Shown here in pieces: positions 1 through 64,000 of a DNA stretch of 64,000 nt. The stretch is taken from NCBI GenBank assembly GCA_963747325.1, contig CAVVEM010000004.1, forward strand, positions 1 through 64,000, in the 5' to 3' direction. The DNA is from an uncultured Chloroflexia bacterium (GTDB taxonomy: Bacteria; Chloroflexota; Anaerolineae; Anaerolineales; Anaerolineaceae). Position numbers and translations under genes: made by a program. The notes beneath the pieces are model-generated. The model was not told the DNA's origin. It searched no databases and worked only from the letters and a program-made list of their open reading frames with translations. Position 1 is the stretch's first letter, and the number at the start of each line of letters is the position of its first letter.

Positions 1-289
<289 letters not shown>

Positions 290-294
290 AAAAT

Positions 295-720
295 ATGCCG
301 ATACAGTGTGATATTATTTCGCAAGATCGGGTTGTTTTCCGGGGGCCGGTTGATAAAATTTCCCTGCCGGGTGTAGATGGTGTGGCGGGCATTTTGCCAA
401 ATCACACCCCGTTATTGATGGTATTGAAATTTGGTGTCATTACCGTTACTCAGGAAAATCGAGAACATTATTTTACTGTTGCCGGTGGTTTTGCCGAGGT
501 CCAACCTGACCATGCCACCATCCTGGCAGATGCAGCCGAAGATGTGGCTGAAATTAACACGCAACGAGCTGAAGATGCACGTAAAAGAGCTGAGAAGATG
601 CTGGAAGAAGGACGAAATCAGGATGTAGATACCTACCTGGCGTTGCAGGCAGCTTTGAAGCGTTCCAACCTTCGCCTGGACGCAGTCCAAAAATACAGTC
701 AACGTTACAAACAGCGCTGA
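295..720 (+). CDS. atpC: F0F1 ATP synthase epsilon subunit
   Basis: 141 aa; MPIQCDIISQDRVVFRGPVDKISLPGVDGVAGILPNHTPLL is a typical epsilon N-terminal beta-sandwich; lies directly after atpD. Confidence 0.9.
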   Translation: MPIQCDIISQDRVVFRGPVDKISLPGVDGVAGILPNHTPLLMVLKFGVITVTQENREHYFTVAGGFAEVQPDHATILADAAEDVAEINTQRAEDARKRAEKMLEEGRNQDVDTYLALQAALKRSNLRLDAVQKYSQRYKQR

Positions 721-746
721 CTTTTTCGCTCAAAGGATTTTTATTT

Positions 747-1755
747 ATGCCATTATTTACCCGAGAATTTGGTATTGATATTGGAACCATTCACACGACG
801 GTTGTGGAAGGTAATCAGGTATTGATACAAGAACCAACCATGGTGGCGATTCTGGTGGAAGAACAGAAGATGATTGAGTGGGGTCGGGCTGCCAAAGATA
901 TGGATGGCCGGGTACCGGACAGCATTGAAATTGTTCGTCCGTTACAACATGGCGTGATCGCCGAGTATGAAATTACCGAAAAATTACTTAGTTTTATTAT
1001 TCGAAAGATAAGTGGGGCAACCCTATTTCTTTAAGCCGCGTGCCATGATTACCATTCCATACGGAATTACCAGCGTTGAAAGTCGTGCTGTGCATGAAGC
1101 CGGGTTGGGCGCTGGCCCGCGAGAGGTTTTACTAATTCAGCAGCCTCTCGCTGCTGCACTTGGGATTGATCTACCTATTGCCACACCTTCTGGCAACATG
1201 ATTCTTTGTTTGGGCGGCGGCACAATTCAGGCAGCTATTCTGGCCATGAATGGTATTATTACCGCTGAGACTTCCCGAACGGGCGGCATAAAAATGGATG
1301 AAGCCATTATCTATTTTGTGCGTAAAAAATACGGGGTGATCATTGCTCAACCGACCGCTGAACAACTAAAAATGCGCATTGGCGCTGCTTTGCCGCAGAC
1401 AGAAAGAAACACAATGGATATTCAAGGTCAGGATCAGGTTTCGGGTTTACCACGGCAGATCACGCTGACAACGGATGATATTGTGGAAGCTTTACAGGAA
1501 CCGCTTGAAGAAATAGTCACTACAGCCAAGCATGTCTTGGAAAAAACCCCCCCCGAATTAATCTCAGATATTATTGATCGGGGTGTAGCGGTCTGTGGCG
1601 GTGGTGCACTCTTGCGGGATATTGATAAGTTCTTGACCCAGGCTCTGGGATTACCGGCCTATCTTGTCGATAATCCAGTTACCTGTACCGCTGAGGGAGC
1701 TGCCAAGGCTTTGACCATGCAGCAGGCACTTTATCGCAGTCTGGTTCGCGTTTAA
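747..1755 (+). CDS. mreB: rod shape-determining actin-like protein MreB, interrupted by a +1 frameshift in a GGGG run near 1012-1020
   Basis: ORFs 747-1034 and 1012-1755 are the N and C halves of MreB: GIDIGT, then FFKPRAMITIPYGITSVESRAV...CGGGALLRDIDKFL. The frame change falls inside the homopolymer agtGGGGcaa. Confidence 0.8.
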
Positions 1756-1875
1756 GTCAGCTGAAAGTAAAAATGACTCTGAAGGCTGGAGTATATTGTT
1801 TTATTGAATTGAGTGAATTGTGCGTTTAGAGCAAAAATCGCGTCATAACCCTGCGTATTAATCCTCTACTACTAT

Positions 1876-1917
1876 GAAAAAAACATGACCTATTTTAAGT
1901 AATAGGTCATGTTTTGT
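1876..1917. terminator. bidirectional rho-independent terminator between mreB and rex
   Basis: A8 run, 11-bp perfect stem catgacctatt/aataggtcatg with a 6-nt loop, then TTTTGT; overlaps the last three codons of rex. Confidence 0.6.
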
Positions 1918-2513
1918 AATTGCAGAATCGGATCAATCTGTTGAATCACTACATCCGAATTGGGGGAGGTTAAATAAACCGGTGTGTAGTTGAGAATTGC
2001 TTTTATGCCGGCTTGCACCAATTGATCGGCAACTTGCTGGGCGTGAGCTTGAGGAACGGCCACCAGGGCAACTTTGATATTTAAGTCCTGGATAATGACC
2101 TGCAGATTACGAATATCGTATATTTGATGTGCTCCAATTTTTTGACCAATTTTATTCGGGTCACTGTCAAAAAGAACCTTGATTGAAAATCCCCGATTTA
2201 GAAAACCTTCGTAGAGAGCCAGACCCTGTCCGATTTTACCTGCGCCAACGATGGCTACGTCCCAGACGGTGTCCAGGTTCAAGATGGAACGAATCACGTG
2301 GATCAGATTGGGAATGGAGTATCCACTGCCTTTTTTTCCAAAACCCCCGAAAAAGGAAAGATCCTTACGGATTTGAGCCGGCGTAATATTTAGCAAGGCT
2401 CCCAATTCATTGGAGGATGTTTTTTCAATATTTTGGCTGTGCATGCGTTCGAGGGTGACAAGATATTTTGGCAAACGGGAGATTACTATGGCGGGAATGT
2501 TTTTCTCATTCAT
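1890..2513 (-). CDS. rex: redox-sensing transcriptional repressor Rex
   Basis: Winged-helix N-terminus (RLPKYL) followed by a Rossmann NADH-binding fold (VAIVGAGKIGQGL); start taken at MNEKNIPAIV. Confidence 0.85.
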   Translation of the reverse strand: MNEKNIPAIVISRLPKYLVTLERMHSQNIEKTSSNELGALLNITPAQIRKDLSFFGGFGKKGSGYSIPNLIHVIRSILNLDTVWDVAIVGAGKIGQGLALYEGFLNRGFSIKVLFDSDPNKIGQKIGAHQIYDIRNLQVIIQDLNIKVALVAVPQAHAQQVADQLVQAGIKAILNYTPVYLTSPNSDVVIQQIDPILQLQNMTYYLK

Positions 2514-2560
2514 GGCAGGCCTCACTTTACTAAGCTAACTCTAATTATAGTTGGAAAACG

Positions 2561-2583
2561 TGTGGAATCGATAGTGTTCCACA
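2561..2583. promoter_or_regulatory. candidate Rex-operator-like inverted repeat upstream of rex
   Basis: TGTGGAA-N9-TTCCACA is a perfect 7-bp inverted repeat between the rex start and the upstream Fe-S gene. Half-sites resemble the Rex box TTGTGAA/TTCACAA, but the spacer is longer than canonical. Confidence 0.3.
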
Positions 2584-2632
2584 GTGGGGAACTCAGAGAA
2601 TTGATAAACGATTATTTATCCTTAATCACAAA

Positions 2633-3448
2633 TCAGGAAAGGTCAACCAGGGGGGTAATTTGGTCAATGACGTTATCTATGTAGGCTTCTTCGAGGATGG
2701 TAATTTCAATGGCTCCATTAGGACAAACCTCAATACATTTTCCGCAACCCCGGCATTCGTCGCTGATACTGGCTTTTTCCCCGATCAGTTGGATGGCATT
2801 GACAAAGCAGACCTGCTGGGTACAAAGTCCACAGCCGATACAGTTATCTGTTACCTGGATAAAAACGCCAGGCATGCGGCTGATTTTTTTACTGATGGTT
2901 TGATGCAAATCAGGAAGAATGCTGTAGAGGCAACAGCAGGAACAGCAGTTGCAAATGGTCAGCAGTTTATTGCCCGGCGTAACACCCATCCAGACTGTAT
3001 CCAATTTATTGCGTCCGATCATGTGGACAAGCCCGGCCTCACGGCATTTTTGCGCATGGTTCAGGGCTTCTTCTTTGCTGACGTGTCTGCCAATGGCCGG
3101 ATTGATTTTAGCAGCGGCTTCTCCCAGAAAAATGCAGCCCAAGTCATGCGCATAGTTATCGCAATCATTGGCATCCCGGCACAAGCACTCATTCATGATC
3201 CAGTGATAGTTGGCTTTTTCAATGAAATGGGTAACGACCTGAGATGGCAGGAGAATATTTTCTGCTGCCTCAATTTTCTCGTGAATGGGTATGACATTGT
3301 CACGAGTAAGGTACACAACCCCGTCATTGTGGAAGAGAATATAATCAACCAATTCACGGATAACAGGGATTCGGGTGAGTTTGGCAATATTGGTTTTTTG
3401 TGGAAAAAAGAATTTTATCAGATTTACAAACCATAAAGGTGTTGCCAT
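2633..3448 (-). CDS. 4Fe-4S dicluster (ferredoxin-like) domain protein with extra Cys-rich motifs
   Basis: Two CxxCxxCxxxCP motifs (CIGCGLCTQQVC, CRGCGKCIEVCP) plus CNCCSCCC and CLCRDANDCDNYAHDLGC clusters. The equally long antisense ORF 2660-3436 has no motifs. Confidence 0.7.
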   Translation of the reverse strand: MATPLWFVNLIKFFFPQKTNIAKLTRIPVIRELVDYILFHNDGVVYLTRDNVIPIHEKIEAAENILLPSQVVTHFIEKANYHWIMNECLCRDANDCDNYAHDLGCIFLGEAAAKINPAIGRHVSKEEALNHAQKCREAGLVHMIGRNKLDTVWMGVTPGNKLLTICNCCSCCCLYSILPDLHQTISKKISRMPGVFIQVTDNCIGCGLCTQQVCFVNAIQLIGEKASISDECRGCGKCIEVCPNGAIEITILEEAYIDNVIDQITPLVDLS

Positions 3449-3487
3449 TCAGAAACCTACGGCGCATGGATTTTTATAATGATATAA

Positions 3488-5260
3488 TTGGTCAAATATA
3501 ACGGAAATAATATACCATATTCTAACGGTTTTTTGGAGTTTAAGTTGTTTTTACCTGCGACGAGAAAAGAAATGGAACAACGCGGCTGGAAACAGTGTGA
3601 TGTCATTCTGATTAGTGGTGACAGTTACATAGACAGCCCTTATATTGGTGTAGCGGTGATTGGAAAAATATTGGTCAAAGCCGGTTACCGTGTTGGGATT
3701 ATTGCCCAGCCGGATATCAGTACGGATCTGGATATCACCCGTCTTGGAGAACCCGCATTATTCTGGGGTGTCTCTGGCGGCAGCGTGGATTCGATGGTAG
3801 CCAATTATACGGCATTGAAGAAAAAACGCCACCAGGATGATTACACGCCTGGCGGTAATAATACGCGCCGGCCGGATCGTGCGGTGATTGCCTATACCAA
3901 TTTAATTCGCAAATATCATAAACAGACTGCTCCGATTGTCCTGGGCGGCATAGAGGCCAGTTTACGGCGCATCGCCCATTATGATTATTGGACGGATAAA
4001 GTCCGCGGATCGGTCTTATTTGATGCCAAAGCGGATTATCTACTTTATGGTATGGCGGAACGCTCAATTGTGGAACTGGCTGCCGCGCTGAAGCAAAAAC
4101 GATCTGTCGAAGATATTCGCGGATTGTGTTACAAATCTGATCAGGTTCCGGAAGAGTATTGGAAACTGCCAACTCTGGCGGATGTAAAGGCCGATAAAAA
4201 CAAATTCTGGCAGATGTTTGAAACCTTTTACGATCAAAACGACCCTCACACGGCCAGAGGAGTGGCTCAGCTGCACGATACGCGGTATCTAGTACAAAAC
4301 CCTCCCCAGTCCTATTTAACCCAGGTGGAGATGGATAAAATCTCCTCCCTGCCTTATGAATATGCCGTACATCCATTGGATGCCCAACAGGGAGAAGTAC
4401 GGGCGCTGGAGACAATTCGATTCTCCATTAAAACCCATCAGGGTTGTTATGGAGAATGCACCTTCTGTTCCATTGCGGTGCATGAAGGACGCACGGTGCG
4501 CTGGCGTTCGCCGGAATCGATTGTCGAGGAAGCGAAGACGATTACTGAATTGCCTGGCTTTAAAGGATATTTGCTGGACGTGGGTGGGCCGACAGCGAAT
4601 ATGTATGGTTTTGAGTGCCTGAAGAAGCTGAAGCGCGGTGCGTGCAGCGATAAATCCTGTATGTATCCGGAAATTTGCCCAACGTTAAAACCAACTCATG
4701 AGCCCTATCGGCAGCTTCTGGAGACACTTTCTAAATTACCCAAAATTAAAAAGGTTTTCGTCTCTAGCGGCATCCGTTATGATCTATTGTTTGCTGATAA
4801 GAAAGAAGGCGCTGCCTTTATGGAGAATCTGGTGAACAATCATGTTTCCGGCCAATTGAAGATTGCACCGGAACATACCGAGGAACGCATTCTCAAAAAG
4901 ATGAACAAGCCGCCTTTTGCTCAAACGATCAAGTTCAAGCAATGGTTTGATCAGCTTTCTTTGAAATATAAAAAGAAACAATTCCTGACCTATTACTTTA
5001 TCGCTGCATATCCTGGCTGCAATGAAAGAGATATGCTGGCGATGAAAAAACAGGTTTCCAAGGAATTGCGTATGACCCCGGAACAGATTCAGGTCTTCAC
5101 GCCCACACCATCCACACTGGCAACCGCCATGTATTACACGGAACTGGACGGCCCGTACGGCAATCCGATCTTTGTGGAGAAGGATATAAATCTGAAGCGC
5201 AAGCAGATGGATATCATCCTGGCTGATGATCGCAGAGGGCCAGCCAAGCGCTATGGATAA
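3488..5260 (+). CDS. ygiQ: YgiQ family (UPF0313) radical SAM protein
   Basis: 590 aa; the N-terminal DVILISGDSYIDSPYIGVAVIG and the CxxxCxxC region (CYGECTFCSIAVHEG) are typical of the YgiQ family. Confidence 0.85.
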   Translation: MVKYNGNNIPYSNGFLEFKLFLPATRKEMEQRGWKQCDVILISGDSYIDSPYIGVAVIGKILVKAGYRVGIIAQPDISTDLDITRLGEPALFWGVSGGSVDSMVANYTALKKKRHQDDYTPGGNNTRRPDRAVIAYTNLIRKYHKQTAPIVLGGIEASLRRIAHYDYWTDKVRGSVLFDAKADYLLYGMAERSIVELAAALKQKRSVEDIRGLCYKSDQVPEEYWKLPTLADVKADKNKFWQMFETFYDQNDPHTARGVAQLHDTRYLVQNPPQSYLTQVEMDKISSLPYEYAVHPLDAQQGEVRALETIRFSIKTHQGCYGECTFCSIAVHEGRTVRWRSPESIVEEAKTITELPGFKGYLLDVGGPTANMYGFECLKKLKRGACSDKSCMYPEICPTLKPTHEPYRQLLETLSKLPKIKKVFVSSGIRYDLLFADKKEGAAFMENLVNNHVSGQLKIAPEHTEERILKKMNKPPFAQTIKFKQWFDQLSLKYKKKQFLTYYFIAAYPGCNERDMLAMKKQVSKELRMTPEQIQVFTPTPSTLATAMYYTELDGPYGNPIFVEKDINLKRKQMDIILADDRRGPAKRYG

Positions 5261-5292
5261 TGACTAACTGTGTGCTTAATATGATCTGCAAG

Positions 5293-5327
5293 AACGATCC
5301 GTTGTCTTTTTACGGATCGTTTTTTTC
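5293..5327 (+). terminator. rho-independent terminator after ygiQ
   Basis: 10-bp stem aacgatccgt/acggatcgtt with a 9-nt loop, followed by TTTTTTC. Confidence 0.6.
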
Positions 5328-5414
5328 TTTCAGCATTCTTTTTTTAATCAGACCCGTTACTTTTTGCTTCCATTTGCAATAATTCATATAAATCCACTAA
5401 CCGCTCAGAATAAA

Positions 5415-6404
5415 TCATGAACCAATCATCAAAATATCACTAGTGCCTCGTTCCCTGTTTTTTCCAAGGGGATTGTTGACCACTCTGCCCATGAAGTACA
5501 TCGTGGATGAGCCGCCGCCGTCAATGTTATAGGCTTGGGTACAGCCCAATTCTTTGAATATCTGCGCAAATTCTTCCAAAGTAACCCCGGTGCTGTAGCC
5601 TTTACTCCGCCCGTCCACAACGATGAAAACGAAATGATTGGCAGCCAGCATGCCCACACCGGTTCTGGGTTGATTGCCCTGGATGGGGTGATTGCCCAGG
5701 TTGGTATCAATTTTGACGCTGTCAAAGTTGGTGCCTATCCCTGAGTCTTCAATCAACGCCGGTCCAAAGGAGAGTGTGTTCCAAACGCCTGCTGCCAGTA
5801 GTTTTTCCGCATCGGTTTGCATTTCATCGTAAATCCTCATGGTGCCGTTTCGGTAAAATGCCAGGCTGGTTCTTGCCGGTTCATCCCGGAAGATAACCCC
5901 ATTGCGAATGACAATGCCATCGGTTCGAAAGCCGTAATAATCGCCGTTGACGGCGAATATTGCGCCATTCTCAGCGGCGATTTGGGATGTATTGGCAATA
6001 ATGTTCGTGCCAAATTGATTCAGAGCGAAGGCGCTGCTCAAATCCAAGGCCTCCGAGACTTGTACATCTGCAACAAAATAGGTTAGGGCGTTGTTCCCAC
6101 TCCCGGAGGTAACTTGTCGAATGGCAATCGAGACGTTTTCGTCGCTGTAATGCCAATCATCAAAGACGGCTGGTTCAGGTGTTGGATTACTTTCCGCTGT
6201 GGGTTGACATAGCGCTGCACTTTCCGCGATGTTTGAATTTCCCGATATGTTTTCCTTAGTTTGAGAGGTCGTTGCTGAGTAAGCAGCAACATTTTCGATT
6301 TCAACATGTTGGATCAGGTATCGATCCGCGGCAGCATAGGATATCAAACCGATAACCAACAGGCAGCTTGCCAGGAAGATGTATTTTTTCATTAAACGAT
6401 GCAT
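5415..6404 (-). CDS. phosphodiester glycosidase family protein (DUF2233-like), membrane-anchored or secreted
   Basis: N-terminal hydrophobic anchor KKYIFLASCLLVIGLISYAAA; C-terminal ...NIDGGGSSTMYFMGRVVNNP resembles the NAGPA/phosphodiester glycosidase domain. Confidence 0.6.
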   Translation of the reverse strand: MHRLMKKYIFLASCLLVIGLISYAAADRYLIQHVEIENVAAYSATTSQTKENISGNSNIAESAALCQPTAESNPTPEPAVFDDWHYSDENVSIAIRQVTSGSGNNALTYFVADVQVSEALDLSSAFALNQFGTNIIANTSQIAAENGAIFAVNGDYYGFRTDGIVIRNGVIFRDEPARTSLAFYRNGTMRIYDEMQTDAEKLLAAGVWNTLSFGPALIEDSGIGTNFDSVKIDTNLGNHPIQGNQPRTGVGMLAANHFVFIVVDGRSKGYSTGVTLEEFAQIFKELGCTQAYNIDGGGSSTMYFMGRVVNNPLGKNRERGTSDILMIGS

Positions 6405-6562
6405 ATCACTTTCTCTTTCATTAAAGAAGGAAGATGTTTCCGGGCGCTGTTGGAGCTGAGTATTCCAAACGGGCACCGATCTATACAAAACTCATCCATT
6501 TTCTATTTTTCAAGTTTAACTTTAATCCTATGCTGAATGGTATAGATTTTGTATAGGGATGG

Positions 6563-7171
6563 CTAAGAATGAAGTTCATTCCTTTTCTGGCGTCGCTTAA
6601 GCCAGATCAGACTTGTAATTAGAATGATAAGCGTTATCCCCCATAGAATCTCCTGGATATTATTGGATGTTTTCTGGATCGTTTGAGAGAATATATTCCC
6701 TATCCCTATCAAAACGGCAGATTTAATTAATTCACCCAAAAACAAAAAGAAAATCCAGCGATAGATGCGTACCTGGCTGATGCCAGTTGCAATCAAAATG
6801 GGGATGGGAAAGCCAACCGTCAATTTGGCAAAAAACAAAAGCCGGGGTGCATTTTTATGAATTCCTTCTTCCAATAAAGCAATACGTTGAGGTGATACAT
6901 TGAATTTAGCGAGCAATCGATTTAGTGAAGTAGTTTTATTAAACCGGCCAATTGAATACCAGCCCATATCTGCGATGAGGTTTCCCAGGACGATGGCAAC
7001 ATACACTGAGTAAAGATTGAGATACCCGCTGGCTGATGCTGCGCCGCCAATCAGCGCGGCAGTAGGGCCTTCCACCATGGCAAACAAACACAACAAGCAA
7101 TAGGGTATGATGGAAAATGAAGAAGGAATAATCAAATCAGCCAACATCTGCAAGCTCTCCTGAACGAACAA
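6563..7171 (-). CDS. DedA/VTT (SNARE-associated) family membrane protein
   Basis: About 200 aa with multiple TM helices; the LIGGAASASGYLNLYSVYVAIVLGNLIADMGWYSIGR region matches the VTT domain pattern. Confidence 0.7.
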   Translation of the reverse strand: MFVQESLQMLADLIIPSSFSIIPYCLLCLFAMVEGPTAALIGGAASASGYLNLYSVYVAIVLGNLIADMGWYSIGRFNKTTSLNRLLAKFNVSPQRIALLEEGIHKNAPRLLFFAKLTVGFPIPILIATGISQVRIYRWIFFLFLGELIKSAVLIGIGNIFSQTIQKTSNNIQEILWGITLIILITSLIWLKRRQKRNELHS

Positions 7172-7677
7172 TATAGTATTAATGGATTAACATAACAAAG
7201 AAGTTCAAATGTTTATTAAATAAGTAAATTAATTTTGGCAGGTAAAGTTTATTTGTTCGGATAGCATGAAACCAGTATACTCATTTGGATTTTAGGATAT
7301 GTTTAAATCCGGTATAGAACCCTGACCGAATCGCAATTAACAATATGCCTATATACGAAAATTGTATCGCTTAAGATTCGGAAACGAATAGGAGTTTGTT
7401 TATTACCATATTCTTCTTCTGGAGTGATTAGAAATGGATGATACGGCCCTTTCCTCAAAAGTATCGAGATGAATTCCGTGGGATAGGGATGATGGGATAA
7501 ACTTCCACAACCAGCCTATATTCTTCCTGACAAGCAGCCATTTCCTGTAGATACGTTGGAACCTCATTTGACGTATAATTTGAATATCTAATCCGAATTA
7601 GAAAAATCTCTCATCCCACTTACATTACATCATCATGATACCCATATTTCTCCTAATGAGATTGGTTGGAGGCTGAT

Positions 7678-9687
7678 ATGAAGTACTTTCCATGGTTAGT
7701 GCTCTGTTCCCTGCTTTTGGGCGGCATGATGATAGGCGCTTGTGATCCCGACGAAGCGAATATTAATGTAGACTGCAGCACGCATGCCTTGATGAGTGCC
7801 ATCAACACGGCCAATGCCACACCTGCTGTGACGACGACATTGCATCTCTCTCCAGCATGTGTCTATGAATTGACTGAAGCCGTCATTTATGATTCGGATT
7901 TTTTTCCGGCAGGGGTTGGTTTACCAGCCATCATTTCACCCATAATAGTGGATGGGCAGTCTGCTACGATACAACGCTCGTTGGATGCTGGCATGGCTGA
8001 ATTCAGGATTTTTTTAATCAATTCTGGGGCAAGTTTGACGCTGGATCAGCTGATTTTGCGCAATGGCAGCGTACAGGAATCTCACGGTTATGGGGGTGCC
8101 ATCTTGAATTATGGAACCCTGTCAATCACGAATGGTCAGTTACTTGAAAATAAGGCTTATCGTGGCGGGGCAGTTTATTCCACGGGAGATTTCAATAGTG
8201 AGTCCTCTTTGTTTGCGAATAATCAAGCCAGTTTTATGGGCGGAGCCATCCATAATTCAGGAATACTGAGTTTTAATCAGGGTGCATTTGAAGGAAATTC
8301 TGCCTATTATGGGGGAGCGATTGGAAATCACACTGGGACAGGCGCAGTGGGTAACAGTACTTTCAGAAATAATATTGCCCAATCCGGCGATACAATGGGA
8401 TTTGGTGGAGCCATCAGCAATACCAGCACCAGCGCTGCCCAAGCGGATAAGGGGAGTTTTGTTGTGGATGTCAGTACCCTATCCGACAACCATGCTGGTC
8501 AGGGTGGGGCGATTGCCAATTTTAATTATTCTGATTTCATGGTACGTGAGAGCAATCTTACAGGCAATACCGCTCAGTATGGGGGAGCGATTCTCAATCA
8601 GGATGAAATGAAAATTATTCGCAGCACTCTGGCGGACAACTCGGCTGAATTTTATGGTGGAGGTATCTTTTACCAGGACAATGATGATCCTGTGGGTTTG
8701 GCGATCGGCAACAGCACTCTCTCTGGCAATCAAATCAGCGGCGGAAATGCAGATGGAGGCAGCGCGTTTTACCATTTGAATGGCAATGTAATGATTCGCC
8801 ACGCCACGATCACTAATAACAGTGGGGCTGCTGCCTGGGTTGAAGTTGGTGGAGATACCGTGGCAGTAAATAGCATTGTGGCTAATAATCCCGGTGGGGA
8901 TTGCGGCGGACCTGCTTTGGGTACTGTTTCAGTGAACGGACATGCCAATCTGGACAGCGACGGCTCTTGTCCGGACTTTACCGTGACGGCTGATCCGATG
9001 CTGGATCCACTGGGTGTAAACGGCGGCCCGACATTAACCCATGCTTTGCAGAATCATAGCCCGGCTTTGGATGCTGCCACCACGATTGTGGGATACACCA
9101 TCGATCAGCGCTCGGAAATCCGACCCCATGGGCCTGCAAGTGATTTGGGATCTTTTGAATCACAGGATTATATCGCTGGGCCAATTTTGCAAATCACGTT
9201 GATTACGCCGCCACCGCTCATCGAGACGATTGTCACACTGGATGTGAAACAGATGGAGCCGGATTACTACTGGTGGCTGTTTGAGGGTTTTGTCTGTTCG
9301 GATATGGATTTGACCGAATTTTATATCCGCACTACGACTGCAATGGATAACTTCAAATTGATTGCCAATGATCGGCCGGTGCAGTGTTTCCAGCAAAGTT
9401 ATGATAAGGAACGCTATTGGTGTTATGTCGAAAAACGCCCCTTGGGTTGGAGTACACCGGTTAATGTGCAGTTTTGTGTGGGAGAAACCTGCAACAGCAT
9501 CAGCCGCACGACCCTGCCGGAATCCAAGTGTAAAGATATGGAGGCTCCCGCTGAACCGGAGAAAATAGCCTGTACTACTTTTATTAACAAGGATAATTGT
9601 TCTGCCGCACCAGACTGTACTTGGTATTGTTCAGGTGGTGTAGTTTCTGCGGAGTTGTGTGAGTGCAAGGATTCAGTTGGACCATAA
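7678..9687 (+). CDS. secreted/lipoprotein right-handed beta-helix protein with Pmp-like GGAI repeats, a choice-of-anchor-Q-like region and a Cys-rich C-terminal domain
   Basis: GGAGG RBS 5 nt upstream of ATG 7678. Signal peptide with a lipobox-like LLGGMMIGAC. At least 8 repeats of GGAI(x)N; then NNPGGDCGG...DPMLDPLGVNGGPTLTHALQNHSPALDAA; the last ~190 aa carry 14 Cys. Confidence 0.75.
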   Translation: MKYFPWLVLCSLLLGGMMIGACDPDEANINVDCSTHALMSAINTANATPAVTTTLHLSPACVYELTEAVIYDSDFFPAGVGLPAIISPIIVDGQSATIQRSLDAGMAEFRIFLINSGASLTLDQLILRNGSVQESHGYGGAILNYGTLSITNGQLLENKAYRGGAVYSTGDFNSESSLFANNQASFMGGAIHNSGILSFNQGAFEGNSAYYGGAIGNHTGTGAVGNSTFRNNIAQSGDTMGFGGAISNTSTSAAQADKGSFVVDVSTLSDNHAGQGGAIANFNYSDFMVRESNLTGNTAQYGGAILNQDEMKIIRSTLADNSAEFYGGGIFYQDNDDPVGLAIGNSTLSGNQISGGNADGGSAFYHLNGNVMIRHATITNNSGAAAWVEVGGDTVAVNSIVANNPGGDCGGPALGTVSVNGHANLDSDGSCPDFTVTADPMLDPLGVNGGPTLTHALQNHSPALDAATTIVGYTIDQRSEIRPHGPASDLGSFESQDYIAGPILQITLITPPPLIETIVTLDVKQMEPDYYWWLFEGFVCSDMDLTEFYIRTTTAMDNFKLIANDRPVQCFQQSYDKERYWCYVEKRPLGWSTPVNVQFCVGETCNSISRTTLPESKCKDMEAPAEPEKIACTTFINKDNCSAAPDCTWYCSGGVVSAELCECKDSVGP

Positions 9688-9851
9688 GGAAGAACTCGGA
9701 TTGTTAGAAACTGGTGCGAACGATTGTTCGCACAAGTTGAAACAAGAATTATTAACCTTCGCCTCAAGATTAAACTAGTTTTGGACAGTTCCTGATAGTG
9801 TGTTTGATCCAGTTTTCAGAAAAATCTGAAAAATTATTATTGTGTTTTTTT

Positions 9852-10457
9852 TTAGAGTGGTTCTCTTACCATACACCAAATGGACAGATTGTACTTTGTA
9901 ATGGTATCACTGTGTACCAAGTAAAAGCCCATTCTTTGGTAGTAGGCAACATTTTTCTCATCATGCGTTTCCAGATAGATGGGTTTCTTCTCGATATCTG
10001 CTTTTTTCAGGATGGGTTCCATCAAGGCTGATCCAATACCAGACCGCTTCTGCTTCGGATCCACTGCGAGACCCCATAAGTAATAATGGGGTCGGTCTTG
10101 CATGATCCTTTCGTGCTGCGCCGCTCCAAATTCTTCGCATTCCATGGATTGTTTATACTTGGTAAAACCCAGCAGGAAAGGTGTCAGTAAAAAGCCGTTC
10201 TGGACATATTCCCACAAACTGATTTTTGTGTGACCAGGAGGTAATATAAATACCACGCCTGAGACTTGCGGGGTAGTGTACACTTCTCCATAGCGAAGAG
10301 CACATTTCACCACGTTACCCAGATACCAGGCAAGGTAGCGAGTGCGTCTTTTAGGGTCCGGAAAATAAAACTTAAACACAGGATAATCATAAAATGACGC
10401 AGCGATGATATTCGCAGCTTGCTTTTGTTGGCTCGGGTCCAGTTTAATGATTTCCAT
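9852..10457 (-). CDS. GNAT family N-acetyltransferase
   Basis: 201 aa; RSGIGSALMEPILKKA...YLETHDEKNVAYYQRMGF matches GNAT acetyl-CoA-binding motifs A/B. Confidence 0.75.
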   Translation of the reverse strand: MEIIKLDPSQQKQAANIIAASFYDYPVFKFYFPDPKRRTRYLAWYLGNVVKCALRYGEVYTTPQVSGVVFILPPGHTKISLWEYVQNGFLLTPFLLGFTKYKQSMECEEFGAAQHERIMQDRPHYYLWGLAVDPKQKRSGIGSALMEPILKKADIEKKPIYLETHDEKNVAYYQRMGFYLVHSDTITKYNLSIWCMVREPL

Positions 10458-10758
10458 TATCGCTATCCTTGGGTGTAATTATTCTACAGATCATATTATA
10501 ACCCGCAGAGTTTTTTGGTGGGGGGGTGAAACATATATATGGATCGGTGGATATTTGTTGTGTTGTAGAATAATCCAAATATATTTTTGCTATCTAATAA
10601 GTCGGATATTGCTCTTTTTGGTTTGGTTGGAAACTACTAATTTACCGGAAATATCATAAACCATTAAAAAACAGTATGTATGTGGCTTGCCCGGATCTGC
10701 CATGCAACCGGATTGTAGAGGCAAGTTTATATTAATGCGTCAATCGAAACCGAGTTTG

Positions 10759-11487
10759 AAAATCCCGCCCGCAACGCTGGACGAAAAATACCCTTCCATG
10801 GCAGGTGTCAAAAGTAGCTTCACCAATCAAATGTCCAATTGATTTGGCGTGAGGGCAGGTTTACAAGGTGGTGGATAGACCGACAAAATTGATCAAACCT
10901 GCCCCTACAAAAAACTATTGCGCCGAATGGGATTTTCATCAATCCTGTAAATAACATATATACACATTTTCCCTGAATTTGCCAACCCATTGAATTGGGG
11001 CGGGTTTTAATTTAATGCGCTAATCTATCAGAGGCATGAAAAACCCGCCCACAACACAGGACGGAAACTATTTTCAGCCTTGGGATTTGGTAAAAGTACC
11101 TTTGCAAATCAAATACCCAGTGTGTTTGGCGCGTGGGCAGGTTTACAAGGTGGTGGATAGACCGGCAGAATTGATCAAACCTGCCCCTACAAAAAACATT
11201 TCGCCGCATGGTTTTTTTATCAATCTAGAAAAACAATCCCGATGCGATTCAACAGGGCCTGCCAACCCATCGGATCGTAAGGGCGGGATTTAATTATTTC
11301 GCAATCTAAATCGTGTCTGAAAAACCTGCCCCCATCGCAGGACGGGATAATCATCCTGTCTTGGAAGTTGGCAAAAGTATATTCGCAACTCAAACATCTG
11401 ATTTGTTCGACGCTTGGGCAGATTTACAAAGTGTTGGATTGACCGGCAGATTTGATCAAACCTGCCCCTACAGTGGGTAAACCCAAC
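10759..11487. repeat. tandem array of three diverged ~280-bp palindrome-rich repeats (third copy truncated)
   Basis: Units start at ~10759, ~11048 and ~11320. Each has a core hairpin GGGCAGGTTT-N32-AAACCTGCCC (10853-10904, 11135-11186, 11416-11467). Unit junctions carry GGGGCGGGTTTT-N~30-AAAAACCCGCCC. Conserved blocks include caaatcaaat, tcgccgcatgg, tttatcaatc and tgccaacccat. Confidence 0.85.
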
Positions 11488-11518
11488 AAAAAAAACCGCT
11501 GACAACGTCAACGGTTTT
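11488..11518. terminator. bidirectional rho-independent terminator; T8 on the minus strand after the tRNA, T4 on the plus strand after the repeat array
   Basis: A8, stem ccgctgac/gtcaacgg with one mismatch, then TTTT. Read on the minus strand the hairpin is followed by TTTTTTTT. Confidence 0.65.
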
Positions 11519-11521
11519 GCG

Positions 11522-11597
11522 TGGTGTCCCTGCTGGGACTCGAACCCAGGCTCCCGGCTTCGGAGGCCGATACTCTATCCATCTGAGCTACAGGGAC
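11522..11597 (-). tRNA. tRNA-Arg (anticodon CCG), 76 nt, CCA encoded
   Basis: Reverse complement folds as GUCCCUG-UA-GCUC/AGAUGGAUA/GAGU-A-UCGGC/CUCCGAA/GCCGG-GAGC-CUGGG/UUCGAGU/CCCAG-CAGGGAC-A-CCA. Anticodon loop is C-U-CCG-A-A. Confidence 0.9.
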
Positions 11598-11652
11598 GAA
11601 CTGAAAAATTTTACCATGATCTGCAGGGTGTGACCAGCCTGTAAGATCAAAC

Positions 11653-12285
11653 TTATACGGGAAAGGTCAGGCTGGTGCGTTCAATGAGCACATCTTCCTG
11701 CGAAATGCCCAGCGCTTCGACCACTTCATCCGGGCGGCCGGTGGCGCTGGGTTGCATGGTCAGTTCTGTGACCAAAACCAGTTCGCCTGTTGGGGTATGC
11801 TCAACCTGAAGGTCAAGCAGCAGGGGGCGCAGGTCGTAGGTTTTACTGCGCCGTTCGCGCAGCAGTGTTGGTTGGGTTAATAATTGACTTACTTTCTCGC
11901 GTAAATCGTTCTCATCCACCACATCCAGAAAATGGATTTGATAGCGGGAGGAGAGCAAAGCGGCTTGCATGGCAGGTAAATTCAACGCAACTTCCTGAAC
12001 GTTGACGATGGGCAGCCCAGCCTGCGGGGTGATCGTCAAGCGGGAGAGCACTTCATCAACCGAAAGGTCTTCATCCAGCCAGATATCCACCATTTCAAAC
12101 ATACTGATCATGCCCAGGGGCAAAGGGGCAGCTTGATTGATCCGCGGTTGGGGGTGAAAACCCTGGGAATAGCTGATCGGCAAATTGGCACGCCGCAGCC
12201 AACGTTCCCACATTTTATGGATATCCAGATTACTGGTGAAGCGGTTGTCCTTGGTTTTATGGTAGGTTATGCGGTAGCGTTTCAT
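11653..12285 (-). CDS. TIGR03936-family (DUF2344) radical-SAM-associated protein
   Basis: Starts MKRYRITYHKT...FTSNLDIHKMWERWLRRANLPISYSQGFHPQPRI. The ATG overlaps the stop of the upstream radical SAM gene as ATGA at 12282-12285. Confidence 0.75.
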   Translation of the reverse strand: MKRYRITYHKTKDNRFTSNLDIHKMWERWLRRANLPISYSQGFHPQPRINQAAPLPLGMISMFEMVDIWLDEDLSVDEVLSRLTITPQAGLPIVNVQEVALNLPAMQAALLSSRYQIHFLDVVDENDLREKVSQLLTQPTLLRERRSKTYDLRPLLLDLQVEHTPTGELVLVTELTMQPSATGRPDEVVEALGISQEDVLIERTSLTFPV

Positions 12286-14174
12286 TCCTGCACCTCTGCG
12301 GTGACTTCGGGGCATTTCCATTTGTCGCCAGGCGTTTCCTTGCGTAATGCCGAGAACATGGGCAGGACACCGCAGGCATAGCACTGCTGACGGCAGTCCT
12401 CACGATATTCGCCGCGCTGGCTGCGTTCATATTCTTCCCAAAGGTGCGATTTGCGCACCCCGGTGTGGATATGATCCCAGGGGAAGACTTCGTCTTTATC
12501 CCGTTCGCGGGAGGAATAAAAATAGGGATCAATGCCCATCTCGGCAAAAGCGGCCTGCCAAAGATCGAAATTGAAATATTCCTTCCAGGCATCGAATTTA
12601 GCACCGTTTTTCCAGGCAATTTCAATTACATCCGCTACACGCCGGTCTCCGCGGGAGAGCCAGGCTTCGAGCAGGGTTTCTTTTTGATTACTCCAGTTCA
12701 ATTTCAATCCGGCACCGGAAAGCTCCTTGCGTAGCAGATCCTGTTTCAGCTTGATCTGTTCGGCGGTATCACAGGCGGCCCATTGGAAGGGGGTCTGAGC
12801 CTTGGGAATGAAGGTGCTGACTCCGGCTTTGATCATGACCCGTTTGCCGATGATGCGGCGGCCTTCATTGCGCACGGCTTTGCAGAGGTCAATGATAGCC
12901 TGAACATCCTCAATGGTTTCCATGGGTTGGCCGATCATGAAGTATAACTTGATCGTGGACCAGCCGCGGGTGAAGATATCTCGTACGGTTTCCAGAAGCT
13001 GTTCACTGGAGATATCCTTGTTGATGATGGCGCGCATGCGGTCACTGGCAGCTTCCGGGGCAATGGTGAAGCCGGATTTGCGTGTAGTCTTTAGTTTTTC
13101 CAGCAAATCAATGGAAAGACTCTCAATGCGCAGCGAAGGCAGCGAGATGGTCAGGTTTTTACCGGCAAATTTTTGACTGATGGTATCCACCAATTCAACA
13201 ATGTGGGTGTAATCGGAGGAGGATAAGGAGAGCAGGGAAACCTCTTCATAGCCGGTATTGGCCAGGGAAGTCTCGATGGTATGCATGATTTGTTCAACAC
13301 TTTTTTCGCGCACAGGGCGGTTGACCGCGCCGGCGTGACAGAAGCGGCAGCCGCGGCTGCATCCGCGCATGATTTCCACGGCGATGCGGTTGTGAACCAC
13401 ATCCACGGAGGGCACGATGGGTTTGATCGGTCCGCCTGGCAGATCCGGGACGAAGCGTTTTTTGATGATTGAGGGTGCGCTTTCGTTTAATTTCTTAATG
13501 GCAATCGTTTTGCCTTCTTCATCCAGACTTGGCTGATAAAGAGAAGGTACATAAACGCCCCATATCGTGGAAAGGCGAAGCAGCAATTCTTCCCGGCTTT
13601 GCCCGCTTTTACGCCAGAGATTGAGCAGTTCAATGATCTCATGGACCACTTCCTCTCCTTCACCAATCACAAAAGCATCCATAAACGGCGCCATGGGTTC
13701 CGGATTATACGAGGATTGTCCACCGGCTATAATCAAAGGGTGATCTGAGGTGCGTTGGGAAGTGCGCAAAGGGATCTGTGCCAGATCCAGCATGTTGATG
13801 GTATTGGTGTAAAGGGTTTCATAGGGCAAAGAAAACCCAATCAGATCAAAATTAGCCAGGGCGGTTTTGGATTCAAGGGAATACAGCGGGATTTGATGCG
13901 CCCGCATTAAGTCTTCCATGTCCGTCCAGGGGGCGAAAGCGCGCTCAGCAAGCGTGTCCTCGCGCTGGTTCAGGGTTTCATAGAGGATGGAGATGCCTAG
14001 ATTAGAGGTGCCGATATCATAAATATCGGGAAAAACCAGGGCAACATGGTTTGGCACACCATTCCAATCTTTTTTTATCTGATTGAGTTCCCCCCCAACA
14101 TAACGACCGGGTTTTTGAATCTGGTAAAGTTTCCGATCGAGAAAATCTTCAATTCTTTTGGCAGCGTCTACCAT
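12282..14174 (-). CDS. TIGR03960-family B12-binding-domain radical SAM protein
   Basis: 630 aa; CxxxCxxC (CSRGCRFC) radical SAM core; N-terminal B12-like domain; conserved partner of the DUF2344 gene. Confidence 0.8.
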   Translation of the reverse strand: MVDAAKRIEDFLDRKLYQIQKPGRYVGGELNQIKKDWNGVPNHVALVFPDIYDIGTSNLGISILYETLNQREDTLAERAFAPWTDMEDLMRAHQIPLYSLESKTALANFDLIGFSLPYETLYTNTINMLDLAQIPLRTSQRTSDHPLIIAGGQSSYNPEPMAPFMDAFVIGEGEEVVHEIIELLNLWRKSGQSREELLLRLSTIWGVYVPSLYQPSLDEEGKTIAIKKLNESAPSIIKKRFVPDLPGGPIKPIVPSVDVVHNRIAVEIMRGCSRGCRFCHAGAVNRPVREKSVEQIMHTIETSLANTGYEEVSLLSLSSSDYTHIVELVDTISQKFAGKNLTISLPSLRIESLSIDLLEKLKTTRKSGFTIAPEAASDRMRAIINKDISSEQLLETVRDIFTRGWSTIKLYFMIGQPMETIEDVQAIIDLCKAVRNEGRRIIGKRVMIKAGVSTFIPKAQTPFQWAACDTAEQIKLKQDLLRKELSGAGLKLNWSNQKETLLEAWLSRGDRRVADVIEIAWKNGAKFDAWKEYFNFDLWQAAFAEMGIDPYFYSSRERDKDEVFPWDHIHTGVRKSHLWEEYERSQRGEYREDCRQQCYACGVLPMFSALRKETPGDKWKCPEVTAEVQE

Positions 14175-14297
14175 TAAGCTCTCCTGAAGCGATATCCCCT
14201 AATTTTACCCTATAAGAAGAAAACGTGACGACTCGTGGTTGATAAAAAAGACCCTGAAGGTTTATGGTGAAACCTTTAGGGTCTGGTCGTTAATGAC

Positions 14298-15089
14298 TCA
14301 GGCTGTGCCTTTGTACAGGCCGCCGTCTACGGTCAGCATGACCCCAGTGATATAGGAAGCCGCCGGAGAAGCTAAAAATACGAGCGCATTGGCAAATTCT
14401 TCCGGTTCTGCCATGCGTTTCAGGGGGATGGCTGCACTCTGTTTCCGCAGTTCTTCCTCCATGCTGCTGTTGTTTTGCTGGACTCGATGACCCAATAACT
14501 CCTGCACCCGTTCTGTTTTAGTCCAACCCGGCAGGATGGAATTAAAGCGAATATTTTCTCCGCCTAATTCAATCGCCAGGGATTTGGTCAGAGCGGCAGT
14601 TGCTGCTCGCACGCTGTTGGAGAGGATCAGATTTTCAATAGGCTGCTTCACGGAGACGGAAGTTAGTGTCACCACACTGGGTGTATCCGATTTTCTGAGC
14701 AGAGGCAGGGCTTCACGGATCAAACGAACCTGACTCATGAAGGACAGGTTGACAGCTGAATTCCATTGTTCGTCGGTAAAGGATTCAAAAGAACCGGAGG
14801 GCGGTCCGCCGGCATTGCAAACCAGAATATCCAATTTAGCGAAGCGGTTACGAATTTCTTCCATGATGGTCGAAACCGTACCAGGCAGGGTGATATCTCC
14901 AGCCATGGGGATCACCTCAGTTTTAGTGGCTTCACGAATGAGTTGAGCGGCTTTTTCCAGTTTTTGATCATCTCGACTGTTGATAAAAAGGATTGCGCCT
15001 TCTTTGGCAAACTGCATGGCAGCGGCATAGCCTAATCCTTTACTTGCACCGCTGACTAATACGATTTTTTTTGTTAATTTGAGATCCAT
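14298..15089 (-). CDS. SDR family oxidoreductase (3-oxoacyl-ACP reductase-like)
   Basis: TGASKGLGYAAA Rossmann motif, NAG, and the catalytic S...YxxxK region; AAGGAG RBS 8 nt upstream of ATG 15089. Confidence 0.8.
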   Translation of the reverse strand: MDLKLTKKIVLVSGASKGLGYAAAMQFAKEGAILFINSRDDQKLEKAAQLIREATKTEVIPMAGDITLPGTVSTIMEEIRNRFAKLDILVCNAGGPPSGSFESFTDEQWNSAVNLSFMSQVRLIREALPLLRKSDTPSVVTLTSVSVKQPIENLILSNSVRAATAALTKSLAIELGGENIRFNSILPGWTKTERVQELLGHRVQQNNSSMEEELRKQSAAIPLKRMAEPEEFANALVFLASPAASYITGVMLTVDGGLYKGTA

Positions 15090-15106
15090 ACGATTCTCCT
15101 TGACCT

Positions 15107-15394
15107 TCAAAACAGGTCGATTTTGGTATCCAAAAGACTTACATCCAACCAGCTTTCTTCAATATACTGGGTGATTTTGTGAAGGGTTTGGGTCACAACC
15201 ACGGCATCATTACTGAGGGTGGTGAAACCCAGCAGGGTAGTTTGCCAGACATCCTGAAAATCCACTTCAGCAGAAGAAACATTAAATTGGTGCTGCGTCT
15301 TTGCCAGAATGGATTTAAGTACACTCCTTTTTTCTTTCAGTGAGTGGCAGTTCGGCAAGTATAACTTGATCAAGAGACGGCCGCAAACAACCAT
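15107..15394 (-). CDS. DUF503 family protein
   Basis: MVVCGRLLIKLYLPNCHSLKEKRSVLKSILAKTQHQFNVSSAEVDFQDVWQ matches the DUF503 signature (SLKEKR...VS.AEV..QD.W). Confidence 0.7.
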   Translation of the reverse strand: MVVCGRLLIKLYLPNCHSLKEKRSVLKSILAKTQHQFNVSSAEVDFQDVWQTTLLGFTTLSNDAVVVTQTLHKITQYIEESWLDVSLLDTKIDLF

Positions 15395-15629
15395 GGGATA
15401 CCTCTGCAGCATAAATGTCAAAAGCATGTGTAAAAACCCTATAGGGTCAACTGCGGTCAATTTCTACCGAAAAGTCAGAGGATTGACTGTTTTCAAAGCA
15501 ACTATTGCTTGATAAACCTTTTAAGTTTGCCTTTTTTGTTACTAAACACCCTCAAATGTATGGACTTGCAAATCCCTGAGGCGAAGGGTACAATCTCGAG
15601 GGTAGAAATCTATTATCAGGGTTAACTAT

Positions 15630-17000
15630 ATGAAATTTTCCCCCGAATATCAAGCTGCACTGGATTACATTTATCAGTTTGTCGATTTCAGCATGACCAA
15701 AGGGCAGGTGTTTACCTCAGATACCTTTGATTTGACACGCATGAAAGCGCTACTGGAAGGTTTGGATAACCCTGAGTTAAAATTTCCTGTCATTCATATT
15801 GCAGGCAGCAAAGGCAAGGGCTCCACAGCTGCTATGATCGCCTCCGTGCTGCAAGCCTCAGGGTACAAGGTAGGTTTATACACTTCACCGCATATGATTG
15901 ATTTCAATGAGCGTATTCAGATCAATGGTATTCCCATCCCGCATGCTGAGTTTGTGGAACTGCTTGGATGGAGCAAACCCATGATCGAGGATGTGGCACA
16001 AATTACGACCTTTGAAGTAATGACGGCCCTGGCTTTTCTCTATTTTGCACAGCGTTCTGTGGATATTGCCGTGGTGGAAGTCGGGCTGGGCGGTCGTCTG
16101 GATGCCACCAATCTGGTGCAGCCGCTATTAACCATTATCAGTTCCATTTCACTGGATCATACGGCCATTCTGGGAGATACCCTGGAAAAAATCGCCACGG
16201 AAAAAGCAGGCATTGTAAAACCCGGCGTGCCGGTGGTGATTGCCCATCAAACCGGGGATGTTCTGAAACATATACAATCCATCTGCAAAGAACGCGGCAG
16301 CGAGAGCCTGGCTGTGGATACTTTGGTCAGCACGAAGCAGCGGAATGCAGGTATTCATGGGCAGGTTGTCCAGTATAAATTTCAATCGGCTATGCCCGGC
16401 AGGGATTTGATGAGCGCGAATGGTGAAGTGGAGCTGGATTTACCGCTGGTCGGCGAGCATCAAATAGAAAATGCCGGCACGGCCCTGGTGGCAGTCGGCT
16501 GGCTGATGGCGCAGGGGATGCATATTATCCCTGAGTCTATGATCCGCGGTTTTCATAAAACCGATTGGCCAGGACGATTTGAAGTAATTTCCACCCACCC
16601 TGCGGTGATAGTAGATTCTGCTCACAACCCGGATTCAGCCCGCCGTTTGACAGCCACCCTCCAGGAACTGCTGCCGGGAAAAATGATCAGCATGATTTTT
16701 GGAGCCTCGGAAGATAAGGATGTGGAAGGGATGCTTACTGCGTTTCATGGTACGATTAACCACTTCATTTTCACCGAATCCATCCATCCGCGTGCCATGT
16801 CGATTGAAACGTTGGAACAATTAGGACGTACTCTAGGGTTGTCTTTTGAATGTATTGTGCCGCTTGAAAAAGCTGTTTCGAAAATCTGCTCAACACTGCC
16901 AGTCGATGAAGTTTGTATTGCAACAGGGAGTGTTTTTATTGCCGCAGCGGTCAAGGAAGAGTTTGCGACAAGCTGTACGAAGAACGATTATAAGGTATAG
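15630..17000 (+). CDS. folC: bifunctional folylpolyglutamate synthase/dihydrofolate synthase
   Basis: 456 aa; P-loop IHIAGSKGKGST, the Mur-ligase-family motif, and the conserved DSAHNP. Confidence 0.9.
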   Translation: MKFSPEYQAALDYIYQFVDFSMTKGQVFTSDTFDLTRMKALLEGLDNPELKFPVIHIAGSKGKGSTAAMIASVLQASGYKVGLYTSPHMIDFNERIQINGIPIPHAEFVELLGWSKPMIEDVAQITTFEVMTALAFLYFAQRSVDIAVVEVGLGGRLDATNLVQPLLTIISSISLDHTAILGDTLEKIATEKAGIVKPGVPVVIAHQTGDVLKHIQSICKERGSESLAVDTLVSTKQRNAGIHGQVVQYKFQSAMPGRDLMSANGEVELDLPLVGEHQIENAGTALVAVGWLMAQGMHIIPESMIRGFHKTDWPGRFEVISTHPAVIVDSAHNPDSARRLTATLQELLPGKMISMIFGASEDKDVEGMLTAFHGTINHFIFTESIHPRAMSIETLEQLGRTLGLSFECIVPLEKAVSKICSTLPVDEVCIATGSVFIAAAVKEEFATSCTKNDYKV

Positions 17001-17008
17001 GATTAAAT

Positions 17009-19500
17009 ATGAAATTTGATGATTCATTTCCCTCGGATGCTGATGAGAGCCGGTTGCCATCCATTTTGCAGCAGCGAACTGAAGAGTTGTACACTATTCC
17101 CAATGCGGAAGTGGATGAGGATGGTTTTATTATTGCTCCAGCCATTTTATTCCGCGAGGTTGTGGTATTTCCACGCATGATCTCTCCAATATTTGTAGTT
17201 CCGGGAGAAAATTTGTTCGCCATCCAGGAAGCCCAACACAATTTTCAAACAGCCATAGGGCTGATTATCACAGATCCTGAGGTCGATAAACCCACCATCG
17301 AAACGGTACTAGCCGTAGGCATCGAAGTGGCGGTTGGACGGTTGCTCAGTATGCCGGATGGAAACAGCAGTGCGCTGGTGCAGGGCAGAAGACGGGTGGA
17401 AATTGTGGAAGTCCTGGAGATGGATCCCTATTACCTGGTTAAAGCTCGGCCGATTGAAGATTCCCTGGAAACCGATCGCAATATGGATGCCATCATGCGT
17501 TCGGTAAAGGATTTGTTTGACCGCTGTGTTCAGTACAATCGCAGCCTGCCCGATGAAGCTTATTTGTATTCCATGAATATAACGAGCCCGGCTGGCTGGC
17601 GGATATGGTTGCCACGGCAATTTCGCTGCCTTTCGAAGATCGCTTGATTTTACTTTCCACGATCAACGTCGAAGAACGCTTGAAACATGTCAATTGGCTG
17701 CTGGCCAAAGAACTGGACGTTCTTGAATTGGAAAAAGAGATTCAAAATCGGGTACAAAGTGAAGTAGACCGCGGACAGCGCGAACATTACCTGCGCGAAC
17801 AATTACGGGCGATTCAAAAAGAACTGGGCGAAGAAGATTCCTGGATGAAGGAAATCAATGAGCTGCAGGTCAAGGTAAAAGCACTGAATGTTAACGGCTG
17901 AAGCCCGTGCCGCAGCTGAGCGCGAGCTGGAACGACTGGCTCAGGTTTCCAGTTTTGCGCCTGAAGTAGGCATCATTCGTGCCTATCTGGATTGGATTTT
18001 AACCCTGCCCTGGAAAAAAACAACCAAGGACAACCTGGATGTTGCCAGAGCAAAAGAAATACTGGATCGCGATCATCACGGATTGGAAAAAGTCAAAGAA
18101 AGAATTTTGGAGCATATTGCCGTTAAATCCTTGAAACCCAAGGATGACCGCCAGCCGATTTTATGTTTCGTGGGACCTCCCGGCACCGGCAAAACTTCAA
18201 TTGGCAAATCTATTGCTGAAGCAATGAAGAAGAAATTCGTGCGACTTTCATTGGGCGGCGTACGGGACGAAGCAGAAATCCGTGGACACCGGCGAACCTA
18301 TATCGGGGCACTGCCGGGTCGTGTCCTGCAAACCCTTAAACGCGCAGATTCAAAGAATCCACTCTTTATGCTTGATGAAATTGACAAACTTGGCAATGAT
18401 TATCGCGGTGATCCGGCTTCTGCATTACTGGAAGTGTTGGATCCTGAGCAAAACAATGCTTTTTCGGATCATTACATGGAGATTCCATTTGATTTGTCAA
18501 AAGTGATGTTTATCACCACGGCCAATCAATTAGCCACCATCCCGCCGGCGTTATTGGACCGGATGGAAATTGTGGAATTCTCCGGTTACACGGAAGACGA
18601 GAAAATTGACGATTGCCAAACACCATTTGATTTCCCGTCAATTGGGTCAAAATGGTTTGGCTGATGGCGAAATTGCAATTTATGGAGTGGGGCCTTTCCA
18701 AGTTGATTCAAGAATATACCTATGAAGCCGGTGTACGGAACCTGGAACGTGAAATCGGAAATATTTGCCGCAAGGTTGCGCAGGAAAAAAGCAGAAAAGA
18801 AAGCAGTTCCTCATCGGATTTGACCTGAAGTGGTGGAAAAGTTTCTGGGACCACCGCAGTTCTTCCAGACATGGCCGAAATGGAAGATGAAATTGGTGTA
18901 GCGACTGCCATTGCCTGGACTGAAAACGGCGGCGATGTGATGCCGATTGAAGTGCTGGTTTATGAAGGCAAAGGAAATTTGCAAATCACCGGCCAGATCG
19001 GTGATATCATGCAGGAATCCGCTCAAGCGGCACTCTCCTACATTAAATTTATTGCCGAAGATTTTGATATTGATCCTGCGCGTTTTGAGGCGATCGATAT
19101 ACATCTGCACGTCCCAGAAGGCGCCATTCCCAAAGACGGCCCAAGTGCAGGTATTACCATCGCAACGGCTATTTTGTCTGCCTTGACGCAAAGGAAGGTG
19201 AAGAAGCAAATGGGCATGACCGGCGAGATCACCCTGCGTGGTAAGATCCTGCCTATCGGCGGCGTGAAGGAAAAACTATTGGCCGCACACCGCTGCGGCA
19301 TAAAATCGGTAATCATGCCGGAAAAGAATAAAAAAGATTTACATGATGTACCCAAAAAAGTGCTTTCCGATATGGAAGTGTTATTCATGTCTCACGTGGA
19401 TGATGTATTTGAATTCGCTTTAATGGAACCTGAAATCTCTGAAGAAGAGAGCGAAGGGCAGGAAAGCGAGAAAAACAGCGAACCAACCCCTGAAGAATGA
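17009..19500 (+). pseudogene. lon: ATP-dependent Lon protease, broken by at least 5 frameshifts (probably assembly indels)
   Basis: Four ORFs (17009-17647, 17605-17901, 17888-18664, 18871-19500) plus unlisted pieces together cover the Lon N-domain, AAA+ ([24 protein letters not shown]) and the protease domain (WTENGGDV...PKDGPSAGIT). Frame shifts occur at ~17600, ~17885, ~18610, ~18690 and ~18815-18860. Confidence 0.8.
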
Positions 19501-19515
19501 TCATTGTAAAATTGG

Positions 19516-19555
19516 GAGCCTGTCCCAGATTTCCTTGAGACAGGCTCTTTTTTTT
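19516..19555 (+). terminator. rho-independent terminator after lon
   Basis: Perfect 9-bp stem gagcctgtc/gacaggctc with a 14-nt loop, followed by T8. Confidence 0.7.
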
Positions 19556-19618
19556 AATTCAACCGGTTATTGCATTTGCGTGGAAAACTTATCAGTTATG
19601 GACAGTTTTCTGCCTGGT

Positions 19619-21640
19619 TTATGCTTTTTGTTCCGGTTCCGGATCGGATGGTTTCACCGGATTGACAGGTTCGCTTTCGACTGGCTTCTCACTGACCATC
19701 TTTTCAGTAATATCTTTGCGGAGTTTGGCAACCAGCGGGTTAACGTTGCCTGCGGTGTTCTTGTCATCAATATCCATCTTATCGGAAAGCAGCAGAGCCA
19801 ACAGACCTTGCATGATGTTTGAACTCACGCCGCCTTCTTGACCATCGCCGCCGCCAGTAATAACGGTCCGTGGAACGACTGCCACCCCGGATTTTTCAAC
19901 GGCTTCTGAAAAGCGGGTAAGTACCTGTGAAGTTACCTGGTACTTTGCACCACCGTAGGCACGAACCTGTTCTTCGGTTGCAATAGCCTGGGCGATACCG
20001 GTACGGGCGATTCTTTCGGCATCTGCTTCGGCAAGGGTTTTAACCGTCGCCGCTTGCTGAATAGCATTTTGAAATGCCGCTTTTCCTTTATTGGATTGAA
20101 CCGTAATATCAATTTCAGATGCGGTCAGGGCAGATTGCTGTTCAGCTCTTGCCTGTGCTTCTTTAAGTTCACGTTCCTTGGTTGAAGCTATTTGCTGTTT
20201 GCTGTATGTTTCAACTTTTTCCTGCGCAATCTGACGATCCCGCAGCTGGTTCAGAATGGTTTCAATCTGTTTGTCATCGGCGATGGCAGATGGGGTGCCG
20301 ATGAGAACCTCTTCCATTTCCAGATTGTAATGTTCAAACTTGGCCTTCATTTCTGATCCTGCAAGATTCTGGATTTCACTTCTACCCTGGATAAGTTGAA
20401 TCAAAGTTCGGGTCTGCCCCACGTTCTTGAAGTAAGCGGCAACCATCGGATCTAGGGTCTGTTCGACCAGCTTTTTGACATCACCGAAGCGCTGCACAAC
20501 CAGGGGAGCTTTTTTATAATCAATGTGGATGACCACGGATAAAGGCAAGGAAGGCTCAAAAGCATCTTTGGTGATCAGCGATACTTCTGCCAAATTTTCA
20601 TCCAAATTATGTGAACCTTTTTCATTGTGGATCCACTTTAAAATGATGTTGGTAGTAGGAACGGAGACAACCTTACCTGCATAGGTATTGAAGGCATATT
20701 TGCCCGGCAGTAAAGGCTCTGCCCAGACACCGCGGCTATCCTTTGTGACCAGTTCACCATGTTTATAGTCAGCACCGGATGTATCCTCACCCTTTTTGCC
20801 CGTATAACTAACAACAACACCTACAAAACCGACTTCGATGATGGTTTTATTGATAAAATCCACGGTCGCGAACAGGCGGTTGATATAATACGTACCTTCG
20901 ACCAATACCTGCAATTGGCGACCGCGCATACCCTTTGCCAGCAAGAACTTATCCGGGTTTTGGAAGCTATTGTGGTATTTATCGGTTTCGCCGGGATCAT
21001 TTCCAACGATGGGTGCGATAATTTCATCCGTGGGCAGGGAAGCGCCATCATGGACGGTTACAATGCCAACCAAATCTTCATCGTCACGTATCACGATGGG
21101 GGAATAACCTTTACGGTCATTAATCACTGCACCCATGTTTGCGATGACACTTTTATCGTCACTGCTTAGGCTAAGGCTGTAAACCTTTTCTTCAGTAAAA
21201 ACAATAAATTGAACAAGATTGATGGCATAGGTACCTTCACGGAGGATCAAACGCTGTGGACCACGCTGCCCGCCATTCATCAAGAAATTCCTGACATCCT
21301 GAAAATTATTTGCCGTTAAATTGCAGGCTAACGTCTGATCTGCAGGCAAGTTAACGCCATCACGAGCGAACACATAGCCGATTTTTCCTTGGGAGATGGT
21401 TACCAGGGGAACGCGATGTACAACGTACATCACTGGAATCAGAAAATGCAGTCCGCCACGGAGCAAATCCGGTTGGAAGCCCGCCTCACCTTCAAGCGCG
21501 ATAAACCCTTTTTTTAACCGTTTTCCGCCGAATCGTTTTTCAACAATGCCAACACTATTATTGGGGATGAATTTTATGGATGCTAAAACAAACCAAACCG
21601 GGAAAATTACCCACCAAAACTTTAAAATATTAAATTATGA
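19619..21640 (-). CDS. flotillin/SPFH (band-7, YqiK-like) family protein; N-terminal TM helix out of frame (frameshift near 21615)
   Basis: SPFH domain plus a long coiled-coil/EA-rich C-terminus. In-frame upstream extension encodes the TM helix KFWWVIFPVWFVLASIKFI but is closed by TAA. An ATG (MSLII) lies one frame off, ~20 nt further upstream. Confidence 0.7.
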
Positions 21641-22330
21641 GACTCATTTTATTTTTTTTCCTTTCATAAAAAGTAAATGCTGTTTGCGCATCGAAGGGCA
21701 GGTATGATCGATCGATGCAAAAAGTTTGGAACATGCCTGGTATGGGAATTGGTAAAAATTTCAGATCGGAATCGCCATATCCCCCCATTTTTTTTATAAA
21801 AAAAATTCTTCACAGTTCCATAAAAATTTTGTTTATGAAGGGATATTTTTCACATTGATTCTCTCGATAACCAGCGCCATACTTCAAATTTTGATCCTGT
21901 CCATGCGATATTCAACGATTACTTATTATTATCTTTTCCTATTAAGTGGATACACTCAAACCTATTTCATCGACAGTTAATTTACGTTTTTTACGCACAA
22001 AGGTTTCCATTAGTTTATTCATTTCGTGAAGTTGAGAGCAGTAGGTTTGGTCATACGAAATGGTGCATTTCTTTGGATTGAATTATTTGACCGGGTGTCT
22101 TGTCGGATGGCGGATTGATACCACCCGTAGAATTTCATTTCCGAACACAATTCATTCCAAAAATGTTCTTGATACAAAGCAAAATTTCGTGTAAAGACAA
22201 TCAACTGCACCGGAAACAGGCCATTCACTTTTATGAATTTGGGTAACAAAAAACCGACATCAAGAGGCTGCCGGTTTAATCGATTGAAAATTATTGGATT
22301 GTCAATCCTATTCTTTAATCAAATCGCTTC

Positions 22331-22780
22331 TTAATGCATGTCCTGGCGCAGGGCTTCGATGCCATTACGAACTTGTCCCAATGATTTCGAAAGCTCATTT
22401 TCCAGCTTGATCAAAGTATCCAAAACATACGCATCTGCTTCGCGTTTGGTCTGTTCACATTCAAGGTTGGCTTGTTGAATGAGTTGATCGCTGCGAGCTT
22501 TTGCTGCTTCCACGATCGCATCACGATCAATAACCTGTTCACTTTTTTCTTTAGCCAAAAGCAGTGTTCGGTTGCCTTCTTCCTGCGCTTGTGCTAAGAT
22601 CCGATCCCTTTGAGCCAATAATTGTTGCGCTTTACGTATGGCCTCCGGGATGGAAACACGCATTTGATCGATGATATCCAGCATCCGGTCTTCATTCACA
22701 ACTACACTATGGGTAAAAGGAACTGAACGGCTTTCGTTAAATAGTTCCTCTAAACGATCGACTAGATGCAATATGTCCAT
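22331..22780 (-). CDS. coiled-coil protein, ATP-synthase-b/DivIVA-like; function unknown
   Basis: 149 aa, no TM, heptad-rich (AQQLLAQRDRILAQAQEEGNRTLLLAKEKSEQ...). Confidence 0.5.
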   Translation of the reverse strand: MDILHLVDRLEELFNESRSVPFTHSVVVNEDRMLDIIDQMRVSIPEAIRKAQQLLAQRDRILAQAQEEGNRTLLLAKEKSEQVIDRDAIVEAAKARSDQLIQQANLECEQTKREADAYVLDTLIKLENELSKSLGQVRNGIEALRQDMH

Positions 22781-22863
22781 TTATCCTCCCGCGGGTACCA
22801 ATTCATTCATTAATGCTTTTTAAACATATTACTATAAAATATACACTATTTTAACCAGGAACG

Positions 22864-23388
22864 CTAATCACGTAATGAAGTCATTGAATTATTTTTTAGA
22901 TTTTCATCCATGCCGGAATAGCGGCTCATTAATGCTTCGGCAACATAGGGAGGGACCATGGAGCTAATATTCCCATTCAAGGAAGCAATTTCTCGCACTG
23001 TGGTTGAGGAGAGAAACATATGGTCTTCACTGGTGATCAAGGGCACTGTTTCCACATCGGATGCAAGGCGATGATTTGCCAAGGCCATGCGAAATTCATG
23101 TTCGAAATCCGAAAATACACGCAGCCCCCGAACAATAACCTGGGCTTCGATTTTTCTGCAAAATTCAACCGTTAACCCGGAGTATCCCATAATTCTAATA
23201 TTTTTATTCTCAGCGAAGGCTTTTTGAACCAGTAGAATCCGTTCTTCAGGGTTGAACAGTGAGTTCTTTAATGTTTTATCATAAACGGCAATAATTAATT
23301 CATCAAACAAGCGGGATGCTCTTGTAGCGATATCGATATGTCCATAATGGATAGGATCAAAGGATCCTGGAAAAACTGCTCGTACCAT
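22864..23388 (-). CDS. coaD: phosphopantetheine adenylyltransferase
   Basis: MVRAVFPGSFDPIHYGHIDIATRA shows the T/HxGH nucleotidyltransferase motif; about 174 aa. Confidence 0.9.
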   Translation of the reverse strand: MVRAVFPGSFDPIHYGHIDIATRASRLFDELIIAVYDKTLKNSLFNPEERILLVQKAFAENKNIRIMGYSGLTVEFCRKIEAQVIVRGLRVFSDFEHEFRMALANHRLASDVETVPLITSEDHMFLSSTTVREIASLNGNISSMVPPYVAEALMSRYSGMDENLKNNSMTSLRD

Positions 23389-23389
23389 T

Positions 23390-25877
23390 AACTGATGTCT
23401 CCTCTTTCCATCCTGCCAAAAAATATGACAGATTTTGTTAAGTTCTTTATGCTGCGGCGATGTCAGGTCGGGATCCTGCTCAAATACTTTTTTGGCGAGA
23501 TTACGAGCCTTTTCAATGAGACGAACATCCGTGATGTCACCAAATTTCAAATCGGTAAAGCCGGATTGGCGGGTGCCAAGAAATGACCCCGGACCGCGTT
23601 GTTGTAAGTCTTTTTCTGCCAGGATAAAGCCGTCATTGGTTTCGGACATGGCTTTTAATCGTTCATTTTCCATGGCATCATCGGTTTCGGGGATCAGCAG
23701 ACAGAAGGATTGTTGATCTCCACGACCAACCCTGCCACGGAATTGATGCAGCTGGGCCAGCCCAAAGCGATTGGCACCTTCAACCAGCATCACCGTTGCA
23801 TTTGGCACGTCAACCCCTACTTCAACTACCGAAGTTGAAATCAGAATATCAATTTCTCCATGGTTAAAGGACTGCATTACTTCGTCTTTTTCGGAGGGTT
23901 TCATCCGACCGTGCAGGAGACCTAGATCGGAAATTGGAAAAAACCTCATGCTGCAGCTTCTCAAATTCATCCACAGCGGCTTTATTTTCCTGGGTATCAT
24001 CGTCGTGCTCTCCACGAGTGGATAGATGATAAAAGCCTGATTTACCTTCCCGGGCATGTTTGATAATAAATTGATGGCCGCGATTTCTTTCCAATTGGGG
24101 AGAGGATGAAGGTTTCAATGGGTTGACGTCCTGCCGGCATTTCATCCATTACAGAAAGATCAAGGTCACCATAAACCGTCAGTGCCAGGGAACGTGGAAT
24201 GGGTGTGGCTGTCATGACAAGCAAATGTGGGTTATGGCCTTTTTCGCGCAAAATTGCACGTTGCTGAACACCAAAGCGGTGTTGTTCGTCGACAACCACA
24301 AATTGGAGATTTTGGAATTTTACCGGATCTTCCAATAAAGCATGCGTTCCGATGAGGATTTTTATAGTGCCGTTTTCCAAATGCTCAGCCGATTTGCCGT
24401 TCTTTTTCAGGAGTGCTTCCTATCAGAAGGGCAACCTCTTCAGGTTCCAGCATACCATTGGGGTTTTCTTCGCTTTTAACCAAAAGCCGGGTGGATGCTA
24501 CGGTAATGTTGCTCTGCGAGGATACTGGTTGGAGCCATAACAGCTGACTGAACATTATGTATGGACAAAGATCATGGCAGAGCCAAAAAAGCCACAATCG
24601 TTTTACCGGATCCAACATCGCCTTGAATCAGGCGGTTCATTGGATGACCGCTCTTTAGATCATCGCTGAATATCCTGAAGGGCTTTTTCCTGGGCATTGG
24701 TTAGTTGGTATGGTAAAAATTCCGAAGCTTGCTCCAGCCATTCATCACGGTACAGAGTATGTTGCCGCTTCCTGCGCTTGCCAGTTTCTTTTTTGACTTA
24801 GTACACCCAATTGCATCAGGAAAATTTCATCAAAAGCCAGGCGATATTTTGCCACATGCAAGCGGTCCATGGAATCCGGAAAATGAATCTGTACCAGGGC
24901 TTCCTGTAGCGGATAAATCTCCGCTTCCTGACGAATTTGCTGTGGAAGGTGATCAAAGACTCGAGGTGCCCAATACATGACAGTCTGATGCATGACACGG
25001 CGAATCCATTTTTGGGTAATTTTTTCTGTCAGCGGATAAATCGGTACAATGCGATTGGTGTGTAAATGTTCCTGTTCAAGCAGTTCGCAATCCGGGTTGC
25101 TGATCATCAATCTGCCCAAGATACATATCCAATTTTCCGGAAATGACCAGTTGAGTACCCACAGGAAAATTTTTTTCAATCCAGGGTTGATTGAACCAGG
25201 TCAATCGTAGGAAACCGGTACCATCGGTAACAACTGCTTCGGTCAATTTCATCTGTCCACCGCGGATGGGTCGGGTGGTAATGGAATGGACCGCAGCAAT
25301 GACGGTGATTTCATCCTTGATATGCGAGTACGGTTGATTGTTTTTAATTCACTGTAATCATCATATCGACGGGGCATATAATAAAGTAAATCACCCAGAT
25401 GTATACAGCCCAATTTTCTTCAAAGACTGGAAATATTGGCTGCCAACACCTTGAATTACATCTAATGGGGCATTCAATCCCGGTATTGGGGTAACATTTG
25501 AGATGGAAACTGTTTGTTTGGGGACAGTTGGGTTTTCGGGTACCTTTCTTCTGGCTGGCTCACTAATGGTCGTGGAGACCGGCGCTGCGGCTGGGAGGGG
25601 CAACCGAATTATCTTTTTGGAGTTGAGTTCTGTTGGGATAAATCTGCCAATAGGTCATTTAGTAATGTTCTCCCTGTCTGCAGCATCAAATGAAGCGTAT
25701 TCAATAAGCTTTTTTCGGACACTGGATAATAAAATCCTCACTCAAGGTTTCTGAATGAGCTTCTTTTTCCCAAGAAGGAAGAATTTTATCCAACCCTCCG
25801 ACAACGGCTCGGTTGTCATATTTACGTTCAATTTCAAGTTTAAAAAACTTTTTTAATTTTTCAATGGAAGATGACAT
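23390..25877 (-). pseudogene. recG: ATP-dependent DNA helicase RecG, split into at least 6 frame-shifted pieces (probably assembly indels)
   Basis: N-terminus MSSSIEKLKKFFKLEIERKYDNRAVVGG starts at 25877. Pieces include the wedge domain, DEQHRFGV, MTATPIPRSLA, QLHQFRGRVGRG and GFILAEKDLQQRGPGSFLGTRQSG. A TAA that would end the gene lies one frame off, overlapping the coaD ATG as TAATG. Confidence 0.8.
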
Positions 25878-25950
25878 AGCATAATTTTACCGCATTCTTC
25901 AAAAGAGCGATAATTTCCTCTTGGTAGATTTTTAATTCTACTTTTCCAAA

Positions 25951-26804
25951 TCAATGATCTGATTCGACGACGATTAACCCCATACTATTTGGCCCCAGTA
26001 ACGTTGCTAATGGCAGGTTAATGGCATGTTCTGTAAAGGGCGTTTGGGAATAGACTTCCTGAACAAATTCTCGTAGCATGCGTGCTTCCTGTGTGATTGG
26101 GTGGTGAACTTTGTACAAGGGCGATATGTTGGAGATCAATAAATTCTTCAATAAATTCTTGAAAATAGAGTGCACTTTGTCGATGCGATTTTACTTTTTC
26201 AAGGGGCGTGAGGACACCGTCTTCCAGGGAAAAGAGTGGGTATAATTCCAACATTTCCGTGATGGTGGCTTGGGTGAAATCAACAAATCCATTGGACTCT
26301 AGATAGGACAGTCCAGGCACACTGAGTACAGTGTACGTATGTTTGACCAAATTCCGCGCCATACGATCCACTTCCCCATGAACTGGCTCCATTATGAATC
26401 GCTTCGGCTATGGATTGAACCAAAATGCCCAAGCCGACGGATGTGGTTTGGGAGTCAATTAATTGAATATTGATACTGTTTCGTAAGGAATCAGCGGCTA
26501 TTTTTGCGTTTCGAAAACAATCACTGATGTGGGAGGAAATAAATACGCCTAAAATCTCATTGTAATTTTTTCCCAGATTGCCAAATATTGTATGAAAATC
26601 CTGGACTGTAGGGGGTAGCAAATGAGGTTTGAAGACCTCATTTGCTGTTAAGGGTAAAGCATTCGTTTTTGGTAAATTGCCATTATTATGGATCGCCCCG
26701 TTGATCGAAATTCCAAGATCAATTACATTAATAATTTCCATCCCTGGAAAGCATGGGCGAGGAAATTGAGCGGAATTGTCTGTCAGGATGCAAATTGAAC
26801 TCAT
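25951..26804 (-). CDS. DegV family fatty-acid-binding protein, 2 frameshifts
   Basis: Three overlapping ORFs (26280-26804, 26018-26392, 25951-26175) cover one DegV sequence from MSSICILTDNSAQFP onward. Confidence 0.7.
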
Positions 26805-26811
26805 AGGTTTA

Positions 26812-28506
26812 CTATTCTATCGCGATGATGAATTGATAATGGGGTTGACCACCTTCATGTAGTTCAATTTCATGAGAAGGGTATTGAAGGCGAATTTCGA
26901 TCAACAATTTTATTTACTTCGTTCTTGGTAATATTATTTCCATAGAACAGGGTAATTCGTTCGCGATCATTTGTCTCTGCAATTTCCAACAACTTCCAGA
27001 CAAGCATCCAACAAGGATTTACTGGAGTTTACCAGCTTACCATTGAGCAATGCGATGCACTTCGCCTTTATGAACCTGGACGCCATTAATGTCCACTGAG
27101 CGGGTGGCAATTGTGATTTCACCGGTTTCCACTTCGTCAAGGGATTCCTGCATTTCTTCCACAATCTTGTCAAAATCTCCATCCGGGATGAGTCGCAGCA
27201 TGGCATTCAGCCCCTGGGGAATGTTGGTGGTGGGAATCACTGCTACTTTTTTGACCGTGATCTTTGCGGCAGCTTGCGCAGCCATCAGGATATTTTTATT
27301 GTTAGGCAGAATAATAATCTTATCCGTGGGCAGATTTTCAAATGCACTGAGAATGTCTTTGGTGCTGGGGTTCATCGTCTGACCACCTTCGGTGATCGCA
27401 GCGACACCCAGACTGGCAAAAATACGTGAGATCCCAGGACCGGGCGAGATGGCAACTACCGCAATTTCACCTGGTTCGATGGCAGCCAGGTGCAGTTTCT
27501 TTTGCCCTGTGCTGGTTTTTTTCTCATCTTCCATTTGAGCTATCAGATTTTCGATATAAACTTTTTGAACAACGCCCTGATCCATGGTGCAATCGATGGG
27601 TTTATATCGATTTTCCAGCGGAACATGGATATGCATGCGATACATGCCGTCGCCTTCACCAACCTGAATGGAAGTACCAATCTCGGTCAGGAGGGTGTAG
27701 TAATTTTCCAAATTGAAGGATTGATCGGGTCTAAAATCAATCACTACTTCATAATCCTGTCCGGGTTCTATGGTTTCCATGGCATCATCCAAATTCATAG
27801 CGGATAGAGGTTGAACGGTAAATTCTGCTGTTTCCAGCGATTGATTATTGATATATCGAAGCATCCCTTCCAAAATAAAGAAAAGACCCTTTCCGCCTGA
27901 ATCAACCACGCCGGCTTTCTTGAGGATTGGTAATAATTCAGGTGTGTTCTTCACTGAAACATCTGCTGCCTCGACAGCAATCGAAAGGAGTTCAGCCAGT
28001 GTCGTTACAGTCGGCGCCATTTCAGTAACCTTGATGGCGATATCTTTGGCCACTGTCAGGATGGTTCCCTCGACAGGTCTTACAACCCCTTTGTAGGCAG
28101 TCTTGCTGGCTTCTTCGAAGGCTTTGGCTAATAAGGAAACATTCATTGTATCCAGGTTATCCAGCGCTCTGGCAAAACCTCTCCATAACTGGGAAAGAAT
28201 TACCCCGGAATTGCCTCTAGCGCCGATTAAAGCACCCTGAGCTACGCCGTGTGCAATCTTACCGATATTATTTTCACCCGAAGCGGCGATTTCATCATAT
28301 GCCGCTTGCATTGTAAGGAGCATATTAGTTCCGGTATCCCCATCAGGAACAGGAAAGACATTTAAAGCATTCACATTCGCATGATTTGTTTTTAACCATG
28401 TCATACCGGCAACAACAAGTTCTTTAAATCTCTGCCCATTAATTTGCGTTGGGCCAGTTTCACTCTTGTTTAGATGGGGGTCTTGATTTTTCACATCACT
28501 AGACAT
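26812..28506 (-). CDS. yloV: DAK2-domain fusion protein YloV (DhaL-like), C-terminal region frameshifted twice
   Basis: ALNVFPVPDGDTGTNM and GARGNSGVILSQL match Dak2; the C-terminal ...GGQPHYQFIIAIE is found in shifted frames around 27060 and 26960. GGAG RBS upstream of ATG 28506. Confidence 0.75.
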
Positions 28507-28582
28507 AATGCTCCTACTTCCTGATTTGGTAATTAAAACCAAAAATGTAAAATAATAAATTATTTAAAACAAATTAATAAAA

Positions 28583-28939
28583 TCAATCAGGATCACTGAT
28601 CCGTAAACCTCGTACATTAACATTGACTTGAGCCACCGGGATGCCAAGAATTTTTTCAACCTGATACCGGATTTGGTCAGCAATGCTTTCCGCCACCGTA
28701 GTAATCCGGGTGCCGTATTCAACAATGATGTACAAATTAATTTTAATTTCCTGCCCATTGTATTGAACATCAACGCCAAGGGAAGGGTCTTTCACTAGAA
28801 CTTGAGCTAATCCTTCAGCCAAATTTTTTGCTGCTAATCCAACTACTCCATAGGATTCCAATGCGGAATGATATGCAATGGAAGCAATGGCACGGTGGGA
28901 GACAGATATCTTTCCCAGTAAATTTGATCCTTCGTTCAT
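28583..28939 (-). CDS. Asp23/Gls24 family envelope stress protein
   Basis: GKISVSHRAIASIAYHSALESYGVVGL is typical of Asp23; it forms the conserved Asp23–YloV pair. Confidence 0.8.
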   Translation of the reverse strand: MNEGSNLLGKISVSHRAIASIAYHSALESYGVVGLAAKNLAEGLAQVLVKDPSLGVDVQYNGQEIKINLYIIVEYGTRITTVAESIADQIRYQVEKILGIPVAQVNVNVRGLRISDPD

Positions 28940-29056
28940 ATTTATTAACCCTTTTTTCTCATGAGCTGTCTTGAGTTTCACATAAGTATATGGTAGAATT
29001 TGCTCGATACGCTAACTATCTCTGGTAGTAATTATATTACGGAAAGGAAAAATGTG

Positions 29057-29239
29057 ATGGCTAAGTGCGAAGCATGTGGCAAAGGTACTACATTTGGTCA
29101 TAATCGGAGCTTCTCCCAACGGGCGACGAATCGAGCCTTCAAACCAAATTTGCAAAAAATTTCTGTTTTTGAGAATGGTAAGAAGGTAAGAAAAGTTTTA
29201 TGTGCAAAATGCATTCGAACGATGGTGAAAGGTTCATAG
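29057..29239 (+). CDS. rpmB: 50S ribosomal protein L28
   Basis: MAKCEACGKGTTFGHNRSFSQRATNRAFKPNLQK; divergent from the Asp23-YloV pair, which is the usual arrangement. Confidence 0.9.
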   Translation: MAKCEACGKGTTFGHNRSFSQRATNRAFKPNLQKISVFENGKKVRKVLCAKCIRTMVKGS

Positions 29240-29263
29240 CGATTATCCTCTTTAGATCCTTTG

Positions 29264-29965
29264 TTAATCAGAAATTGCGACTTTGATGTCGCGATTTTTG
29301 TTTAACCCCATAACCTTACGAAGATCCTGTATACCTTCCTTAATACCCTGGGGATGACCAAAAATTGCCGTTGCTGCAACAAAGACATTTGCGCCGGCTT
29401 GCAGCGCCTCAGGCAGTGTTTGGGAATTGATCCCACCATCCACCTGAAGATCAATCGCAGGATTGGCATCCTCGATCATTTTGCGAAGCATTTTTACCTT
29501 TGGAAGCATTTCAGGCATGAAAGTTTGCCCGGAAAAACCAGGGTTTACTGTCATTACCAAAAGAAGATCAACAAAAGGCAAGACGCTCTCTACCGCGGAA
29601 GCGGGAGTGCTGGGATTTAAAACAACACCGGTACGAACACCTGCGTCGCGGATGACCTGAAGAGTTCTGACCAGATTGGGATTATTTTCAATATGAAGGC
29701 TCAGTCTGGATGCGCCCGCTTCCATGAAAGATTCCACATGATTTTCGGGATTTTGGATCATCAAGTGCACGTCCAGTGGCAAAGTGGTCAAACGACGGCA
29801 AGTCTGAACAATAAATGGCCCCATAGAGATATTGGGTACAAAAAGACCATCCATGACATCGATATGCAACCAATCACATCCGGCTGTTTCCGTTTGGGCG
29901 ATTTGATCAGCTAGCTGGGCAAAATCCGCGGATAAAATAGAAGCGGAAATTTTAGTTGGATTCAT
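29264..29965 (-). CDS. rpe: ribulose-phosphate 3-epimerase
   Basis: KISASILSADFAQLADQI...HIDVMDGLFVPNIS...VDGGIN. Confidence 0.9.
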   Translation of the reverse strand: MNPTKISASILSADFAQLADQIAQTETAGCDWLHIDVMDGLFVPNISMGPFIVQTCRRLTTLPLDVHLMIQNPENHVESFMEAGASRLSLHIENNPNLVRTLQVIRDAGVRTGVVLNPSTPASAVESVLPFVDLLLVMTVNPGFSGQTFMPEMLPKVKMLRKMIEDANPAIDLQVDGGINSQTLPEALQAGANVFVAATAIFGHPQGIKEGIQDLRKVMGLNKNRDIKVAISD

Positions 29966-29987
29966 GATATGGTTCCTGTAATAGTAG

Positions 29988-31166
29988 TTAGAATATAGTT
30001 TTAATCCGCAGCCAGACAAATAACCAAAATGGTATTAACCCACCCGTAAGCAGGAAAGCAAACAAACCCAACAGGATGGTCAGCCAATCAATAGGCTGGG
30101 CAGATTGTTCTTCGCTTTCTGCTAATGATAACCCTCCCATGGGTAAATCGATCCTATGTTTAGCATCCAATCGCGAATTTCTTGGTACAGGTGACCACTT
30201 TTCGGCTTGCGGAAGTACAGGTGGCGCACTATTTATTTCGGGTTTTGGAACAGGGTAGGAAGGTGGGGTGGGGAGTGTGGAAGGTGCAGCTCCTGAAATT
30301 GTTTTTAAACCAGTAGCAGCAGCCGTTTCCTTTTCGAGCAGGGCGGATAAAATTCTCGCAAGCTGATCAGCTGTGCGATAGCGAGCGGAAGGTTCTTTAG
30401 ATAATACTTTTAAAACGATTTGGTCCAATTCATTGGGAATCGCAGCATTATAGGATTTGGGATGTGGCGGTATGTCTTCGCGATGCATGCGGGCAAGTTC
30501 CGAAGAATCGGAACTGACAAATGGCAGTTTCCCTGTAAGCAGTTCAAACAAGATAACGCCTAGAGCGTAAACATCCGAAGCCATTGTGGGAGAATAACCG
30601 GCTGCTTGTTCAGGAGAGAAGTATTGCGGGGATCCCCAAACGACCTGATGGCGCTCATCGGGTGAGATGGTGGAGAGGGCGCGAGCAATACCAAAATCCG
30701 TGATTTTAACGCGTCCCGCTTCAGTGACGAGAATATTTTGAGGTTTCAGATCGCAATGAATAATACCGGCTCTATGCGCGTAGCCAATACTGGAGGCGGA
30801 TTGAATGATATAAGGAAGCGCTTGAAGGATGGGCATCGGACTTTGCTGCTTGATGATTGTTTTTAAGGTCGTACCGTGGACATATTCCATAACCATAAAC
30901 AAACGATCCTGGTCAATACCAAAATCATAGACGGTTACGATATTTTTATGGGAGAGGTTGGCTGCGGATTTTGCCTCAGTTCTGAATTGTTCTACAAAAT
31001 TGTAATCTTTGGATAATTCAAGTTTGAGAATTTTTATGGCTACCGTACGTTCGAGTAATGTATCAAAGCCTTTATAAACAATAGCCATTCCTCCAGCGCC
31101 AATTGCCTGCTGGAGTTGATAGCGATTATTCAGCCAAATTGTTGAATCTTGCATCGTTTGCGCCAT
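29988..31166 (-). CDS. Hanks-type Ser/Thr protein kinase with C-terminal TM anchor
   Basis: GAGGMAIVYKG, VAIK, HRAGIIHCDLKPQNIL, DFG and a Pro-rich linker, then the TM helix LLGLFAFLLTGGLIPFWLFVWL. Confidence 0.85.
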   Translation of the reverse strand: MAQTMQDSTIWLNNRYQLQQAIGAGGMAIVYKGFDTLLERTVAIKILKLELSKDYNFVEQFRTEAKSAANLSHKNIVTVYDFGIDQDRLFMVMEYVHGTTLKTIIKQQSPMPILQALPYIIQSASSIGYAHRAGIIHCDLKPQNILVTEAGRVKITDFGIARALSTISPDERHQVVWGSPQYFSPEQAAGYSPTMASDVYALGVILFELLTGKLPFVSSDSSELARMHREDIPPHPKSYNAAIPNELDQIVLKVLSKEPSARYRTADQLARILSALLEKETAAATGLKTISGAAPSTLPTPPSYPVPKPEINSAPPVLPQAEKWSPVPRNSRLDAKHRIDLPMGGLSLAESEEQSAQPIDWLTILLGLFAFLLTGGLIPFWLFVWLRIKTIF

Positions 31167-31277
31167 AAGTTGGTATGATTATAACATACGGAATTCTTCA
31201 AGCTGAATATAAAAATGATCTTTGTTTTCCATTATAATTAGAATGATATTTTAAATTAGGACAACTGTGAACTTAAT

Positions 31278-31736
31278 ATGCAACACCATGGAAATCATCG
31301 GAATGTTATTATTGGCAGCATTTTAATATCGATCGTCATATGTCTAGGTTTGGGCATTACGCTTACTTTACTCAGCTCCGCAACCAGGGGAAATGAGAAT
31401 GAAAAGCCTGCCAAACTTGGTATTGTGCCATATATTGCGCCAACGAGCACAGTATCAATGACGGCAACATCGATTCTGCCAACGCCAGAAATCATCGATG
31501 GAATTCAGGTTGGATCCGTAGTTCAAATATTTGGAACAGAAGGGGTGGGTTTAAAACTTCGACGGAGCGCAGGCATTCTTGCGGAGCAAATCTCCGTTGC
31601 ATTGGATTCCGAGGTTTATGAAGTAACCGACGGTCCAATTGTTGCTGATGATTATATTTGGTGGCAATTGACCTCCCCATATGATACCCAGCGAAGCGGT
31701 TGGGCTGTTTCCCAGTATTTAACACCCATTCAATAA
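31278..31736 (+). CDS. membrane-anchored bacterial SH3 (SH3b)-like domain protein
   Basis: N-terminal TM helix IIGSILISIVICLGLGITLTLL; the C-terminal VQIFGTEGVGLKLRRSAG...WWQL...GWAVSQYL follows the SH3_3 pattern. Confidence 0.55.
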   Translation: MQHHGNHRNVIIGSILISIVICLGLGITLTLLSSATRGNENEKPAKLGIVPYIAPTSTVSMTATSILPTPEIIDGIQVGSVVQIFGTEGVGLKLRRSAGILAEQISVALDSEVYEVTDGPIVADDYIWWQLTSPYDTQRSGWAVSQYLTPIQ

Positions 31737-31759
31737 CAGCCTCATAACAGAAGGTACTT

Positions 31760-32095
31760 GTGATTCCGATAAAAATTAATGCGCAAAAGAAAGACAGCCT
31801 GCTTCATATAGAATGGGATGATGGGCATATGAGCCAGTATACTTTTTTACTGCTGCGTGCGGCCTGTCCCTGTGCTGAGTGTAGAGGTGGGCATGATAAT
31901 ATGCATTCCGAACCAACCCCAGAGATGTTCTCCTTTCAATTGCCAGATTCGCCTGCTATTCATTTGGAAACCATTTCTCAAATTGGCAGTTATGGCTTAA
32001 GCATACTCTGGCAGGATGGGCATCAACATGGCATTTATAGTTGGCATTACTTACGAAAACTTTGTCCATGCGAAACCTGCAGGATAGATAAGTAA
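31760..32095 (+). CDS. DUF971 (gamma-butyrobetaine hydroxylase-like N-terminal) domain protein
   Basis: WDDGHMSQYTFLLLRAACPCAEC...LSILWQDGHQHGIYSWHYLRKLCPCETC. Confidence 0.6.
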   Translation: MIPIKINAQKKDSLLHIEWDDGHMSQYTFLLLRAACPCAECRGGHDNMHSEPTPEMFSFQLPDSPAIHLETISQIGSYGLSILWQDGHQHGIYSWHYLRKLCPCETCRIDK

Positions 32096-32161
32096 AAAAA
32101 ATTGCAAATATAAATTTGCAAGCTTATAATAAAGCATCGGAAGTACGGCAAGGAGGGAAGT

Positions 32162-34042
32162 CTGAGTAAGTCTAGCTCTGTTCAAGATAAAAGTGCTCAA
32201 AGCACCCAGGAAAATCAATTAACGCCTGGTGCGATATTAATTGACCGCTATCTGATTCACGATGTTATTGGCGTCGGTGGCATGGGTTCTGTTTACCTTG
32301 CCCGGGATTTGCATTTTAAAAGCGTTGAAAAACTGGTTGCCGTAAAGGAAATGATCAACCAAGCTCCGGACCCTTTGATACGCCAGACGATTGTGGAAAA
32401 TTTTGAACGGGAAGCGAATATTTTAGTTACTCTTACCCATCCTTCTATTCCTGATATCTTTGATTATTTTACCCATGAACAACGGTCTTACCTTGTTTTG
32501 GAATACATTCAAGGTCGGGATATGGAAAAAATTCTCAATGATGCCAAAGGGTTTCTGCCAGAAGATCAAATCCTTGCCTGGTCATTGGAATTATGCGATG
32601 TGTTGGATTATTTGCATAACCATACGCCTGAACCCATTATCTTCCGGGATATTAAACCTTCCAATATTATGATCAATAAGGAAAATCATTTGATCCTGGT
32701 AGATTTCGGTATTGCGAAGGTTTTTCGAGCAGGGCAAAAAGGTACCATGATTGGTACGGAAGGCTACTCTCCGCCAGAGCAATATCGGGGAGAATCATCA
32801 CCGCCTGGTGATGTTTACGCTTTTGGGGCTACCCTACATCATTTGTTGACCTTAATTGATCCGCGTATGGAAACTCCTTTTACATTTTCAGAGCGGCCGA
32901 TACGGAAAATCAATCCCAGTGTCTCCATCGAACTTGAGGCAGTAGTTAATACAGCATTGCAATATAATCCACAGGATCGTTTTCCAAGTGCCCGGGCGAT
33001 GAAAGAAGCCTTGATTATGGTGGCCAGAAAGACCGGCGCTTTAAATTCTGCATCCTTACGCAGCGCGCCATTTTCAAGTGAGCAGGGGATCAAACCCTTG
33101 TGGGTTTTTGAATGTGAAGATGAAATTCGCGGTACACCGATTTATGATCGCGGCGTAGTATATATCGGCGCCTATGATCATAATATTTATGCTGTGGATG
33201 CCAGCAGCGGCGGATTTTTATGGAAATATCCTACCGACGGCGGCATTGTAGGCAGACCGCTTTTATTCGATGGCATGGTTTACATTGGTTCAGAAGATGG
33301 AAATTTATATGCCATCTCAGCCCGTACTGGTAAATTGACTTGGAAATATGCCACAAAATCACCCATACGAAGTTCACCACAATGCACAGAAGGCCATATC
33401 CTGATTGGCTCTGATGACGGTTATTTACATGCAGTGAATCTGAATACTGCCAATGCAACCTGGAAATTTGATGCCGGCGATGCAGTTCGCTCGACACCGT
33501 TTTTTACCCGGGAATATATTTATCTGGGTTGTGAAAGCGGCGAATTTTTCTGCATGGACTTCCGCGGTCAAATCCGTTGGCGATATCGTTCCAAACGTGC
33601 AGTTACTTCATCTCCTGTGGTCGCAGATGGTTTGGTTTTCTTTGGCTCAGTGGATTCATCATTTTACGCATTAGATGCCAAATCTGGCTGGTCAATCTGG
33701 CGATTCCGCATGGGGAAAGGTTCAGTATCTAATCCCTGTGTATTCGATCACATGGTTTATTTCGGTTCCGCAGATGGCAATATCTATTGTGTGGATACAG
33801 CAAACGCGAGAGAAATTTGGCGTTTTCGTACAGAGCATCAAGTCAGTGGTTCGCCTGTTGTACATAAAGATTCGCTCTATTGCGGCTCTGCAGATGGCTA
33901 TTTGTATTGCATCGAGTCCAAGACTGGGCGATTAAAATGGAAATATCTAACCAATGGTCCCATTACTGGGACGCCGGTAATCTCAAACGATGTGATTTAT
34001 TTTGGATCATTCGATCATAATTTATATGCATTATTGGCCTGA
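32162..34042 (+). CDS. Ser/Thr protein kinase fused to a PQQ-like beta-propeller (start codon uncertain: first ATG 32282 lies inside the Gly-rich loop; in-frame CTG at 32162 follows a GGAGGG RBS)
   Basis: In-frame upstream extension (stop at 32111) encodes ...LIDRYLIHDVIGVGGMGSVYLARD, then VAVK, HRDIKPSN and DFG. C-terminal half has at least 7 repeats of YAVDASSGGFLWKY / YAISARTGKLTWKY. Confidence 0.75.
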   Translation: MSKSSSVQDKSAQSTQENQLTPGAILIDRYLIHDVIGVGGMGSVYLARDLHFKSVEKLVAVKEMINQAPDPLIRQTIVENFEREANILVTLTHPSIPDIFDYFTHEQRSYLVLEYIQGRDMEKILNDAKGFLPEDQILAWSLELCDVLDYLHNHTPEPIIFRDIKPSNIMINKENHLILVDFGIAKVFRAGQKGTMIGTEGYSPPEQYRGESSPPGDVYAFGATLHHLLTLIDPRMETPFTFSERPIRKINPSVSIELEAVVNTALQYNPQDRFPSARAMKEALIMVARKTGALNSASLRSAPFSSEQGIKPLWVFECEDEIRGTPIYDRGVVYIGAYDHNIYAVDASSGGFLWKYPTDGGIVGRPLLFDGMVYIGSEDGNLYAISARTGKLTWKYATKSPIRSSPQCTEGHILIGSDDGYLHAVNLNTANATWKFDAGDAVRSTPFFTREYIYLGCESGEFFCMDFRGQIRWRYRSKRAVTSSPVVADGLVFFGSVDSSFYALDAKSGWSIWRFRMGKGSVSNPCVFDHMVYFGSADGNIYCVDTANAREIWRFRTEHQVSGSPVVHKDSLYCGSADGYLYCIESKTGRLKWKYLTNGPITGTPVISNDVIYFGSFDHNLYALLA

Positions 34043-34059
34043 GCCCATAGCCGATAATT

Positions 34060-34968
34060 GTGAGAGGAAATACGACAGTGTTTCAATTAATGAATAAAAT
34101 TTTTCGTAGAGGTCAGTCCTCATCCATAGAAGTAAAGACGGTCCCTTTAACGGAAGACCTAAATCAATCAGGTAAGAAAAATGATTTATTTTGTCCTCCG
34201 CAGTTAAGTGTTGGGAGTGCCCAGTCAATTGGTAAACAAAGGGATCATAATGAGGATGCTTTATTTAGTCTAAATATTATGAAATCCGATGAAAAATCAG
34301 ATACCCCCTTTGGAATTTTTATTGTCGCAGATGGGATGGGCGGACATCAGCATGGAGAAGTTGCCAGCAGCTCAGCCATGCGGGCAATGTCAGAATACCT
34401 GATTAAGAAAATCTACTCTCCTTTGATGGGCACGCGGCCTGAAGCACTAGATGAACCCCTTCAAGAGATCATGGAGTATGGCATTAATGAGGCACAACAG
34501 GCAGTCTTGAGAAATGCCCCAGGCGGAGGTACAACAATCACGGCTGCCATCATCATTGATGAACAATTGACCATTGCCCATGTGGGCGATAGCCGTGCCT
34601 ATTTGATGACCCCAGGTGGGCAAATGAAGGCCATCTCCCAGGATCATTCTTTGGTGCAGCGCTTGATTGATTTGGGGCAATTAACCGAGGAAGAAGCAGC
34701 TGTACATCCTCAACGAAATGTCCTTTATCGTGCTCTTGGTCAGATGGAACCCTTTCACCCGGATGTTCGAACCTTCACTTTTCCCAATAATGGTATTTTG
34801 CTTTTATGCAGTGACGGTTTATGGGGTGTCATCTCTGAAGCAACCATCTTTGATCTTGTGATGCAAAATGAGAATCCGACCACAGCCTGTAGAAAATTAG
34901 TGGATGCTGCGAACGATGCTGGCGGCCCAGATAATATTAGCGTTATTATCGTCAAGAGAGTTAAATAA
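34060..34968 (+). CDS. PP2C-family Ser/Thr protein phosphatase
   Basis: FIVADGMGGHQHGEVAS, DSRAY and LLLCSDGLWGVIS are PP2C metal-binding motifs. Start is 34060 (GTG) or 34078 (GTG, RBS GAGGAAA). Confidence 0.8.
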   Translation: MRGNTTVFQLMNKIFRRGQSSSIEVKTVPLTEDLNQSGKKNDLFCPPQLSVGSAQSIGKQRDHNEDALFSLNIMKSDEKSDTPFGIFIVADGMGGHQHGEVASSSAMRAMSEYLIKKIYSPLMGTRPEALDEPLQEIMEYGINEAQQAVLRNAPGGGTTITAAIIIDEQLTIAHVGDSRAYLMTPGGQMKAISQDHSLVQRLIDLGQLTEEEAAVHPQRNVLYRALGQMEPFHPDVRTFTFPNNGILLLCSDGLWGVISEATIFDLVMQNENPTTACRKLVDAANDAGGPDNISVIIVKRVK

Positions 34969-34998
34969 CATCAGGTTCGTTTTTATTTGGTACAGGGT

Positions 34999-36462
34999 AT
35001 GGGTATAGTCGCCGATTATTACGCTTTATTAAATCTCCCCCAAGATGCATCCAACGAAGAAGTTAGAGATGCATATTTTAAGGCTGCAAGAAGGTATCAC
35101 CCGGATGCAAACCCTGATCCATTTGTGCGTGAGAGATTTATTCAAATACAACAAGCGTATGAAATATTATCCAACCCGCGTCAACGCTCGAAATATGATC
35201 TGGCCTTAGTGGAGAGTTTTATTCTCCCGGATATTTCAATCGACGTAAAAAATTCCAGATCCATTATTCCAAAACTTAACGAAGAACAACTTTTTTATTC
35301 ATTGATTGAAATTCGCTGTGCTTCCAAGTTTGAGGTTTCAAAGAGGGCCCCCTTTTTTCTCTGCCTGGTCATTGATACTTCCACCTCGATGGGTGGAAAA
35401 CGATTAGAGATGGTTAAAGCTAATCTTATCAATGTTATGGCGGAATTAAATCCGGATGACAAAATTTGTTTGATTTCCTTTAATGATCGTGCTGAAATTA
35501 TTCTTGATCCAATTCAGAAATCGGAAGTCTTGAATTTGGATCAATATGTACATCTTCTTTCACCAAAAGGAGGCACGGAACTCTATCAAGGCTTGTTAAA
35601 AGGTTTCCGCACCATTCTTGAACATGGGAAATCTTATATTTCAAAGCATATTATCTTGATGACGGATGGCCATACCTATGGTGATGAAGAGGCTGCCATT
35701 GTCCTATCAAAGGAAGCCGAAGAACATGGCGTGGTCATAAATGCATTTGGATTTGGTGACGAATGGAATGATAATTTTTTAGACAAGATCACTTCCAATA
35801 CAGGAGGGAACGCAACCTATGTTCGCCATTCTGATGATCTAAAGAAATATCTCGAACAAAAAGTTCAAGTCTATGGTAAATTATATGCCAACAAGATTAT
35901 TTATCAGTTTTATAAAGATCCATTCGTTGAATTGAGATATGCATTCCGGATTCACCCTGATATTACCCCTTTATCCTGCTCGGATGGTTTACATTTTGGC
36001 AATTTGCAATATAATGGTAATTTGAAGGTGTTTCTTGAATATGCCATCAGACCACTGGATAGTGACAAGAAAGGCCTGAGAATTTCCAGTGGACGATTAA
36101 AAATGAACATTGCGAATGTGGAGCGTGAAGCAGAAATGTTCCTGAAGATCAATCTCGCTGTCTCGGAGAAAAGGTTTTCTGAAGCGCCCCCAGCTGCCAT
36201 CGTTGATGCAATGTCCAAATTGATGTTATATCGCATGCAAGAGAAAGCCAGAGATGAAATCAAAAATGGACAAATCTCTGAGGGCACGAAACATCTACAA
36301 CATTTGGCTACTCACTTATTATCACAAGGCAATAGAGAACTTGCTAGAGCCGTATTATTAGAAGCAGAACACATCAATAAAAACAAGAGTTTTAGTGAGG
36401 AAGGCGACAAACGCATAAAATATGCAACGCGATCCTTGCTACTGCCATCAAGTTTGGAGTAA
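34999..36462 (+). CDS. J-domain (DnaJ) – von Willebrand factor A (VWA) fusion protein
   Basis: DYYALLNL...YHPDANPD carries the HPD motif. VWA region: LCLVIDTSTSMGGKRLE (MIDAS DxSxS)...LMTDGHTYGDE...NAFGFGDE. Confidence 0.75.
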   Translation: MGIVADYYALLNLPQDASNEEVRDAYFKAARRYHPDANPDPFVRERFIQIQQAYEILSNPRQRSKYDLALVESFILPDISIDVKNSRSIIPKLNEEQLFYSLIEIRCASKFEVSKRAPFFLCLVIDTSTSMGGKRLEMVKANLINVMAELNPDDKICLISFNDRAEIILDPIQKSEVLNLDQYVHLLSPKGGTELYQGLLKGFRTILEHGKSYISKHIILMTDGHTYGDEEAAIVLSKEAEEHGVVINAFGFGDEWNDNFLDKITSNTGGNATYVRHSDDLKKYLEQKVQVYGKLYANKIIYQFYKDPFVELRYAFRIHPDITPLSCSDGLHFGNLQYNGNLKVFLEYAIRPLDSDKKGLRISSGRLKMNIANVEREAEMFLKINLAVSEKRFSEAPPAAIVDAMSKLMLYRMQEKARDEIKNGQISEGTKHLQHLATHLLSQGNRELARAVLLEAEHINKNKSFSEEGDKRIKYATRSLLLPSSLE

Positions 36463-36471
36463 AATAAAATT

Positions 36472-37002
36472 ATGACACTATGTCCCAATTGCCATCACAG
36501 AGAAATAGCAGGTGCACTATTTTGTTCGGAATGCGGTGCACAATTAGTTTCGGCTTCGGAGCATTACACAACGCAAAATCTTCAAAACGGAACTGCTGAT
36601 TTATACGATGAGATGGACCAACAAGAGCCGCGAAAAACGGACAAACCATCTGATCTCTTTGTCAGTAGTATCGAGGGTGGTATTTCCTTGCAAATGTTGG
36701 ATACCGGCCAGGTTTTGCAATTGGCAGATCGAAAAGATTTTACTCTTGGACGTATTGCCGAAGGCCAGCCAATTTTGCCTGATGTAGATCTTTCTCAATA
36801 TGATGCCTATACTTTAGGCGTCTCACGACTACATGCGGCATTAAAAATTATTGATCGCAGAGTTTTTATCTCCGATCTCGGTTCTTCCAATGGAACCAGA
36901 ATCAATAACAAAAAACTGGAATCACAGATAGACTTTCCCTTGAAACATGGGGATGTTATTGCACTGGGTAAATTAAAAATAAAATTGCAGCTTCATAAAT
37001 AA
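36472..37002 (+). CDS. zinc-ribbon + FHA domain protein
   Basis: N-terminal CPNCHH...CSECG zinc ribbon; C-terminal FTLGR...VSRLHAAL...SDLGSSNGTRINNKKL...GDVIALG is an FHA phosphothreonine-binding domain. Confidence 0.8.
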   Translation: MTLCPNCHHREIAGALFCSECGAQLVSASEHYTTQNLQNGTADLYDEMDQQEPRKTDKPSDLFVSSIEGGISLQMLDTGQVLQLADRKDFTLGRIAEGQPILPDVDLSQYDAYTLGVSRLHAALKIIDRRVFISDLGSSNGTRINNKKLESQIDFPLKHGDVIALGKLKIKLQLHK

Positions 37003-37012
37003 CAGGATAATC

Positions 37013-37252
37013 ATGCCAAAAGTAATTGTGCATATTAACAACGAAGACCCAGTGATTGGTGAAATGGATGAGTTGCCTTCAGAACAAGCCAACATTATTT
37101 TAGTAAAGAATCCAACCAAGAAGGATGGAAAAGATCTGCATTATCTCGAGCCTAATGTAACGAACGTTATTTGGCCGATTTATCGCATAAATTTCATTGA
37201 AGTTCTATCCACTGATACGGAAGACGAAATCATCTCTTTTGTCCGCGAATAG
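37013..37252 (+). CDS. hypothetical small protein (79 aa)
   Basis: Tightly spaced between the FHA and response-regulator genes (10-nt gaps, same strand); no recognisable motif. Confidence 0.4.
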   Translation: MPKVIVHINNEDPVIGEMDELPSEQANIILVKNPTKKDGKDLHYLEPNVTNVIWPIYRINFIEVLSTDTEDEIISFVRE

Positions 37253-37262
37253 GTGAATACAA

Positions 37263-37982
37263 ATGGATGAACAGTTCAAAAATCGAGTCATTCTCGTTGT
37301 AGATGATGAAGAACGGATGGCGCGATTTATTCGATTAAATTTGGAGCACGACGGTTTTCAGGTTATCGAAGCGTATAACGGCATGGATGCGATTCAACAG
37401 ATTCGGGAAAAAATGCCTGATCTTGTATTGCTGGATGTCATGCTGCCGGATATGGACGGTTTCGAAGTTCTGAAAATGGTAAGAGAAGTCAGCGCTATTC
37501 CTGTGATTATGCTGACTGCTAAAGGGGAAGAAGATGATCGGGTTCGCGGACTCGAATTAGGGGCGGATGACTACGTAACCAAGCCTTTCTCCCCGCGGGA
37601 AATGGTCAGCCGAATTCGGGCAGTCCTGCGTCGAAATGAAGCTGCTGCTGCTTCTGTTCATACCCATGGGCTGATCCAGGTTGACGATCATCTAAAGTTG
37701 GATTTCAGCCGGCGTGAAGTATGGGTGGCTGGCGAATTGATCAAATTGCGTCCAACAGAATATCGCTTGTTGTATCATCTGGTACAAAATGCCGGTTGGG
37801 TGATGACGTATGATCAGTTGCTCTCTAAAGTTTGGGGCTATGAATATCGGGATGAACCGCATTATGTGCGTTTATATATCAATTACTTACGCCAAAAATT
37901 AGAAGAAGATCCGGCAAATCCGAAGTATATATTAACAGAGCGTGGCGTTGGATATCGTTTCGTGGATCTCTCCAGGGCATAA
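37263..37982 (+). CDS. OmpR/PhoB-family response regulator
   Basis: Receiver domain ([25 protein letters not shown]) plus winged-helix trans_reg_C ([20 protein letters not shown]...[11 protein letters not shown]). Confidence 0.9.
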
Positions 37983-38074
37983 CAAATTTGTTGATATAAG
38001 ATTAATAAAACGTTTGTAGAATTTATATGCAAACGTTTTATACTTTAATGGATTAAGTATGGATGAGGTGAACA

Positions 38075-38269
38075 ATGCCACTGTATCGATTTATCTGCCA
38101 GGAATGTAAAGAAACCTTCGAACAGCGTCTTGCTGTGACTGAACTGGATCAAAAATGCGTTCAATGTCCTCATGGACACCAGAAGGTACAACGTCTTTTC
38201 AGTGCACCGACGATTATCTTTAAAGGCAATGGATGGTACAGCAAAGATCATGCGAAAAGTGGAAAATGA
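38075..38269 (+). CDS. FmdB-family zinc-ribbon protein
   Basis: MPLYRFICQECKETFE...CVQCPHG; about 64 aa. Confidence 0.7.
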   Translation: MPLYRFICQECKETFEQRLAVTELDQKCVQCPHGHQKVQRLFSAPTIIFKGNGWYSKDHAKSGK

Positions 38270-38351
38270 CAAGACTAAACTTGTAATTAACCTGATTGTT
38301 GGTAAAATCAACTTTAATGGCATGGCGACTAAACAAGTATAGGAGATTTTT

Positions 38352-38696
38352 ATGATAAACGAACCAATTAATGTTACGGATGATGCATTCGAGAAGGCTG
38401 TTCTGCAATCTACAGTCCCTGTTATTGTAGATTTTTGGGCGCCCTGGTGTGGACCATGCAAGATGGTGGCTCCAATCCTGGAAAAATTAGCCAAAGATAT
38501 GGCTGGAAAGTTGGTGGTTGCCAAGGTCAATACAGATGAAAACCAGCAATGGGCGGGTCAATATGGTGTTCAAGGAATTCCCACCATGTTATTCGTATCC
38601 GGTGGAAAAATTGTTCATCGGCAGACCGGTGCATTACCCGAATCCATGTTAAGAGATGTTGTCAGCCAGTTCCTTGAGATTTCTGCACAAGGTTAA
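38352..38696 (+). CDS. trxA: thioredoxin
   Basis: WAPWCGPCKM active site; 114 aa. Confidence 0.9.
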   Translation: MINEPINVTDDAFEKAVLQSTVPVIVDFWAPWCGPCKMVAPILEKLAKDMAGKLVVAKVNTDENQQWAGQYGVQGIPTMLFVSGGKIVHRQTGALPESMLRDVVSQFLEISAQG

Positions 38697-38702
38697 ACAG
38701 AA

Positions 38703-38737
38703 AGAGCTGCATCCAAATAAATGCAGCTCTTTTTTTA
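38703..38737 (+). terminator. rho-independent terminator after trxA
   Basis: Perfect stem agagctgcat/atgcagctct with an 8-nt loop, followed by T7. Confidence 0.7.
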
Positions 38738-38750
38738 TTTACGAAGCAAT

Positions 38751-40034
38751 TTATTGTTCGCGTTCCCGAATGATGTTTGCCCCCAATAATTTCAGCTTTT
38801 GATCCACATCCTCATACCCGCGGTCAATTTGACCGATATTACGGATGATTGAGGTTCCTTTTGCCGATAATGCTGCCAGCAGTAAGGCCATTCCGGCACG
38901 GATATCCGGACTTTCCATTTTCTCTGCATTTAATCTTGTGGGGCCCTGTACGATGCAGCGATGAGGATCGCAGAGGACAATATGGGCGCCCATGGAGGCT
39001 AATTTGTCGGTGAAAAACATCCGGCTGGGGTACATCCAGTCATGGAAAAGGATGGTTCCCTGAGATTGCGTAGCCACGACGATGGCGAGACTCATTAAAT
39101 CGGTTGGGAAAGCAGGCCAGGGCATGACGCTAATTTCCGGAATCACACCGCCTAAATCAGGTTCGATGGTCATGGGTTGATTATTGGGAACGACGATATC
39201 CTCCCCATCTTCTTGCCAAAAGACGCCCAGGCGTCCAAAAACTAATTTGATCATATCCAGGTATTGAATCCCTGCATTTTTGATGCGGACTGAACCGTTC
39301 GTCAGCGCAGCCGCGCCAACAAAACTGATCACTTCCAGGTAATCCGGGCCGATGGTAAACTCTCCGCCATGCAAGCCATTTACACCTTCAATGTGAAGTG
39401 TATTTGAACCAATATTTTCGATCTTTGCACCCAGAATATTTAATAAATTGCAAAGTTCCTGAATATGAGGTTCCGAGGCTGCATTACGAATGACTGATGA
39501 ACCCTGCGCTGTGGCGCAGGCCATAATGGCATTTTCTGTGGCTGTTACACTGGCTTCGTCCAAAAGTATATCTGCACCAACCAACTTTTTTGCGCTAAAG
39601 TGAAAAGTTTTTTCCAATTGGATAGTCGCGCCTAACTTTTCCAGGGCAATGATATGTGTATCCACTCTGCGGCGGCCAATTACATCACCACCGGGTGGTG
39701 GCAGGATCAACTCGCCGGTTCTGGCTGTCATTGGGCCGGCTAAGAGAATGGATGCGCGAATTTTTTTACATAATTCAGGGTCCAGATCAGCGGGACGAAC
39801 GTCCTTTGCGTGAAATTTCCAGGAATGGGTATCTGTTTGAACTACGGAGACGCCAAGACTCTGAATTAAATCCCTCATATTGATCACGTCACGAATATTT
39901 GGCATATTGTGCAGGGTGACTGGCTCGTCGGTCAATAAACAGGCAGCCATGAGTGGCAGTGCAGCATTTTTATTGCCTGAGGGTGTCACCTCCCCTGATA
40001 GGGGAATGCCGCCTTCAATGATAAATTTTTCCAT
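38751..40034 (-). CDS. murA: UDP-N-acetylglucosamine 1-carboxyvinyltransferase
   Basis: 427 aa; MEKFIIEGGIPLSGEVTPSGNKNAALP and the EPSP-synthase-fold repeats. Confidence 0.9.
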   Translation of the reverse strand: MEKFIIEGGIPLSGEVTPSGNKNAALPLMAACLLTDEPVTLHNMPNIRDVINMRDLIQSLGVSVVQTDTHSWKFHAKDVRPADLDPELCKKIRASILLAGPMTARTGELILPPPGGDVIGRRRVDTHIIALEKLGATIQLEKTFHFSAKKLVGADILLDEASVTATENAIMACATAQGSSVIRNAASEPHIQELCNLLNILGAKIENIGSNTLHIEGVNGLHGGEFTIGPDYLEVISFVGAAALTNGSVRIKNAGIQYLDMIKLVFGRLGVFWQEDGEDIVVPNNQPMTIEPDLGGVIPEISVMPWPAFPTDLMSLAIVVATQSQGTILFHDWMYPSRMFFTDKLASMGAHIVLCDPHRCIVQGPTRLNAEKMESPDIRAGMALLLAALSAKGTSIIRNIGQIDRGYEDVDQKLKLLGANIIREREQ

Positions 40035-40090
40035 GAAACCTCCTCCAAGAACTGCTCGGTATTTTTTCGCAGGAAAAACAATGCCCCTAG

Positions 40091-40954
40091 ATGGTGCTAT
40101 CCAATTATAATATCTTCATGCCCACAGTAAATTTTACCCTGAATTCTGGGGATTGCGTGACTTTGAACTATGTGCAATTGAATCCCCATGAGGAAAAGAC
40201 TCTTTTCTTTCTTCATGGACTTGGTACAACGCATGAATGTTGGTACCAGCAATTGGAATATTTTGGCGCCAGACAATTTCATGTGGTTGCTATGGATTTA
40301 CCAGGATTTGGCGGCTCGACAATTCATCAGGGGAAATTTGGGCTTTCGCTGACAACCGATTGCGTCCTTCAGCTTCTGGATTATCTGCATATTCAAAAAA
40401 CCACGCTAATTGGACATTCAATGGGAGGCCCTATAGCGATCCATTGTTGTTATCAGCATCCCCAGTATTTTGAGCGCTGTATTTTGGTCAGTACGTTCTT
40501 TCGCCTAAGACCCACCAGTATTTCTGCGGCTTTGGCATTAGCCAAACGATTTATCTGGGCAAATTTTCAAGATGCAAACCATCAAGCCATATTTATTGCA
40601 CAGCGGACTTTCCCGGAAGACAATGAGCGTGGGCTGAGAGAGGAATTTGTAAAACAAATTCTTAAAACAAACAAAGATGTTTACAGAAATGCGGTCAATT
40701 TAATGGCCAGGATTAATCTACAAAAAGAGGCACGGGCTTTGACCATGCCCGCCTTTGTGTTAACCGGCATGCAGGATCGAACGATTGCACCTCAATTACA
40801 GTATGAACTATTCAACCAGATTCCCAACGCTCTTCAACTGGTGTTGAAAGAAGGACGCCACGGTATGATTGTCAATCAGGCTGGCATTATTAACCAAGCG
40901 ATTGAGGGATTTATGCTATTGGATGGGAATCGGAATCCGACAAAAACTCCATAA
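40091..40954 (+). CDS. alpha/beta-fold hydrolase
   Basis: HGLG...GHSMGG nucleophile elbow; acid/His region RHGMIV; possible start at 40121. Confidence 0.75.
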
Positions 40955-42977
40955 TTTCAGCATAGCCGGAAATTGGTTTTTGACAGGTATGATTTTCACA
41001 ATAATATAATGTGGGCTGTCCATTCAAGGGAAGTTTATTTTTGAGTATGTCAGCTGATTGCGGATCAGCACTATGCTGAATTTGATGGGGAATGAATACC
41101 CAGTCAGGATGGTAATTTTGATAATATCCGTAGAGTATGCTTTCCGCTTGCTGCCTGTATTCCGGGGGATAGACCAAGACACAGGTTTTCATAGGGGCAC
41201 TGGCTGCCAACGCATTTTGCAGCCAACAGGCATAGGCTGCCGGATGTTGACGAATTGAACCCGACATATGATTAAGCCAGATTTCGGCTTGCTGCAATGT
41301 TTCGGGTTGTTCCTGGATGGCAGAAAGCAGGAGAAGGGCATGTGCAGCTAATGCCATGCCGCTGGGTGTGACCATATCCTGCAAGTCCAAAACCGGACTG
41401 ATAAGATTTTCCTCTCCCTTTCGATTGGTATAAAGAAAAATTCCATCAGTATCAAATTCCGAGCACATTTTCCTAATCAAATCTTCGGCCAATATCAGCC
41501 ATTTGGATTGTGGATCGGCCTGGTAAAGGCTGAGCAGGGCAATTGAAAACCCGGCATAATCCTCCAGAAATCCGATTTGATTTCCTTGTCCACTCCGCCA
41601 GGAATGATGTAAGAGACCGTCACGATAAAGCTGCTTGTACAAAAAATCCGCATTCTGCCGGGCGGCTTGCAGGTAATCCTCGCGTTGGAAGACCAGCGAT
41701 GCTTCTACCAATGTCCGTATAACCAGTGAATTCCAGGAAAGAATGATTTTGTCGTCGGTCGCAGGGGGTGTGCGTTTTTTGCGTATAGCAGATAATGTTT
41801 TGAGAACCGGTTCGAACTTTTCGGATGTATAGGGTATCCATTGGTGATAGGAAATGGATTGAGGCATTATTTGGGGAATTATTTTTAACAGATGCTGATG
41901 ATCAAGATGTCCATTTTTTGGCAAATCGATCAGGGACATATAGTTTTCAAGCTCAAAATCACCTGAACCGACCAATTCATTTACTGACCAAAGATAATAA
42001 GTGCCTTCCCTGCCATCAGAATCCGCGTCCTGACTGCTATAAAAGCCCCCCTCAGGGCTTAACAGATGATTTAGGATATAGTCTATGGTTTTCTCCGCAA
42101 CATAGCGAAAATGGGGGTTGTGGGTAAGCTGAAATGCGTGTGTGTAGTTTCCAGCAAGCTGGGCATTGTCATATAACATTTTTTCAAAATGCGGAACAGT
42201 CCAGGTGTTATCCGTACTGTAGCGATGGAATCCACCATCGATCAGATCGAAGATTCCCCCAAGACTCAAATAGTGGAGATTATGGATGGCTGCATCGGAT
42301 AGGAGTGGATTGCCCTGCTGGCCTGCCTGCAGAAGGAATTCAATGGCCATGGGAGCGGGGAATTTTGGTGCACTCCCCCATCCGCCATTTTTCCAATCAT
42401 AGGAAACCAGAAACTGTTCGGCGAGATCCAGAATTGAGGGAACTGAAAGAATATCCTTTGAAGAAGTGGCTGATTGAGAAAAATGTCCTTGGATTTGAGC
42501 GGTCAGCTGTTCCGCACTTTCCAGCACTCTATCTTGCTGGGTTTTCCATACCTGGTTGATGTTCTCCAGTAATTCAGCGAAAGACGGCAGTCCGTATCTT
42601 GCTATGGGCGGGAAATACGTGCCGCCGTAAAAGGGTTTCAATTGCGGGGAAAGAAAAACGCTCAATGGCCAGCCACCCTGCCCGGTGAGCGCGATCACAG
42701 CGGTCATGTAAATCTGATCCAGGTCCGGTCTTTCTTCGCGATCAATTTTGATGCTGACAAAATCATGGTTTAACTGCTCGGCAATTAATGGATTCTCAAA
42801 CGATTCATGCGCCATGACGTGGCACCAATGACAAGCAGCATATCCAATACTGAGAAAAATTGGTTTGTTTTCCAATCTGGCGCGATGGATCGCTTCCTCT
42901 CCCCAGGGATACCAATCAACCGGATTATGCACATGCTGTAAAAGATAAGGGGAAGTTTGATGTTGTAAATGGTTCAT
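40911..42977 (-). CDS. thioredoxin-domain protein YyaL/DUF255 family (thioredoxin + six-hairpin glycosidase-like domain)
   Basis: 688 aa; the N-terminal [21 protein letters not shown]...[12 protein letters not shown] is typical of YyaL/SSP411. Confidence 0.8.
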
Positions 42978-43256
42978 GAATTGCCTCAGTCTAACAAAAT
43001 AGATAATATTAATAATAATAGCATAAATAATAATAAATATAAATTGTGATCTTTTTTGGAAAGGGATAAAAAATTGAACCCCCGAAATTTTACGGCAGGG
43101 AAGGGTGGAGGAGTTGAAACAAACGCAAAGGAAAAATTGAAATATAAACCCAAATCCAAATAAAATATTATGGGTTTAATACTATAATCAAAAGTATCAA
43201 TTTATTTCACCTGGTCTCGGATGAGGGCAGAGGAACTTTTCATTGTAGAGGCAATT

Positions 43257-44387
43257 ATGATTTCAATTGAACAACTTGATACAACTTCCCGAAAACAACG
43301 AAACGAATTTGTGAATTTTCATTATGAGCTTTATCGAAAGTGTCCTCAATGGGTGCCGCCATTTCGGGCGGATATCCATGTCATGATGAATCGTAAAAAA
43401 CACCCGTTTTATGAACATTCCGACGCTGATTTCTTCCTTGCGAAAAGAGATGGAAAGGTAGTCGGAAGGATTGCCGCTCTTGAGAATAAACCTTTCAACA
43501 AGTATCACAACAAAAATGAAGCGCAATTCTATTTGTTTGACAGTATTGAAGACCAGGAAGTCTTTGATGCCTTGTTTGAAGCCGCTTTTGAATGGGCAAA
43601 AAAGCGTGGTCTGACCTCACTGGTCGGCCCCAAAGGATTCAGTTCGTTCAATGGATACGGCATCCAGGTGGAAGGTTTCGAACATCGTCAAATGATGACC
43701 ATGATGAATTACAACTATCCCTATTATCCCAGAATCATGGAAGGTATGGGATTTACCATGGCTGTGGATTTTGTCTCCACCTATATTCCCCGTGCTTCCG
43801 CCGTGCTGCCTGAGAAGGTAACCCGGGTGGCTGAACGAATCATTGAGAAACAAAAATTCAAAGTCAAAGAATTTAAATCCAAAAAAGAACTCATCTCCTG
43901 GGCAGATCCAATTGGTGAGGCTTATAACAATACATTCGTCAATAACTGGGAATATTATCCGCTGACAAAGAATGAAATCACCTTTGCCATGAAAGATATT
44001 ATGATGGTGGCAGTCCCGGATTTGATGAAGATTATCACCTATGACGATGTCGTCATTGGATTTTTGTTGGCATTTCCGGATGTTTCCAAAGCCCTGCAGC
44101 GGCATAATGGTCATTTGACCCCCTGGGGTATTATCGATATGCTGCTTGAGATGAAACGGACGAAATGGGTTTCCTTGAACGGTGTTGGCATCTTGCCCGA
44201 GTATCATGGCCGGGGAGGAAATGCGTTATTGTATTATGAAATGGCAAAGATTATCAGGGAATCCGGCTTTGAGCATATTGAAGAAACTCAAATGGCGGAT
44301 ACGGCGGTCATGGTCCGCAAGGATATGATTACCCTGGGGGCGGAAATCTATAAAAAACATCGTGTTTACAAAATTGATATTTCATAA
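43257..44387 (+). CDS. GNAT-like acyltransferase family protein (~375 aa), function unknown
   Basis: C-terminal LNGVGILPEYHGRGGNALLYYEMAK resembles GNAT motif A; RBS AGAGG upstream of ATG 43257 (alternative start 43221). Confidence 0.5.
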   Translation: MISIEQLDTTSRKQRNEFVNFHYELYRKCPQWVPPFRADIHVMMNRKKHPFYEHSDADFFLAKRDGKVVGRIAALENKPFNKYHNKNEAQFYLFDSIEDQEVFDALFEAAFEWAKKRGLTSLVGPKGFSSFNGYGIQVEGFEHRQMMTMMNYNYPYYPRIMEGMGFTMAVDFVSTYIPRASAVLPEKVTRVAERIIEKQKFKVKEFKSKKELISWADPIGEAYNNTFVNNWEYYPLTKNEITFAMKDIMMVAVPDLMKIITYDDVVIGFLLAFPDVSKALQRHNGHLTPWGIIDMLLEMKRTKWVSLNGVGILPEYHGRGGNALLYYEMAKIIRESGFEHIEETQMADTAVMVRKDMITLGAEIYKKHRVYKIDIS

Positions 44388-44392
44388 AAAAT

Positions 44393-44420
44393 AAAACCGG
44401 CTCAGGCCGGTTTTATTTTT
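44393..44420. terminator. bidirectional rho-independent terminator
   Basis: Stem aaaaccggc/gccggtttt with loop tcag, then ATTTTTT; the convergent minus-strand gene ends at 44402. Confidence 0.6.
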
Positions 44421-45724
44421 TGAATTATATCGATTGTTTGACTGATAATCCAGGCACCTAACATACTGCTGAAGGGGATCAGAATTATAACGTAGCGTTG
44501 GTACAGCCCTCCTAGCAGACTAAGACCGACCATGGCACCCCCAAACCCGAAATAAAATAGACTCCATTGGGGAAAATCAGGCGGCAGATTGGATCTGGAT
44601 TTCCACCAGGTTAAACTCTGTAACAAAAACGCCGAGAGGATGCCGACCACCTGCAGTGAAGCCAGGAAAACAGACCGCTTTTGATGCTGCAGGAGAATCC
44701 GGGTGTAGGCGTCAAAAGCGCTTTGCTGTTCCGCATGATAATTTGCAACATCCTCTACTGCTGCAGGCTCAAAAAAGGTATGATAGTTGACCATAAGCAG
44801 GCGAATTAATTTTGATTGAGGAATTCTCTCCGGATAATTCTTCAGCAGGTATGCATTCGTAGCTTGAGTGAGCTCTGTGCGTTCCTGTATGGCAGCCTGG
44901 ATGGTATGGAGTGGATCGAGCCATGAAACAGGATTAATAAGGTAAGTGATGAATAGAGGAATCAAAATGAAGAGGCTGGCTGTCTTTATCCATTCAGTTT
45001 TGTTTTGTCGCAGATTGAGGATGATGTAATAAAGAATGTACATAGGGATAAAAAATAAGGCTGTCTGTTTGCTATTCAGGCAGAGTGTGAAAAGAAGCGG
45101 TACACCGATAGCATGTTTTTTCTGATCTAAAATAAGCATCAACAATAAACAAACCAAAAAAATGAAGATTCCTTCAGCCATGGCTCGTCGGGTATGTAAA
45201 AGAATTAATGGATTCAAACCAAAAAAGAGCACAGCGAGTATTGCAGCCCGATGATTGATCAGTTTTCTGGCCGCCTGGTATAAAAAAAAGAAGCCAAATG
45301 GGATGAAGAGAAGGACGGCTGTCCGTGCGATTTGCAGCGCTTCATTTGTGGGCATGCTGCCAGCCTGAAGGTTGGCCTGCCAACTTTGGCTCCAATCCCA
45401 ATCGGAGGAATTGGCCGGTAGACCGGCTATGATTCTGGCAAATCCAATAATCAATGTGTTAATAGGCGGGTCTATTAATCGATAATGTAGTTTAAGATCA
45501 ATCAGATCCCCTTGATGAAACGTCAGCGAAAGTGGATTATTCAGCAATTGCTCAACATCATTACTTTTATACAGATAAGTCGCTTCATCTGGATGAAATG
45601 GAACAGTATTGAGCGTGATACAATACAAACTGAACAAGAGGACAATCAGCGTACTTATTTGGAAAAAGGGAAGGGTAAAAAGTTTCTGAATGCTCAAGCG
45701 ATGGAGTTTTATTTTTATTGACAT
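44402..45724 (-). CDS. GT-C-fold membrane glycosyltransferase-like protein (ArnT/PMT-like), paralog 1
   Basis: At least 9 predicted TM helices; HPDEATYLY loop motif after TM1, like the DE motif of the polyprenyl-P-sugar GT39/GT83 families. Confidence 0.6.
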   Translation of the reverse strand: MSIKIKLHRLSIQKLFTLPFFQISTLIVLLFSLYCITLNTVPFHPDEATYLYKSNDVEQLLNNPLSLTFHQGDLIDLKLHYRLIDPPINTLIIGFARIIAGLPANSSDWDWSQSWQANLQAGSMPTNEALQIARTAVLLFIPFGFFFLYQAARKLINHRAAILAVLFFGLNPLILLHTRRAMAEGIFIFLVCLLLMLILDQKKHAIGVPLLFTLCLNSKQTALFFIPMYILYYIILNLRQNKTEWIKTASLFILIPLFITYLINPVSWLDPLHTIQAAIQERTELTQATNAYLLKNYPERIPQSKLIRLLMVNYHTFFEPAAVEDVANYHAEQQSAFDAYTRILLQHQKRSVFLASLQVVGILSAFLLQSLTWWKSRSNLPPDFPQWSLFYFGFGGAMVGLSLLGGLYQRYVIILIPFSSMLGAWIISQTIDIIQKIKPA

Positions 45725-47321
45725 GCTTCAGTCCCGTCCAACGGTATTTTGGTTGGTTGTTTTGCTTCTGATTGCCTTTGGCTGGAAAGGTGTTTTGATC
45801 GGTTGGAATGCCTTTCCTTTCAATAGTGATGAAGCGATTGTAGCTTTAATGGCCAAACATATTCTCTCCGGTGAGCGACCTATCTTTTTTTATGGCCAAG
45901 CCTATATGGGCAGTTTGGATGCCTATTTGGTCGCTTGCGGATTCTTGATTTTTGGCCAAAAAGTGATCGTTATTCGCATTGTTCAAAGCTTGCTTTACGG
46001 TTTTACAATCTTGTGTACTTATTTTATCGGAAAATTGGCGTTTCAGTCCTCGAAAATCGGATTAATTGCTGCAGTATTGCTGGTTTTTCCCACAATCAAC
46101 GGCACTTTGTACACCACTGTCAGCCTTGGGGGCTATGGCGAAGCATTGCTTATAGGGTGTGTGATTATTTATCTGGTTTTCAAAATCCCATTTGAGTTGC
46201 AGAAATCCCATAGTGCTTCATTAAAAGTACTTCTTTTGGCTTTCCTGACTGGTTTGGGAATTTGGGTTCACGGGGTTACATTGGTTTTCAGTTTGCCGGC
46301 AGGTTGTTACTTCCTGTATCAGAGCTATCAAAAAAAAGTACCCGCTCACCGGATTCTTCAATGGTTTGGGATTGGACTGCTTGGCGCTGCAATAGGACTT
46401 CTCCCCATTCTGTATTATATATTTCAGCATGGCGTTCAGACGGTATGGATGGAATTATTTGGCTCAGCAGTTGCCGTTGAGACCGGCCCCTGGTTACTGA
46501 CCCTTGCAAATCATTTATTATCCCTACTCCTCTTTGGAATCCCTGTCCTCTTTGGTATGCGTCCGCCATGGACGACAACCGTGCAACAGACGGCATTATT
46601 GCCCTTACTGACTGTTTTTTTGTTGGTTGTGGGCTTTATTCTCTATCGCGATATTCGTTCTCGGAAGATGCCTGCTGCAGGGTATTTATGTCTTGCGGTT
46701 ATATTGCTGTTATTTAGCGCGTTTGTCTTTACTTCATTTGGCGTTGATCCTTCGGGCCGATATTTCCTCCCATTAATGATTCCAGGTTCATTGCTCGCTG
46801 GATATGCAATTTCAAATCTGATGCTGCAAAAGAAAGCCTGGGGATTTCTCATAGCCGGTTGGTGTATTTATCAGATTGGTGTGACAGGTAGTTTGGCAGT
46901 CCAGCCACCTTATTTAACCACCCAGTTTTATACTCCTGCGATGATCGATCACAAGTATGATGATGAGTTGATCGAATTCCTGAACGATAATCAACTGACT
47001 AGAGGATATACCAATTACTGGGTAGCCTATCCGTTGGCCTTTTTATCCGGGGAGGAACTGATCTATGTACCCAAACTTCCCTACCATCCTGATTTACGTT
47101 TTACAGAGAGGGATAATCGCTATCTTCCGTACCAGGACCTCGTAACCCGTAGTCAGGAGATCAGTTATATAGTGAGCAGAAATCCTGTACTGGATGCATA
47201 CCTGGTTGAACAATTTGCATCAGCTGGGATTGACTATGTCTATAAGGAAATTGGGGATTATCATATCTATTACAACCTTTCCTCCGATCTACGGCCGGAT
47301 GAGCTGGGTTTTTCTTCCTAG
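45723..47321 (+). CDS. GT-C-fold membrane glycosyltransferase-like protein, paralog 2
   Basis: FNSDEAIVALMAKHIL motif after TM1; polytopic. Its ATG (45723) lies 2 nt inside the divergent ATG of paralog 1 (45724). Confidence 0.6.
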   Translation: MLQSRPTVFWLVVLLLIAFGWKGVLIGWNAFPFNSDEAIVALMAKHILSGERPIFFYGQAYMGSLDAYLVACGFLIFGQKVIVIRIVQSLLYGFTILCTYFIGKLAFQSSKIGLIAAVLLVFPTINGTLYTTVSLGGYGEALLIGCVIIYLVFKIPFELQKSHSASLKVLLLAFLTGLGIWVHGVTLVFSLPAGCYFLYQSYQKKVPAHRILQWFGIGLLGAAIGLLPILYYIFQHGVQTVWMELFGSAVAVETGPWLLTLANHLLSLLLFGIPVLFGMRPPWTTTVQQTALLPLLTVFLLVVGFILYRDIRSRKMPAAGYLCLAVILLLFSAFVFTSFGVDPSGRYFLPLMIPGSLLAGYAISNLMLQKKAWGFLIAGWCIYQIGVTGSLAVQPPYLTTQFYTPAMIDHKYDDELIEFLNDNQLTRGYTNYWVAYPLAFLSGEELIYVPKLPYHPDLRFTERDNRYLPYQDLVTRSQEISYIVSRNPVLDAYLVEQFASAGIDYVYKEIGDYHIYYNLSSDLRPDELGFSS

Positions 47322-47340
47322 GTTTAAAAACGGAGTTCCT

Positions 47341-48825
47341 ATGCAGAGCAGATTAAGCTGGTTATTCTTTTTTATCACCATCCTGAGTGTTGCCAGTATG
47401 GCTGCCCGAGTTCCTCTGGATACTGATATGTGGTGGCATATTCGAGCCGGCGAAGTGAGTATTTCCACGCATCAGCCTTTGGTAGTTGATGTATTTTCTT
47501 ATACCAGGGCGGGTGAATCCTGGGTGAATCACAGCTGGCTGGCGCAAGTCGTCTTGGCATTCCTTTATCAAAAATTGTCTTATTCTGGGTTGACGCTTTA
47601 TGTGGTTTTGCTCTCTGTCTTGACCTTTGGTCTGTTGTTCTTTCTATTGGACGGACATCCTTTTATAAAGGCTTTGCTGATCATCTTTGGCAGTGCTGTG
47701 GTTTCCACGATCTGGAGTCCAAGGCCGCAATTATTTACCCTGCTTTTTCTCAGCGTCCTCGTTTTTGCGGTATGCCGATATCGCCAGGGCAAAATCCGCT
47801 GCCTTTGGCTGATACCCTTGCTTTTTACCCTTTGGGGAAACCTTCACGGCGGTTATTTTACCGGGATTTTGTTTTTAGGTTTTACATTAATTGGCTTGAT
47901 CTATGATCGCTGGTTTACTTCAAAACAGCTAAATGACTTCAAAGGACAATTTCCCCATCTGTTGTACATTACACTGCTCAGTATTCCGGCATTATTGATC
48001 AACCCCAACGGGGTGGGTATTTTAAAAATACCATTTGCTACCGTGGGCGTGAATATCTTGCGGGATCTGATAGATGAATGGGCCTCACCGGATTTTCACC
48101 AACCATTACAATTGATCTTCCTGGCGATATTCTTGGGAACGATGTTTTTATTAGCCATGAATAAAAATCATAAATCCTCAGCTCTCCTGATTCCTTTATT
48201 CGGATTCTCCCTGTTAGCTTTTTATGCCAAAAGGAATATTGCTCCCTTGATGATTGTTCTGCTGCCTGTTCTGGCTGGCGAGATTAACACCTGGTTGAAT
48301 ACCTTGAACTTTTCGCCTTACTTTTCTGATTTACTTATCCAGCCGGAATATAGCTGGAAATTGCGAGATGAAAATGCACTGCCTATGCGCGTATTAAATT
48401 TAATTCTTGTGTTTATCATCGGACTCATCGCTGTGGGAAAATTCGTTTATGTCTCCCATCCGGCAGTTGTGCAGGCTTACTTAAAACAGGAAATACCGGT
48501 GGCAGCATACCAGGCAATGGACAATATTTCCTTTACGGGGAATGTGCTTAATGAATACGGATGGGGGGGATATCAAATCGAGTTCTATCCGCAAATCCCC
48601 GTTTTTGTGGACGGGCGTACGGATTTATTCGGGGATGACGGCATCGGCCAATGGATGCAGTTAATGCGTGCCGATGAAGATTATTTAAAACTTTTGGATG
48701 ATTATGATATCAAAGTGGTTTTGTTAAAGCCGGAACGGTCCATAATTCAGGCGCTTAAAATGATGGGCTGGAATGAAAAATATGCCGATCATGGCTCAGT
48801 GTTGTTAACGCGTCCTGTACCATAA
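47341..48825 (+). CDS. GT-C-fold membrane protein, paralog 3
   Basis: RBS ACGGAG upstream; PLDTDMWWHIRAGE loop motif; at least 10 TM helices. Confidence 0.55.
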   Translation: MQSRLSWLFFFITILSVASMAARVPLDTDMWWHIRAGEVSISTHQPLVVDVFSYTRAGESWVNHSWLAQVVLAFLYQKLSYSGLTLYVVLLSVLTFGLLFFLLDGHPFIKALLIIFGSAVVSTIWSPRPQLFTLLFLSVLVFAVCRYRQGKIRCLWLIPLLFTLWGNLHGGYFTGILFLGFTLIGLIYDRWFTSKQLNDFKGQFPHLLYITLLSIPALLINPNGVGILKIPFATVGVNILRDLIDEWASPDFHQPLQLIFLAIFLGTMFLLAMNKNHKSSALLIPLFGFSLLAFYAKRNIAPLMIVLLPVLAGEINTWLNTLNFSPYFSDLLIQPEYSWKLRDENALPMRVLNLILVFIIGLIAVGKFVYVSHPAVVQAYLKQEIPVAAYQAMDNISFTGNVLNEYGWGGYQIEFYPQIPVFVDGRTDLFGDDGIGQWMQLMRADEDYLKLLDDYDIKVVLLKPERSIIQALKMMGWNEKYADHGSVLLTRPVP

Positions 48826-49622
48826 TAGATTTGAACGGGAATTTTTTGTTCCTGATCCGCTATTTGTTCTGTGAGAACCGGATAATTTTTGCGGATGCTG
48901 GCTGCTTCGTCCGGATCAATTATCGTGGTGTGAACTACCTCAGCTGTTTGATTTGCCTGGAATAGAACCTCACCCCATGGGTTTATGATGCTGCTGCTGC
49001 CCCCGAAAACTTCTCTGTGCGTATTACCGACGGCATTGCAGGCAACGAGAAACGACTGATTTTCAATGGCTCTTGCCGAAAGTAAGGAAGTCCAATGATC
49101 AATTCTGCTGATAGGCCAGGCAGCAGGCAACAGAAAAACATTGCAGCCTGCGTGGGCAAGGGATTGGAACAAGGCTGGGAAGCGCAGATCATAACAAATG
49201 GAAAGCCCAAGGGTGGCAAAATTTGTTTTAATCCCGGTATAGGATTTGCCCGATTGAAACCAGTGATGTTCATTCATCAAGTGGATCAGGTGGATTTTAC
49301 GATAAACAATTTTTTCCCCGCAGGGGCCAAGCAAAACAAACGTATTATAATAGGCTGAGTTTTCTTGTGTAATATAACTGCCAGCGATCCAGATCTTTTT
49401 TTGAGCCGCTTGCAGGGCTAATTCATCGAGGATTTCTCCATCAGCATAAACATGAGTACTACAATTTTTCAAATCAAAACCGGATGTCCATAATTCCGGC
49501 AAGAGCAGAAGATGATCGTGAACTGGGTTGAGCGCTACAATTAACTGTAGTACCTTCTCCATGTTTCGATCAGGCTGCCCGAAAGCAGAGTGAATTTGTG
49601 CTATGGTTATTTCTGTTTTCAT
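48789..49622 (-). CDS. carbon-nitrogen hydrolase (nitrilase superfamily) protein
   Basis: E-K-C triad context: LLLLPELWTSGF, YRKIHL, LGLSICYDLRFP. Confidence 0.8.
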   Translation of the reverse strand: MKTEITIAQIHSAFGQPDRNMEKVLQLIVALNPVHDHLLLLPELWTSGFDLKNCSTHVYADGEILDELALQAAQKKIWIAGSYITQENSAYYNTFVLLGPCGEKIVYRKIHLIHLMNEHHWFQSGKSYTGIKTNFATLGLSICYDLRFPALFQSLAHAGCNVFLLPAAWPISRIDHWTSLLSARAIENQSFLVACNAVGNTHREVFGGSSSIINPWGEVLFQANQTAEVVHTTIIDPDEAASIRKNYPVLTEQIADQEQKIPVQIYYGTGRVNNTEP

Positions 49623-49672
49623 TTGTCCTTCGATTATAATTTAACCGATGTATCTTTGAATAGGAGTCTCTA

Positions 49673-50950
49673 TTGAAGCATAAAAATTACCAAAAAAATC
49701 TGATGATTGTTCTCGGGCTGGCTGGCTTGATCATTCTTATTGTAGTCTATTTCGCAAACCTGAAGTTAGCAGGTTTACAGGGGATAGGCCAGGATTTTTT
49801 CAGTCAGTGGACAAATACCAGAACATTTTTAACCACCGGATTTTCGCCGTATACACAAGAAGCGCTTTTTCAAGTGGAACAGGAAGCGGTTTTAAGTGAT
49901 TTATCCTTCACTGGTAAGTTTAGAATAAACGCAGAACCTCTCTACGGATTATTGATTACCCTTCCTTTTGTTATGATTCCTTCTTTTCAATATGCCTTCG
50001 CGGCCTGGTTGGTGGTCAATGAGGCTTTGCTACTCTTTATTTTCTGGCTGCTATATCGTTTGAGTTCATGGAAAGGTGGGCGGGCTTTATTTGTTTTTAC
50101 CTGTTTAACTGTATTAGGCTGGAAATCATTACTTGTAATACTTTTCAGCGGCAGCAGTACAATTCTGATCCTCTTTACAATGATTGGCGTGTTGTATGCG
50201 CTTAAACATGGAATGAATGAGCTAGCTGGCGTGTTATTGGCGATAACCACAGTAAAGCTTGAGATTTTATGGCTGCCGATTCTCTTCTTATTGATCTTTT
50301 GTTCAGCCAAACAAAACCGGAAAACATTGCTCTGGTTTTTCGTTTCTCTCGTTTTGGTAAGTGTAAGCCTGCTACTGCTAGATCCAGGCTGGGTTCAGGA
50401 TTACCTTATTGCATTTCTTACTCAGTTATTGAATTATCCCCACAACCTTTTTAAAGCCACTTCCATAGCGCAATTATTTAATGAAAGCTATTTTAGTTAT
50501 TTTTCCCAGGCTCTTGAAACCATTTTCCTGACCTTCGGTGTTCGCTTGGGCAATGTATTCACCCTCATTATTATTGGTTTGATGATTTTTGAATGGTCTT
50601 CCATGCGAAAAAGAGATGATAAAGGTATTCTGTGGTTGTTTTGTTTAACGGTTTTATTCAGTGCATGGATTGGGGTAAATAACAAAACAGAATCATTTGC
50701 CTTTTTTGTACCGATCATCTTTCTATTTATCAGCCTGTTGAATGATCGTTGGAAGGGGAATGGAAAACTTCTTTATTGGATTATGCCTGTGGTTCTATTG
50801 GCACTAAATTGGCTCTCCTTTTCGACGGATGCGCCCGTATTAATTATGCAATTTGGACTATATCCAATTATTTTTTCAGTTTTACTCTATTGGATTCGGT
50901 GGTGGGCTTTGTCCAAAAATTTTCTCGTTTATCAGTGGGACGCAAGGTGA
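49673..50950 (+). CDS. GT-C-fold/DUF2029-like membrane protein, paralog 4
   Basis: TTG start with AGGAG RBS; polytopic with at least 10 TM helices. Confidence 0.5.
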   Translation: MKHKNYQKNLMIVLGLAGLIILIVVYFANLKLAGLQGIGQDFFSQWTNTRTFLTTGFSPYTQEALFQVEQEAVLSDLSFTGKFRINAEPLYGLLITLPFVMIPSFQYAFAAWLVVNEALLLFIFWLLYRLSSWKGGRALFVFTCLTVLGWKSLLVILFSGSSTILILFTMIGVLYALKHGMNELAGVLLAITTVKLEILWLPILFLLIFCSAKQNRKTLLWFFVSLVLVSVSLLLLDPGWVQDYLIAFLTQLLNYPHNLFKATSIAQLFNESYFSYFSQALETIFLTFGVRLGNVFTLIIIGLMIFEWSSMRKRDDKGILWLFCLTVLFSAWIGVNNKTESFAFFVPIIFLFISLLNDRWKGNGKLLYWIMPVVLLALNWLSFSTDAPVLIMQFGLYPIIFSVLLYWIRWWALSKNFLVYQWDAR

Positions 50951-50967
50951 ACTCTACACTGAATCTG

Positions 50968-52447
50968 ATGCTGCATAAATACTGGAAAGGTATGTGCTTG
51001 ATCAGCCTGGCAGTCTTTCTTCGTGTATTGATGATTAATCAAAGAGGAATTTGGTACGACGATGCCTTCAGCATCCTACTGGCAAAGCAACCTATCGCAC
51101 AAATCTTGACGGGTACGGCTGCTGATACCATGCCGCCGCTTTATTATTTCTTGCTGCATTTCTGGATGAAAATCTCAACGCAGCTTGCCTGGATTCGTAA
51201 CCTCAACCTTGTCATCTCTCTCCTGACATTTGCCTATGTTTATGCTTTGGTGAAGCGCCTGTCCGGCAAAACTGCCGGCTTGTTGGCGGTTTTCTTCTGC
51301 GCCATTTCACCATTCCTGATTTATCACAGTCAGGAAATTCGCATGTATATGCTGCTGGCTCTGTTTCAAGTCGCCTACTTAAATTACTTCATACGCTGGT
51401 TTCACAACGATTCCAAATTTGCCTGGGTGGGCTTGATCCTTTCAGGTGCGGGAGCCTTATATAGTCATAATCTGGCTGTCTTTGGCCTGCTGATCCCCGG
51501 TGTTGTACTTCTCTTGCAGCGCAATTGGCATGCCCTTTGGCGTTGGTTGAAACTTTTCATCCTTAGCCTTATTCTATTCTTTCCCTGGCTTGTTTACGTT
51601 CCGGGACAGATTGAGAAGATTCAAAACGCGTTTTGGACCCCTCGTCCCGGAGTGCTTGAAGTCGTTCAGTCCATCTATAGTTTGTTCTCGTTTCTGCCTC
51701 AGCCTTTTCCCTGGGTGATGATCACTGGTGTGCTTTGTTTTCAACTTCTGGGTCTTTTTAACCTGGGAATTTATCAAACAGCGAAATGAAATTTCCAATC
51801 GTGTTTTATTGACCTTGGGGATGGTTTTTATTCCGGTAGTTTTGTTTATCCTTTCGTATTTTATGCGGCCCGTTTATGTGGCGCGAGGATTTATTCTTTC
51901 GGGCATTATGCTGTATGCGTTGGCTGGAATTCTAACTGCAAGGGGATGGCCGAATGCCTTTGGAAAAATCATTATTGGATTAATGATTCTAATAAGTAGT
52001 GTTAGTTTGCCCTTCTATTTTTCCTTTAACTCCTTTCCTCGTTCGCCTTTTGCCGAAGCCTGTTCTTTTGTGGAGGCACAGGTGAGGGATAAGTCGGATC
52101 GGGTTGCTGTGCTGCATGATAATAAATTGAGTTCTTTTCCTTGTGTGATTTATGAACCAACCCTGGATCAGATGTTTTTAGGGGATCCACCGGGGTCACA
52201 TAATGACACTTTTGCGTTGGCTTCCCAGCAGGCCATGCAGCTTTTTCCGGAAAAATCCATCCAGGATGCAGTGAACTCAAAAGCTGAGGTTTATTTCTTT
52301 GTCTTTACCAGGGCGCTGGATGAGTATACTGAGATTCAAACAAATATTTATCCTCCCCTGGCGTATTTGGAAGCGAACTACCAAGCATTGGACATCTCCT
52401 ATTTTAACGATCTGGCGGTTTATCATTATGCAAGCAAAGAAGATTGA
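50968..52447 (+). CDS. glycosyltransferase family 39-like (PMT_2) membrane protein, paralog 5, one frameshift near 51750-51790
   Basis: GIWYDDAFSILLAK motif; ORFs 50749-51789 and 51728-52447 join as ...LGIYQ / EFIKQRNEISNRVLL. Confidence 0.65.
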
Positions 52448-54029
52448 TCGCACTTTTCTGCAGGATGGATTGGGATTGGCTTTTTTTGCTATTCTCATCA
52501 CTATACCACCCATGTTCTTGCAGCTTGTCCCGGGATATATGGATGCGGAATATTATTTTATGGGGGGATTAAATCTATTCCAGGGAAATGGCTTTTATGA
52601 AAACGCGCTCTGGAATACACTGATTCTGCCGGATGCGCTGCCTATGGCCTCTCATCTTTATTGGATGCCGCTGCCATCCATTCTGGCCAGTTGGGGGATG
52701 ATGCTTTTTCAATCCAATGCATACGTGTATGCCCGTTTCTTTTTTACCCTCTTTGCTGCCTTGATCCCTGTAATTACTTTTGGATTTACATATCGGATCA
52801 GCAAAAATCGAGCAATGAGCATCACAGCGGGGTTCATGGCCGTATTTTCAGGTATGTACCTTGTTTATTTATCGCTGGTGGAGTCTTTTTCACCGTATAT
52901 GCTTTTCGGCGGCCTTATTATTTTTCTGGCTTATTATTACCTTGAATCCCAAAATAAAAATCATTTTGTTCTTGTTTTTGGCACCTTAGGCTTGCTGAGC
53001 GGCTTGATGCATTTATCCCGGGCGGATGGTATCCTCTGGGTGGTATTTGTCGGCCTATTGATTCTCTATCGACTGATTAAAAAGAAAAATTGGCTGGAAG
53101 CGATTGGTTCTGGTTTGTGTTTGCTGGCTGGATATTTGGGTTTGATGCTGCCCTGGTACTTGCGAAATTTCCACTTATTTCAGGGTTTATTTCCGCCATC
53201 CAATCAAAGCACCCTGTTTTTGCTGGGCTATAATGATAATTTTCTATACCCAGCCGGTCAATTGGCCCTCCAGCGCTGGTTGGATTCTGGCTGGCAGGCG
53301 ATTCTAACAATCCGATTACAGGCTGTTGGCGCTAATTTGCTGACAACACTGATGATTCATTTTAACCTCTTGTTACTCCCTTTTTTTATTCTTTACCTGG
53401 CAGAAAATCGGAAATCATTTTTTATTCGCTGGGTTGTGCTTTGTTATTCCTTACAGTTCATTTTCATGAGTGTGTTGTTTCCATTTGCCGGAATGCGAGG
53501 CGGTTTTTTTCATTCCGGATCCGCTTTTCAAATTTTCTTTTGGGTAGGCTCCAGCCTGGGATTGTATGCTGCTGTAGGCAAGTTAATGCTCAGGCGCAGG
53601 CAAAGCGATGAAAGAATTTATCGAATATTTTCTGTCGGCATTCTTGTTATCCTGTTGGCTTCTACGATATTGCTGTATCAGCAGAAAGTCTTTGGAAAAG
53701 AGATGAACAAAGAATATTGGCAGCAAGGTTATCTGGTTTATACCAGGCTGAATCAAGATCTCATCTCCCATGATATTCCTGCAGCCGCTAGTGTATTTGT
53801 CAATAATCCACCAGGTTTTTTCCTTGTGTCCCAACGCAAGGCAGTGGTTGTTCCAAATGCATCCATTGATGAGGTACATGAGCTTGCCAAGAAATATGAA
53901 ATTAATTATTTGATTCTGGATGAGCATATTGTTCCACAATTGGCTGATTTCTATCAAGAAGGTGCATCCGGGCATGGATTCGACTATTTATTTGCCTCGG
54001 GATCATTCAAAGTATACAGGGTGGAATGA
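52428..54029 (+). CDS. GT-C-fold membrane glycosyltransferase-like protein, paralog 6
   Basis: Starts MQAKKIDRTFLQDGLGLAFFAIL; GYMDAEYYF loop motif; polytopic. Confidence 0.55.
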   Translation: MQAKKIDRTFLQDGLGLAFFAILITIPPMFLQLVPGYMDAEYYFMGGLNLFQGNGFYENALWNTLILPDALPMASHLYWMPLPSILASWGMMLFQSNAYVYARFFFTLFAALIPVITFGFTYRISKNRAMSITAGFMAVFSGMYLVYLSLVESFSPYMLFGGLIIFLAYYYLESQNKNHFVLVFGTLGLLSGLMHLSRADGILWVVFVGLLILYRLIKKKNWLEAIGSGLCLLAGYLGLMLPWYLRNFHLFQGLFPPSNQSTLFLLGYNDNFLYPAGQLALQRWLDSGWQAILTIRLQAVGANLLTTLMIHFNLLLLPFFILYLAENRKSFFIRWVVLCYSLQFIFMSVLFPFAGMRGGFFHSGSAFQIFFWVGSSLGLYAAVGKLMLRRRQSDERIYRIFSVGILVILLASTILLYQQKVFGKEMNKEYWQQGYLVYTRLNQDLISHDIPAAASVFVNNPPGFFLVSQRKAVVVPNASIDEVHELAKKYEINYLILDEHIVPQLADFYQEGASGHGFDYLFASGSFKVYRVE

Positions 54030-54030
54030 A

Positions 54031-55524
54031 ATGAATTATGGAACTGACAAAATTTTACGAATAGGCATTCCCATAATAGCGATTCTTGCTGTGGGTGGAT
54101 ACCTGATCTTCAGTTTAAATGGATACGGGTTGGGTTACCCACTGGATGATGCCTGGATCCACCTCACCTATGCCAGAAATATAGTCTCTTTTGGTCAATG
54201 GATGTTTCTGCCGGGTTTGGTTTCCGGCGGTTCCACTTCCCCCTTATGGACAATTTTACTAACGCCGGCTTTTTTTCTCCGTCTTGCGCCGGTACTATGG
54301 ACAACCTTGCTTGGCATCCTCTGCCTTACCGCATTGGGATTTTTATCCAAAATATTTATCAAACAGCATAACGAAAAATCCATAAATATAAAATTTGCCA
54401 TATTTGTGATGCTGGAATGGCATTTTGTTTGGGCCGCACTCTCCGGCATGGAAACCATGCTGCAAGTAGTCGGTAATTTGTCAGCGATGGTGATGATCTT
54501 TTTTGTATATAAAGAAAGAAATACAGCTCCTATGTGGTTTTTAACCGGTGTTCTGATAGGGGCATTGGTATGGATCCGGCCGGATAGTTTGACCTGGATG
54601 GGTCCGGCGATGGTTCTGGCCTTTGCCGCCAGCTATTTCTCCGGAGTTCGAAAATCCTCTGTCTGGTTATTCCTCCTGCTTGGTTTCCTGCTTCCCTTTG
54701 GGGCGTATTTATTGTTTAATTGGCAGGTTGCAGGCAGCATCTGGCCAACCACCATGTATGCAAAGCAGGCCGAATATCAGGCACAATTAAGTATGCCGTT
54801 TTTGAACCGCTATATGAAATTAATGAGCTTGCCGTTTGTGGGAAGCAGCATCCTTTTAGTGCCTGGCTTGATTCTTTTGGGTATCAAAGGGATGAGGACA
54901 AGAAATTTGCCCGTTCTGGTATATTATCTTTGGTGGCTGGGCATGGTGGGGTTGTATGCCTGGAAATTGCCAGTAACCTATCAACACGGACGTTACATGA
55001 TCCCTACGATGATCATTCCAATCCTCTGCGGCCTGGTCGGATCTATCCAGTTAGTCGAATCTTTGAAGATGGGCATGGTCTGGAAAAATCGATTGGTATT
55101 TGCCGGCGGTAGTATGTTGATCGGCCTGCAATTAGCCTTTTATGTTTTAGGGGGAAACGCCTATCGTCAGGATGTTGGCGTAATTGAAACGGAAATGGTT
55201 CAAACAGCTAAATGGGTGGCTGGAAATATCCCCGGTGATAAAAAACTGGCCGTGCATGACATTGGTGCCATGGGGTATTATGCTGAGCGTGAATTCCTTG
55301 ATCTGGCCGGACTGATAAATCAAGAAGTGATTCCTTTCATTCGAAATGAGAAAAAATTGGCAAAGTTCCTGGATGAACAAGAAATTGATTACGTTATTGT
55401 TTTCCCGACCTGGTATCCAACCATGCTGGCAGATAAAGAGATTCTCTATTCCACTTCCAGTAAATTATCCCCTTCATTGGGGGGTGAAAATATGACCATT
55501 TATTGCTGGAAAAAATGTAAGTGA
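54031..55524 (+). CDS. GT-C-fold membrane glycosyltransferase-like protein, paralog 7
   Basis: GYPLDDAWIHLTYARNI loop motif, related to paralog 3; begins 2 nt after the paralog 6 stop. Confidence 0.55.
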   Translation: MNYGTDKILRIGIPIIAILAVGGYLIFSLNGYGLGYPLDDAWIHLTYARNIVSFGQWMFLPGLVSGGSTSPLWTILLTPAFFLRLAPVLWTTLLGILCLTALGFLSKIFIKQHNEKSINIKFAIFVMLEWHFVWAALSGMETMLQVVGNLSAMVMIFFVYKERNTAPMWFLTGVLIGALVWIRPDSLTWMGPAMVLAFAASYFSGVRKSSVWLFLLLGFLLPFGAYLLFNWQVAGSIWPTTMYAKQAEYQAQLSMPFLNRYMKLMSLPFVGSSILLVPGLILLGIKGMRTRNLPVLVYYLWWLGMVGLYAWKLPVTYQHGRYMIPTMIIPILCGLVGSIQLVESLKMGMVWKNRLVFAGGSMLIGLQLAFYVLGGNAYRQDVGVIETEMVQTAKWVAGNIPGDKKLAVHDIGAMGYYAEREFLDLAGLINQEVIPFIRNEKKLAKFLDEQEIDYVIVFPTWYPTMLADKEILYSTSSKLSPSLGGENMTIYCWKKCK

Positions 55525-55616
55525 CAGATTTGTAACAATAAAATCATTTATGCTATACTTATTAATTAGTACCCAAATTATTGGGTTGATATTAAGAGGC
55601 TAGGAGAACCGCTGAT

Positions 55617-56669
55617 ATGGATCTTGCTTCAGCTGTAACCGATCAAAACTTTGATGAGTACAAAAGTGAATTACTGAGTGAGATCGAGCGTTCTCGCAAT
55701 AAATTGGATGAAATATCCAATATGATTGAGCAAAGCCAGATCGAGTTAAATAAACTGGTTGAGCGAAACGCTTCCATCTCCGGGCATTTGCAGCATGTAA
55801 AAAGTCAAATTGACGTTATTCCCCGGCCTGATATTCGCACGGCTTATAATGCTGCCATGGATGCCCAACAACGGCTGATGGTTATGCGCGGTCAGCTGGA
55901 AAAATTGCAATGTGAGCGGGACCAAATCCAACAGTACATGAAATTTCTGGAAAAAACCAATCAGAATTTTTATCGAGATGGTGAAAATAATAATCGGAAA
56001 TCCAGCCAAAGCGGAAAAGATGTCCTTGAGATGGTGATTAGTTCACAGGAAGCGGTACGGCAACGCCTTTCCAGGCAGATGCATGACGGCCCTGCACAAG
56101 CTTTGTCTAATTTCATTGTGCAAGCGGAAATTGCTGGCCGTCTCTTTGAAATTGATGCAGGTCGAGCCAGAGATGAACTCTCCAATTTGAAAGCAGCAGC
56201 TTTAAGTACTTTTCAAAAAGTACGCATTTTTATTTTTGAATTACGCCCCATGATGTTGGATGATCTGGGTTTATTTCCTACCATTAAGCGCTATGTAGAT
56301 AACTTTAAAGAAGAGATTTCTCATGATGTGACCTTATCCATTAAAGGACAAGAACGTCGTCTTGAGCCTTATCTCGAGGTTATGATTTTTAGAGCATTAC
56401 AAGAGTTATTAGGAAATGCTGCCAGACATAATAATGAAAAAGTTGATATTGATGTTAAAATTCTGATCGAAGATAATTGGATCAAGGTGTCTGTAAGTGA
56501 TACCGGTAAGGGTTTTGATCCAAGCAAACTGGATAAATCTGAGGGTTTGGGTTTAAAATTAATCAAGGAAAGAGTCGAACTCCTCGGCGGCAATATGGAT
56601 TTTGAATCGGCGATAGGACAAGGAACAAAAATTACTTTTAAGGTTCCTTGTTTGGAAATGAAAAAATAA
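55617..56669 (+). CDS. soluble sensor histidine kinase, HisKA_3 (NarX/DesK-type) with N-terminal coiled coil
   Basis: H-box RQMHDGPAQAL; HATPase_c with N (LLGNAARHN) and G (DTGKGF, GLGLKLIKERV) boxes; no TM helix. Confidence 0.8.
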   Translation: MDLASAVTDQNFDEYKSELLSEIERSRNKLDEISNMIEQSQIELNKLVERNASISGHLQHVKSQIDVIPRPDIRTAYNAAMDAQQRLMVMRGQLEKLQCERDQIQQYMKFLEKTNQNFYRDGENNNRKSSQSGKDVLEMVISSQEAVRQRLSRQMHDGPAQALSNFIVQAEIAGRLFEIDAGRARDELSNLKAAALSTFQKVRIFIFELRPMMLDDLGLFPTIKRYVDNFKEEISHDVTLSIKGQERRLEPYLEVMIFRALQELLGNAARHNNEKVDIDVKILIEDNWIKVSVSDTGKGFDPSKLDKSEGLGLKLIKERVELLGGNMDFESAIGQGTKITFKVPCLEMKK

Positions 56670-56716
56670 TTTCAAATTAAAGTCATCATAAAAAATCATT
56701 ATATATCATCGGAGGG

Positions 56717-57890
56717 ATGATGAAGAAGACGTTAGGTCTCCTTACTGGCGGTGGCGATGTACCTGGATTGAATCCATGTATGAAAGCAGTTGTGATGAGT
56801 GCGTTGGAGGCTGGTTACAATGTAATTGGTATCCGACGAGGATGGGGTGGGCTGCTAGGTTACAATCCGGATGATCCAGAAAGTGAAGCCAAGAACATCC
56901 GTCAGATTAACCAGTGAGGATGTACGTATTATTGACCGCACAGGCGGAACATTTTTACATACTTCCCGAACCAATCCACAACGGGTAACCCCTGGGATGG
57001 TTCCTGATTTTCTCAAAGGGTCTCCATTGGGAAAACAGATTGATGATCAGGGTACGATGGATTATACAGCTCATATTTTACGTGTGCTGGAAATTCTCGG
57101 CATTGACACCATGGTGACGATTGGTGGTGATGATACCTTAAGCTACTCGGTCCGTTTACATCAGGAAGGAATACCGGTTATTGCCATCCCCAAGACCATG
57201 GATAATGATGTTTTTGGCACTGATTATTGTATTGGTTTCTCTACTGCCGTTACCCGTAGTGTGGAATTTATTACCAATATGCGCACCTCGGTCGGTTCCC
57301 ATGAACGAATTGGTATCGTGGAGTTATTTGGACGCAATTCCGGTGAGACCAGTTTGATCAGTGCATATCTGGCCTATGTTGACCGGGCAATTATTACGGA
57401 AGTCCATTGTAATGTCGATCGACTGTGTGATTACCTGATGCGTGATAAAAGCAATAATCCATCCAATTACGCCATCATGACCATTTCGGAAGGCGCAATT
57501 TTGGAAGGTGGTGCCGTGATTGAAACCGGAGAAGAGGATGCTTATGGACATCGCAAATTAGGTGGTGTTGGGGAGCTTCTTGCTGAACAGGTAAAACAAA
57601 TCACCGGCGAAAATATCATGTACCAGCAATTGGCCTACTTGATGCGTTCCGGCGCACCCGATTCGTTGGACCGCATGGTTGCCATGTCCTTTGGTCATCT
57701 GGCCATTCAGTTGGTTCAACGGGGAGATACCGGCAAAATCGTCGGCTTGCACGGTGGAAAATACACCACCATGCCGGTTAGCATTGTCCTGGCAGGCAAA
57801 AAACGGGTAGATGTTCCCGCATTTTATGATATTGAACATTACAAACCCAAAATTAAAGATTTTATGGGCGTACCGATGTTCTTGAGTTAG
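56717..57890 (+). CDS. pfp: 6-phosphofructokinase, probably PPi-dependent; one frameshift near 56890
   Basis: GGGDVPGLN, then TIGGDDT and IPKTMDND. Asp in GGDD and Lys in PKT are the known PPi-PFK signature. Confidence 0.75.
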
Positions 57891-57936
57891 CACCACAAAA
57901 AACTTATTCAAATACCGTAAAGGTATTTCTGGAGGC

Positions 57937-58891
57937 ATGATGATTGTAACAACTGCAAAATTATTTGAAGCCGCTTATGGTAAATATGCGATTGGTGCAT
58001 ACAATATTAACAATCTGGAACAAACCATGGGTTTATTCCAGGGGAACTTGCAAAGTAGCGCGCCATTTATTATCCAGATCAGCAAAGGTGCCCGCAAATT
58101 TACCCATAAGTTAATGCTGGAAGGTTTGATTCGCAGCGCCGACCAAGTATTTCCCGAAGCGATTTTTGCTGTCCATCTGGATCATGGCGATGAAGAGACC
58201 TGCTATGATTGTATTGATTCCGGTTTCTATAGCTCTGTGATGATTGATGCAAGCCATTATTCTTTCGATGAAAATATCGCCATTACCAAGCGTGTGGTTG
58301 ATCGAGCCCATGCCAAGGGGCTGGTTGTGGAAGCTGAATTGGGCCAATTGGGCGGCGTGGAAGAGGATGTTAAAGTCAGCGAAGCAGAAGCAAAATTAAC
58401 CAATCCGGATCAGGCAAAAGAGTTTGTCGAACGGACGGGTGTGGATTCACTGGCCTGTGCAATTGGTACCAGCCACGGCGCTTTTAAATTCTCCGGTTCA
58501 CAATCCTTGCATTTTGATGTTCTGGAAGCCATTCAGAAGAATTTGCCTGGTTTCCCATTGGTTATGCACGGCAGCAGTTCTGTTCCTCAAGAAGAAGTAC
58601 AGCGTATTAATGCAGCTGGCGGAAAGATGGGTGGCGCAAAAGGTGTCGATGCCAGCCAATTCAAACATGCCGCTGAACTTAGGCGTTACCAAAGTCAATA
58701 TTGATACCGATGGTCGTCTGGTTTGGACGCGCGTTCACCGTGAATACTTCCGTGATTATCCTGAGAAATTTGATTTACGTGATCCTGGTGTTGTTTTCAT
58801 GAAAGAATATGCGAATTTTATTGCTGATAAGAATGATAAATTGGGCAGCGCTGGTCAGTTGGAGATTGTAAGAAAACTTCTGGCTAAATAA
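57937..58891 (+). CDS. fba: class II fructose-bisphosphate aldolase, one frameshift near 58675
   Basis: GGAGG RBS; HLDHGD...SVMIDASH...GTSHGAFKF...MHGSSSV, then the shifted ...GVTKVNIDTDGRL. Confidence 0.8.
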
Positions 58892-58961
58892 TTTACTTTA
58901 AGTTGAAAGGTAGACATCTACTGGTGTTATACGGTAGATGTCTTCTTATTTCTGGAGGCAT

Positions 58962-59463
58962 ATGCCCAAACAGGACCAAGGAATGTCATCTGATCGCTAT
59001 CAAATTATTCCCCGTACCTTGGTGTTTGTTGAAAATGAGGACAAAATTTTATTATTAAAAGGTGCGCCGACAAAACGCATATGGGCAAATCAATTCAATG
59101 GCATTGGGGGTCATATTGAAAAAGGAGAAGACGTACGCAGTGCTGCGGTGAGGGAACTAAAGGAAGAAACTGGGTTAAGCGTCTCTGTTTTAAAGCTCTG
59201 TGCGTTGATTATGATTGATGTAGAAGACAGTTCCGGTATCGGGTTATTTGTTTTTCGAGGAAAGGATCCGATGGCGAACAAAGAAGTTCGGAGGAGGGAA
59301 GTTTGTGTTGGATTCCCGTTGCGGATTTGCTGAAATATCCTTTAGTGGAGGATTTACCGGTATTAATTCCCGAAATTCTTAACCTGCATGCGAATGATGA
59401 GCCATTGTTTATCCGTTATACCTTTGATGAAAAGGATCAACTGGTCATCAAAATCAATCGCTG
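58962..59463 (+). CDS. NUDIX hydrolase, C-terminal region frameshifted near 59290
   Basis: Nudix box GGHIEKGEDVRSAAVRELKEETGL; GGAGG RBS 4 nt before ATG 58962. Confidence 0.7.
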
Positions 59464-60017
59464 ATTCGTTCATAAAAAACTAAAAGTGTACTGCCGTATT
59501 TTCGCTCTTCAAATTCCAGCAGATTTTTTAATTCGACTTTCTGATATTCGACCGGATGGATTTGTACAATTACCCAGGCGTCATCCACCAGCCACTCAGG
59601 ATTCTCATCCAATTGTTTTAATGCCGTGATCCACATTTGTTTGTATTGTGGGGGAGCGATGTAAATATAATCAAATGGTTCATCAACCATGGTTTGAAAG
59701 TATCTCAGGGCATCTGAATTAAGCACCTGTGCTTTATCTGCCAGCTTGGTGTGCTGCAAATTATCTTTGATGACCGTGACGGCCTTGCTGCTTTTATCCA
59801 GAAAACGACAAAAGGTCGCGCCTCGGCTGAGGGCTTCAATACCCACGCTACCGGTTCCACCAAAGAGGTCCAGAAATCGGCTTTCGATGATGTCAATGCC
59901 GAGTATATTAAAAAGTGCTTCTTTTACGCGGTCTGTGATGGGTCTGGTGGTGTCACCGGGAACGGAAGCAATACGCATTCCTTTTGCAGTGCCGGAAATG
60001 ATGCGAAGTGTATTCAA
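59454..60017 (-). CDS. rsmD: 16S rRNA (guanine966-N2)-methyltransferase
   Basis: TRPITDRVKEALFNIL, DLFGGTGSVGIEALSRGA and the conserved D/NPPY-like IAPPQY. Confidence 0.85.
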   Translation of the reverse strand: MNTLRIISGTAKGMRIASVPGDTTRPITDRVKEALFNILGIDIIESRFLDLFGGTGSVGIEALSRGATFCRFLDKSSKAVTVIKDNLQHTKLADKAQVLNSDALRYFQTMVDEPFDYIYIAPPQYKQMWITALKQLDENPEWLVDDAWVIVQIHPVEYQKVELKNLLEFEERKYGSTLLVFYERISD

Positions 60018-61240
60018 GAGGTAGTTTCCAACTTAAAGATGGATTGCATGGCAGTTTGTATGGTCAGGTCTTCATTCTCGCGTTCGGTGTCATTGGTCAT
60101 CGCAGCCGGCGAATTTCTCATGCGTAAGGCAATCCCTGCCACCGCTTGTAGATCCACTAGATTGACACGGTCGCGATTATCAGCAGCGGCATGCGCTTTG
60201 GCTGCTTCGAACAAACTAATTTCTGCTCGAATGGAAGGGATTTTCAAACTGGTGATCAGTTCAATGCCTAATTTGGCAATATCTTCCGGAATGAACATTT
60301 GGCCGACAAGACGTTGCGCATTGGCAATATCCTCGGCTAATTTGTGGGTATCCTCTTCAAAATCTTTGATTAATAGATATGGATAAGAACGATAAATCTG
60401 GCTGCGCTGATAGGCCAGATAGCGCTCATTTACTGTGTCCAGGGAGTTTGCAAATACCCGTAATCCAAATCGATCCAGAATTTGTGGACGTAAAAAACCT
60501 TCCTGTGGATTCATGGTACCGATCATGGAGAAGCTGGATTTAAGGGTTGCCGATAAAGAACCGCGCCGAACAGTATAGGAACCATAAGCGCTGGCATCCA
60601 GAATGGCATCCAGTATATCGTTATGCAGCAGGTTGATTTCATCCACCAATAGGAGGTTGCGATCTGCTTTGGAAAGAATGCCCCTTTTAAATTGCAGTGG
60701 ATTGGTAGGCTGAAGGGTATCATCCAGTCGGCCAATTACGTCATCAATCTCGGCGTTCAAAGGTAATTCAACCAGACGGGAGGGTTCCAAATGAGTCAGC
60801 GGTTGATTCATGGCAAACTTTTGTGCACAATCGTCACAGATTGCATCGGTGCCGCCGGAAAGGACATCATCTTCCGTGCAGCCATAAAAGCAGGAGCTTT
60901 TTTCAACCATGGGTAAAAGAGGAATCAGGCTTCTGACAGCCGTGGTTTTGCCCGTACCTCTGGGGCCGATGAGGAGCACTCCGCCTATCATGGGATTGAT
61001 CAAAGATAAAATGAGGGCAAGTTTCATTTCATGTTGACCGACAATCGCAGAAAACGGAAAAGGTAGCTTCTCGGCAAAACCATATTCAGATCCCCGTTCA
61101 GTATCTGCCAGGTCCTTGCCGGAAACGATATTAATTAAATCCTTGATCGAGTTAATTGTGGATGGAAAAACACCCTCGGATGGATGATCATCTGAGGGGA
61201 ATTTTTCCGAGTTGTTCGCCGTTGATGGAGAATCATTCAT
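60014..61240 (-). CDS. BchI/ChlI-like (Mg-chelatase subunit I family) AAA+ ATPase with inserted Cys cluster
   Basis: FPFSAIVGQHEMKLAL...LLIGPRGTGKTT Walker A, LLVDEINLL Walker B, sensor region, and a CFYGC...CDDC insert. Confidence 0.7.
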   Translation of the reverse strand: MNDSPSTANNSEKFPSDDHPSEGVFPSTINSIKDLINIVSGKDLADTERGSEYGFAEKLPFPFSAIVGQHEMKLALILSLINPMIGGVLLIGPRGTGKTTAVRSLIPLLPMVEKSSCFYGCTEDDVLSGGTDAICDDCAQKFAMNQPLTHLEPSRLVELPLNAEIDDVIGRLDDTLQPTNPLQFKRGILSKADRNLLLVDEINLLHNDILDAILDASAYGSYTVRRGSLSATLKSSFSMIGTMNPQEGFLRPQILDRFGLRVFANSLDTVNERYLAYQRSQIYRSYPYLLIKDFEEDTHKLAEDIANAQRLVGQMFIPEDIAKLGIELITSLKIPSIRAEISLFEAAKAHAAADNRDRVNLVDLQAVAGIALRMRNSPAAMTNDTERENEDLTIQTAMQSIFKLETTS

Positions 61241-61261
61241 ACTTACTTCCGACCTGTTGAT

Positions 61262-61726
61262 TCAATCCTCAACATCATTATACGTCCAAAGACGGTTGAT
61301 GAAGAAGTTCCAGATCATGACGATGCCAATCGCACCCGCCAGTGCAAGGTTCTTGCTGATCACCTCCGCCGAAAGCGGCAGGGTGGTCATGGTAGTGAAT
61401 AACTTTAAGAAAAGAAACTCAAAGCCGGAGTAAATAAAGGTACGGATAATTAATCCAATAATGTTTACAACGAAGAATTGGGTTAATTGACGTGAAAAAT
61501 GTTTGCTGCGTGAATCCGGGTAGGTCCAATAGCGATTCCACAGGAAGTTGCTAATTACAGCAACGGTAAAGGAAATGGATTGGAATACCAGATTTTTGCC
61601 ATCCGGGAAAATCACAGCAAGCAAGTTAAAAATAGAAAAATCCACAACAGCGCCAATAGCGCCAACAATGGCAAATCGTATGAAACGAGTTTGTTCTTTT
61701 TTATTGGTAATAATTTGATTAATCAT
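61262..61726 (-). CDS. GtrA-family membrane protein
   Basis: 154 aa, 4 TM helices, RFIRFAIVGAIGAVVDF...FLWNRYWTY; its ATG overlaps the upstream stop as TGATG. Confidence 0.75.
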   Translation of the reverse strand: MINQIITNKKEQTRFIRFAIVGAIGAVVDFSIFNLLAVIFPDGKNLVFQSISFTVAVISNFLWNRYWTYPDSRSKHFSRQLTQFFVVNIIGLIIRTFIYSGFEFLFLKLFTTMTTLPLSAEVISKNLALAGAIGIVMIWNFFINRLWTYNDVED

Positions 61727-62682
61727 CAGAGGCCAAGTTTTTGTTTAAAGTAAGGGATGGAAAGCGCCAGACCTTCTTCTAAAGACAGCTTGGGTGACCA
61801 TTTTAAAATTTCTTTTGCACGGGTGATATCCGGTCTGCGACGGCTGGGGTCATCTCCCAGACGGGAATCCGGTTTATACATGATCCCGGCTTTATTACCA
61901 ATCATCTTATTCACCAATTCAGCAAATTCCAGGATGGTAAATTCAACGGGATTGCCAATATTGACGGGCATATGCTCATCAGATAACAACAAGCGATAAA
62001 TACCGTCAACAAGGTCACTGACATAACAAAAACTACGGGTTTGAGCGCCATCGCCATAGACAGTGAGATTTTCCCCTCTCAACGCTTGTTGAATGAAGTT
62101 AGGGACAACACGGCCGTCATCCAGGCGCATACGGGGACCATAGGTATTGAAGATGCGAACTATGCGTGTATCCACACCATGGTATCGGTGATAGGCCATG
62201 GTGAGGGCTTCTGCAAATCGTTTCGCTTCATCATAGACGGACCGGAAGCCGATAGGATCAGCATGACCCCAATAAGTTTCCTTTTGAGGATGTTCAAGCG
62301 GATCCCCATAGATTTCGCTGGTGGATGCCAGTAAGAATTTAGCATTATGGGCTCTGGCGACACCCAAAGAATTATGCGTACCCAAAGCACCGGCTTTCAT
62401 GGTCTGGATAGGCAGGCTGGGGTAGCTGAAAGGGGATTCGGGATTTGGACTGGCAGGGGATGCGAAGTGTAATACCGCATCGATTTTTCCGGGTGCAAAA
62501 ATGAAATTGGAGACATCATGACGGATGAATTCGAAATTCGGGTTGCCTGCAAGGTGCTCCAGGTTTTCCTCACTACCACTAACAAAGTTGTCCATCCCAA
62601 TGACTTGATGGCCTTCCTTAATTAATTTATCACATAAGTGGGAGCCTAAAAATCCAGCTGCACCGGTTATTAATATTCGCAT
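61726..62682 (-). CDS. uxs: UDP-glucuronate decarboxylase-like NAD-dependent epimerase/dehydratase
   Basis: [21 protein letters not shown] catalytic Yxxx[10 protein letters not shown]. Confidence 0.85.
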
Positions 62683-62704
62683 AAAGATCCTCTTTGATGT
62701 AAGT

Positions 62705-64000
62705 TTATTTCCAATCGAGTTTACCAACCGAGCCATCTCCAGTGATCTGGAGGGATTGACCGTTAATGACATCGTAAAGCCATAAATTACCCTGATAGTG
62801 GAATGCAAGCCAGGGTGAATCGTCAGTTGTTTTTACTGGTGACCAGTGAACGTTCTGGGGATCCATGCCCAATAAGCCTTCTTCAGGGAAAAACTTTTTT
62901 TGATTTGAACCATCCCGATCCATCACAAGAAGATGATACCGGCTGGTTTCACTCTGTTCCGGAAAGATAGCCTGTAAATAGGCGATCATATTTCGGCCAT
63001 TTCCAAGGTCAGGGGAGACAACCGGATAAGAAAACATACCGGCCTGGGGAACAATATCAATAATTGTTTTTGAGCTCAAGGAAAGAACACCCATATTAAA
63101 AATTGGAGATTCTTCTTCCGAAGTTAATCCGGATGCAGCAAGATGGTTTACCGCATATAGAAATTGTTCATCAGTAGTCCACGAGATTTGAGGGACCCAT
63201 GCCCAGTCGGAATGGGTTTGGTAAGAAAGAATATTCGCCAGGGGTTCAAACGTGCCTTCCGATAAATTCACCAGTCCGATGCCTTCCGGTCTGGCATAAG
63301 CAATTTTGTTCCCTGAGGGTGAAATACTAAAAGACGTACCCCACCAGCCGTAAATTCCGCCTGCATTCGTATCAATTATGGTATTGATATTTGCAATATT
63401 GCCTTCTCTGGTAAGCGTTAAAATTTGGAAATCGTTATTCGCCTGCCAACCAGGGGCAGTCTCTCTGGCTTCAACGGTTGAGCAGGCAATCGCATACTGT
63501 TCATTGGGAATCCAATCTGCAAAATGTACGATATTGGTAATAGTCGTATCCAGGGGTACGGCACCATTTTTGTCGATATCCACAACCCAAAGCGTATTAA
63601 TCAGACCATCCTCATTATCATCTGCAGAGCGGCTGTAAAGCAGTTTAGTTGCGTCCGGTGAGAGAGAGAACACTTTTCCATCCAGGTCACCTGTAGTGAC
63701 GATAGGGCGACGGTTTGCTGTTGTCCCTTCCATTACCCAGGCATTGCCATTGGCAATATAGGCAATCACCCCATTAATCGCGATGGGAGAAAACGGACTT
63801 TGCACCCCAACCATGATGATTTCCGGTTTGGGTTCAACAACATTGACAGTTTTAAAAACGGAGCGCTGGAGAACAATTCCATTTTCCGAGCGTACCCGAT
63901 AGGTGATTTGCTGGATGCCATTTTCACCGGGTTGGATCAATCGGGTTTGGCCTTCCGGTAAAGATTCGTTCCTGACAGTCTGGCTGGCAAAAGGCAGCAC
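62705..64000 (-). CDS. TolB-like/PD40 beta-propeller periplasmic-type protein (N-terminus outside window)
   Basis: ORF open to the window edge; the repeated SPDGSKIAY-like strands ([26 protein letters not shown]) are typical of PD40/WD40-like propellers. Confidence 0.6.

Follow-up and report, generated by a model that had tools for sequence, protein, structure and literature searches.

Bacterial interspersed mosaic elements (BIMEs) of E. coli are clusters of REPs in alternating orientation, joined by conserved linkers. To our knowledge, binding of IHF and gyrase to BIMEs is documented for enterobacteria only. REPs tagged with GTAG are known from Proteobacteria, Cyanobacteria, Chloroflexi and the PVC group (Di Nocera et al., 2013; PMC3733652), the Chloroflexi elements being reported from T. 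roseum only. They form HH dimers, with GTAG termini outside and spacers mostly of 20-100 bp, which fold separately or as one large stem-loop, and G-T pairing is frequent in their stems (PMC3733652). REPINs are two inverted REPs, mobilised by single-copy RAYTs (Bertels and Rainey, 2011; PMC3116915, PMC3337134).

We describe an array of inverted palindromes 3' of a tRNA gene in the genome of an Anaerolineae-type Chloroflexota, in contrast to the one Chloroflexi source of the published set. The DNA analysed, here called the window, is 64 kb long. We conclude that the array is probably a REP cluster, in which an HH dimer of GTAG-tagged repeats, about 195 bp long, has been repeated, with some 83 bp of adjoining DNA, to give three tandem copies. 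It lies between a GNAT acetyltransferase gene (9852-10457, minus strand) and tRNA-Arg(CCG) (11522-11597, minus strand, with a promoter-like site at 11636-11608), beyond which are DUF2344/radical-SAM genes. A 243-aa ORF over DUF2344 (window 11653-12384) is an over-extension; the protein on record has 210 aa and a start at 12285 that overlaps the stop of the upstream radical-SAM gene (12282-14174) by 4 nt.

The array has three direct units at about 10715-11471, spaced 282 and 281 bp from start to start, and a repeat finder resolved a 155-nt core present three times (10755-10909, 11037-11191 and 11318-11472). The cores are 72-76% identical in pairs, and mean column identity in the three-way unit alignment is 78%. 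Tandem Repeats Finder did not report the array because the copies are too diverged. An earlier note on this DNA had correctly counted three such units, but with periods of 289 and 272 bp, and had set the start about 45 bp too late, missing the degenerate first palindrome, beginning GTAGAGGCAAGTTT, with which unit 1 opens. It was right that the array ends by tRNA-Arg, whose intrinsic terminator (11492-11518, minus strand) forms the tRNA-side boundary and is itself outside the repeat. That hairpin, read earlier as a bidirectional terminator, scores on the minus strand only; its plus-strand side has just four T. The exclusion of CRISPR stands, since the whole 281-bp unit is repeated, “spacers” included; the repeat finder likewise detected no att duplication of the tRNA 3' end, and the reported lack of an integrase or transposase nearby extends to the entire 64-kb window.

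Each unit, on the minus strand, is a head-out dimer of two REP-like palindromic modules (REPIN-like), with GTAG/CTAC heads facing outwards. Read on that strand, module 1 is GTAG-GGGCAGGTTT, an N32 loop and AAACCTGCCC; a middle of about 84 nt follows, then module 2, GGGCGGGTTT(TT)-N30-AAACCCGCCC or, at its end, AAAACCCGCCC, closed by (C/T)TAC, and a spacer of about 83 bp. In window coordinates, unit 1 (10715-10908) comprises a degenerate GGGCGGG-type module at 10715-10770 (GTAGAGGCAAGTTT ... AATCCCGCCC), a middle at 10771-10852 and a GGGCAGG-type module at 10853-10908, with arms at 10853-10862 and 10895-10904 and CTAC at 10905-10908. Unit 2 (10994-11190) has its GGGCGGG-type module at 10994-11050 (arms 10998-11008 and 11040-11050, head decayed to ATTG), its middle at 11051-11134 and its GGGCAGG-type module at 11135-11190 (arms 11135-11144 and 11177-11186, CTAC at 11187-11190), which holds an inner 22-nt palindrome, GGCAGAATTGATCAAACCTGCC, next to the head at 11164-11185. 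Unit 3 (11277-11471) begins with a module at 11277-11331 (GTAAGGGCGGGATT ... AAACCTGCCC) and continues through a middle at 11332-11415 to a GGGCAGG-type module at 11416-11471 (GGGCAGATTT ... AAACCTGCCCCTAC), all three parts on the minus strand; it had been taken for a truncated copy and does lack its trailing spacer, but both palindromes and the middle are present. The spacer between units 1 and 2 (10909-10993) is repeated along with the dimer and is 65% identical to that between units 2 and 3 (11191-11276) and 78% identical to the spacer of a related array, with units La and Lb, in Leptolinea sp. UBA5203.

The stems are 10-11 bp long and perfect or nearly so, the loops 30-32 nt and the modules 52-56 bp. 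A perfect 10-bp inverted repeat, claimed earlier for every unit, is found at 10853/10895 and 11135/11177 (GGGCAGGTTT-N32-AAACCTGCCC), while unit 3 has GGGCAGATTT; the second inverted pair is present at 10998/11040 as GGGCGGGTTTT-N31-AAAACCCGCCC but is imperfect in units 1 and 3. Before GGGCAGGTTT the minus strand reads TGTAG in window units 1 to 3 (U1-U3), CGTAG in La and TTAG in Lb, and the outer CTAC/TTAC of module 2 persists in U1, U3 and La but has decayed in U2 and Lb.

The GGGCRGGTTT half-site recurs as the earlier note had said: allowing at most one mismatch, the window contains 26 copies where 9.1 +/- 2.8 would be expected, and the array accounts for 11 of the 26. Such half-sites, twelve of them in alternating orientation, with the arms of inverted pairs starting 42-43 bp apart (10853/10895, 10998/11041), about four helical turns, are what one would expect of an iteron-like or centromere-like platform for a sequence-specific DNA-binding protein. 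We consider this highly improbable. The 32-nt loop is conserved as much as the half-sites, the immediate neighbours are not replication or partition genes, the locus is chromosomal and syntenic in relatives, and the same motif is a dispersed repeat elsewhere; nothing beyond the repeated half-sites speaks for the platform that had been suggested.

The features of the unit are instead those of GTAG-tagged REPs and REPINs. A GTAG head stands by a G+C-rich palindrome, the modules are inverted with heads outside and a spacer in the 20-100 bp range, either two hairpins or a single long one can form from the dimer, the elements are extragenic and downstream of genes, and the cluster consists of dimers repeated along with flanking DNA. 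BIMEs resemble the array in the alternation of one palindrome, the conserved linkers, the tandem reiteration and the intergenic position, and differ in having a period of tens of bp, in contrast to 281 bp here with linkers of about 84 and 83 bp. There are differences from classical REPs as well. The modules, with their conserved loops, are longer than the 20-40 bp of those elements, and in the 64-kb window there is one locus with six palindromes and no other copy, so that the high dispersed copy number which defines REP families is not seen there; nor does the window hold a RAYT gene, by tblastn with a transposase protein described below or by motif search.

Because the same motif is on all four arms, the element of about 195 bp has two possible folds. 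With two local hairpins, 94% of cells pair and the stems hardly vary; with one long hairpin joining the modules, RNAalifold gives 52 pairs and pairing in 87% of cells, which falls to 34-52% on sliding the partners. In the long hairpin, five pairs show compensatory changes, and the covariation score is 0.183 compared with 0.150 in shuffles, 1 of 500 shuffles reaching 0.183, which over five sequences is a weak signal. The units fold about equally well on both strands, the folding z of unit 2 being -2.9 for the minus and -3.9 for the plus strand, as is expected of a DNA palindrome. Most cells without a Watson-Crick pair read G.U on the minus strand, where the plus strand has A.C; in unit 3, for example, the A at 11422 gives an A.C mismatch when the plus strand is folded and a G.U pair when the minus strand is. 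This bias is a mild hint that the minus strand is the relevant one.

The loops carry two further features. In unit 2 those of both palindromes are complementary over about 8 bp (GGTCTATC / GATAGATT, 11159-11166 and 11020-11027), corresponding to alignment columns 33-40 with 167-174 plus pair 31:176, and a neighbouring C-G pair is replaced by U-A in U1 and Lb; the complementarity may be left over from an inverted duplication or may be a pairing under selection. A DnaA-box-like TATCCAC(C) lies in the conserved hairpin loop at window 11143-11159 (GGTGGTGGATAGACC, plus strand). We dropped it as a candidate DnaA box, as TATCCAC is not kept in U3 or Lb and is probably a chance occurrence.

The minus-strand hint raises the question of tandem small-RNA genes, each giving a transcript of about 150 nt from the GTAG hairpin to a terminator-like hairpin, CCGTCC..GGGCGGG-TTTTT. 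In unit 2 this hairpin with its T-run occupies 11044-11065 (minus strand), its 3' arm being one arm of the GGGCGGG-type palindrome, and the equivalent in unit 3 is at 11330-11347. The interval from GTAG hairpin to terminator-like site coincides with the conserved 155-nt core, and the GTAG module, loop included, is conserved above 4-fold degenerate sites. A weak promoter-like sequence, TTGAT[GA]-17-[AT]AT.., is conserved upstream of U1, U2 and La; in the spacer between units 1 and 2 it reads TTGATG-17-AATAGT, a weak sigma-70-like site on the minus strand just upstream of the GTAG head. NsiR1 in Nostoc is made up of tandemly repeated sRNA genes, and like the array it has tandem units with a conserved core and variable spacer and possible promoter and terminator elements. 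In the window and its relative, however, these elements are inconsistent between units, which moreover have the hallmarks of a mobile repeat: the tRNA-proximal units U3 and Lb are without the promoter-like sequence, in La and Lb the terminator hairpin is broken, and sigma-70 promoter readings are weak and vary between units on either strand. A 159-nt version of the putative RNA folds no better than shuffles (z = -0.8), unit 2 folds better on the plus strand than on the minus, and the middle of the RNA evolves at the neutral rate. Rfam gave only tRNA at gathering thresholds and, for 10400-11700 at E <= 10, only noise overlapping the tRNA besides, so the Rfam comparison proposed earlier yielded no family. 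Small-RNA genes are on this evidence unlikely. They would be compatible with a REP cluster, since the RNA could be derived from a REP and exapted, and a structured-RNA role of some kind is conceivable.

The same strand carries the open frames of 56, 65 and 73 aa that the earlier note had described, and a small-protein family of 56-73 aa had been one of its options. The 65- and 73-aa frames (U2 and U3) have CRGRFDQ[FI]CRSI[HQ]H[LF]VNLP in common, a stretch that is the translation of the hairpin conserved as DNA. Past that stretch the frame is shifted by a 1-nt indel in La and interrupted by a stop in U1, and gapped columns between orthologous units are of 1-2 nt. Variable columns by codon position number 39/66, 27/63 and 33/64, with no third-position excess, so the substitution pattern offers no support for coding. 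All unit ORFs, also concatenated, were compared with 5.8 billion protein clusters, with 0 matches at E <= 1; Pfam gave no match either, and the organism's Logan contig has no gene called within the array. The peptide reading is effectively refuted, and we give it next to no probability.

We searched other genomes for the stem of the unit. The genome-wide pattern was loose, and its matches at first looked like unrelated palindromes; they comprise at least 120 stretches, in which two repeat classes with the same stem can be told apart. One class, from Planctomycetota, Verrucomicrobia and relatives, consists of tight inverted pairs on many contigs per genome among these at least 120 matches, with the sequence GTG-GGGCAGGTTT[TC]CAACCTGCC...GGCAGGTTG[AG]AAACCTGCCCC-AC. 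The other is cyanobacterial, GTAG-GGGCAGGTTT-N34-37-AAACCTGCCCC-TAC, and some of its members form 68-74-bp tandem arrays. In Rhizonema MAGs, such arrays (L006:7130-7322, L034:3906-4183 and L062:4039-4371) hold 3-5 near-identical large-loop modules, GTAC/GTAG-GGGCAGGTTT...AAACCTGCCCC-TAC, at a period of 68-74 bp. These are single modules, in contrast to the 281-bp dimer units of the window. Tandem reiteration recurs in the GTAG large-loop repeat family.

The cyanobacterial palindromes have the same head and stem as the window (GTAGGGGCAGGTTT ... AAACCTGCCC), around loops of 34-37 nt. A profile built from the five units matched loci in Chamaesiphon over nearly its full length. Three of these (L051, L111 and L081), each at its own place in the genome, are head-out dimers. 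Those at L051 and L111 combine, like the units of the window, one CAGG-type and one CGGG-type module, with about 70-95 nt of spacer; at L081 the partner of the CAGG-type module is of the CTGG type and lies about 30 nt away. Two others, L033 and L061, are singletons. The loop and spacer sequences, in contrast, have no significant similarity to those of the window, and nhmmer, run either without the first module or on the loop by itself, found no match to the cyanobacterial elements. By these comparisons, similarity to the cyanobacterial elements beyond the stems is without significance, and homology there is unproven.

Metagenomes gave 0 matches to a first pattern; a second scan recovered a minimal form, GTAGGGGCAGGTTTgAAACCTGCCC, with its head-out dimers and expansions of the half-site, and in one assembly the repeat family is dispersed over at least six contigs. 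On three metagenome contigs (L148, L159 and L151), elements bounded by GTAG...CTAC have up to about ten copies of a 16-nt unit, (c)gtttgAAACCTGCCC, with one palindrome arm only expanded. Viral contigs yielded 15 palindromes, of which nhmmer showed none to resemble the unit, and blastn of the array against plasmids and phages found no match.

A link to a transposase is seen at two loci outside the window, in other phyla, where the head and stem identical to those of the unit adjoin Y1 (RAYT-type) genes. At L160, a 193-aa ORF that has HUH and Y motifs is immediately preceded by two large-loop copies; the ORF scores 34.6 bits against Pfam Y1_Tnp (cut-off 23), and its best NCBIfam match is the REP-associated tyrosine transposase, at 61 bits, below the model cut-off of 80. 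L056 has a homologue of this ORF with the same repeats on its flanks. The L160 ORF (reverse strand, start ATGTCTTGTGACCG) also contains an in-frame REP-like GTAGGAGCAGGTTTT-N36-AAACCTGCCCCTAT, translated as VGAGF...KPAPI (within the codons for PVGAGF...KPAPI), between the HUH motif and the C-terminal tyrosine region, and the L056 homologue (4643-4710) has a similar insert at the same position.

The flanking Y1 genes bear on whether the unit could be a MITE of a classical (DDE) insertion sequence that was later duplicated in tandem. Its length of about 195 bp, its 14-15-bp terminal inverted repeats (TGTAGGGGCRGGTTT), its long-hairpin fold and the dispersal of related elements in other genomes would all suit such an element. 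No target-site duplication is evident, however, and the internal copies of the terminal motif, together with the GTAG head, are hallmarks of REPs. Beside the at least 120 genomic matches no transposase or other protein family recurs, and the sole transposase seen next to the motif is of the Y1/RAYT type. We therefore regard a DDE-type MITE as very unlikely. Of the four explanations in the earlier note its MITE-like option nevertheless came closest, in that the units are best read as miniature non-autonomous mobile DNA, but of the REP/REPIN type, with GTAG head-out dimers; the match is thus to a known kind of mobile repeat, without the recognisable target-site duplication that the note had associated with one. 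The array is most likely REP/REPIN-like miniature mobile DNA and not a new RNA or peptide gene family, and we infer its membership in a RAYT-driven family in the window genome.

Among the genome-scan matches listed there is one true homologue of the array, in Leptolinea sp. UBA5203, as a single stretch whose two units occupy the corresponding position, flanked by tRNA-Arg and by the orthologue of a 673-aa repeat protein encoded in the window; the conservation in related genomes that the earlier note had proposed to look for is thus found at a syntenic site. The GNAT gene (9852-10457) is missing at that site (L102:745-860) and present on the Logan contig of the window organism. DNA identity between the two genomes is about 83% across the region. 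In five further, more distant relatives, which share the radical-SAM/DUF2344/tRNA-Arg synteny, the array is absent from the syntenic site; DUF2344 proteins of array-less relatives are 86% and 61-64% identical to that of the window. A further contig, that of P0001, is not long enough to extend to the array. Presence in two species and absence from five relatives argue that the array arose in the common ancestor of the two, in a variable spacer. One array-less relative (L122:6809-6949) has an unrelated tandem repeat directly 3' of the same tRNA-Arg, with a 19-nt period, a 57-nt super-period and about 2.5-6.6 copies, and the spacer 3' of tRNA-Arg seems prone to gaining repeats.

Between the genomes, units are 67-80% identical with no clean one-to-one orthology, U2 being nearest to both La and Lb, which suggests mosaic relationships among them. 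Conservation within the unit is uneven. The 56-column module of GTAG plus first palindrome, loop included, has a mean identity of 85% between genomes and 88% within; the middle of the unit is at 61-64%, the level of 4-fold degenerate sites in two flanking genes (63-65% between the genomes, the neutral level), and the gap between GTAG module and middle is significant in most pairs. A module at 85-88% beside a neutral middle is not expected of a decaying relic. Its conservation may reflect either selection, for transposase recognition or a host function, or homogenisation by conversion, and it is the one feature that could lift the locus above a relic.

We propose the following history for the REP cluster. 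In the ancestor shared by the window organism and Leptolinea sp. UBA5203, a RAYT-type single-strand DNA transposase would have inserted a dimer into the variable spacer 3' of tRNA-Arg, or the dimer would have come by transfer, and unequal recombination or slippage may later have amplified it to two or three units. By analogy with what is proposed for REP clusters, any present role of its hairpins is likely to be in transcription stops, RNA 3'-end protection or protein binding, at a place between the tRNA and neighbouring genes, and the cluster would have no gene product of its own.

A further reading, which we put forward tentatively and think rather unlikely, is that the REP array has been exapted, its 56-nt GTAG hairpin module with the 32-nt loop being under purifying selection in a lineage in which the repeat family is otherwise not proliferating. 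If so, the module would have a function as RNA or as DNA, such as that of tandem minus-strand sRNAs or of an insulator or 3'-end-protecting module downstream of tRNA-Arg, and the CAGG/CGGG heterodimer in common with Chamaesiphon would represent transfer of a REPIN across phyla.

Read as a REP cluster, the locus is removed from the candidates for a new ncRNA or peptide locus and takes its place among REP/REPIN-type repeats. It belongs with a family of large-loop GTAG palindromes, with the stem GGGCAGGTTT, that extends over Cyanobacteria, Planctomycetota, metagenomic lineages and an Anaerolineae clade and that is physically linked to Y1/RAYT genes at two loci. An isolated cluster of this family can outlast speciation with one of its modules well above the neutral level, and its persistence offers a small, testable case for the co-option of REPs by their host.

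Follow-up and report, generated by a model that had tools for sequence, protein, structure and literature searches.

The window analysed here, a 64,000-nucleotide stretch of DNA from an uncultured Chloroflexia bacterium, carries seven polytopic membrane-protein genes in a row (44402-55524), named A to G below. Gene A is divergent, on the minus strand, and the other six lie on the plus strand. A hydrolase gene is found inside this array, a histidine kinase gene follows it, and two possible accessory genes lie further downstream.

Gene A, 44402..45724, minus strand: 440-aa GT-C protein of the PMT_2 type, divergent from B, without a C-terminal soluble domain
Gene B, 45723..47321, plus strand: GT-C protein of about 532 aa with a C-terminal extracytoplasmic alpha/beta domain
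Gene C, 47341..48825, plus strand: 494-aa GT-C protein of a large family without a Pfam or NCBIfam model
CN_hydrolase, 48789..49622, minus strand: 277-aa omega-amidase/YafV-like protein, on the opposite strand
Gene D, 49673..50950, plus strand: 425-aa GT-C protein of the GT87 family (PimE-type), without a C-terminal domain
Gene E, 50902..52447, plus strand: GT-C protein of the PMT_2 type, 493-514 aa, with a +1 frameshift in the window
Gene F, 52428..54029, plus strand: 533-aa GT-C protein, the hub of the remote-homology network
Gene G, 53974..55524, plus strand: GT-C protein of 497-516 aa
HisKA_3 kinase, 55617..56669, plus strand: soluble, DegS-like, last gene of the D-G unit
GtrA-family gene, 61262-61726, minus strand: small membrane protein
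NDP-sugar SDR, 61726-62808, minus strand: Epimerase and GDP_Man_Dehyd matches in Pfam

The lengths of 425-576 aa given in the earlier note on this DNA were those of the longest ORFs. They have been corrected by gene calls on identical Logan contigs and by the lengths of orthologs to 440 (A), 508-532 (B), 494 (C), 425 (D), 493-514 (E), 533 (F) and 497-516 aa (G). For gene B, the start candidates are ATG codons at 45690 or 45723; the gene callers took 45795, which would cut TM1. The true start of gene G is probably 54031, 2 nt past the stop codon of F. With this start the F-G gap is 1 nt, the B-C gap being 19 nt and the E-F overlap 20 nt, and such tight or overlapping ORFs fit the operon-like layout suggested earlier.

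Gene E is read in the window as two ORFs, 50749-51789 and 51728-52447, with a 1-nt insertion in a T-rich run between about 51735 and 51767. The frame change is seen by tblastn with orthologs, and the gene is intact (514 aa) in two other assemblies (Logan contigs) in which the neighbouring hydrolase protein is identical. This points to an assembly artefact, namely a 1-nt indel, rather than to a pseudogene. The assembly looks indeed rich in indels, since the PFK, aldolase and NUDIX genes of the window are also frame-shifted relative to their orthologs and Lon is broken into three ORFs.

Fold, acidic motifs and family boundaries

The assignment of all seven proteins as GT-C-type membrane glycosyltransferase-like, each bearing a conserved acidic motif in its first outer loop, is supported by Pfam, profile-profile links, fold searches and motif conservation. 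They display the polytopic GT-C fold, with an N-terminal TM module and long outer loops; B, C, E, F and G share an architecture with a C-terminal domain, which A and D lack. The Pfam family PMT_2 (PF13231, gathering threshold 26.1 bits) is matched over the cutoff by A (30.9 bits) and E (42.8 bits), and just under it by B (24.8 bits). Gene D matches GT87 (PF09594) at 40.7 bits for a cutoff of 25, over profile positions 4-236 of 237. No Pfam match at all was obtained for C, F and G. A few orthologs of F carry precomputed PF13231 or PF02366 matches, and F itself weakly matches the O-mannosyltransferase TMEM260 in the PDB (E = 0.07). None of the window proteins matches Pfam PMT (PF02366) or STT3, and the more specific ArnT or GT39 membership proposed earlier is thus not retained.

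Remote relationships were revealed by hhalign. Gene A is linked to family G at 94% and to family E at 87%, B to E (97.5%) and F (96.5%) over nearly the full length, and F to G (98.6%), E (97.6%) and B (96.5%). Family C connects with E, F and G by way of an additional family, at 93-96%. The top fold-search matches of C and G are only GT-C-fold proteins, nearly all of them glycosyltransferases, and transporters appear there with non-significant scores only.

The six acidic motifs quoted in the earlier note are all present, and they are 94-100% conserved within each family (34-79 sequences, orthologs plus the window protein). D46/E47 of the gene A motif HPDEATY is 94% conserved (34 sequences), as is D36/E37 of NSDEAIV in B. 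Gene C has an invariant D27-x-D29 in its first outer loop, the YDD motif of E and D39 of MDAEYY in F are 100% conserved, and the acidic pair of G is D58/D59. In D, a GGNDF motif after TM1 is kept in nearly all full-length orthologs, its window version being GQDFF with D41. The predicted topology would place these motifs on the outer face of the membrane. That they could instead be transporters, or polytopic membrane proteins of another kind, with acidic motifs that arose by chance, a reading that the missing Pfam matches of C, F and G and the score of B under the cutoff might have favoured, was tested and is highly improbable in view of the fold searches, of the 96-98% links from B and F to family E, which is PMT_2-positive, and of motifs that are near-invariant among orthologs.

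The array had been described as paralogous, the product of an unusual expansion, a view that did not survive closer comparison. Neighbouring genes lack pairwise similarity, the best E value in an all-against-all BLASTP among the seven being 0.008, and their kinship is detectable solely by profile-profile comparison or fold. Judged from their sequences, the seven genes are only remotely related; they belong to seven distinct families that diverged long ago, and every family has orthologs of its own throughout the class. Since these orthologs occupy the same positions in species at only about 30-45% identity, the divergence must be older than the class radiation. A recent local expansion of one ArnT/PMT-like gene could have accounted for the GT-C fold and similar length common to all seven, and for the C-terminal-domain architecture common to five; it is ruled out by the BLASTP results, the ortholog families and the profile comparisons, and has practically no likelihood left.

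Gene order in the Anaerolineae and neighbouring genes

The comparison of synteny in related genomes that had been proposed was run on 81 loci of species-representative Anaerolineae, many of the non-complete ones being cut by contig ends. The seven families are found in the same order, A (minus strand), B, C, D, E, F, G and kinase, in 23 of these loci, at protein identities of only 27-45%; five further loci have six families. Such a shared order across species goes beyond chance. Orthologs of A hold the same position in 33 loci. Variations are also observed: G is absent from three Bellilinea species, Longilinea arvoryzae has an extra GT87-like gene in the place of the hydrolase, and C, A, B or G is duplicated in tandem in some lineages. 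This natural variation in gene content fits a modular glycan pathway.

Within the Anaerolineaceae, synteny extends over the entire 25-kb neighbourhood, aroA, PFK and NUDIX included, so the conserved order is there weak evidence of a functional link. The adjacency of C, F and G is also kept in distant orders, where the flanking housekeeping genes all differ and where the core module consists of C, a GT87-like gene, F and G. Among 24 such loci, C is preceded by a TIGR03025 polyprenyl glycosylphosphotransferase (382 bits, over cutoff) in nine and adjoined by a Wzy_C plus TPR protein in four; A and B were not found beside the core module in these loci.

The seven GT-C enzymes might be functionally independent, for example as protein O-mannosyltransferases, an ArnT-like lipid modifier and a PimE-like glycolipid mannosyltransferase, their adjacency resulting from co-regulation or inherited synteny and not from a common product. 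The synteny of unrelated housekeeping genes in the Anaerolineaceae, the unlinking of A and B from C, F and G in distant orders, the differing architectures and the lack of an initiating or ligating enzyme in the window all agree with such independence. It is however considered unlikely, because the core module stays together despite changed flanks, its neighbours there (a phosphoglycosyl transferase, a Wzy_C-like gene) being typical of a single glycan pathway, and because the ORFs are closely spaced or overlap and the same kinase ends the unit in most loci.

This kinase, a soluble protein as described earlier, scores 50.1 bits for HisKA_3, 67.4 for HATPase_c and 29.2 for DegS in Pfam, and no hydrophobic segment was found in its sequence. 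It follows G in 29 of the 37 loci with enough downstream sequence, rearranged clusters included, and may have a regulatory role. The cognate response regulator of a two-component system is missing next to it, both in the window and in the relatives examined. No LuxR/NarL-type regulator was detected among the window ORFs scanned, the only regulator of the window being of the OmpR type (37263-37982).

The carbon-nitrogen hydrolase inside the array is confirmed by a Pfam CN_hydrolase score of 135.6 bits, and its best NCBIfam match is the PRK10438 amidohydrolase, under the cutoff of that model. Only 21 of 44 loci carry it between C and D; it is an optional insert and probably does not belong to the system. 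The GtrA gene (Pfam GtrA_DPMS_TM, 76.8 bits) is also confirmed. Its neighbour, previously named UDP-xylose synthase (uxs), proved to be an extended SDR of the sugar-nucleotide type, with dTDP-glucose 4,6-dehydratase as best NCBIfam match (138 bits, far short of the cutoff of 365); its naming as a UDP-xylose synthase is not retained. This pair lies 5 kb downstream of the array, behind PFK, aldolase, NUDIX, RsmD and AAA ATPase genes, and is found at the corresponding place in Longilinea arvoryzae. Synteny alone does not tie it to the array, because the unrelated housekeeping genes are equally conserved there; a role as accessory genes is possible.

Comparison with known GT-C systems

Among the closest known systems is the mycobacterial/corynebacterial set for arabinogalactan, LM and LAM (AftA-D, EmbA-C, MptA-D and PimE), in which multiple different GT-C enzymes also serve a monoderm-type envelope. 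Gene D is GT87/PimE-like, and G matches AftA, AftB and AftD strongly in fold, as C does moderately. By analogy, extracytoplasmic elongation from polyprenyl-phosphate sugars could be the common logic. A GtrA-family protein is encoded near the array, as is Rv3789 in the arabinogalactan cluster. The array differs by the lack of sequence-level Emb, Aft or Mpt membership (only JGI names some G orthologs 'arabinofuranosyltransferase'), by its seven unrelated families in one contiguous operon-like arrangement without cytoplasmic glycosyltransferases, and by the absence of DprE/UbiA-type donor-synthesis genes from the window.

Within the ArnT-PMT branch (PMT_2, RgtA/B/C/D-like), A and E exceed the threshold, B falls marginally short of it, and F and G are remote relatives; C and G have orthologs that bear the UniRef name 'Glycosyltransferase RgtA/B/C/D-like'. 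The array proteins have the DE or DD motifs of this branch in their first outer loop, but no PF02366 match and no MIR domain, and their C-terminal domain resembles in fold searches that of AglB, not that of ArnT. With the three-component Gtr systems (GtrA flippase helper, GtrB GT2 synthase, GtrC GT-C) and with ArnT-type lipid modification, the array would share the use of polyprenyl-phosphate sugars by GT-C enzymes. In contrast, the present locus has seven GT-C enzymes rather than one, a GtrA gene separated from them and no GtrB/ArnC-type GT2 in the window.

A likely envelope-glycan pathway and the place of gene C

The lipid-linked, multi-step envelope-glycan pathway put forward earlier remains the best reading, and is strengthened by the linked phosphoglycosyl transferase and Wzy_C-like genes of distant relatives. 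On balance, the locus is a class-wide conserved cluster of the Anaerolineae (Chloroflexota), with the DegS-like kinase as its last gene, and its seven GT-C enzymes are likely to build one envelope glycan outside the membrane. In each enzyme the TM bundle would span the cytoplasmic membrane and the catalytic Asp/Glu motif would lie in the first extracytoplasmic loop; B, C, E, F and G would add a small alpha/beta domain outside the membrane. By analogy with all characterised GT-C enzymes, each would transfer a sugar from a polyprenyl-phosphate-linked donor to the growing acceptor at the outer face, although the donor of C might be polyprenyl-diphosphate-linked instead. Since seven non-interchangeable enzymes are held in a fixed order, they could form seven distinct linkages of one complex glycoconjugate, such as a wall polysaccharide or lipoglycan. 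The acceptor would begin on polyprenyl phosphate on the cytoplasmic side and then be flipped; outside, the GT-C enzymes would elaborate it before its final transfer to the anchor, a sequence suggested by the phosphoglycosyl transferase and, in some loci, the Wzy_C/O-antigen-ligase-like gene adjoining the core module. Neither a polyprenyl-phosphate sugar synthase (GT2), an initiating transferase nor a ligase was found among the window ORFs scanned, and the sole flippase there was the distant GtrA. It is equally conceivable that several of the GT-C enzymes work on separate targets.

Gene C belongs to a family of more than 35,000 representatives, and its best fold matches are the oligosaccharyltransferases (OSTs) STT3, AglB and PglB, together with the C-mannosyltransferase DPY19. 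The OST-type fold extends to its C-terminal globular alpha/beta domain, which is like that of AglB-S2; its 494 aa are much shorter than the matched OST chains of about 700-860 residues. At the start of this domain, where OSTs carry WWDYG, family C has NEYxWGGY as its consensus; G-Y and the V-D-G further downstream are all that both have in common, the W-W-D triad being replaced by Y-N/G-W. The spacing from G to D in the invariant W408-G-G-Y411 ... F-V-D424-G is +14, the same as in WWDYGY ... LVDGG / LVDNN of the PglB and STT3 sequences checked.

Gene C could thus be a divergent OST-like enzyme for the en-bloc transfer of a polyprenyl-diphosphate-linked glycan to protein or wall, the other six lengthening this glycan sugar by sugar. 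The D-x-D of its first outer loop, the shared spacing and its location in distant lineages directly downstream of a phosphoglycosyl transferase, a class making diphosphate-linked intermediates, argue for such a function. The strict pattern, in the form of the window protein, was found only in family C among about 1.07 million ORF residues scanned, but it was picked after inspection and is seen in just 27 of the 79 sequences of this family. The loss of the triad stands against an OST, as do the profile searches: none of 30 family C members matched any Pfam model, STT3 included, and PDB OSTs were not matched by the full-length or C-terminal family profile. This function of C is therefore regarded as possible, if doubtful.

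Still tentative is the broader proposal that the Anaerolineae possess an undescribed, class-wide envelope heteroglycan made outside the membrane by seven distinct GT-C enzymes, with this locus as the core of its assembly. Family C would then represent a divergent STT3/AglB/PglB-like type of enzyme without the sequon-reading WWD triad, lost in the course of its divergence. If true, C would move a polyprenyl-diphosphate-linked glycan onto a non-sequon acceptor, either wall or protein.

Gene layout and GT-C assignment

The products of the seven adjacent genes A to G are all strongly hydrophobic, with numerous predicted TM segments. Their coordinates and those of the other two genes of the region 44402-56669 are listed below, together with the acidic motif of each membrane protein.

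Genes of the region, with coordinates, strand, protein length, acidic motif and its conservation in orthologs
44402-45724, minus: gene A, 440 aa; D46/E47, 94% conserved
45690/45723-47321, plus: gene B, 508 aa; D36/E37, 94% conserved
47341-48825, plus: gene C, 494 aa; D27/D29, 99% conserved
48789-49622, minus: carbon-nitrogen hydrolase
49673-50950, plus: gene D, 425 aa; 'GGNDF' after TM1, in nearly all full-length orthologs
50902-52447, plus: gene E, 514 aa; 'YDD', 100% conserved
52428-54029, plus: gene F, 533 aa; D39, 100% conserved
53974/54031-55524, plus: gene G, 516 aa; D58/D59, 97% conserved
55617-56669: soluble histidine kinase, last gene of the region

These lengths are gene calls from two other assemblies, both carrying a hydrolase protein identical to that of the window. 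They replace the lengths of the earlier note, for which the longest possible ORFs had been taken; by comparison with orthologs, B would be about 540 aa long and G about 497 aa. With the revised starts, B and C are separated by 19 nt, E and F overlap by 20 nt, and a possible start of G lies 2 nt past the F stop codon. Promoter and terminator scans are uninformative, since their counts match the shuffled expectation.

Gene E is split in the window into two ORFs (50749-51789 and 51728-52447), and tblastn with orthologs locates the frame change within about 51735-51767, in a T-rich run. The same gene is a single one of 1545 nt, versus a 1546-nt span in the window, in Logan contigs, which are other assemblies carrying the identical neighbouring hydrolase protein. 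PFK (near 56904-56950), the class-II aldolase (near 58676) and a NUDIX gene (near 59280) are likewise frame-shifted relative to their orthologs, Lon is broken into three ORFs, and the first ~90 profile positions are missing from MreB. These broken or truncated housekeeping genes (56720-59460, also 17009-19500 and 1012-1755) indicate that the window assembly is indel-rich and probably of long-read origin, and the break in E is therefore most likely not biological; a pseudogene was rejected on the same grounds and on the intact Logan copy. A single ORF at 22864-24057 joins the C-terminal domains of RecG to a cytidylyltransferase-like domain, and probably corresponds to two genes fused through another indel.

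Pfam assigns A and E to PMT_2 (30.9 and 42.8 bits) and D to GT87 (40.7 bits), all over cutoff, with B slightly under the PMT_2 cutoff (24.8 bits) and no match for C, F and G. NCBIfam contributes nothing more than a below-cutoff match between G and the putative glycosyltransferase family LA_3751/LA_3752. PDB sequences were searched with C, F and G, by single sequence and by profile HMM; nothing usable came out, the only result being F to TMEM260 at E = 0.07. Per-family ortholog alignments were built from 80 species-representative genome loci and their profiles compared, which linked F to G at 98.6%, E to F at 97.6%, B to E at 97.5%, B to F at 96.5%, A to G at 94%, A to E at 87% and D to E at 65%. 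C has no link to any other of the seven families; it is tied to E, F and G at 93-96% through f6, a further family of about 550 aa found in distant relatives and itself assigned to GT-C by hhalign. The C-terminal domain of G resembles that of AglB. The acidic loop motifs quoted in the earlier note are all real and kept in orthologs, and that of D can now be added to them. As neither of the refuting findings named in the earlier note, a transporter fold and a loss of the acidic loop, was observed, the GT-C assignment stands.

Origin and conservation of the seven-gene order

The array had been proposed to result from an expansion of paralogs. In an all-against-all BLASTP of A to G, no pair scored better than E = 0.008, and for each gene other species carry separate orthologs at the matching position. 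Recent paralogy is therefore ruled out, and the array represents assembled or anciently diverged diversity. The array comes from an uncultured member of the Anaerolineae, and the identity of its A to G to their orthologs in named relatives such as Bellilinea, Ornatilinea, Longilinea and Leptolinea is 27-45%, compared with about 75% for aroA and PFK in the same genera.

All seven families, in the order A(-) B C [hydrolase(-)] D E F G kinase PFK, are found in 23 of 81 loci; five further loci hold six families, and many of the remaining ones are truncated at contig ends. Local variations are observed. G is absent in three Bellilinea species, and in Longilinea arvoryzae a GT87-like gene (4392-5558 of locus L084) occupies the hydrolase position, which brings the uninterrupted run of GT-C genes there to eight. 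Diverged duplicates of C, A, B or G occur in certain lineages: a second C (24-28% identity to window C) lies directly upstream of the main one in L016, L021, L030, L035, L036, L039, L044, L047, L053, L056 and L061; A and B are duplicated as well in L036, and G in L067 and L076. The kinase follows G in 29/37 loci. The hydrolase was found between C and D in no more than 21 of 44 loci, and it is an optional passenger, rejected as a pathway member.

Gene A is adjoined by a 388-aa protein with a weak GNAT domain (43221-44387), present in 24 loci and, at about 60% identity, far better conserved than the GT-C genes. A link of this putative GNAT protein to the array is possible.

Core module in distant relatives and family C

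The grouping of C, a GT87-like gene, F and G is retained in distant Anaerolineae, Aggregatilineales-type genomes among them, with different housekeeping flanks. Upstream of this module, and of the C ortholog at about 10001, lie f6 and f7 (loci L045, L049, L057, L065, L076, L078 and L080), f7 being a polytopic protein of 650-780 aa and 10-12 TM segments that matches nothing in Pfam or NCBIfam and has no profile link to A-G. In 9 of the 24 distant loci examined, the genes upstream of the module include a polyprenyl glycosylphosphotransferase (Bac_transf; TIGR03025, 382 bits, over cutoff), and in 4 loci a Wzy_C and TPR protein lies upstream, next to C. A PspA-like protein, a GAF histidine kinase and OmpR-type regulators are found downstream. 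It is this gene content that argues most strongly for the module acting in one lipid-linked glycan pathway. Ten more recurrent neighbour families of the distant loci were set aside as unrelated on annotation (M16 peptidase, MFS, sigma-70 and ABC genes).

The analysis also brings out family C as a very large GT-C family with an OST-like (oligosaccharyltransferase-like) fold and neither a Pfam nor an NCBIfam model. In a library of 1.84 billion proteins, it counts 35,079 cluster representatives at E <= 1e-3 and 9,114 at E <= 1e-30; a Pfam scan of 30 members found no family, and no NCBIfam model matched the window C protein. Family C may deserve a GT-C family definition of its own. In its invariant 'WGGY ... 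FVDG', the G-to-D spacing is +14, the same as in 'WWDYGY ... LVDGG / LVDNN' of PglB and STT3, whose sequences were verified. The WWD triad of OSTs is not retained, and C profiles gave no match to PDB sequences, solved OSTs among them. By sequence criteria, C falls outside the OST family, and an OST-like en-bloc transferase activity looks like a lead, and a rather unlikely one.

Proposed pathway and comparison with known systems

In characterised GT-C enzymes (ArnT, PMT, Aft/Emb, PimE, ALG), the sugar comes from a polyprenyl-phosphate-linked donor and is passed to an acceptor on the outer side of the membrane. Beyond the fold, motifs and synteny observed here, we infer the donor, the acceptor, the joint action of A to G and the role of the kinase. 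Through its loop-1 carboxylates, each enzyme would perform such a transfer at the outer membrane face, and the seven distinct families could form seven linkages in one envelope glycoconjugate. The glycan would start on polyprenyl phosphate, be elaborated outside the membrane and finally be transferred to an anchor.

Donor-synthesis, initiation and ligation genes were sought across the window and none was found, the search for glycan genes outside the array returning housekeeping genes only. A GtrA protein and an SDR are encoded 5 kb downstream of the array at a conserved position. Their tie to it is unproven, since the housekeeping genes in between are equally conserved, and the SDR is not specifically UXS, so that its earlier label of UDP-xylose synthase was dropped. 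Elsewhere in the window, a eukaryote-like signalling cluster (29988-37002) comprises two Ser/Thr kinases, one with a PQQ beta-propeller, a PP2C phosphatase, a DnaJ-VWA protein and an FHA protein. The 673-aa protein encoded at 7666-9687 could, from a weak match to a Chlamydia-PMP-type repeat, be a surface protein.

The enzymology of the array is of an already known kind, nearest in logic to the mycobacterial arabinogalactan/LAM GT-C set and also to single-GT-C systems such as ArnT or GtrABC. Unlike in these systems, seven unrelated GT-C families stand in one contiguous array, with a soluble kinase last and no cytoplasmic glycosyltransferases; the full seven-gene order recurs in numerous species of a single class, with a C-F-G core that reaches distant orders. 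Our literature search found no paper describing the seven-gene cluster, and no biosynthetic locus assigned to the envelope layers of Chloroflexota. Polysaccharide or protein has been suggested for the layers of this envelope (PMC13319060, citing Sutcliffe 2011), which the same source describes as still chemically undefined.

The seven-gene cluster is a real feature, and its natural variants occur in culturable species, namely Bellilinea without G and Longilinea with an eighth gene. Since the envelope layers of Chloroflexota are chemically undefined, it is a useful candidate locus: with seven GT-C enzymes, and a complete order retained in many Anaerolineaceae-type genomes, it offers a concrete and testable candidate for envelope-layer synthesis.
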